A DNA stretch of 43,993 nucleotides, the filler included, from Catajapyx aquilonaris (lineage: Eukaryota): the NCBI GenBank assembly GCA_000934665.2. It is 2 parts of 2 records of this genome, joined end to end, with 100 filler letters (N's around TTAATTAATTAA, not from the genome) between each part and the next. Parts side by side here need not be neighbours in the genome. Positions count along the whole stretch, not along the records: positions 1 to 21,961 come from JYFJ02005940.1; 1 more part is not named here. One strand, given 5' to 3'. Under the pieces are notes generated by a model. The model had not been told where the DNA came from. It did not search any database and saw only the letters and a program-made list of their open reading frames with translations. Positions 1 through 43,993 of this stretch are shown here, piece by piece. Positions within the stretch are counted from its first letter, which is position 1, and the number at the start of each line of letters is the position of its first letter. A program made the position numbers and the translations under genes.

Positions 1-95
1 AGCCTTACCAAAGCACCACTGGGATGCCCCTGGCCTACTCCGTATGCGAGGAAGGTCAAAGGTGGTCATCCATCCACGCCTTCCAGTGTCAATGA
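1..95 (+). CDS. 3' end (last exon, partial) of type-B dual-CTLD/Sushi-Wonton-like gene (copy B0)
   Basis: Frame from nt 3 reads PYQSTTGMPLAYSVCEEGQRWSSIHAFQCQ* (stop 93-95); only 4 nt differ from the end of B2 exon 8. Confidence 0.9.
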   Translation, partial: PYQSTTGMPLAYSVCEEGQRWSSIHAFQCQ

Positions 96-1401
96 TTCCT
101 CAGCATAGTTACCGAGATAATGTGCTTCAAATGAAAGGTATAAAATATCCTGGCAGGTATGCGTCCCTCCACGCGACCTTACCTTTTCATTTCAATGGCG
201 GTGTTACCATGCAATTTAATTTCAATATATTTATGATGTCATTAGGTGTAGCATGGAATCGCCTAGGTCCTAGGCGATAGAAGTGTCTTAAGCTATATCC
301 GAAACATATGCTGGTACAATTGACATTTTTATGCTAATTATTTCGGTAACTATGCTGCGGAAAGCCTATACTTAAAATGATCGCATAGAACCCCACTTTC
401 ATTCCTCAAGGGACAGTACGATAAAATTCTTCACCCTAGTACCATAGTACATGTATAATATACAGTTGTAGTGTAAATATGAGGACCATGAATATGCGGG
501 ATCAGTCCAAGAAATACATATTCAGTAATAAATAATATATAAAAATCGTGTTATCATTTTTATTTGGACGCAATGCACTATCAGAAAATAACTTCGTAAG
601 AGGAGTTCTCTTTAGGCAACATAATTAAACAGACATCTGTGAACAAAATATGGTTTATAGGAAGTGTTATAGTATAACAAAAAAATTATTATGGACAGAA
701 ATATGTAAAAAATACATTACCCCTTTCATGTACACGGGTGCTTGATTTTTTAGTATTCGTTGCTGGAATTCTCAAACTACTGCAGCATTCTCAAAATATA
801 TCTGCATAATTTCTTATGAAGAACTCAGATTCCTCCATGTCGTTCCAACATGTATCTGGAAGACCTTTTGTACTCGACAGTAATAAGTGGAACGACAACA
901 GTTTGAAAGCAATATCATCTTTTGTGCCCATATGAGGAAACAGCTGGCTCATTTTAGTTTCCGGGGCGCTAATATGAGCTAATAATATTATGTAAGCCAT
1001 AAAAATGTTATGGGTATAGGCTACTGATACATATGTCATACAACAATATTATAGCTATATTTGGAATTTTTCCTCCAGAGGCTTTGCCTCGAGAAGGTTG
1101 TGTCAGCTACGGAATGTCTGGCCGAAACATTTCTGAACATATGGAATTAGGCCTATTGATTCAATAAGGCAAGTTAATGTCTCGTCATTTCGCAAACCTT
1201 TACAATTTATCGTTATATAATAAATTATTGACTGTCTTGGGCAGGTCTTGGGTTTTCCATTTTAGCGTCATTTTTCCCTGGGTGAATTTGTAATGCGTAC
1301 CTTATACTAATACATTATGAGTCACATCCTGCCGCAAACATCCTCCTTTAGACCACTGATTTCTCCAATATTCTCACCCTAAAGTGTTAGTCTACGTCGC
1401 T

Positions 1402-3474
1402 ATGGCCTTACATCTACATCTCTTTGCATCGCTCCTCGTCTGGACAGCAGTAGACGGTAACGTCTTGAACTGTCTAGAAACTGTCGGAGCACCAAAATCG
1501 TAATGTTAATTTTTTTACAGCAGTGGGATAATGTAAACTATTTGAAAAGGAACATAATAATTACGATTCACTGAGATGGATTGGTGCATGCGCCATCATT
1601 TGGCCCACTGTAATATTGGAGCACTTAGACAGCAATCGGCATCCAGGAACACATAGCAGTAACAGTCTTTAATAATTATATATCAAGTTTAGTTAATAAT
1701 ATGAGAGTCTAAAAACCTGCCGTGACCTGGCTGATTTATGTCAAGGCCGAAATATAAATTCCTGGATCTTCATATCGTCACCTGATTTGATGTCAAATAC
1801 AGCTTTCAAAATTTCTAGATGTAGACAATGGGCAATATCTCGATTCGCAGCGGATTATGTTGCAACTATTACTCCAGACAAGGAAAACGTCTCTTCCTTT
1901 TTGATAATGCAATTACTACAGTAGTATTTTCTCTACAGGTAGTAGAGAGATATTTTTGTGTGGTGAACGGTGATAGAATAACCTGAGTAATTTTTACAAA
2001 TTAATTTTCCCAGGTTTTCAGTGTCCTGCAGACTGGATATCTCCACCAGATGATGTGTCATGTTACAAGCTGGTTGATGTTCCCATGAATTGGTACGATG
2101 CTCGTGATTACTGTCAATCACTAGGCGGACACCTCCTGACTCTAAATTCCCGAAATCAGATTGTAAGAAAATTAATACATTGTAATAGCTTATAATATAC
2201 GAAGATTTTGAATTCAGAGTAATGTTGTCGTTCTACGTCGTACGTAGGAGTGGCTTCTCTCGATGATAAGAACACGTCCTCTTTCACGATACTCGTGGGT
2301 AGGACTGTCAATAAGTGGAAATGGGACATTGTCATGGGTCGATGGCAGCAGCCCTGACAATCACCTTCTGTAAGACCACAAAATAGAAAACCACTTATTT
2401 GTTTCCGTTGCCTTCCGAAAAAAGTATGACCAACAAATAACTATTCCAGGGTACAGAGAAAGAATAACGCAGAACGTAGGAGAATCACTCTGGACTGTGT
2501 CAGGTATTACAGAGATTCCCAAGAGATTGAAGATGTAGACTGCACAGTATATGGACTCAATCCTGCTTGTGAAAAAGGTAAATCTGAATGGTATTCTTGC
2601 AACCATTTTTTATTACATAATAACCCAGGTAGCACAAAAGTTGGGCCAATATTGGGCGAATGTCGGCCCAATAGCTTGAATCTTGGGCCAACATTGGTCC
2701 AATATTGGCCCAACTTTTTGTGCTACCTGGGAAACACTTTGACACATCATTATAATTTTCTTATTACGCTAGTGTGAAGAAAGGATTAAAAATATTGTTT
2801 TCCGGTGCAATCGAATAATTTTATATTTTTATTGCTTTCTACACTTTACTTTTTTTCCAGTAAAACGGAGAAATGCGAAATTGAATATTACATTCATATT
2901 GATATTGTATCTTTGCAGAAATCGAACGTGGGTCTGCTTGTCCTAGATTATGGCTGAAGCGACGTGGTTCTATGAGCTGCTATTTACTTAAAGTGGGTAC
3001 TCATTTGTTCTGGAACAAAGCACGTGAACAATGTCAAGCCCGAGGAGGTGACCTGGTAGTGATTAATTCCCAAGAAGAAAAGGTAACGCACGTTATTTAC
3101 TGAGCCATTTCCATTTCCACACATAACTGGCATTATCCGCATTTGTTTGTAAACAGGAATGGCTAAGTGCATCAATGGGAAAGTTCAGGCTTAGTCAAGT
3201 CTGGGTTGGTCTAAGCAACGAAGAGGAAGGCTGGAGATGGACAGATGGAACCATCCTTGATACGAACATATTGTTAGGAAACTGTTTTGATATTAATGAA
3301 GTGATCGAATGTAATTAACCAGCTATTCTTTGCAGGTCGTGGAGAAAAGGAAGTCCCCACGAACTGAATATTGAAGATGAATTTCTCTTACTTACTGACA
3401 GTGGAGAGTTCCACTTCACATCTTACCAACACAAAATTTCTTCCATATGTGAAATAAGAGGCCAATCTGTTTAG
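1402..3474 (+). CDS. Type-A secreted dual C-type lectin-like protein, copy A1, truncated (lacks C-terminal six-Cys domain), ~290 aa; could be an incipient pseudogene
   Basis: Exons 1402-1456 (signal peptide MALHLHLFASLLVWTAVDG), 2014-2162 (CPADW..SCYK..WYDARDYCQSLGGHL), 2248-2369 (WVGL..WVDGS), 2450-2577 (DC..DC..CEK), 2919-3082, 3157-3272, 3336-3474. All introns GT-AG and in frame. The exon-7 donor seen in A3 is deleted, so reading runs on to TAG at 3472-3474; exon 8 is deleted after 10 nt. Confidence 0.75.
2624..2731. mobile_element. 108-bp MITE (CCCAG...CTGGG termini, apparent 2-bp AA TSD; CMC/EnSpm-like)
   Basis: ~32-bp TIRs cccaggtagcacaaaagttgggccaatattgg / ccaatattggcccaactttttgtgctacctggg; lies in A1 intron 4 and is absent from the paralogous A3 intron 4. 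Confidence 0.8.
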
Positions 3475-4773
3475 ATGGATTCTCCACACTGCATTTCAAA
3501 GAAATTTGTAATGAGATTAATTTAGCTGAGAAGCATTCCCAATTTTAATATAATCAGCGTCTAATGAACACCTTTGCACTCCTCATGCACCACCATACAC
3601 CAACGGACGGACAACTTGAGTAATGAGAATAGACTATTATATTATACTCTTCAAGTGAGTAATGGATGGGAATGGACCGGAATAATATTGATGGTATTGT
3701 TCCATCAGCGACATTTGATTGGTCCAGATCTTATAAATGTGTTAAGCCAAGCAACTTCCTTAAACTTGTCATGCTGTAATATTATCCGCAAGTCATAATT
3801 ATCACAAATTTTCAATGTTTACTGAAGCATTTCCTTCTCATTTCTCCGCTAACCACTAAGATTTAATAGCGGATGATGTAACTACAGTAAGTAAGAGTCA
3901 GATTTTCCATATTTAATAATAATGTTAATGACGAGTTTAAGTAATTGTATCGGCACAAGGGTGAGACTAATAAACACAGGACATAATCCCACATTGACGA
4001 AAATAAAAATGCTGTACAGACACTGGCAATTTCATTTGATATATGATTATATGGAACATAATATTATAGTGTAGTAGTATACAGATTAAAGTAACACGTG
4101 ATCTAATATTTCCATCAAGGAAAAACGTCACATTTGCTACATCTCTAGCCTGACATTGAAATGGCAACAATTTCGCAATTTCTCGACTTTGAAGATGAAG
4201 GTCTAGACTCTACTGATCTAGAGGAACCAATTTATTCTGAACAGGGAAAATACCGATCAATTTATTTCTTTCGCGTGACTGGCTATATCCGTCTGAATCC
4301 ATTGAAATTAGCATCATTGACTATCAACACAAACATCAGTGTTTTTACCATCTAATCAAGATTACCGTGGGCACCCTGCATTGAATTTCATCCACAGGTG
4401 ACGATTGTTGCTTGAAACCAATTGTCTTATCTTGTTGCTATTATCCCAGGAGCGGCTAAATTAATAGTATTTCCCACCAACTAACACTTATGCTGGTCTG
4501 TACGATATATAACGATTTAAATAAAAACAAATAACAGCCCTAACCTGACATGATGGGAGTCACCTCAATAGTTCTTATTTGACATCGAATAAGCCAACCT
4601 AAAATCCCACAAATGACAGCAAAAGGTTCCCAGCAGCATTTTAAAGCATTTATGTCCTCAGGAAATATCCAACTGAAAATGCGACACAATAAGAGTCACA
4701 TCCGGCCGCAAACATCCTCCTCTAGACCACTGATTTCTCCAATATTCTAACCCTAGTGTTAGTCAACGACGCC

Positions 4774-7112
4774 ATGAATTCATATCTACATTTATTTGCA
4801 TCGCTCCTCGTCTGGACATCGTCTGTAGATGGTACCGTCTAGTGTACTGTAGAGAAATCTATCGCAGTAATGGAATCATATTTTTGCAGCAGTGGGGCAA
4901 TGTAAACTAGTTTAAATGCAACATTATTATGATTCACTGAGACTGAATTAAATTTGTGCATGCACCATCATTAGGCCCTCTATAATATCGCAGCACTTGA
5001 AAGGCTTGAATCATCATTGCATATTAGAGCCGTATCAGTGTAGTGAATAATATGAGAGTCTAAAATTTGGCATGACCTGGCTGTATTTATGACAAGATTA
5101 AACACTTGTAAATTCCTGTACCTTCATATTGTAACCTGGTTTGATTTTAAATCAGGAATATTGGTAACTTCGCAAATTCCAGATGATTCATTTCACAGTT
5201 CTTACACCAGACTGGGACTTCCTTTTTTAGCATGACATTACGATCGTATTTTTATAGGCTATTGTATACACTGACATAAATATTATTTTGCGTGGTGAGA
5301 ATGACCTGAGTAATAACAAATTCATTTTTCCAGGTGTTCGGTGTCCTACAGACTGGATATCTCCACCAGATGATGTGTCATGTTACAAGCTGGTTGATAT
5401 TCTCATGAATTGGTACGATGCTCGTGATTACTGTCAATCACTAGGCGGACATCTCCTGACTCTTGATTCCATAAAACAGATTGTGAGAAAAAATATACAC
5501 TGTAATATTTCCCAGAAAACTTTGAATACAGAGTGATGTTATCATTCTATAGAAGTGGATTACCTCTATGATGAAAACAAGACCTATTTCACGCTACTCG
5601 TGGATGGGACTTTACAGGAGTGAAAACGGGACATTGTCATGGGCAGATGGAAGCAGCCCTGACGATCACATCTTGTAAGACCAAATTAGAGAAAATCATT
5701 GCACATGTTGTTCATTGCCTTGCGAAGCATGACCAGCGAATCACTATTACAGGGTACATAAAGTGAATAACCAAGAACATCCGAAAAGCACACTGGACTG
5801 TGCATTGTATATCAGATATTCTCATGAGATTGAAGATGGAGACTGTACATTATATGAAGTAAATTCTGTATGTGAAAAAGGTAAATCTCTATGGGACATT
5901 GCCAATGGCATGATAAATATTGCGATATATAATTTTCATCTCCTTACACGATGGGTACACCGGATTTACAGTATTGTTTTCCTATTATTAAGAAGTTTAT
6001 TGGACTTTCCAACAATTAAGGTTCCCAAGCCCTTACACGAAACTTCTAAAGCAATACGTAAACTTCTTAATAGTATTGTTTTCCTGTGGTTGAAGAATGC
6101 TTTTTTACTACTTTTGACATGGACGTAGAGAAATGCTAAATACGCATGCATTGTGACTCATCCTTGCAGAAATCGGAAGTGGGTCTGCTTGTCCTAAATT
6201 GTGGCTGAAGCGTCCTGATTCTTCGAGCTGCTATTTTCTTAAATCGCATAATCATTTCAAATGGAAAGAAGCACGTGAACATTGTCAAACCGAAGGAGGT
6301 GACTTGGTACAGATTACTTCAAAAGAAGAAAAGGTATGTTACATCATTATTTTGCACTGCCCTTTCCACCTCCTCCTATAGACCTCCTCCACAACATACT
6401 GATAGTCCTCTTATTCATTTACAGGAATGGCTGAGTGGAGCAATGGAAACGTACAGGCTAGTTAAAATCTGGATTGGTCTTAGTAACAAAGAGGAAGTGT
6501 GGAGATGGACAGATGGAACCAATCTTGATACAGGCATACTGTTAGGAAACTATGTGGTGATATAATTAACAACGTAATCAAACCCAATTAACCAACTTTG
6601 ATTTTTTGCAGGTCGTGGAGAAAGGGAAGTCCACGAGAACGGAGCACTAAAGACGAATATTTTCTCTACATTAGTGCCGACGGAAAGCTTTCCAGCACAT
6701 CTTATCAACACGAATTTAGTTCCATCTGTCAAATTAGTAGAGGTGTGTATTCGTTCTAGATGTGTTTGTCAAACTGATTCTCAAAAGATATGATCGTTAT
6801 GGGACTAATTATGCTGATACACAGTCCAAATTCAATGCTCATAGAATCTGATTATAATCATTTGCACTTCATCATGCAGCACCATACACGATCGCTTGTG
6901 AAGCTCCACCAGTGTCTGAGCACCAAGAAGTGCTCTGCTTCAATCCAAATGGAAGAAACGTCCAGTGTCACCACAACCTTCACGTTCCCTTGAGTGCTGC
7001 AGCGTACAAGTGCAAGGAGCCATACCAGAGCACAACGGGATTTCCTTATGCCTTCTCATATTGCAAGTCTGATCAAAAATGGGAAGCTGTTCCAGCCTTC
7101 CAGTGTCACTGA
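4774..7112 (+). CDS. Type-A secreted dual CTLD + six-Cys Sushi/Wonton-like protein, copy A2, 366 aa
   Basis: Exons 4774-4831 (MNSYLHLFASLLVWTSSVDG), 5334-5482, 5553-5674, 5753-5880, 6170-6333, 6425-6540, 6612-6742, 6880-7112; 1101 nt, open throughout, GT-AG introns, same phases as paralogues. Confidence 0.9.
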
Positions 7113-8097
7113 TGGGGTTCCATTTTGAAACGACAGGGAAATATTACATTTTAAATAATTTCACTTAAAATTTCCTTTGCCAGTTCACAGACTCTAGGAG
7201 AGATGATTCACTTCGACCTAACATTAGAAAATACTGCTAACCTATGTAACTTCTTACAATAAGCAGCTAAATTTCTAAGATTGACATTTTAATTGGCTTA
7301 CTTTGTACAAATGAAATTTTGATTGGTCCAAATCGGAAATATGGGATTTTAAAACCAAAATATAACTGACTAAAACCCTGCTGAAGCAACACGACTTGTT
7401 GTTGTAATTTTTCGCAAGTCATATGTCACTTCCTTTCATTGCTTATACGTTAGCATATCTTTTTCCCTTTTTCCTCCAGTAAAACCGCTAATATCGTAAG
7501 TTGTGTATCGACAGAGTTGTTATGGCTCACTGTATATCCGGCGGTCACATAGTGACTCTAATCTTTGATAATAAAATAAAGCTGTTTTTTTTTTTGCTAA
7601 AATGCGTAAATTGTGTATTGCGCACATTATTTTTACAAAGTTCATAGAATCATAATATTCTCGCTATCTGTACCTTTTCCACGTGATTTGTTTATCGAAA
7701 GACATTGTAAAATATTTTATTATTCAAACGCAACATAACCCTATAATAATTATGCCTCACAAGCATTACTCCGTACTGAACACCAATGGATCTTTCCACC
7801 CATGCACATAATATTGACAATTTTCAGGTGGCCAGGCTTGACCAAATGCTCAGTTATAATGATTCGCATGTCATATCCCCTACTCCCAGCGCCTTTTTGT
7901 AGCATAGTCTACTTCTCTTTTTCCTTCCGGACATGGCTAATATTTGCCGTGAGACACGGAACGACATCCTTTTTGTGAGTCGCCTTATCTTCTGCGGTCA
8001 CAGAGTGACTGGACTTGTTGATAGAAAAGTAGAGCTCTACTACATTAATTGCTAAAACTTTGGCTCGCATTGTGCGCATTATTATACTCAGTGCGTC

Positions 8098-9633
8098 ATG
8101 GAATCATATCCGTGGCTGTGCCTTTTCGTCATTATTTTCGTCGTGATCCATTGTAAGTGAAAAATACATATTTTTATTCTTTATGCTTTTTATTATACTT
8201 TATTTATTACTTTATTTTTTATGATATACTTTATGCTTTTTATTATGCTACCTTGTAGCATGCTAATTCGGTTAAAAATTCGAGTTTTAAAATGTTAATT
8301 CTAATCTAGTGCTCAATCAGGAATATATGTCAGATATTGAGCTTTTTATTCTCTCCAGACACTTCATGTGCTCAATGCCCCAATGATTGGACAACCCCAC
8401 CAGGTGAAACGTCTTGTTACAAATTTAATGTATTATACCTAACTCGTGATGAGGCTAACAAGTACTGTACTGTACACGGTGGACATCTCCTGGTCATTAA
8501 CTCCAAAAAGGAACAGGTAAGAGCAGTCTATTTGAATGGAACTATAAACAGTTTGTTGCATATAAAATTATTCCACTGACGTATTACTCTATTATAGAAA
8601 CTTTCTGGGTTGCTTGTTGTAAACAGTTACTCTCACAAGGTACTCTCAGGTTCAATATGTTATTTATAATCATAACCCCCCCCCCCTCCCCCAACAGTCC
8701 TCTATATAGGACGCTGGTAACAAATGGGTTGATAATGACTCTTTCATCAGAGCATGTAGCATTAATAATAATTTGCCTAGCACACATATTTCTCCTTACT
8801 AAACAGGAGTGGATCTTTTCAACTGCTCAGGGAATTTCACCGTTGCATTCCTGGTGGGTGGGCCTGAAGAGAGGCAACAATGGAACCTGGTCGTGGGATG
8901 ATGGGACCGAGTTTGATGACACTATCACGTAAGATGCACGACGTCAGACGAATGTTATATTTGAATGAGTAGGCCTACTGCAATATTAAACATATACTGT
9001 ACTTAGAGAGTGGGCGCCTGGCCACCCAGAGGACGGGATCTTCACTGAAGACTGCGCAACATTTGAAGTTGATGAATCTGCAGATATTTCTGACAAACTC
9101 TGCAGGTTTGGTATAGAATTCATTTGTGAAGCAGGTAATCGTGATAAACGTAATCTACAATAAGTGATAACATAAAAATTAGATAATTACAATGCCAAAT
9201 AAAAAGTGCATGTAGAAAACTATAATAGGAATAAACATAATATAATTATATTAGCATAATATAATATGCAAATTTAAAAAATTGAAATACCACAACATAT
9301 AAATAAAACTCTGGTTGCAGGTACGAGGTTGCTCGTATTCTGCATTATTATTGCATTGATTATAAAATTAGTCGTCTTGTTGTCAAATTTTGTTGATGCC
9401 AATTAGGAGAAAGCATTCGCTAGATCAATAATAATTATTAGTAATTCCTTCCAGAACGAGAAATCAACTCCCCCTGCCCTAATTATTGGCAAGGAAGAAT
9501 TAATTCAACAAGTTGTTATTTGTTGAATCTACAACATTCTGCAATATGGACTGAGGCTGTCAGTTACTGTCATGAGAGAAACGCATATCTGGTCATTATA
9601 AATTCCATCGAAGAAAAGGTAACTGTTTTAACA

Positions 9634-9714
<81 letters not shown>

Positions 9715-11216
9715 GCTGTTATAGACATCAAAATTCAGCACAGTTGGCTAATTCAGAAAATGTACAACTCAGGAGTGGCTGAAGGAAGCAATGGGAGCTT
9801 ACGGTTATATTATGAGGACATGGATAGGACTGAGTGACCAGCAGGAAGAAGGAGTCTGGAGATGGACCGATGGGACCATACTGGACACCAACATCGTGTG
9901 AGCAGAAAATAGTATTTGTTGTGTCCATGCACAGTGCGAGGGGGTGGGGTCTTATTGATGAGACCATATGCGTAGCGATTTGTTGGCCTGGCTGATAAAA
10001 AATTTCAGTATAATCAAGAAAAAAGATGCTGAAAATTTTTCATTGTAATCGTAATGGCAGTTACAAGGTCGGTGGGACCACACTTAATAACCTGGACCAC
10101 ATTCGCCCGATAGTCCCGCGGCTTAATAATGCCGATTCTTGACCGAACCAAAAGAGAGTTTAAAATACAGTATTTTTTTTCGTGATCCAGACACCATAAT
10201 TATGGAGTATTTTAAGGGTTGGAGCCACCTCCAAAGGTTCCTGGTTAATTTTTTTTTCAGAGCCGCGCAAAGTTTTTAAAAATGAGCAAGGTAAAATTGC
10301 GTTTGACCTCTGACGTTCCTCGATCACGAAAACCTAGGAAATGTCACCAGAATGACCACCGCAGCCCAACAGGATACAAACCGAAACCACGCAATTTTCA
10401 CTTACGCATTTTTTTAAAAACTTTTCACGGCGGTAAAAAATTAAGAAGAAACCTTTGGAGGTGGCTCCAACCTTCAAAATACTCCATATGGGATATAGAT
10501 CACGAAAATAAATTTAATATTCTTTTGGCTCGAAGTGCATAACACTTTCAATATATCAATAAGCCGCCGTACTAGAATTCTTAGCCGTTCTTATAGTCTT
10601 GAAACCAAGACAAACTGCTGGAGAGGGTAACTTATACAGTGTGTTGTGGCCTATATCATCTTGGTTGAGGATTCTAAGACTCATACATGCACACGTGACT
10701 ACTCGAGTGGCAAACCCATGTGGAGTAAAGCTGAAGTGATTGATTATTTTGTTTCCCTGACCAATTCTTCAGGTCTTGGAGAAGCGGATATCCAAAAGGA
10801 AGACGTGGTGAGACAGATGTCGCTCTTCTTTCTCCTAATAAACAGTACAAGAGCTTGGCCAATTTCATCGGCATCTTCTCAATATGTGAAATAACCGGAG
10901 GTAAGTGACCCAGCATTGAAGTCATTCCTATTCCAAAATAATGTCCACTGTCCAACACATCCACGAACTTGTTTCAGAGCCTTACAAGGTGGCATGTGGT
11001 GCCCCACCACCCCCTTCCGACACCCAGGAGGTGGGGTGCCACACCCCCGATGGAGGTGCCATGGTCCAGTGCCATGACGTCCTCCACGTCAGAGGTAGTG
11101 CTGCGGTGTACCGGTGCAAAGAACCTTTCCAAAGCACCACTGGGATGCCCCTGGCCTATTCCGTATGCGAGGAGGATCAACAGTGGTCATCCATCCACGC
11201 CTTCCAGTGTTTGTGA
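8098..11216 (+). CDS. Type-B secreted dual CTLD + six-Cys Sushi/Wonton-like protein, copy B1, 372 aa
   Basis: Exons 8098-8152 (MESYPWLCLFVIIFVVIH), 8359-8516, 8807-8928 (WWVGL..WDDGT), 9007-9134 (WAPGHPE..EDC..ISDKLC..FICE), 9455-9618, 9773-9897, 10773-10900, 10978-11216; 1119 nt, open, GT-AG. Confidence 0.9.
9638..9714. repeat. (AAT)n microsatellite in B1 intron 5
   Basis: About 25 perfect TAA units. Confidence 0.97.
10111..10574. mobile_element. ~460-bp diverged MITE with long imperfect TIRs in B1 intron 6
   Basis: tatggagtattttaagggttggagccacctccaaaggtt (10201-10239) is the near reverse complement of aacctttggaggtggctccaaccttcaaaatactccata (10450-10488); complementarity continues outward to tagtcccgcggctta / taagccgccgtacta with TA at both ends. 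Confidence 0.7.
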
Positions 11217-11832
11217 CGGTCACTCGTCACATTAAAATTTATATGCAGTATTATTGATACGTAATTATGCTGAGGACCACTAATATGTGGCATCAATGGG
11301 GTCCTAGCCATGGTTTGGGATTTGGGAAATTTGTACACAAATAGTTCAACCATACATATGTAAACACGCATTTCACCATTTTTCAGCACCAAAATGTCAA
11401 TCCTCGATAAATTATCGCGGGTTAAAAAGTCACTCTCAAATTATTATTGGTGGAAAAGGGGGGCGTTACCTAAGTGGCGCATTCCCACTCCTGCCTATTG
11501 CGGGTTACGTCATACGTCGTTTACATAATTATGAGCATCGCTGAGAGTTGAATTCAATAATTGTTTGAGGCGAAAGTAACAATCGCATGCACTGGCTATG
11601 GCGGTCGTTCGATTAGTTGGCTAGGCCCTGTTGGTAGGGTCGCCAAAAAAGCTAACTAACAAAGAAACAAGCAGCCCGGGTGCGTACCTCCCTTGCACCA
11701 CTAGCTGTTTTTCCGCGTGACATCAGAGGACAGTGCGATACTAATAAGTACGGAACAAGAAATAACGATCTGACGTCATCGTTTCTTCCATTGCTACTTT
11801 TTGTTGACACTGTTTACTCATATTGTTCTGTG

Positions 11833-11878
11833 CAGGGATGGAAAAAGAACCGCTTCTTCGGTTCTTTTTCCATCCCTG
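11833..11878. mobile_element. 46-bp minimal hAT-like element
   Basis: Perfect 20-bp TIRs cagggatggaaaaagaaccg / cggttctttttccatccctg, 6-nt spacer, flanked by a perfect 8-bp direct repeat gttctgtg (11825-11832, 11879-11886). CAGGGATG terminus and 8-bp TSD are hAT hallmarks. Confidence 0.85.
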
Positions 11879-12594
11879 GTTCTGTGAGGGTATTTCCATG
11901 GAAAACTTGATGACGCCAGATAGTCCTCTAATTTTATATGATATTTGATCGATCATAGAACGAAAACTGAACGATGGCTACCACATATTTGGGACAATGC
12001 TGTGAAGTTATGAATGAATTAGTGAATAGAACAAAAACTAATCCGTATTTCTTCAAACAAAAAACACCAAAATTCATTTAAATATTAGTATATTACATGA
12101 TTTTTTATATGGATTTTAAAAATGTAGGCTAGGACCCCATACAAGAGATACCGGTACATATTAATTAGTTTAAAAAATACAAAATAAAAATAATGTTCAT
12201 CTTTTGTCTTTGATTTGGATGAAAAACTGTCTCTGATGAATGTCGCAGGAGATGTCTTTAGGAAAAATCATTGGACAGGCATCTTTGAACAGTGTGGTTT
12301 AGAGAAGAGTTACAGTAAAACAACAAAATTAATATGTTAGAGAAATATATAAAATACACAATACGCCGTATAGAAATTAATGGCCCACCCCTTTTTTGCA
12401 CTCTAATACATGATTTTTAAAAAAAATATCCACGTGGAACTTCTCAAACCAGTTATGAAACATATTTGCATAATTTGCTAGGAATGACTCAGATTCCTCC
12501 AGGTAATTCCAGATAAACAACATGTAGCCTATCTGGACGACGTCTTGGCCGCCAGAGAAACGATAATCGTTTCAAAGCAAAGTAAATACATTTA

Positions 12595-12742
12595 GGGCCA
12601 GTTGCACCGGCCTCAGTATAACTTAGAACCTCGGGTATAACAAGAATTGCCATGGCAATTATTGTTGGTCAACAATGATTGCTATGGCAATTCTTGTTAT
12701 ACCCGAGGTTCTAAGTTATACTGAGGCCGGTGCAACTGGTGC
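12595..12742. mobile_element. ~148-bp almost fully palindromic MITE (PIF/Harbinger-like termini)
   Basis: ccagttgcaccggcctcagtataacttagaacctcgggtataacaagaattgccat is mirrored by atggcaattcttgttatacccgaggttctaagttatactgaggccggtgcaactgg; flanks TTA / TAA; absent from the homologous region upstream of A1 (~1130). Confidence 0.8.
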
Positions 12743-13017
12743 TAACATAATGATAGAATTAGGGCTGTTGATTCAATCAGGTGAGTAACTTAGTTAATGT
12801 CCGGTGATGCCTCCAGCCTTTAATTTTATTGTTATCCTTATTATTGACTGGCTTGGTTTTTCCATTTTGACGTCACTTTTCTTCGCTTGGATTTGTAATG
12901 CGTACCTTATACTAATACATACGCGTATGCGTCACATCCTGCCGCAAACATCCTCCTTTATCAGTACCACTAATTTCGCCAATAATCTCAACGTAAAGTG
13001 TTATAGTCTACGTCGCT

Positions 13018-15359
13018 ATGGCCTTATTTATACATCTCTTTGCATCGCTCCTCGCCTGGACAGCAGTGGACGGTAACATCTTGAACTGTAATGTCTAGAA
13101 ACCTGTCGCAGTACCAAAATTGTAACGTTAATTTTTACAGCAGTGGGAGCAGAGTGGAAGAATGTAAACTGTTTGAAAAGGAACACAATAATTACGATTA
13201 ACTGAGATTGAAAATAATTAAATTGGTGTATGCGCCATCATTAGGCCCACAGTAATATTAGAGCACTTGAAAGGCTTCATCATAATGCAATCAGCATTGC
13301 ACACATAGCAGTATCATCATCAGTATTTAATAAATTTTATACGTATCAAGTTTAATTCATAATATATGAGTCTAATACCCGAACGTGACCTGCTGGCTGA
13401 TATTTATGTCCGGATTGATATATAAATCCCTGCACTTAATGTCGTCATTGGTTTGATTTGAAAGATATTTCCTATTTTCCATTCACATGTGATTATTTTC
13501 ACAGCTCCCAGACCGGACAAGAATAAATGAGCTTCCTCTTTGATTCTGATGTTATTTTCTGCATTTGACACTGGCACGTTTTGTGGGGTGAATGATGACA
13601 GAATGACCAGAGTAATTTTTACAAATTCATTTCTCCAGGTTTTCAGTGTCCTGTAGACTGGATATCTCCACCAGATGATGTGTCGTGTTACAAGCTGGTT
13701 GATATTCCCATGAATTGGTACGATGCTCGTGATTACTGTCAATCACAAGGCGGACACCTCCTGACCCTTAATTCACGACAACAGATTGTAAGAAAAACGA
13801 ATACATTGTACTGTAATATGTATTTTCCTAAAACTTTGAATTATAAGAGTAAAATAATGTTATCATTATTTACGTCGGATGTAGGACTGGCTTCTCTCGA
13901 TGATAAGAACACGTCCCCTTTCACGCTACTCGTGGGTAGGACTGTCAATAAGTGGAAATGGGACATTGTCATGGGTCGATGGCAGCAGCCCTGACGATCA
14001 CCTTCTGTAAGACCACAAAATAGAAAAACACTGATTTGTTTCCGTTGCCTAGCGAAAAAAGTATGACCAACAAAATAACTATTCTAGGGTACAGAGAAAG
14101 AATAACGCAGAACGTAGGAGAATCACTCCGGACTGTGTCAGGTATTTCGGAGATTCCCAAGAGATTGAAGATGTAGACTGCACAGTATATGGACTCAATC
14201 CTGCATGTGAAAAAGGTAAATTGGAATGGTATTCTTGCAACCATTGCTAATACAGTAGTAAAATAACATGATAAATACTATGACACATCTTTATAATATT
14301 TTCCTATTACTCTAATGTGAACAAGATAATGTGAACATTATTGTTTTCCTGTGCTTTTTTCACTTTACTTTTGACGAAGACAATAAAACGGAGAAAATAA
14401 TACGAAAACGAATAATACATTCATAGTGATATCTTATCATTGCAGAAATCGAAAGTGGGGGTGCTTGTCCTAAATTGTGGCTGAAGCGTAAGGGTTCTTC
14501 GAGCTGCTATTTTTTTAGAGTGCAGATTCTTTTGTTCTGGAACGAAGCACGTGAACACTGTCAAGCCGAAGGAGGTGATTTGGTAACGATTAATTCCCAA
14601 GAAGAAAAGGTAAAGCACGTTATTTTCTGAGCCCTTTCCACCTCCACAATAACTGCCATAATCCGAATTACAGGAATGGCTGAGTAGATCAATGGGAAAG
14701 TTCAGGCTTAGTCAAGTCTGGGTTGGTCTAAGCAACGAAGAGGAAGGCTGGAGATGGACAGATGGAACCATCCTTGATACGAGCATATTGTTAGGAAACT
14801 AAGTTTTGATATTAATGAAGTGATCGAATGTAATTAACCAGCTATTCTTTGCAGGTCGTGGAGAAAAGGAAGTCCCCACGAACGGAATATTGAAGATGAA
14901 TTTCTCTTACTTACTGACAGTGGACGGTTCATCTTCACATCTTACCAACACGAAATTGCTTCCATATGTGAAATAAGAAGAGGTGAGTTGTTGGCTAATC
15001 TGTTAAGATGGATTTGTCACGCTGCCTTTTAAACACTCTCTAATGAGACTAATATTTCGCTGAGACAGCATTCCAAATTATAATAGAATCAGCGTCTAAT
15101 GAGCACCTTTGCACTTCCTTATTCAGCACCATACACGATCGCTTGTGATGCTCCACCAGTGTCGGAGAACCAAAGAGTGAAGTGCATCACACCAAATGGA
15201 ACAGAAGTCCAGTGTGACGACAACCTTCACCTTTATGGGGCTACTGCCACTTACGCATGCAAGGAACCGTACCAGAGCACAACCGGATTGCCTTACGCCT
15301 ACTCGTTTTGCAACTATGATCAGAAATGGGAAACTATACCTGCCTTCAAGTGTCAATGA
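13018..15359 (+). CDS. Type-A secreted dual CTLD + six-Cys Sushi/Wonton-like protein, copy A3, 364 aa
   Basis: Exons 13018-13072 (MALFIHLFASLLAWTAVDG), 13639-13787, 13885-14006, 14088-14215, 14446-14609, 14674-14789, 14855-14982, 15127-15359; 1095 nt, open, GT-AG; closest paralogue of A1. Confidence 0.9.
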
Positions 15360-15773
15360 CTGACCCCCAATTTAAAAAGGAGTAGAAAACTGCATTTTGA
15401 ATATGGTTAATGTACCAAAAATTAAATATAGACAAGTTTCATTGCATCATCTCATTATGATTACTCGCGTATGTGCCTGACATGCAATCCTAATCAACCA
15501 GTTTCATGCAACTCTAACGGTGTTTATCGTCTTTATGAAGACGTCTTTAAAAGGAAGACAAAAATATATTATTGTCATACCTGCAACAAATTGGTTAAGT
15601 CATTCGATGCCATTTTCAGTCACAGCATGAAGATATATGATTCAAATCAACCTAGTATTAAAAGCTAATATGACCCATAACCTAAGTAACTGATTAAAAC
15701 AAGCAGCTTAATTGCTAAAATCGACATTTTAATTGGATCATTTTGTACACGTGAATTGTTATTTGTCGGTAGA

Positions 15774-16056
15774 GGGGGGTGTAGATGGCAGAGATGGTAA
15801 CGTCTCGGCCTGCTGAGTGAAAGGCCCCAGGTTTGAGCCCCCGCCTGTGGGGAGCTCGCTTTCACCTGCGTCAGGAGGGTCTCTAACCTGCACCTTGGAG
15901 GTGTCTGCTGGCAACCTAACCTCCTGGGGGACTGCACATGGCCCAACTTGAGATATTGCACCTGCACCCGTGTCCCCTCGCCGAAAATCCCCATCCTTAC
16001 CACCTAATGTCCTTGATTCGCTGCACTGGAGATTGAAGGAAACAAGTATTCAATAC
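15774..16056 (+). mobile_element. tRNA-derived SINE (diverged; 3' end approximate)
   Basis: G-run start, A-box-like tggcagagatgg (15786-15797) and degenerate B-box ggtttgagccc (15830-15840) at tRNA spacing, followed by a GC-rich body in AT-rich surroundings; no clear TSD. Confidence 0.55.
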
Positions 16057-16950
16057 TAGAAAACTGATGGTGGTGTGCCACCCCCCCCNCCCCCCCCCCC
16101 CAAAGAAAAGGCCCCTGGAGAGTTGCAGGCCTATCACGGGGTAAAATAAACACAAAAAATGCAAATTATTTGCCGGTAGATGCTACAAATACCGGTGCTA
16201 GAATTCTCCCATCAACGGACGGATAACTTGTACCGTATAATGAGTATAGACTTTAAGTTCGTCATTTTACCGAAGTCAAACATTGATGGGAATGGACCGG
16301 AATATTGATGGTAGTGTTTCATCAGCACACTTTGATTGGACCAGATCTGAAAGATATACCAAGAAACCTCATTAAACGTGTCATGCTGTGATGATCCACA
16401 AGTCATATCACTATAGTTTCAATTGTTTACTGGAGCATTGCCTTCTTCTTTTCCTCCAGAAAAACCACCAATATTTATAGTGGGGGACGTAACTACAGAC
16501 TCTCATCGACAGACGTCCCATAATCAAATAATGGTAATGGAGAGATTTTAAGTAATTGTATTGATTGAATGAAGGCACAAAGGTGGGGCGAAAGAAGACA
16601 GGACATTATCCCACGTTGTCATAATACAGAATGATGTACAGAAACTGTCAATTTCATGTAATATGTGGAACATATTATACTGTAGTATAGGCCTACTGAT
16701 TAAAATAGCTCTTGATCTAATTCTTTTCCTTGAAGGAAAATATCACACCTGCTACATAATGCTGACCTTGTATTGTAACACTTTTCCGATTTGGAAGGTC
16801 TATACGGTAGACTCTATAAAATCCAATGCGGGACATGAAAACCACGCAATATTTTTTTGGTGTGGCTATATCCGCCTGAATCCTGTGAAAGTGGCACAAC
16901 TATATTTATATTAATACAAAGAAACATTAGTCATCAGAGCAAAAAAGATA

Positions 16951-16992
16951 TGGGCGGATGGAACCAGTCTTGATATGAGCATATACTGTAAG
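16951..16992 (+). pseudogene. Orphan relic of a lectin exon-6 3' end
   Basis: tgg gcg gat gga acc agt ctt gat atg agc ata = WADGTSLDMSI followed by a gtaag donor; matches WTDGTNLDTGIL|gt (A2) and WTDGTILDTSIL|gt (A3); no other exons adjacent. Confidence 0.6.
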
Positions 16993-17612
16993 AAAACAAT
17001 GGCACCGTGCTGTTAACTACACAAATGAAGCCTATTTTGCAAAAACCATAATAGTAGTCAAAAATGGTCGAAAATGAGTCACGACCACCACATCACAGTT
17101 CCCAACCTTGCGCTCATAATGGTTCAATAGCAAGATCAATCCCTATAAATTAAATATTGTGGCAGTATAGATGCCAACTGAATTCCTCAAGTGGACGGCT
17201 AACTTGTGTAAATAGAGTATACGGTATGCTTCAAGTGTGTCATATTACTGGAATACAATAGGACTACTGATGGTAATGGACTGGAATATATTAAGGTAGT
17301 GTTACATCAGTCGCTTTTTATAGGTCCAGATCTGAAAGTTCGAACGGCACTCCTTCCGGTCAGTCAAAGGTATTATTTCCTTGCCTGGAAGAATATTCTT
17401 TTTCAGTCAGAATAATTCGAAAATCATATCCCCCTATTTTCAGTGCTTACAGAATCATTTCCTTTTCCTTTTTCCTCCAGCAAAACCGTCGTTATTTATC
17501 GTGAGAGACGTATAACTACAGACTGGCCCTGACACATTCTAACTTCTGCGGTCAGAGAGTGGCTGGGCTCGTTGATAAAAAGTGTATTGCACATATTATT
17601 TTACAGAGTGCC

Positions 17613-19499
17613 ATGGATTCGCGTACATACCAGTGCCTTTTCGTCATTGTTTTCACAGTCATACGTTGTAAGTTTTGATTTTTTTTCTTACACAGGTATT
17701 ATACAGGTAGGCCTACAGCATTGTGACTTGCTAATTCGGTTAAAAATTAACGTATTTTGAAATGTTCATTATGGTCTATACGGCTAAATCAGGAAAATAA
17801 GTAGAAGATAATAGCTATTATTTTCCAGATGCTTCAGGTGCGCAATGTCCCAATGACTGGACATCTCCACCTGGCGACACGTCTTGTTACAAGTTTAATA
17901 GAGAGAAATTAACATCAGACAAGGCTAATGTGTACTGTCATGCACACGGTGGACATCTTCTGGTCATCAATTCCAAAAGAGAACAGGTAATTTGAGCCTA
18001 ATTATATGTGCTATCATATACGTATAATAAAAATCAGTTTCTGTTTTCTTACCACATTTTAATATTATAGGGGAGATCGGTGTCGGTTGTAACACTTTAG
18101 TCTGGATATTTTAATTCAGTTACATATGCATTTAGGCAAAGGTTTATGACATGGTGGAAATAAAACAACATTCCTCTATGTAAAATTAACATTATAAAAT
18201 CTTAAGAATAAAAATTGATAGATTTATAAATATTTTTCCAAGGCAAGGCAGAATGTTACAACCGACCCCACAGGGGTGTTGTAACAGAGGGCGGGATCGA
18301 TTGTGACAATGTAATATGGAAGAACAGATTGCACCCACTCATTTTCTCGGCTATTGTCTTTATAGCCTACTTGATCCACATTGCTCTTTATCTCTAGATA
18401 CACTGGAATTTACTCAGCAGAATAGTATTGCAAGATAATAGATTTTTTTATTCCTTACAAACTTCTTCTTTCATACCTTATGAAAGAGTAAAATATTATT
18501 AGCCTATATAAATGCCACCTTTCGCAACAGTCGGTCCGACAGAAATAGGCCCAAAATATTGCCAACAGAAAAATGACACTTTCAATGGAACATACCACAC
18601 GAAACCCCACATAAAAATCCAGTGCCTCAAAAACATTTCTACGTACTAAACAGGAATGGATCTCTTCAACTGCGCGTGACATCTCATTTGTGAGTCCCTG
18701 GTGGGTAGGCCTAAGGAGAGACAACAATGGAACATGGTCGTGGGATGACGGTACAGAGTTTGACGACACAATCACGTGAGAAGTGTGACGAGGGATGATT
18801 TCAAAGAATATGCAATGTAAAAAAAACCCTTTTCAGACAATGGGCTCCTGGCTATCCAAATGATGACGTAATAAGCGAAGACTGCGCAACAATAGAAGTT
18901 GGTGGACATGGAGATATTGCTGACCATTACTGCTGGCTGGGTTTCGAATTCATTTGTGAAGCAGGTAATCTTGATGAATTTATTCAAAATAAGTAAATAA
19001 CAGATTAGATAATAATTAGGGCCTACCAAATAAGAGGTGAATGTAAAAAACCAAATGAAAGTTACAAGAGTAATTGAGACATACCCAGAATAAATAACAT
19101 GCGAAATAACATAAATAATATCCTGGTTGCAGATATTCGGCATTGATTTCATTGATTATAAAACTCACTGCATGACTATGACAATTGGCTGCTTACGTTT
19201 TAGATGAACAACCGACCTAATTGCCACATCGTGATGTTGTCAAATTAACGGTACCAAAATTTGACAACCCCATAATTGGTACCGTCAATGGTCAATCAAT
19301 AGAAAGCACTCAAAAAATTATTTTCTTGCAGACTTTGAAATCAACTCCATCTGCCCATATTATTGGGAGAAGAGAATTAATTCAACAAGCTGTTATTTGT
19401 TGAATAGGCAAAATTTTGCAAGCTGGTATGCGGCTCACAAATATTGCCAAATTAGAGGTGCACATCTGGTCATTATCAGTTCCATCGAGGAAAAGGTAC

Positions 19500-19560
<61 letters not shown>

Positions 19561-20971
19561 ATGTCCAACGATGAAGTAGGTCAATTTTGAAAATTGACCT
19601 CGAAATAAAGTTATGAGCAGGGTATGCCCATAACCGTAAAGTGTAAACGGATGATTTTGATCAGTTTTGATCCACACAGTTGTGGGACACATCCTTCTAC
19701 TCACGCTATCTACACATACTCATCATTATATACAAAATATGAAACTATGGAGTCTCCCGCAAATTGACATCGGCAACCTGGAGTGACGAAAACCCTAGTA
19801 ACGTATCACTAGCTGCAGTGCTACTCCTTACCGACTACTTAAGGAAGTGACCCTGCTGGAAGAGACTCAGAGACACGAGGCTCTGGCGACCTTGATGAAA
19901 GTCCAACCGGGAAAAAATTGTCAACAACGTTCGTCCAACAATGCAGTGCAGCCATCCGTGGTCAAAAATGATCACTACTTTCACTACACACATTAACATG
20001 ACATGAGTGTCTCATTACTGTATGGTGTGCGATAACTTGTTTACTCCTACATTGGTTTAGGAGTGGCTCAAAGAAGCAGTAGAAGTCTATGGTTATCAGA
20101 CGACTTGGATAGGACTGAGTGACCATGAGGAAGAAGGAATCTGGAGATGGACCGATGGGACCAGTCTGGACACCAACATCATGTGAGTTGCCTTTGTTGC
20201 ATCCACACAGTGGCGGATTGATGGGGGGGGGCACTTGAGACCTGAAGTGAGGGACGCCATAAATAAGATGTGGATTTGAGGGTTTTATATCTTTTTCTGT
20301 ATAGTCTATCTGTGCCCTTAAATTGTTTGTTTCTTGCGTCCACTCCTTCCTTCATTCCTTCCTACTCCTTGTCACTATATTTATGTACGTATCATATTAT
20401 TGTAAATAATCATAGTACTGTAGTATTAGACAATCCATGTGCTTTTTTCCCCTTAATGCCTGCCTAAAAGGTAGCCTATACGTAATACCGGTGTATCCAT
20501 TGTCTCCCTGATTTACGTATTTTTCTCTATCTCGTATTTTTCAGGTCGTGGAAAGAGGGGTATCCAAATGGCAGACGCGGTGAGCCAGATGTCGCTCTTC
20601 TTTCTTCTAAGAAACAATACATGAGCTTGGCAAATTTCTTCGACATCAATTCAATATGTGAAATAACCGGAGGTAAAGTGACCCAGCGTTATTGAAACTA
20701 TCCCCCTGCAATGTGGACTGTGGCTGTTTCAGAGCCATACAAGGTGGCCTGCACTGCCCCACCACCCCCTTCCGACACCCAGGAGGTGAGGTGCCACTCC
20801 CCCGATGGAGGTGCCATGGTCCGGTGCCACGACGTCCTCCACGTCAGAGGGAGTGCTGCGGTGTACCGGTGCAAGGAGCCTTACCAAAGCACCACTGGGA
20901 TGCCCCTGGCCTACTCCGTATGCGAGGAGGATCAACAGTGGTCATCCATCCACGCCTTCCAGTGTCAATGA
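17613..20971 (+). CDS. Type-B secreted dual CTLD + six-Cys Sushi/Wonton-like protein, copy B2, 371 aa
   Basis: Exons 17613-17667 (MDSRTYQCLFVIVFTVIR), 17829-17986, 18654-18775, 18837-18964 (WAPGYPN..EDC..IADHYC..FICE), 19332-19495, 20061-20182, 20545-20672, 20733-20971; 1116 nt, open, GT-AG. Confidence 0.9.
18069..18310. mobile_element. Probable DNA-transposon end fragment in B2 intron 2
   Basis: Starts taggggagatcggtgtcggttgtaaca; internal inverted copy tgttacaaccgac (~18254) and further ttgtaaca/ttgtgaca motifs; this intron is much longer than in B1. Right end not resolved. Confidence 0.4.
19500..19559. repeat. (AGT)20 microsatellite in B2 intron 5
   Basis: Perfect AGT run starting 5 nt into the intron. 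Confidence 0.97.
19678..19940 (+). mobile_element. Degraded 3' fragment of an RTE-like LINE
   Basis: Across frameshifts reads VVGHILL...KLW...HRQPG...LATLMK...EKIVNNVRP, resembling from memory the GHILR...LW...G-RP...L...MEDR..W C-terminus of RTE-clade ORFs. Confidence 0.4.
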
Positions 20972-21556
20972 TTTTATTTTTATCATTGTAATTGTCGCCA
21001 ATTAATCGATTCTGTTTTATTGATTACAAGAGAGCCACCAAAAATGTGTCAATTCAAGAAAAACCTATATTCAGTAATATCACATAATAATCTATGCGCA
21101 ATAGTGTTACGTGTGAAATAGTTTCGGTTATAATACTCCCTAATGTAATAGCCAAGGACGCCTTCGATTAATCGGACACACTACTTGTAGGCCTACTGAT
21201 AATGAAAATTTTATTTTGCACTTATTCATTCTACATTTTATTATGATAAACTTGATTTCAACATACGATGTAATGTTATAGACTACGTAATGGACAGCCA
21301 GCAGAGGGAAGGGAACAGTTAGGAAGGGAAAGGGAATGAGCCTGCCACTAGCCACGAACGACTATTTATTCAACATCTTTCTACAGTAGGTTGTCTCCTA
21401 TTTGCGTCATCAGGAAAATATCGAGTGGCAAACACCAATGGGGCTGCATGTGACTCATCGCTATGCGAATAGTCTATCTGGCCGCAAGCATCCTCCTCTT
21501 GACCACAGATTTCGCAAATAATCTGACTCTTACGGTTAGTGTCAGTCAAGTAGGAC

Positions 21557-21961
21557 ATGGCCTCATATCTACATATTTTTGCATCCCTCCTCTTCTGGAC
21601 AGCAACACAAGGTACCATCTATAGTAATGCCCGAAAAACCCGCTCTCTTGGGAAATATATATTTTTCTCCAAACGTATTTACTTTTTTAACAGCATTTTG
21701 GCTTTCTATGCACACTATAAAAACCTTATTAGTGTATAACCATATATGTTCATAACAGTGAAATTGTTAATATAAAAAGCAGAATCGTAAATGAGTCTCT
21801 TACAGCGGACATGAATATTAGCTTTTTCTTTAATTTTTATAATACAGTATTATCGCATTGTACGCTGAAACGTGTTTGGTGAATGATGATAGGATGAACT
21901 GAGTTATTTTGACACATTGATTTTCCAGGTTTTCAATGTCCAACAGACTGGATATCTCCAC
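21557..21961 (+). CDS. 5' part of a further type-A lectin gene (copy A4), cut by the gap
   Basis: Exon 1 21557-21611 (MASYLHIFASLLFWTATQG|gtacc); exon 2 from 21929 (GFQCPTDWISP) runs into Ns. Confidence 0.85.
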
Positions 21962-22061
21962 NNNNNNNNNNNNNNNNNNNNNNNNNNNNNNNNNNNNNNN
22001 NNNNNTTAATTAATTAANNNNNNNNNNNNNNNNNNNNNNNNNNNNNNNNNNNNNNNNNNNN
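21962..22061. other. Artificial contig-joining spacer
   Basis: Exactly 44 N + TTAATTAATTAA + 44 N = 100 nt; the 12-mer places stops in all six frames, as used in concatenation linkers. Confidence 0.95.
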
Positions 22062-23119
22062 CCTCCCCCAGCTTCCCAATCCCCCCCCCCCCTACGTCTG
22101 CCACCGTTCACACGGTTCACACTGTTAAATACCTTACTCTTTCGCCTCACTGGATTTCGCAAGATGTTGTGCGGGATTGCTCTGAATAGCCAGGATAACG
22201 TTCGAAATCGGCTCGCAAGGGAACTGATTCAATCAATATGTCGGCGACTGTACGTCGGGTGTACCTTATTATTCCAAACTTTCTGAGATTAAAGGTTAAT
22301 TTCTGGGCACCAAATCACTCATGTATACTGTACAAGAATAGAGGTGTCGCTTCTATGCATGTAGGTAAATGGCATTAACCAACTCAGTTATTTTAAACAC
22401 ACTTAACTCAGATGATGTCAGAACTATCCTGAAAACATACTTCATAAGGTCGCTTCTCATTTGACGCCGGTTGCATAAGGCACTATTCCATAGCAATATG
22501 GTCTGTGAACTCAGGTGGATTTTATTGCGTCTCACTATCGTGAACTCTGTTCCATAATGCATTATGACACTGGTGACGAAAGGTCTCTTTTCCTCGTATC
22601 CCTCATTAGCAATTCCCTCTCCGGTGGCTTGGTCAGTTATGCAGCTGCGTACTCAGTGCGTACTAAAATTACCAAATCAAGTTTAGTACGGGCCTGATGT
22701 ATTATTTATAGTGGCCTAAGTGGAAAACAACATGTTCAATATTTACAACCAATTACACAACCTCCTCTAAAATTATTCCCACTCGTTTAGAGCAGGTTGT
22801 TTCTATTTCAGTAGAGAATCATTGCTGTGAAGTATTTACATATACCATGAAAAATCAGAAACAGATTAGACATTATACCTAATTTATGGAGTTGTCGTCC
22901 AAATAACAATCAATCATATACTATACGTATACGGTATACGTATACTGTATACATATCATAGGCCCTAAAACACACTAAGTTACTCATATTGATAGCATAC
23001 AGAAAACTTCATCACAAACTTACAAAGCTGGTTGATGCTTGACATCATGCTCAACAATATATGCGGGAAATAATTATTAGATTGAATATTATTCATGTCC
23101 TTTCGCTAGTTTCTCTTAA

Positions 23120-23237
23120 CCCTGTAATGCCCACTGGGTCATATCTGGCACACCATTTAGTGCAATTTTTATATTTCCTGTAAGTGCCAAATTGCACTAA
23201 ATGGTGTGCCAGATATGACCCAAGGGGCATTACAGGG
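23120..23237. mobile_element. 118-bp piggyBac-type MITE
   Basis: TTAA on both sides (23116-23119, 23238-23241); CCC...GGG termini; ~48-bp near-perfect TIRs ccctgtaatgcccactgggtcatatctggcacaccatttagtgcaatt. Confidence 0.9.
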
Positions 23238-23988
23238 TTAAATCTCTGGTTTATGATATAGGTTTACGCATGGACTTTGTGACTTTTGAAACGTCACCTA
23301 TCATGTTGCTGACTTTCATTATATAAAAGTGCATTTCATTTTTATTGCCGTGTTATTTTAAAGACGTAATACTTTGTGTCATGGACAAGTGAAATGGTTC
23401 CCTCTATGTGAAGGACTCACTTCCATGGCAATTCAAGGACTGTGATAATTATAGTGCCGGTTCTGCAGCAGAACTATAACTATCAGCTTGTTACCGATAC
23501 TGTGTGCTCGTTCTAGTGATTTCTAATTGTCTATCTGTATACCAGCCCATTGACATAGGTCATGAAAAGAACTGTAAATAGGCAAGATTCCAACATGTGA
23601 CACGATAACCCTCTTGGTACTATGCAGTGAAAATGGGTAGTATATCACCTATTTGGCCAGTTTCACTGAAGATTTTGGCGCAAATTTAGTGTTGGTTTAT
23701 GAATATTTCCGATGAACTAAACTTATTGTATTATAAAAACGAATTAGGTAGGGCCAATAGGTTGTGTATAGCCATCGTGTTATTCTTCGAACTGATCAAG
23801 AACAAAGAGCCTTCCGGGTATAGTGACATATGCAAATTACATAATTCATTATCATAATAGTTTTGTAATTGTTGTTGTTGTCAGGCGAGCATTAAGGAGT
23901 CAGTGCAATAAATTGCTACATGCTATTTCATTCATAATTTTGTAATGTTATCTACAGAACATAGATGTACAGTATATCCTTACTGATA

Positions 23989-24313
23989 GGGGGAGACGAA
24001 GTGGCGCCGCGGTAACGTGCGCGCCCACGGATGTTAAGGTCCCGGGTTCGATCCCAGCCCGGGGACACCCCCTTCATCTCGTGCAGAGGTCGGTCACCTC
24101 TGGCTTCGTCTCGGGTGGTATTTCCTACAGACTAAACCACCCGGGGGAGCTCACTAAAAATGGCCACACGTCAGATGCACTGCACTTGCACATCCCCTCC
24201 TGTCATCCTGCCCGTGGGCCCGGGCGCTTCAATAATAGGATTCCCAGAATTGTACACCATCACAATAAAGGTCTGGCAAAAAACCCCTCTGGGGTTAGCC
24301 GAATACCCAATCA
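23989..24313 (+). mobile_element. Full-length tRNA-derived SINE (~325 bp)
   Basis: A box tggcgccgcgg (~24002), B box ggttcgatccc (~24045), short caat tail, perfect 15-bp TSD atatccttactgata (23974-23988, 24314-24328). Confidence 0.9.
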
Positions 24314-26010
24314 ATATCCTTACTGATAACAGTTCCCAGCAGATATTATTTCTGCAAGGCTAATAATATAATTGTAGCCTACTGTATGGCAGAGCAGGGC
24401 TGTGAAAAAAAACACAGGTAAATAAACTAGAAAATTAGTGGAAAAAATAATAGAAGAGCCCATCACATGTCGAATCTTTCTAAGCCTCTCTCTATCGACA
24501 CACTCAATCATCACTTGGCCAACTCCCGTGCCATTGCCAGACCTCCATATTTTGCGAGTCACCTACACTAATATGAGCAGGCACATTTTACAAGTTCTGG
24601 TCTACTTTCATGGCTCAGATGTAGCCTGGGTAACGGTAAGTTGACACCTCTAAAGTTGGTGATAAATTAATACTCTTGAGCGAAATATCTCGCTTGAACA
24701 CTTCCCGTATTCTTAAACTGAATGCAAAACTGATATTATCATCATTTGCTGGAGTCTGCCACTTGATTCATCTGTGATCAGCAAACATCTTCCCTCGTAA
24801 GTGGATCACAATATTATAGCATAGAAGTAATCCTACCATGTTGCTCTTGCCGGTGCAGCTTTTCAACGTAATATATTATCAAATATGTTTTATAGCTACT
24901 TAACATGTGACTGTATAGCATATACGCCTTAATAAAATCAATGTTTTGCACCATAAGTTACTTGCCCTTGAACAGACCTCATCACTACACGCAGTATGTG
25001 TGATCAACTGAAACACAAAACGATCAGAAAGAGTCTTGCGAGTCTCTGAAGTGTGAAGGCTGCATTAATGAGGAATCTATTTTTCAATTCTTTGTCTGGA
25101 GGCGTGCAGTTGATCTTACAAAAACTTCCCAATAGAATTATAGAAAGAATGCGTCATGGACTATTATGTCGAACACTATATTGACAAAAGTGTGATTAGA
25201 AGCGTTATGTGCAACGATGTTAATTTTAAGGTAATTATTTACATCATGCTCATGCATTTGTGTCATATCCCTTTGAATGTCTTATATGTGTCAAATTTTT
25301 AACCCTCTACAGTATACACCTTTAAACTAGGGGTCACTAGCTTGCTAACTATACCCTTGAGCGACACGTGATGTTCTGTTTGTTTATTTTTTAAGATCAT
25401 GCGCAATTAATAATCGTATAATCGTAATAATCGTAGTGGTAAACATCCATGTTACAAGAATAAAATAATTAGGCTATATTCACATACTATCCTGTTGGAA
25501 ATAGTCAGATGGCAAGACAGCCTTATTTGACGTAAGTCCTTTGTGCTGCAATATATTGCAGTCTGAGTTAAGCTTAGTCTTGTTGCATGACTAACCAGCA
25601 TTATATCATAGTCTAGAACTTTTCTTATGTCACTAATATGGGTACTGTATGCTGCAAACGAACGTACATAGTAGACGGATATCGTAGTAAGAATAATTAC
25701 TCGAGACCTTTCGACAGTATTACGAGTGGTTAGATTAGCATTGGCGTGCGCCACAGACGCGAGACGGCCTAAATATTCAGGATCCAGATCAGCGCAAGCA
25801 GACATGTTTCTCCTCGTCTCTCGTCCCTGCCTTTTGATCGGCCGTGAGACGAGAAATAAATCACAGGTCTCCCATGTTACATAGTCCGGGTCTTGTATTA
25901 ATATGCACTGCATTTAGATGAGCATAAAGTTTTTTTTTTTTTTGCTTCATATGCGTCAGGAAATAGAAGACGCCGAGAGTCAGTACAGTATTATCTGACA
26001 CTTTTTTTTA

Positions 26011-26811
26011 CCGTATTACCTCACTTAATGCGACATGCCGGTATAAAACGAGGTCGACCAGCATTGCCGGTATAACCCGGGAGTGGCCGACATGCCGCAA
26101 TAACCGAGGTAGATTTCCATCATTTTGATCCTCGACAAATATTTTTGAATGCATTTGGTACTGTACTGTACTAAAATTATGTTACTACTTAAAATGTGCG
26201 AGTGCAAGCCCACAGTGCTGTGAGAATATGCAAGTTCGTCTTTTGCACATGGCATAGAGTGCTTGTGAGTTGTGACCAATCCCATATTCCGCCTACTCGG
26301 AAAGGGAAACCCCCCCCCCCCCNNNNNNNNCCCCCCCCCCCCCTAAACATTAGAAAGGATCAAGGCAAATTCCTTCAGTCCTTCGTTTAGCTCAATAGTT
26401 CGCTGGTCACAGATATCGTTGGCAATCAGAGGATCACTTTGTGTGGTTGGTATCAATTTGTCTGAGAAGCCTAGTTACTCATATAATAAAATCAAAACCT
26501 GAAATATCCTGGTAGGCATGCTTCCCTTCTTACGGCCTTGCACTTTATATGTTACTGTGATATTTGAACTTAACGACCGATCTTATGGGATGTGTCAGGT
26601 GATAGAAATGTACTGGGCTGTATCCGTACCGTAGAACATGGTGTCATGCATTCATTTGAGTAATAATAATTTTCATAGAAATCGTGATAATGCCGTGCTT
26701 AAGAAAACCTCGCCCTATACCGACATGCCGGTATAGCCACCAGATCGTGCATTTATAAAAACTGGTCGGCCTCGACTACACCAGCATGCCGATTTAAGTG
26801 AGGTAATACGG
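26011..26811. mobile_element. ~800-bp non-autonomous pogo/Tigger-like (Tc1/mariner superfamily) element
   Basis: TA|ccgtattacctcacttaa ... ttaagtgaggtaatacgg|TA; subterminal repeated cgacatgccg motifs at both ends; no transposase ORF. Confidence 0.85.
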
Positions 26812-28634
26812 TAAATAGTTCAAAGTTGTTATCCAGAGAAAATAACAAAGAATGTGAGGATCCACGTTAAGTCAATCCCGGGAAATGACCTTCCTTGTTG
26901 TTCCTTTGTTGTTTTTTTAGAGCCCCTGCTTGTTTGCAAGAGCCAAGAGTAACTCTCTGCTTTTTTTATATAGTGTATAACTCGCCACGCGTTGCTTAAC
27001 TGGAAGATATTGCTGTAGGTCATTCGATATCTGGGAAGCTACAATAATTTCTTGGTAAAGGCGATAAAAAATTCTTAACATGATATTGGAATGAAAGGCT
27101 GACGGTAGTGGTAGACTTTGTGGCTGTTGCACCCAGGTTGCACCCGATCTTGAAAGTAGCTTATTTAATGATCACACCGTTGGAACGAAGCAATAATTTA
27201 AGTGTAAACAATAATTTCATTTTTAAAAACACCTGCATCATTAAAAATCCGAAATTATCTGGTTACTGAATATTGAAATACATGGCATGTACCAAATACT
27301 GCAAAATTTTCTTTTCAAATTCCTACGTAAATGTCCTTCAACACGAAAAGAGGACACCTTAATATTATGTGGCATTGAGTAGCTAATTGTTTACAAGGAG
27401 GTACCTTTCGTAACTCTTGATTTGGAGCTCTGGATTGGAGAAGTTTATCATATTTTAATTATTTATGCCAAATATTCTAATCTCCCCGTTCCGGACAGCT
27501 ATTGGGAATAACAATACATGCGTTTAATATGACAACAACCTCCTAACGTCCTACAGGAACAATTTGCGTTGCAAAGAACTTTGCAAAGTTTCAACCGAGG
27601 TTTCAACATTGTACACATGAGGTGCAACTGGAATATCTAATCTTAAGGTTATATTGTTAATATTGCACCACTCATCTGAGCCTAAATTCATCCATACTGA
27701 CAGTGAGCGAAAAACTGCGGATGTCCTCTGTGAAATGATGATAAAATGCGACGATGATAAGATTATTATTGTTTGTTGTGTAGATGTTCTCATTCACAAA
27801 ATTTGACGCAAGTAATCTACTGTAGGTTTATCTTGAACTTCGACATGCCTGTCATTAGGACTTCACTATATACGCTATCGCTTAAGTTAACTAGATGTAA
27901 ACATTATTGCAATACTTTGTATCTTGCCTTCTCTGAAGACGTGACTTCATAACTTGATATTCCGTATCAGACTATTCACACCAGAAAAAATGACTACCAA
28001 TTCTAGCGTGAAGGCTTTTTTTTTACTATGCCGTTTATTGAAGTATACCGTACTGATAGGAAAGGACCTGACTTTGAATGATCTAATATGTGATTTAGCA
28101 ATTCTTTTTTTTTTAAAAAAAAAAAGCAAACCATGCACATACACTGCACTACTCAAGCACTGGCAGCATGCACAATGTTTCAACTCGTACTCCACGCATG
28201 TGAGTTGTCGCTATCTAAGTCATGCAGGACGGTGTCCACCTTAGTACATGTCTCTGCTACACTACGATGAACGTGACGGCAAACATTTTTTACACGAATA
28301 GCTTATACGCACAATGGCACGCTTCTCAGCGACCTCACTATAGTGCAGATACTCAAATGTACCTCGAACTTCCCTCTTTATCTATGGATTCCATACACAA
28401 CGTGGGTAGTAAGAGAAGTCACTGCCATATATTATTACATTTTTTTATCGGGAATGGGCATTCCTGACCATTTCATAGACAGCTTTACGTCACTGGCGAG
28501 GTGGTATACTACTGGAAATGTTAGGCTAGTCACAGGGTTGCGCACAAAGTCTCGATAGTATATCTCAAGGGTGAAGGTATATACCAAGTATAATACTTCC
28601 TGTATACGGTATTACTTTCATAGGTAATCAAAAA

Positions 28635-28934
28635 TGTTATGTGCTAAAACAACAGATTGGAATGCTTGTCGAGCACGCTGAGAGTAATGTATAGAGCAAA
28701 ATACGAGAGCCTGGTAAGCAATTGGTCAAAAGTGAAAAGGGACTGACCACTCCCTTCTCTGCCCAGGTCCAAGAAATAAGGTCTGAAATTTCAGGCGGCC
28801 CAAAATGCCTCTATAAATACCCAGAAGTGTCCTCCCTGTGGATCTCCCCCTCCCACAGTTTCAGTTACTTACTTACAATTAGTTAATATATGCTGGCGTA
28901 AAATAAAGTTCAATGAAATCAATAGCACATATTA
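28635..28934 (+). mobile_element. Possible solo LTR
   Basis: Terminal imperfect IR tgttatgtgcta / tagcacatatta, internal TATAAATA (~28812) and AATAAA (~28902) near the 3' end; no TSD found. Confidence 0.3.
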
Positions 28935-29411
28935 TAATTATGTGTTTTGCAACGTCATCGTCACTTGCCTAACACAACCACGAAGCTACAAACTACGATC
29001 GAGGCACACCATGATCTAGTCACACCACCCTGAACAAAAAAGGAACAATAACAAGTTTATGAGGAAAGGATCACAGTCATGTGCCCCATTCAATCTGCGC
29101 ATGACATTTCACAAAACAGTGCCCCCCTGCCCTACAAGTGTGAGTAGGCCTATAGTTTCAACAATAACCTTAATCAACATGCTAATATCTTTGATAACCT
29201 ATAAAAGTAACTGTTCCTCTAATCGTAAGAAACGCCACACAAGAAAGATCAGCATAGTGCAAAATATCGCTAACCATTTTGGACTTTTCAATTGAAACAT
29301 ATTGCAAGGCTGCATTATTATGTAGAGTGAAACTTCGAGTCAATTTAAAACATGAACTATCGACGCAGTATTATTTCAAGGAGAAACCTAGATTGGTATG
29401 CAAAAGAACTC

Positions 29412-29495
29412 AATTGAATCACTTTTTATAAGAAGGGAACAAGTCCAACAACCTTCAATTGGACTTGTTCCCTTCTTATAAAAAGTGATTCAATT
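29412..29495. repeat. Perfect 37-bp inverted repeat (84-nt hairpin)
   Basis: aattgaatcactttttataagaagggaacaagtccaa (29412-29448), 10-nt loop, exact reverse complement 29459-29495. Confidence 0.95.
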
Positions 29496-30258
29496 CTTCC
29501 TGACTCATCATCGAAGCTATAACTGATTTACTAGTTGAAGAGTTTTGCATGGTGGCTTGGCTGTAATGTACACTCGAGGCAGACCACGTTGCAGAAATTT
29601 CATAATGATACTGTGACAGTCGACACTATTCTGCGTTTGCACAGTAAAGAAGTTTCGCCTGTATCCAGGGTCCGCTATACTTTGCTTCCATTTTGACATA
29701 TTGCAATGTTAGCACTAATTTTTCCATCTATATCTCACGCCTTATAGTCCTATGGTCGGACTCAATAAATTTTCAATGCACTATGAGAGTTTTTCCAGTG
29801 GTTCTCTCTGTACTCGCACAAATTTCTCGAGGTTCTTCATCCTCCAACTCTTATTAGGAACCATCTACAGTTCCCACAGAATAACTCCCCTCTCTGGGTA
29901 TCGAAGCATTGCATCATCCCGCTAATGTCTCGAAGAAGTAAATTGTCTGAGGAGAAGAAAATAGAAAAAAAAGGTGGAGCTGGTGCAGGTGGTGTGCGGT
30001 TGCAGGTGGGGCTTAGACGTATGTCCATCCACCAATGTTGTCCTGCACAGCAGACAGGCCCTTTCAGATAGAGGAATAGCGGGGTGAGAGAGGGAGAGGA
30101 GGTGGGTAAAGCTGGTGGGAGGAGAGAGGGTGAGAGGGATCGGGGGTAGATAGGGCGCCAATTGGAGTGACGGCACGCTCGGAAGCAAACCACCCTCCCC
30201 ATCCCATCCCATCTCACCCCACCAACACCACTACCCATCCCAATACATACACATGTAG

Positions 30259-30295
30259 TATATATATCCCGTCCTAACTGCAGCACCTCTCAGTG
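30259..30295 (+). promoter_or_regulatory. Core promoter of ana-like gene (TATA + arthropod Inr)
   Basis: TATATATAT at 30259-30267 and TCAGT at 30290-30294 (predicted +1 at 30292, TATA about -31 to -33), 119 nt before the ATG; CCAAT at ~30158. Confidence 0.65.
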
Positions 30296-30410
30296 TGCGG
30301 TTGGACCACAGGAGCTCATCTTGAAGGCTCTCTTGGCTGCTGCTGCTTAGCGGGTCTCCCAACCCAACGACCTACCCCCTTGTACTCCACTTGCTACTGG
30401 AGAAGAAGAA

Positions 30411-32585
30411 ATGGCCATGCTGAAGGTACTGGTCGTGCTGACCTGCGTGCTGGCTTCGTCGTGGTGCCGGGTGGTGCCGGTTGCCGAAGACACGGAGGAA
30501 CCGGCGGAGGGCAATGCCACCGATGCTCCTCCAGCTTCCGATTCGGATGTCCCCCAGCAGCACGTGCCCGCTGAAGAGTGGCCCTACTCCAGCCAGATGC
30601 ATCACCAGCTTAAAAACATCAGGGAAAGGTCAGTACAGAGTATGGGGGGAAAAAAGGACGCGATAGTAATGAGCAGGTTTGCCGCAATATTCGGGATGGC
30701 AATGAGAAACGGTTGCATAATAGTGGTCCGAGTGCTGTCAAACTGGACACCAGGGTCATAATAATGACGCTACCAATCCAATGTTTCACTCTTCGTTGCA
30801 TGCGTGAAGTTGTAAATAAATAATTCCGACCCGTGATTTGATATTGAGAAGCGTGGCAGCTAGACACTCTCGAGAGAAAAAATGGGTAATTCAAAGAGCC
30901 ATTCGGTTATTTTTATGCAAGGAATTTGTCTGAAAATAATCCCAACTCATTACTGTCTTGTGTCATTCAGAAATGCCTGAGAGCCGATATTGTTAATCTG
31001 CAGCACAGTGCGACATTGTCAATTGAATTCAATACCTCATAACCCACGGATTGCAACGGCAGACTGGCGCGTATTTCGTCCTGTAATGATGCAATATACG
31101 TCAATATGCAAAAAAAAAGTTACGAGTTGCAGTATGTTACTTGGATAAAATAATTATTCTGCATATTTACACCCGCTGGGAAGAAGTTTCCGGATGTTAA
31201 AATTACGTTATTCTAATATTTACGCCTAAATTACAATGCCCCAAAGAGCATTATCAAGGAATTGAGAGCGTACATTGTGACCGTTGCACTGTATGTAGGT
31301 GTCGGCAGATTTTCAGCAGAGCTAATGTAGGATACATCGTAATTAAAATTCTGCAACGGAATAGATGATCTGATGCACACTTTGCGGAATAATTCAGGAA
31401 ATGAAACTATTCTCAATATGACAGGAGTAATCCAGGTGTGAGCTTTTTCAACTATAGTGACTTTCCCCATCATATCCAGGCTAACCGTGTAAATGTCCCT
31501 TTATGTCAGTTGAATATTCATTTTCTTGTGCTATATATATTTTGGGCAACTGTCACAGAAAGGATTCTCCGCCCGTCATATACTCTATCGCACAAAATGA
31601 CGCACATGATTGGCAGCTATTCCTATAAACTATAAATGGTAATCTCCAACACTTTTATTTGCCATTTCGTAAAGCTATTAAATTTTTTTGTAAAACCAAA
31701 TTCCTCAAACGTGAGTGCAATAGTCGAAAGAAAAGAAACCAAAAGCATAAAATGGTTTTAAAAAATAGAGTATAGTTTCTTGAACTGTCAGGAATTCTAT
31801 AGATGATCTTTTAACCACCAAGGGTCATATTTCCAGGCATTTCGTCTACAGTACGAATGTGGCATATTTGGCGTTTGCCAGACGGCTCCACGTATAAGCT
31901 CTTTCTTTCGGTGTATATTTAACTTGACCGAACTTTTCTGCTCCGTCCTGCCTTTGCCCTCGTAATAATATTACGGCCTTTCAAAGTCCTTCACTTCGGT
32001 TACGTAATATTGAGTTGCATTCCTTCAATTCCTTTGCTCAATTCGTTTCAGAATGGGAAACATCACTGTGAAGAGGTAAGAAAGTTGTTGAAATAAATTT
32101 TTTGTGATACTCGTGATTGCGTAGTGTCGTAATAAGTTTTATTAGCACGTGCACGGAGAATGTATGCGATATAATATATTTATTATTTACTAATGCAGTA
32201 ATTTGCATTTTTATAGTCCACTATTTACATGCCGTAGTTATAGTATGCTGTTTATATGAATTTGCTGCACTAAAGACGTAATTAACTCCATCCTGTATAT
32301 TAGTAATGTTCTCACAAATTATTATTATTATTATTATTTCGTTCGTGAATGTGCTTCACCTCATTTATTTGCCAAACGTACTACCGGGCCATGTACTTTA
32401 CTGCTACATAAAATTGAACGTTATTAATTGGTCCAGATACTTGTCACAGGTCCTACAGGTTGCCTCAAAAAAAATCCAAAAACAATCACCATCCAATAAT
32501 GCTCACACAAAGAGCGACTATATCCCATTCATACCTCATTATACAACTAAAATAAATTATTTGATGTTGTCCTCATTACGTACTC

Positions 32586-32662
<77 letters not shown>

Positions 32663-35600
32663 GGGTGTGAGTAATGGCGCAAGTGGCCCAATTAATTCCT
32701 CCCAGAAGGTGAGATAGACATTCCTGATTGAAATAATCTAGATTCATCGATTCCGGCCGTAAGTCCACGAACGGTTTGTGACCCTCCTTTTCGCAACGGT
32801 ACGAGTCTGGTCCTCATGGCGCCACTCGCGTCCAGAAGCCTACAGGCGCCTCCACCACCTTACTTCCCTTTATATGCAAGCAAGGCCAACCTGACTGACT
32901 CTCCTGCAGGTGCTGTCTATAACTGGTTTACTCGTAAATTAGTGCAGGCCTCATCAGTAGACAGGATATGGCGATATAGCCAGAGAGCTGAATGCCAATT
33001 CTCTTCCCCATTTTTTTCCCATACATATTTCTTTTTTTGGAAGCGGGCCTGGTGCATCAGCTGTTGCCTTTGCTGCACTGCATGCTCGGCTGAAGTGTCT
33101 GCAACTAGGATGTCAGAGGATAATGCTATGGGGCACACGAGGCAATGCACGCGAGGCCTTGCACTTGATTTCCTCCTGGCTATATGTATATACTGTACCC
33201 CCGATCTCCCATGACTTGAGCTTGATTGAAACCTGATGTAATGCGTACTTCCTCTCGACACAAACGGATCATTCGGGACAGATACTTCCAAATATAGCCC
33301 TTTACGGTAGATTGACAGCTGACAGATAGTCGGTCTGCTTCATTGCTCGTTGATGCTCAGTAAACACGCGGTATGAAAGTGAGCATGAGGTGGTGGAGGG
33401 AATGGCAATTACTCAATGAGGATGTGACACTCTGGTAACGTTGTAATTGCACGTCGCGCAGAACAGTGCAGAATTTATGAGAACCCGTGTTGAAATCATC
33501 AAATTAGCAGTTATTAAAATTCGCATGGAAATTAATTACAGTATTCCACCATGTCTATATGCTTCAAAAAAATTACAGTAAAGTATATTACTTTCCAGTT
33601 ACAATTATTACAGTATTTCGCTCATAAAGCAAACACGAGAAATTATAAATATTTAACTTAATCATATTCATTACAGTTTAATGTAACTTGTGGCTATAGT
33701 CGTGCAGTAAAGCAGCCTGTACCGCAGTTTGCAAACTTTGCAGACAGCAGCCCACACTTTAGACCCTTTGGTCGCAAAATTTCGAATCATTTCCCTTTAA
33801 TAAATGATTGAAGCACACGCACTTTCCCACCACCCTTCAGAGAATACTAGTCATATCTAGTTCTTGTGACACCTAGACCCACAATAGTAGTACGCGTACT
33901 GCGAAGCATAATTTGCGTATTGCCAAGTTACCCCTATCAACACTATACAGGGTGTTCATGAACAACACCGACAATCCTATACCATCCCCTACCTAGACAC
34001 CAGAGGTTCACTTTATGTAGAGGAGTGATTGTGCCTGGGCCGCCTCATTACCGCGCAAATTGCCTTCAAGCAGGTAGTATAAAATATCCTGGAAGTTAGG
34101 CCACCCAACGAACTCTCCCCCAGTCAGAAGGCTCTGGGAGGTCTGGGGGCCGGACTTTGTTGGTTTCTTGCCCACAGGTGGAAAGGCCTCAATAGTTACA
34201 CCTGCAAATTCTATTTAAAAGTCAGAAGGTGCGATTAGGCAAAAATAGCTGAAGAGCAGGTGGGTCAATATCTCAGTAAGGAGGCGGTCTAGACATAATG
34301 ACTCCTCTACATAAAGTGATCTCTGGTGCCTAGGTAGGGGGTGGTATAGGTTTGTCGGCGTTGTTCATGAACACCCTGTATAAAGCTAAGTCATTCAATC
34401 CAGGCAGCCTTGCAAACGGCCATGAACTCCTCTCGTGTGATGTCGTAAAGGATTCATTTGATCAACCTCATAGGATGATGACATTGCGCTCGTATTACGT
34501 AACCCCGTCATTCTCCGGGCAAAATATAAACTTCGTGCGACAGCACAGCAAAAACGATACCCAATAACGAGAGGTCCTCCGATTAATTAATAAAAAAAAG
34601 CCATAAAGATTTTACGAGCTCATTGCTATATATCACCTCCACCGTACAAGCAAAATAATTGAATCATACAACCGTTGTTTCCAGACTTTTCCTGGCCATA
34701 CAGGCAACGTTCATACTCTTTTATTTCCCCCATGCCCTAAGTGGCGCAACTCGACCCCATTTGGCGAAATGTGCTTTTGTGTAAGGCCCTATAGCGATAG
34801 GAGGTGGGCAGCCGGTAAAGAACTGCCAGTCTGGAGAAGGACAAAACGTCTGCATTCCAGCCAAGAGGTCTCTTCTCCTATTGAATCTGACCCCCCTCCC
34901 TTTTCTTGTTCCTCCTCCGAGTGAATGGGCCTTCAGTGGACAACACACAGGTGCTGTCTTTTTGAATGGAGGGGTGACCAGCCAGCCCAGCCAGCAGGCC
35001 ACACCACGGGGGAATCCCTTGCCTGGCCGTGTGTGTCTGTCTGTCTGAGTCTGCAAGTCCTTCCCCCCAAGTCCCCACCTGCCTGTGTGACCCCTCTCAA
35101 TGCAGCACCACCCCGTCTCCATTGTCTGCAGTCTGACGCATGTACCATACCGATAAATAAAGAAAACCCACTTCGCAGACGTCTGCTGCCTGGAGCTATC
35201 ACGACATCCGGATGAATGGACCCTGGCCTCTGCTATATGTTATTCGTCAAAAGCGGAACCAGAAAAATAACCGCTTCCACGCAGTTCCTATATCACACCC
35301 TCAGGTGGGTTTTGCGCTCATTGAAAGAAGCAACTCATGGCAACAACTTGGCGCAATGTCTTTCAACAATGTTATTAGCCCAGATTTTCCATTTTGAAAA
35401 TTGCGAACAGGGCATACCTGATAGAGGAAAAAGGACGTAACTCGCACACCTCGCCCAATTCCCTGGGTGAGGCAAGTAGACAAGAAGAAAAGGAAGAATT
35501 GGAGACGATTCTTCACTGTCAGCAAAATGGGCTGATTTATGGAGGCGCGCCTAGAATGGCTGGACCCAAGGGCTCTGCAATTATCCACCGCGGGAGGTAC

Positions 35601-38600
35601 CAAGCACCAGACGGTTTTACAAAAATGCCTGTGGTCGCTCGCCCTATTTTGCCATCTTTTTTCATGTCTTCCAACCTCATTGTCCTCAAATTCCTTATCA
35701 TATAATACGGCAAACACGCATGGGAGTTGTTAGGTAACTCGTACGGCACGCATTTTTTCCCCATAAGCCTTGGGGGCTCATGAGCAATCAGACTGGTATA
35801 TATTAACAAAGTAGATTAACTGTTTTGCTGCATTTCAGTCCGTACCTGATGAGTCAGTGGCCTCGTACAAAATATGCGGTAAATCCAGCACCTCAGGGTA
35901 ATTCTATTACCTGTATCCTCAGCAAAATACGAGGAAGAACCTCCTGATTCACACCGGAAATACCTTTCATTTCAGCAGTGGGTAGTTCACATGCTGCAAT
36001 GCAAGTGGTTTAATTGAAATGCAGACAAAATACAGTCGACATAAAAAATTGAATGGCAGTAATAAAAAAGTCCTCAATTAAAGCCAGTCCCATACAGTCG
36101 AGTGTTTTGCGAACTAACGCGCAGCCTCGAAAGGGATGATCAAACCCGTCTGAGTTCGTAGACATGTTTTTCTTGCCTGCGGTGGCTGGAAACTTCCCAG
36201 AACCCCTATAAATAAATGCAGCATGACTAATTTGATTTTAAGCTGCCACTTGAGATTCAGAAAATGCCATCATAGGAAATAGCGTGGAGGCAGAGCGGAA
36301 CACGTTCTTATCTCGCACGCCTGTAAACCATTAAGTCCTCAGTACTTCATAAACGTGATTGCTCAGATGTACGTATATAATAAAGGTATATGGCCCACCC
36401 ATTATTTCTTTACTATTCGCTACTGTAAGGCGTGGATTAATTTGTTATAGCAAATAGCAAATTAGGGTCAGAGTACCTAGCGGTTACAATGGTCAAATTC
36501 TTGTTATATGCCAGGAACCTTTTTATAAAGAGGTCGATTAGGCTATTTGGTGATGAATCATCTAGATACCTTTTACTTCGGTCAGTTCCTGTGAGGTATA
36601 CGGCATGGAATCTGCATGCTAGTGCATGAAGACAGCACACGTGATGTGCAATAGCATTTTTAACAGTGTTTCATTTATGCAAATTAGCAGAGTTGATTAA
36701 TTACAGTCACAAAGCCAAATGCTCTATATTAATGAACATACTTTTCATTCAATTTCAATAAAACATTATGCATTTTAAGAACATATGGGACTAATTCAAT
36801 GCGGTTAAACTGGTCTGTAGCACAATCTATCAGTTCGACAAATATTTAAGTACTGAACAAGTTTCCATTTTATGCGACATAAATTCTCAGACCTACTGTC
36901 TATAGGTTAAGTATGCTCTATATGGTTCAATGAACTACTTTGTGTGTGCAATAATAATTAGGCCAGTAAAGTGTGTGATGCTCTTCACTGAGACATGAGA
37001 GATAAACTTACTCACTATAGTGTCAGGCGTTACAGTATATCTTCTATGCAGCCTCTTGGCAGCCTTTACCCGTAGAAAAATTGCTTAGGACCTTTGAAAT
37101 ATTCGCCAAAGACCATATGTGTAGAACCTAAATCACAACAACATTATTATTTTTTTGTTTCATTTGGATGTGAAGACTTGAAATTCAGAACGATCTGAGT
37201 AACATTTCGCGCAAAAATTAATTAAATATTTCTAAATATAGTCCCGTCAAAGTATTTATAGTGGTCAAATAAGACATCTGCTAGAGAAATTACAGCTTCC
37301 TAGATGAAAACTTTCGAACAAATATTCATCAGTTATACATTATTGCATTATTCAAATTTCAAACCTTCATATCTCAAAATCAGTCATATGTGACTTTCAG
37401 GTCTTCATATAATTTCATACCATTGTGAATGACAATCAATCAGTTAAAGAACAAAAAACCAAATCCGGATCATCTCTTCCCCTTAAATGTCAATAATACT
37501 ATTGAATGTTCTGTATACTCGTGGTTGGCTTTCCTGACGAGACCACTGTATACAATTTACAAGGACATTATCAGAGCCACCGAGATCCAGAATGTTAACG
37601 ACAACTATCTGAACTATACTTGCACAAAGAAGCGTTTAGAAAGTGTCCGCATTAGTGCCATGCATATTACTAACATGTGTTACTTTTGTACCTAGATTAT
37701 TGCACTCTTCTACACATTTTATTCTGACTCATCACTGAGTTGCGCTTATTCTCCACCTCATCCCCGTTTCGTTTCCTCCAACAGAAGCAAAGAAATCCGC
37801 ATGAAGGAGATCAAAAACCAGGTGCTAAGCTCAGTCGGATATCTCCGTCGCCAGCCAGTGGTCAACAGAACCCTGCCTAACGACCACATAGACAAAATGA
37901 GGACCATGTTTGAGAAATTCAACCACCGAGAAGTACTGAAGTGGGGCGCATCTGCCGGATACACCGGAAAAGTCCAGAGCTTTTACCCGTCCTGTGAGTA
38001 TACAACATTTTTTTTTCTTATTTCGTGCTGCATGTGTATTGCCAGCGCAATATTACAATAATTCAGAATATGTAAATCGGGCATGAGGTAGTGTAGCGTA
38101 CGTTATACCCCCAAGCGAGCCTCCCGAGCCTGTCGGGAACATGTTAGTCACTCTGGGCATAGTCGCACGCAAGATCACCTGATGGGACATTCCGGTTCCT
38201 CAACTTGTCCATAATAATAAACTATACGGCTGGTCGGGTCTGCACACAAAAGTAAACAAACCTGGCCACAACTGAACATCTCCCATCCTCCCCACCTAGC
38301 CCCTCCAAACTCCCCTGAAGTCTACTAGGCTCGTTCATACATACACCCACCTTCTTCCTGCGTCGCCATTCACCAGACGCACAAAAAATGGACCACAGAG
38401 ACGTGGAGAAAGAGTGAGAGAGAGACGGAGAGAGAGATAAAAAAGAAACTTGTTTGAATCTAAGTAAACCCGGTAATAACAGTCACGCTATTGCGAGAGG
38501 AAGTCTTTGTCACTTCTAGTACCTTACACACCCAACATGCCACCTACGCCTCGGTGTGTGTCTCACGCTGGGTCGGACTGTACATATAGGAGTATATAGA

Positions 38601-41600
38601 GTGTATGTAGAATAATTATACTGTGTAGAGTCACTATATAGCCGGATGAAATGAGCAAAAGTTGTATTTTACAAATCATTTTGTTACACGTAATCTGATC
38701 GGAGTTTAAATTCAAGTTGACACATTTTAAAGGTATAAAGGTGCTTGAAGGAAGGCATACCTGCCAGGATGTTTTACAGCCGGTTTCAAGCTTCAGTATA
38801 TATTGAGGCGATTGAGGCTGGGGAGAAATTCACCCGATAACAATGCCATTGCGAATAGCTGCCAGACAAATACAGCAGTAAAATAGTAATTACCAGCTTG
38901 GTTCTGATAGTATCATTTCTGACGAGTGTCATAGCTTTTTTTTATCTGCTATTGGACATTAATATCACGATAAAGTGCTCCGGAGACGCTTTTTTTTGAA
39001 TGACCTATGGCTTTGTATCCGGGGCAGAGTTCTGCCTTAGTCACTGCTTCCATCTGCATTTACGACTTTGAGACGGACAATAATAACTCACTCAGGCAAT
39101 TCTATTGGGATACCCGACCCTTGTTCACTGGGCATTGACATGTGCCACGTGCGCCTACTCCCCGCACTCGTCAATCTTGCATTCAGACCACTTGCGAGCT
39201 CAAGTTACTTAATGAGGCACTTACTACGATTTTTAACCCCTCACTTGGAGGATGAAGGCCAAGGTTATAGTACAAAGGACACGTGCCCGACGCCGACTGA
39301 ATAGCCGCTATCATACAGCAAGTGGAGTTTGTAAACCTTTCAATGAAGGATCCTGCGAAATTACTTTGTCAAGACCAACCCTATAGCACGTAGCTTCTTG
39401 CTACGTTCTCAATTGATGAAAAATGAGAAATGCTATGTTCAACTTGCTGATTTCGTAATGATTTGGTATGTGTCATGCTACTACAGCCTATACCCTTTCC
39501 GCCTAGGTGAACTTCCCAAAAATACTGATGAGGAGACGTGGAGCGACCCGGAGTTATTCCACATCTACGTGAATCTGTCTCATCTGAAAACGAAGGACGA
39601 GTCTGTCAATATTGTAGCAGCAAAACTGAGGCTTTTCAAACTATCCAAGGTCAGTACTAATAATATTCTTAACGACAAAGATTTTTTTCCAGGGCGAAAA
39701 AGGCATTATGTAACAGTGACAATAAATGACATGCAAATTATCTGTATCACTAGGTCCCGAAAATTTTTATGACGCCATCTGTGTATACCGGTCCATCGGG
39801 CCAAAGTACTCGCACTAAAAATAGTGATTGACTGAAAGAGTTGTTTGTTATCTCAGGATGGAGCTGGAAATGGACACGAGGCTGCTGAGCCTTGCACCCC
39901 CAGCGAGGAAACCACGCCGTCGGGTTTCCTCAACGACCTTCTCCACGAAGAAAAGATCCGCGTCTCCGTCTACTGGTACACTAGGGCCCTCAAGAAGCAT
40001 CGTTGTAAGTGCACTTTTTTTCTCATAAAATTGGTACTACAATATCTCCAGTGCCAATATTTGCAATATTCAAAGGGCGAATTATTTGTTTTTGTAACTG
40101 GCTGATTGAACCCCTACGTGGATGACGTCATGTGCGTCAGACTGTGTCAATGCCAAAGTAAAGTGCGTATACTGTAGGCACAACTATACAAATATAGTTT
40201 GATGGGCAGGAGAGGGTGGTGATGGTGGTGGTGGTGGGAGAAAGGGATAGACAGTGGCGATGAATGAAGGGCACCTTGGATTGTGTGGTACACAGCAGCC
40301 AACTTTTGCTGATTTGAACAAATTGCCCGTCGGTCACTCAGCAGGAAGAGGGCCAAAATTTTTTTCGTGTCGTTTTTTGAAAAGTCAGAGGGCCGGGCGA
40401 CAGTGCGAGGCCGACGAAAGAATGGCCCCGAGGCGGGCAAGCATCGAGGCAGGAAACCGTCCAGACGACGGAGCACACATTGCAGCTTTGGATAATTAGA
40501 CTCCAATTCCCCCCACTCCCCCTCTGGTGGGTACCCCCCTTCCCTCCCACTTGAGGGAGAGACAGACAGAGACCGTCCAAGGGGAATACAAGGGCAGGCA
40601 GACATGACCTGCACAATGTCCATTGTCGTGTCGAATAGCTGCGTAGCTGACCTTCGATGTTTATTGCGCTCACGCCGTCTGCTTCCGTTTCCTCGAATGT
40701 TGCGTGCGTTTGGTTGCGGCTTGTCAGGATGAGCTGGGTTACTCGCAGTGGTCTACGATGTGGACCGCTGTATGTGGGCTATTATTTTCGGGCGTGATAG
40801 TAACCTCCAACGTGCCCGTGAACTTGCAAAGTCGTAGATCTCCCGAGTCAGCGTAATTGATAATTAATATTTTAATCGAAACTATTTTCGCATCTAAGGC
40901 CTAATACCTTTACATTGTCGCAACCGTAAGTAACTGAAAATCATCCTTATTCCCGTGTTTGAAAAGAATACATAGACAGTACAGCAATGGCTGAAATAAA
41001 TGTGACCTTCGTATAGGAGATAAACATTCACAGTCTTCACACCTTGAAATCATTATTAGAATGTGACTTGGGCCGTTCTGCATTAAAGGTCATCATGCAC
41101 ATCTGCTGGTGCAGGGACCTACCGCACGGAATTCGTTTCGAGTGCACCTTTTCATATTTTATTTTAAAAATATTGCAGCGTAACGTTTTCCGGATTCTAT
41201 TTCAAAGCTAGAGTCGTAAGGAGTAAGTAGAGTGGGGCACATAAACTCCAGCAAAGTTGTGCGCCGTTGCACTTGCTGCAAGAAACCAGAATAAACACTT
41301 TGCGGAAACATCTGTTTTCACTTTAGACCGGACTTTAACCTCTTCGCTCTGAGATTGTGACAGACCAAGTTATCATCTCACCATTTATAGGTCCGCAGTA
41401 CTAAAATTTATGCTTTCTAGCAATTATTAACGTCATTGGATAATTATATCTACAGCCAAGAGGAAGCTGGTGGACACCAAGATGCTGTCATCTCGCAGCG
41501 AACAATGGGTGTCATTCGATATTCAACGTGCTGCCATAAGCTGGGTGGACATGAATCGCAATTTTGGACTGGTGGTCGAAGTGGAGGACGAAGACGGAGA

Positions 41601-42409
41601 CATTCTGCCTGCATCAACGTACTTCTCCGTCATGAACTGCACCGAAGAAACAGGTACGCAGCTCTTAAAACCCCCAGCAACTCTCTGGGCCATGCATTAT
41701 TATTAGTTCTTCTGGCAGCCACGGCTCGACCGATCCCCGGTTTCCTGATGGAAGCAGCACTACAGGACAATGCCAATGCCAGCCTGCCTCTGGACTCTCC
41801 CCCATACCCGATGGTGGACATTTGCACGATCGAGCTTCCCGAAGACGTCAACGTCCTCCCAACAAAGCTTATGCCAACTTTCCCTGGAGGAAGACTTTTC
41901 CCTGGATCTAACGACGGAGGCGAGTCTCCAGAGGACGACCCTGAAGCATCATCCTCTGAGAGGTCACAAGATGACCGACAGGTAAGCACATATTGAAGCC
42001 CTTAAATTTTTGGAATTATTATGACTGGATCGCATTGCAGGGTTTAAAGAAGCGTGTGAACCAGAGGCATCTTCGTCACCGTCTGAACCAAGAGCTGCTT
42101 CGTCGAGGAGGAAGAGGACGAATTCCAATGACCCTTCCGCCGGTGGAAACCCCAGTGGAGAGTGAGACCCTGTTCACCTTCCATGATGTCGATTACACGA
42201 ACAGGATGGGCCGAGACCACGAGGGAGATGACGACAAGAGCTCCTGGAGGAGCATCCAAGGCGGTTCGGACTCCGACACATCCAGCGGACAGCAGGAGGA
42301 GCAGGTCCAACCATCGGACACGAAGGAGACAGAAGACGAAGGAACCATTTTCATGCAGAAAATATACGTTAGCCCAGCAACCGGATCGCGTCTGAAGAGC
42401 AGCAGATAA
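30411..42409 (+). CDS. ana: Anachronism-like secreted protein (TGF-beta propeptide-like domain, no mature cystine-knot domain), 515 aa
   Basis: Exons 30411-30628 (signal peptide MAMLKVLVVLTCVLASSWC), 37785-37993, 39507-39649, 39857-40004, 41456-41653, 41719-41981, 42041-42409; 1548 nt, in frame, GT-AG. Prodomain-type motifs RMKEIKNQVLSSVG..P, VAAKLRLFK, KIRVSVY, KLVDTKML..WVSFDIQRA..W..NFGLVVEV, PMVDI. Motif order matches Drosophila Ana as recalled (LRLYK, IRVTV, MLSS..WVEIDV, IEVHD..YF...C). Confidence 0.85.
32586..32661. repeat. (TAT)n microsatellite in ana intron 1
   Basis: About 25 perfect TAT units. Confidence 0.97.
33948..34378. mobile_element. 431-bp Tc1/mariner-type MITE in ana intron 1
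   Basis: TA|cagggtgttcatgaacaac ... gttgttcatgaacaccctg|TA; imperfect TIRs extend ~100 bp (to ccgcctc / gaggcgg). Confidence 0.9.
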
Positions 42410-43993
42410 TACATTCGGAAGAAATGGAAATATTGAGGGACTTGGACAGGAAAAAGCCGGAGACAACTACCGTGACTCCTATACCAGAGGTTCTTACACT
42501 TGTTATTTAAGTTTGTATTTTATACTCAGATTTGTTTTTATCAATTCCGTCCCACACTAGCTGCCACATAGTGCCGTCATTATAATAACTCTCACTGTAC
42601 AGTTTAAGGTTGAAGTGCATTAACCAGACTGGAGAATGATTCTCAAGCTACAATGTGTACAAGACGACGAAAAATACTCGTAATAATGACCATTTCAGAC
42701 ATATTAATACATGATGCCTTTGGAAGGCAATATCTAATCCCAACTAATCTTATAGCCTTGCTGGCTACCATGCTTTGTTAATAGGTGAAAAAGTGTGACA
42801 TATTTTAAAAAGGAAAGCCACCACGTTAAAAAGTTATTGTGAAAATGTTATTCTGAAAAAGAAGCAGCTTCCTTACTGCATCATTATACACAGCAGTAGG
42901 CAGACTAACTTACAGTATATTAAACATTTTATATTTCTATTAAGATTTTTTTAAAATTGGGACTGTACCTCCCTTTTTGCCAGATGTTACACACAAGACT
43001 AACATAAGTAGGCTGCACGATCAGTGGAAATACGGGCAAAGTATTTCCACCAATAAAAGGTCTTTACAAGTATTAGTATTAATTAAATTGAGATTCAGAA
43101 TTGCACATATTCCGTTTTCCTCTGTCAAGGTCCTGTATATCCAATATTTCCGCAACTATCATACTAAAAAGTAGCCATGTAGGATAGTTTCTCTCTCCCT
43201 TCTTTTATTCTTGCACCCCTGTGCATATACTTAATGCTGGAAATTTATATAATGACCTGGCGAATGGCTTTAATGTTGTAACCACATACTGAACCAGAGC
43301 AAATTACAACAAATAATCCGATAACAAAGCAGTTTGAGTGAGATTTTTTTAAAGCGTCATTTGCAAATTTATGTCGGATGCCCAAAATTCTATAAAGGTA
43401 GTGCTACATTAATAGATATTAGGTGAAACTTCTGTTGCAAAAATGTACAGAGCAATCATAATCCTCGCCATTTCATGGGTAATAATCAACTGCTGTAAGC
43501 CAAACTTACAAATCGTCAACTCATACATAAGTGTTGCCAGAAGCGGCTCTTTATTAGAAAAAATCAAGTTTAACAGTTGCCTTTGCTTGAGTGATCATGT
43601 GATTATACTGTGCACACTTCAATGAAGTATGACGATAATATCATAGAAGGTGATGCTCCCTCTCATGTTATTAACAGCTAGCATTATATAAAATATTTTT
43701 CTCCTGCTAAAATTTTCCTCCCAATATTTATTCACAAACCTTATCTACTTAATAATAGCCTAAATCTTTAGCTAATTTCCATCCCAAGCGCTGCTTAAGG
43801 TTTCTTGCCTATTTCCTCGAATTTACATTGTGCGGCAATCGTTGTAACGTAAAATGCACTCTTGGAAGTCACATAATTATCACAAAATGTCATCTTTACA
43901 CGCTAAAAATTTTCGAGTGGTTTTCCGCTCTATTGGAGCGGTTTTTCACTCTTTCTCCCACTTGAAATGCAACCCAGTCTTTTTGAGTGAAAA

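Follow-up and report, generated by a model that had tools for sequence, protein, structure and literature searches.

A tandem family of genes for predicted secreted CTLD-CTLD-Sushi proteins in Catajapyx aquilonaris

Introduction

What kind of protein is encoded by a gene family that fills an entire 22-kb contig of the Catajapyx aquilonaris genome, and what role might such proteins serve? In springtails, according to the accounts in PMC6389355 and PMC4987106, the largest of the genome's expanded families include those of the C-type lectins. Insect proteins with C-type lectin-like domains (CTLDs) are described as falling into single-CTLD, dual-CTLD immulectin and CTL-X classes (PMC6070988, PMC9954269). 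The window analysed here, that is, the whole stretch of 43,993 nucleotides, filler included, contains a tandem family whose members combine two CTLDs with a Sushi/CCP domain. All gene models described below are computational predictions from DNA.

Organisation of the array

Bases 1-21961 of the window are a single contig, wholly occupied by the tandem family. Seven copies lie on the plus strand in the order B0, A1, A2, B1, A3, B2, A4, representing two subfamilies, A and B. A tblastn search with the exon ORFs of A2 and B1 returned matches confined to 3-21960, and none in 22062-43993. The number, order and strand of the copies are as the first-pass annotation had them, but the eight exons that it ascribed to every paralogue are seen in only four (A2, B1, A3 and B2); A1 has had its last exon deleted, and B0 and A4 are cut by the ends of the contig. 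That annotation also had the array running off both ends of the block. B0 and A4 are indeed cut, but the right-hand end is N44-TTAATTAATTAA-N44 (21962-22061, unstranded), which, on direct reading, we take to be a six-frame-stop linker joining two contigs and not genomic sequence. Positions 22062-43993 are therefore not physically adjacent to the array, which fills its whole contig. The second contig bears a TGF-beta propeptide ORF, for which a search drew no matches.

The first copy, B0 (1-95), recovered by tblastn, blastn and translation, preserves only the 3′ part of a last (Sushi) exon of B type, within which the contig starts. It comprises the last 30 codons (3-92) and a TGA stop (93-95); in blastn its identity is 96% with the tail of B2 and 93% with that of B1. 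At the other end, A4 (21557-21961), supported by gene models and by blastn similarity to A1, A2 and A3 in their 5′ regions, retains exon 1 (21557-21611), which encodes the signal peptide; its exon 2 starts at 21929 and is cut off after 33 bases by the end of the contig.

Between them lie the four intact eight-exon genes. A2 (4774-7112, 366 aa), whose exons were read by hand and then checked, has exons at 4774-4831, 5334-5482, 5553-5674, 5753-5880, 6170-6333, 6425-6540, 6612-6742 and 6880-7112. The other three rest on exon models and a Pfam Sushi match to exon 8: B1 (8098-11216, 372 aa; exons 8098-8152, 8359-8516, 8807-8928, 9007-9134, 9455-9618, 9773-9897, 10773-10900 and 10978-11216), A3 (13018-15359, 364 aa; exons 13018-13072, 13639-13787, 13885-14006, 14088-14215, 14446-14609, 14674-14789, 14855-14982 and 15127-15359) and B2 (17613-20971, 371 aa; exons 17613-17667, 17829-17986, 18654-18775, 18837-18964, 19332-19495, 20061-20182, 20545-20672 and 20733-20971). 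Reading frames are open through all eight exons in each of these genes, and all 28 splice sites in the four full copies are canonical. With A1 included, all 34 modelled introns are GT-AG, and every modelled copy shares the intron phase series 1,0,2,1,0,2,1, which bears out the identical phase structure claimed at first pass.

Two non-canonical CTLDs

The product of each intact gene is predicted to consist of a signal peptide, CTLD1, CTLD2 and a six-Cys Sushi/CCP domain. The exons of CTLD1 and CTLD2 align one to one and have the same phases, showing that the two domains arose by internal duplication of a three-exon unit. Single exons gave partial Lectin_C matches in Pfam (17-23 bits), and at E<=0.01 a profile of the first CTLD exon matched 173 solved CTLD sequences and one of the middle exon 82. 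Matches to the CTLD exon profiles include the PLA2 receptor (1.3e-31), DEC-205 and surfactant protein D, the last of which was matched by the third-exon profile (4e-4). These profile matches place the domains in the C-type lectin-like domain superfamily (Pfam PF00059). Among longer proteins, the first-exon profile drew 31 matches, with mannose-receptor-like multi-CTLD proteins of fish at their head; in none of the 31 do the precomputed Pfam domains include Sushi or Trypsin.

Fold membership did not extend to the classical binding site. CTLD1 has all six cysteines in five of five genes; in the same five, CTLD2 keeps C1/C4 and the N-terminal pair, has neither C2 nor C3, and so is without the C2-C3 core disulfide. 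Read against an alignment with surfactant protein D and an alignment of the CTLD exons, the EPN position is occupied by HPE, YPN, NNA, NNQ, SPH, SPR or YPK and the WND position by ISD, IAD, IED, FTS, STS or SLA. None of the ten CTLDs carries the canonical calcium- and sugar-binding residues (E/Q-P-N/D plus WND), which, by sequence, speaks against a classical calcium-dependent C-type lectin. The label of lectin given at first pass is weakened to this extent: the fold is matched, the canonical sugar site is not. With no canonical site in any of the ten domains, and with the C2-C3 disulfide missing from CTLD2, microbial carbohydrate recognition is not implied by the sequence.

A terminal Sushi domain and a predicted soluble product

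The last domain had been singled out for a conserved motif, and CKEP[YF]QSTTGxPxAxSxC..DQxW....AFxC proved invariant in all four full last exons and is kept in B0 with GQxW. Three of these four exons pass the Pfam Sushi (PF00084) gathering cutoff of 20.7 bits (A3 24.8, B1 23.3 and B2 22.8 bits), and that of A2 gave no Pfam match at all. Invariant in the four are C20, C46, C63, C77 and W69, which fit the four consensus cysteines and the conserved tryptophan that precedes the last of them; from the range of the Pfam match, we read C20, C46, C63 and C77 as the canonical Sushi four. Two additional cysteines, C6 and C31, are likewise invariant. An AlphaFold2 model of the exon, built from the four-row alignment, had a mean pLDDT of 51.9, too low to confirm a Sushi fold. 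Searched against solved structures, the Sushi profile matched factor H only, and weakly (best E 0.083), and among 1.84 billion representative sequences it found seven matches at E<=0.001, the top three being proteins with PAN and multiple Sushi domains, and none of the seven having a CTLD or trypsin domain. In an Atlas feature search, the Sushi set took 21 of 30 matches at 0.95. The A2 Sushi exon found no relatives among longer proteins, none of 201 pattern matches to the profile in metagenome contigs was confirmed, and no close relative of the exon was found in the public proteins searched.

Several features indicate how the proteins begin and end. There is a hydrophobic core at the predicted N-terminus and, after residue 25, no 19-residue hydrophobic window above 1.0 (best 0.45-0.97). 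In all five copies that have the last exon, the stop lies one codon past the last Sushi cysteine (a C-x-TGA end). Neither of the trypsin motifs GDSGG and AAHC occurs anywhere in the window in any of the six frames, and Pfam, run on 61 further ORFs of at least 70 aa, recognised no Trypsin and no other noteworthy domain. Each gene has one Sushi exon only and no predicted membrane anchor. The products are thus predicted to be secreted, soluble proteins of about 40 kDa that end directly after the Sushi domain, carrying neither anchor nor enzyme. Both the architecture proposed at first pass (signal peptide, CTLD, CTLD, six-Cys module), through the CTLD profile matches and the three Pfam Sushi assignments, and the predicted solubility of the product were upheld.

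Three known identities were considered and rejected. Immulectins have two CTLDs and no other domain; here, a Sushi exon follows CTLD2 in four of the five assessable copies, and only the truncated A1 fits. A CTL-X protein of the selectin or Furrowed type is ruled out by the single Sushi exon and the hydropathy values, and a modular serine protease of the ModSP or factor C type by the lack of a trypsin motif and by the stop right after the Sushi domain.

Divergence and selection

Copies differ from one another by 12-60% as proteins. A and B, with 40-43% identity, are shown to be old subfamilies; within them, A1 and A3 share 88%, A2 shares 67% with A1 or A3, and B1 shares 75% with B2. The parts best kept between A and B are the Sushi exon (56-58% identity) and exon 6 (55-60%), and the worst kept are the long-loop exons E4 (24-26%) and E7 (28-36%).

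A Sushi domain that is both well kept and exactly terminal could be taken to mean that these genes are protease-less relatives of lectin-lectin-CCP-serine-protease (ModSP-type) genes, acting as soluble competitors or adaptors of such proteases, much as MAp44 and sMAP do for the vertebrate MASPs. The failure of the Sushi profile to draw any CTLD or trypsin protein from the 1.84 billion representatives counts against this relationship, which we regard as unlikely.

The first-pass annotation had envisaged variable binding heads on a constant tail. That pattern holds between A and B and fails within A, where the Sushi exon, at 66% identity, is no better conserved than the protein overall (67%) and has a dN/dS of 0.59-0.60. 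Within B it is ambiguous: the Sushi exon is 92% identical, yet its dS is 0.21, against 0.49-0.87 in exons 2-5. High identity combined with low synonymous divergence points to gene conversion, which fits the B data as well as constraint does.

Overall, the estimated dN/dS ratios (0.63 for A2-A3 and 0.36 for B1-B2) show purifying selection on the intact copies. Individual exons of A depart from this, with ratios near 1 for E4 in two of three pairs (0.78-1.13) and above 1 for E5 in all three (1.2-1.9); with samples this small, the elevated values are only suggestive.

Turnover of copies

A1 (1402-3460, plus strand) documents recent change. Its seven-exon model (1402-1456, 2014-2162, 2248-2369, 2450-2577, 2919-3082, 3157-3272 and 3336-3460) encodes the signal peptide, CTLD1 and CTLD2, with no Sushi exon. 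By blastn, A1 2833-3600 matches 14352-15136, and 3598-4142 then matches 16210-16757, downstream of A3. Homology between A1 and A3 thus stops at 3600 and 15136, respectively, and resumes at 16210 on the A3 side, so the Sushi exon of A1 has been deleted. At the deletion junction (3591-3600, plus strand; blastn and sequence reading), about nine bases of exon 8 are left and the acceptor AG is lost; exon 7 is followed by a GC donor, and four codons into intron 7 the frame comes to its end. A dS of 0.08 from A3, with a dN/dS of 0.90, completes the picture of a recent copy that lost its Sushi exon.

With one copy truncated and showing so high a dN/dS, and with a short contig each end of which falls within a copy, one might suspect that most of the array is dead, or that the assembly has made it out of a smaller number of genuine genes. 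This is highly improbable, given four copies with eight open exons, wholly canonical splice sites and dN/dS ratios of 0.36-0.63, and given protein differences between copies far above assembly error. Instead, we favour, as part of an overall explanation that we hold with moderate confidence, a lineage-specific family in which copies are still being gained by duplication and lost.

The arrangement of the copies also bears on whether A and B are obligate heterodimer partners whose interleaving maintains co-expression. In favour of such a partnership, their order mostly alternates and both subfamilies have been kept intact, yet A1 adjoins A2, and each same-strand copy has a separate upstream region of 0.6-2.3 kb. 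Similarity among the B-to-A spacers, by blastn, reaches no further than some 260 bases upstream of each A start codon, which implies that B-A or A-B pairs were not duplicated as units. An odd free cysteine occurs in B1 alone, and we consider obligate pairing very unlikely.

Proposed function

We propose, as somewhat the better bet, that the array encodes a lineage-specific family of secreted CTLD-CTLD-Sushi proteins that act in extracellular binding or bridging, with humoral immunity as the likeliest setting. Ligands would be bound by the two CTLD surfaces, both non-canonical, in some way other than through the classical calcium-sugar site, and the CTLD1 long-loop exon and the first CTLD2 exon would be the fastest-changing parts. 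The Sushi module would serve as a docking piece for protein-protein contacts. Such proteins might function in recognition, opsonisation or the control of protease cascades. An immune setting appears most likely by analogy, because most tandemly expanded soluble arthropod CTLD proteins serve humoral immunity.

Promoter content did not add to this case: kappaB-like sites were rejected as an immune promoter signal, since the motif GGGRNNYYYY was not enriched (32 matches observed against 29.1 expected). The absence of such a signal, together with the non-canonical state of all ten CTLDs and the link of insect CTL-X proteins mainly to adhesion and development in the account of PMC9954269, would suit a non-immune extracellular role for non-sugar-binding CTLDs, for example a cuticular or matrix role, a reproductive one, or that of a digestive or secretory-gland product. 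A rapid gain and loss of copies and, in some exons, a high dN/dS are more typical of genes in defence or conflict, though not exclusive to them, and a non-immune role seems to us the less probable by some distance.

More speculatively, the array could represent enzyme-free twins of lectin-headed ModSP-type proteases, sharing their ligands or docking sites and acting as competitor or adaptor to tune a one-chain 'lectin pathway', with A and B covering different targets; or it could be a donor cassette for exon shuffling into protease, kinase and receptor fusions. We think these ideas rather improbable.

Comparison with known systems

Judged on its sequence, the array is a real, lineage-specific variant of a common kind of invertebrate gene family, the soluble-lectin kind. 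It resembles the insect immulectins (IML), as portrayed in PMC6070988 and PMC9954269, in having a signal peptide, two tandem CTLDs, solubility and recent tandem duplication. Unlike immulectins, which in those accounts end after CTLD2, the Catajapyx family adds a C-terminal Sushi/CCP domain; it differs further in the lack of any canonical sugar motif and of the C2-C3 disulfide of CTLD2. With Drosophila Furrowed and Tribolium CTL15, both CTL-X proteins, and with the vertebrate selectins, it shares the extracellular joining of a CTLD to CCP/Sushi (PMC9954269). As described there, a single CTLD is combined in them with many CCPs and a membrane anchor, whereas the Catajapyx proteins carry two CTLDs and a lone CCP and lack any hydrophobic segment.

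Snake-venom snaclecs, which were among the solved sequences matched by the profile of the first CTLD exon, are alike in their CTLD fold without a calcium or sugar site and in forming fast-evolving tandem families, but they are single-CTLD chains that pair as loop-swapped heterodimers and have no CCP. In Limulus factor C, a CTLD is followed directly by a CCP, and a protease is present as well. The family can be likened to factor C and to lectin-headed ModSP-type proteases in architecture, by this direct succession of CTLD(s) and CCP; it differs in having no protease domain, and spacers between copies are as short as 0.6-1.0 kb. In vertebrate lecticans (aggrecan, versican), which are secreted, the G3 region at the C-terminus is a CTLD-CCP pair that serves in protein-protein binding. 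The Catajapyx proteins similarly place a CTLD and then one CCP at the very end of a secreted protein, but lecticans are giant proteoglycans with EGF modules and a single CTLD, and common descent is not indicated.

The titles and abstracts retrieved in literature searches described no secreted CTLD-CTLD-CCP family, which is weak evidence that the architecture is unpublished. Taken alone, the array is another lineage-specific lectin-like expansion. If expressed, it would bring a distinct architecture to the soluble-lectin repertoire of arthropods, in which two non-canonical CTLDs are joined to one six-Cys CCP.

Extent and gene structure of the array

The 100 positions at 21962-22061 read N44-TTAATTAATTAA-N44, a pattern suggesting a six-frame-stop linker inserted where two contigs were joined. 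We therefore take the array to span one entire contig (1-21961), with the DNA from 22062 onward not its genomic neighbour. When the exon ORFs of two copies were used as tblastn queries against the window, all matches fell within 3-21960, and the second contig (22062 onward) gave none. The tandem array described in the first-pass annotation is sound, after three corrections.

Gene A2 was read by hand, and the exons of other copies were sought as phase-compatible stretches flanked by AG and GT, with candidates scored against A2 or B1 peptides. Four copies are intact, all on the forward strand: A2 (4774-7112) and A3 (13018-15359) of subfamily A, and B1 (8098-11216) and B2 (17613-20971) of subfamily B. 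A1 (1402-3460, +) has seven exons, while B0 (1-95, +) and A4 (21557-21961, +) are fragments cut by the contig ends. Every modelled intron (34 of 34) is GT-AG. Of the identical eight-exon structure previously claimed, the phase series (1,0,2,1,0,2,1) is common to all copies, but eight intact exons are found in four only. The proteins have 364-372 residues, with identities of 88% between A1 and A3, 67% between A2 and either of these, 75% between B1 and B2, and 40-43% between subfamilies.

Domains of the encoded proteins

Exons 2-4 and 5-7, which encode two C-type lectin-like domains (CTLDs), can be paired one for one in an alignment and have the same phases, and CTLD2 is therefore an old internal duplicate of CTLD1. 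A profile of the first CTLD exon matched 173 solved-structure sequences at E<=0.01 (best PLA2 receptor, 1.3e-31), that of the middle exon matched 82 solved CTLD sequences, and that of the third matched surfactant protein D at 4e-4. Against a protein collection, the CTLD exon profile returned only generic multi-CTLD proteins. Calcium-dependent sugar binding involves the E/Q-P-N/D and WND residues. None of ten CTLDs keeps both motifs when aligned with surfactant protein D, and CTLD2 lacks both C2-C3 disulfide cysteines in all five genes. The array domains are CTLDs, yet by sequence not classical calcium-dependent sugar binders.

The last exon matches Pfam PF00084 above cutoff in three of four copies, A2 having no match. 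A library search with its profile gave only seven matches, the top three being multi-Sushi proteins, and 21 of 30 matches in an Atlas feature search belong to the Sushi set. These matches identify the last exon as a Sushi module. Its six cysteines are invariant in all four copies, as is the motif beginning CKEP that had been reported for it. From the Pfam match range, C20, C46, C63 and C77 are probably the canonical Sushi four, and C6 and C31 would be an added pair tethering an N-terminal extension. The predicted structure of the exon, at a pLDDT of 51.9, is too poor to confirm a Sushi fold. Neither two large protein collections nor metagenome contigs yielded close relatives.

The proposal of a soluble dual-CTLD and Sushi family is supported by several features. 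Every exon 1 codes for a short, hydrophobic leader peptide, beyond which no 19-residue Kyte-Doolittle window exceeds 1.0, and a TGA stop lies one codon past the final cysteine in all five copies having the last exon. The protease motifs GDSGG and AAHC are absent from every frame of the whole window. Intergenic gaps measure 0.6-2.3 kb, and such short spacers therefore lack room for hidden protease exons, at least between A2 and B1 and between B2 and A4.

Pfam searches of 61 other ORFs of at least 70 aa gave just two matches, both from the second contig: a TGF-beta propeptide and a weak one below cutoff. The former (41431-41703, +) matches PF00688 at 26.3 bits, just over cutoff, and that contig therefore carries a TGF-beta-family ligand gene; a word search found no relatives of this ORF. 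Another ORF there (30351-30758, +) opens with a leader resembling a signal peptide, continues into an acidic stretch and has no Pfam match.

Divergence and turnover of copies

Intact copies are under constraint, with a dN/dS of 0.63 in the A2-A3 comparison and 0.36 in B1-B2. Between subfamilies, identity is lowest (24-36%) in exons 4 and 7, where the long-loop halves of CTLD1 and CTLD2 are encoded, and reaches 55-60% in exon 6 and the Sushi exon. Within A, dN/dS exceeds 1 for exon 5 in all three pairs (1.2-1.9) and is 0.78-1.13 for exon 4, values that are only suggestive at 42-54 codons each.

The Sushi exon within A is as divergent as the remainder (66%; dN/dS 0.59-0.60). Within B it is 92% identical, with a dS of 0.21 against 0.49-0.87 in exons 2-5. 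Because of this low dS, and because the B0 tail shares 96% identity with B2, we read the 3′ end of B copies as homogenised. The proposed scheme of variable recognition and a constant adaptor is thus half supported: the Sushi exon is among the best kept between A and B, but constancy is not demonstrated within either. Its divergence being ordinary within A and its likeness within B probably due to homogenisation, the "constant adaptor" label is supported between subfamilies only.

By blastn, A1/A3 homology reaches A1 3600 / A3 15136, nine bases inside exon 8, and restarts about 1.1 kb further on, in DNA downstream of A3. A1 has a GC donor after exon 7, the acceptor AG is lost and the frame stops four codons on. 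Given this exon-8 loss, the splice-site state, and an A1-A3 dS of 0.08 with dN/dS of 0.90, A1 is a recent duplicate, either decaying or now coding for a dual-CTLD protein without Sushi.

B-to-A spacers show no similarity further than about 260 bases upstream of A start codons, so the interleaving is not accounted for by copying of B-A or A-B pairs as one block. Heterodimers of A and B, raised in the first-pass annotation, would be a hypothetical reading of this order. Segments 3′ of A copies are shared (7203-7328 / 15637-15767 and 3598-4142 / 16210-16757, 71-75% identity); duplications therefore took in 3′ flanking DNA.

Non-coding features

All four A copies share a conserved block of about 85-120 bases immediately before the start codon (about 1310-1401, 4690-4773, 12930-13017 and 21470-21556). 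At its start is an AP-1-like heptamer that reads TGAGTCA in A1, TGACTCA in A4 and is degenerate in the other two copies; the block is probably the core promoter plus 5′ leader. Three palindromic stretches of 108-342 bases, in the B1-A3 spacer (12592-12745), A1 intron 4 (2624-2731) and B1 intron 6 (10172-10513), may be small hairpin-type mobile elements. Intron 5 of both B1 and B2 holds a perfect trinucleotide microsatellite, with differing units: (TAA)25.7 at 9638-9714 and (AGT)20 at 19500-19559. The second contig has (TAT)25 at 32586-32660.

Comparison with known families

The literature searched gave no description of a secreted CTLD-CTLD-CCP architecture. By analogy, these proteins most likely serve in binding or bridging outside the cell, probably as part of humoral defence. 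Springtails have large C-type lectin expansions, according to PMC6389355 and PMC4987106. Among the insect CTLD classes named in PMC6070988 and PMC9954269 (CTL-S, IML and CTL-X), this dual-CTLD and Sushi family straddles IML and CTL-X.
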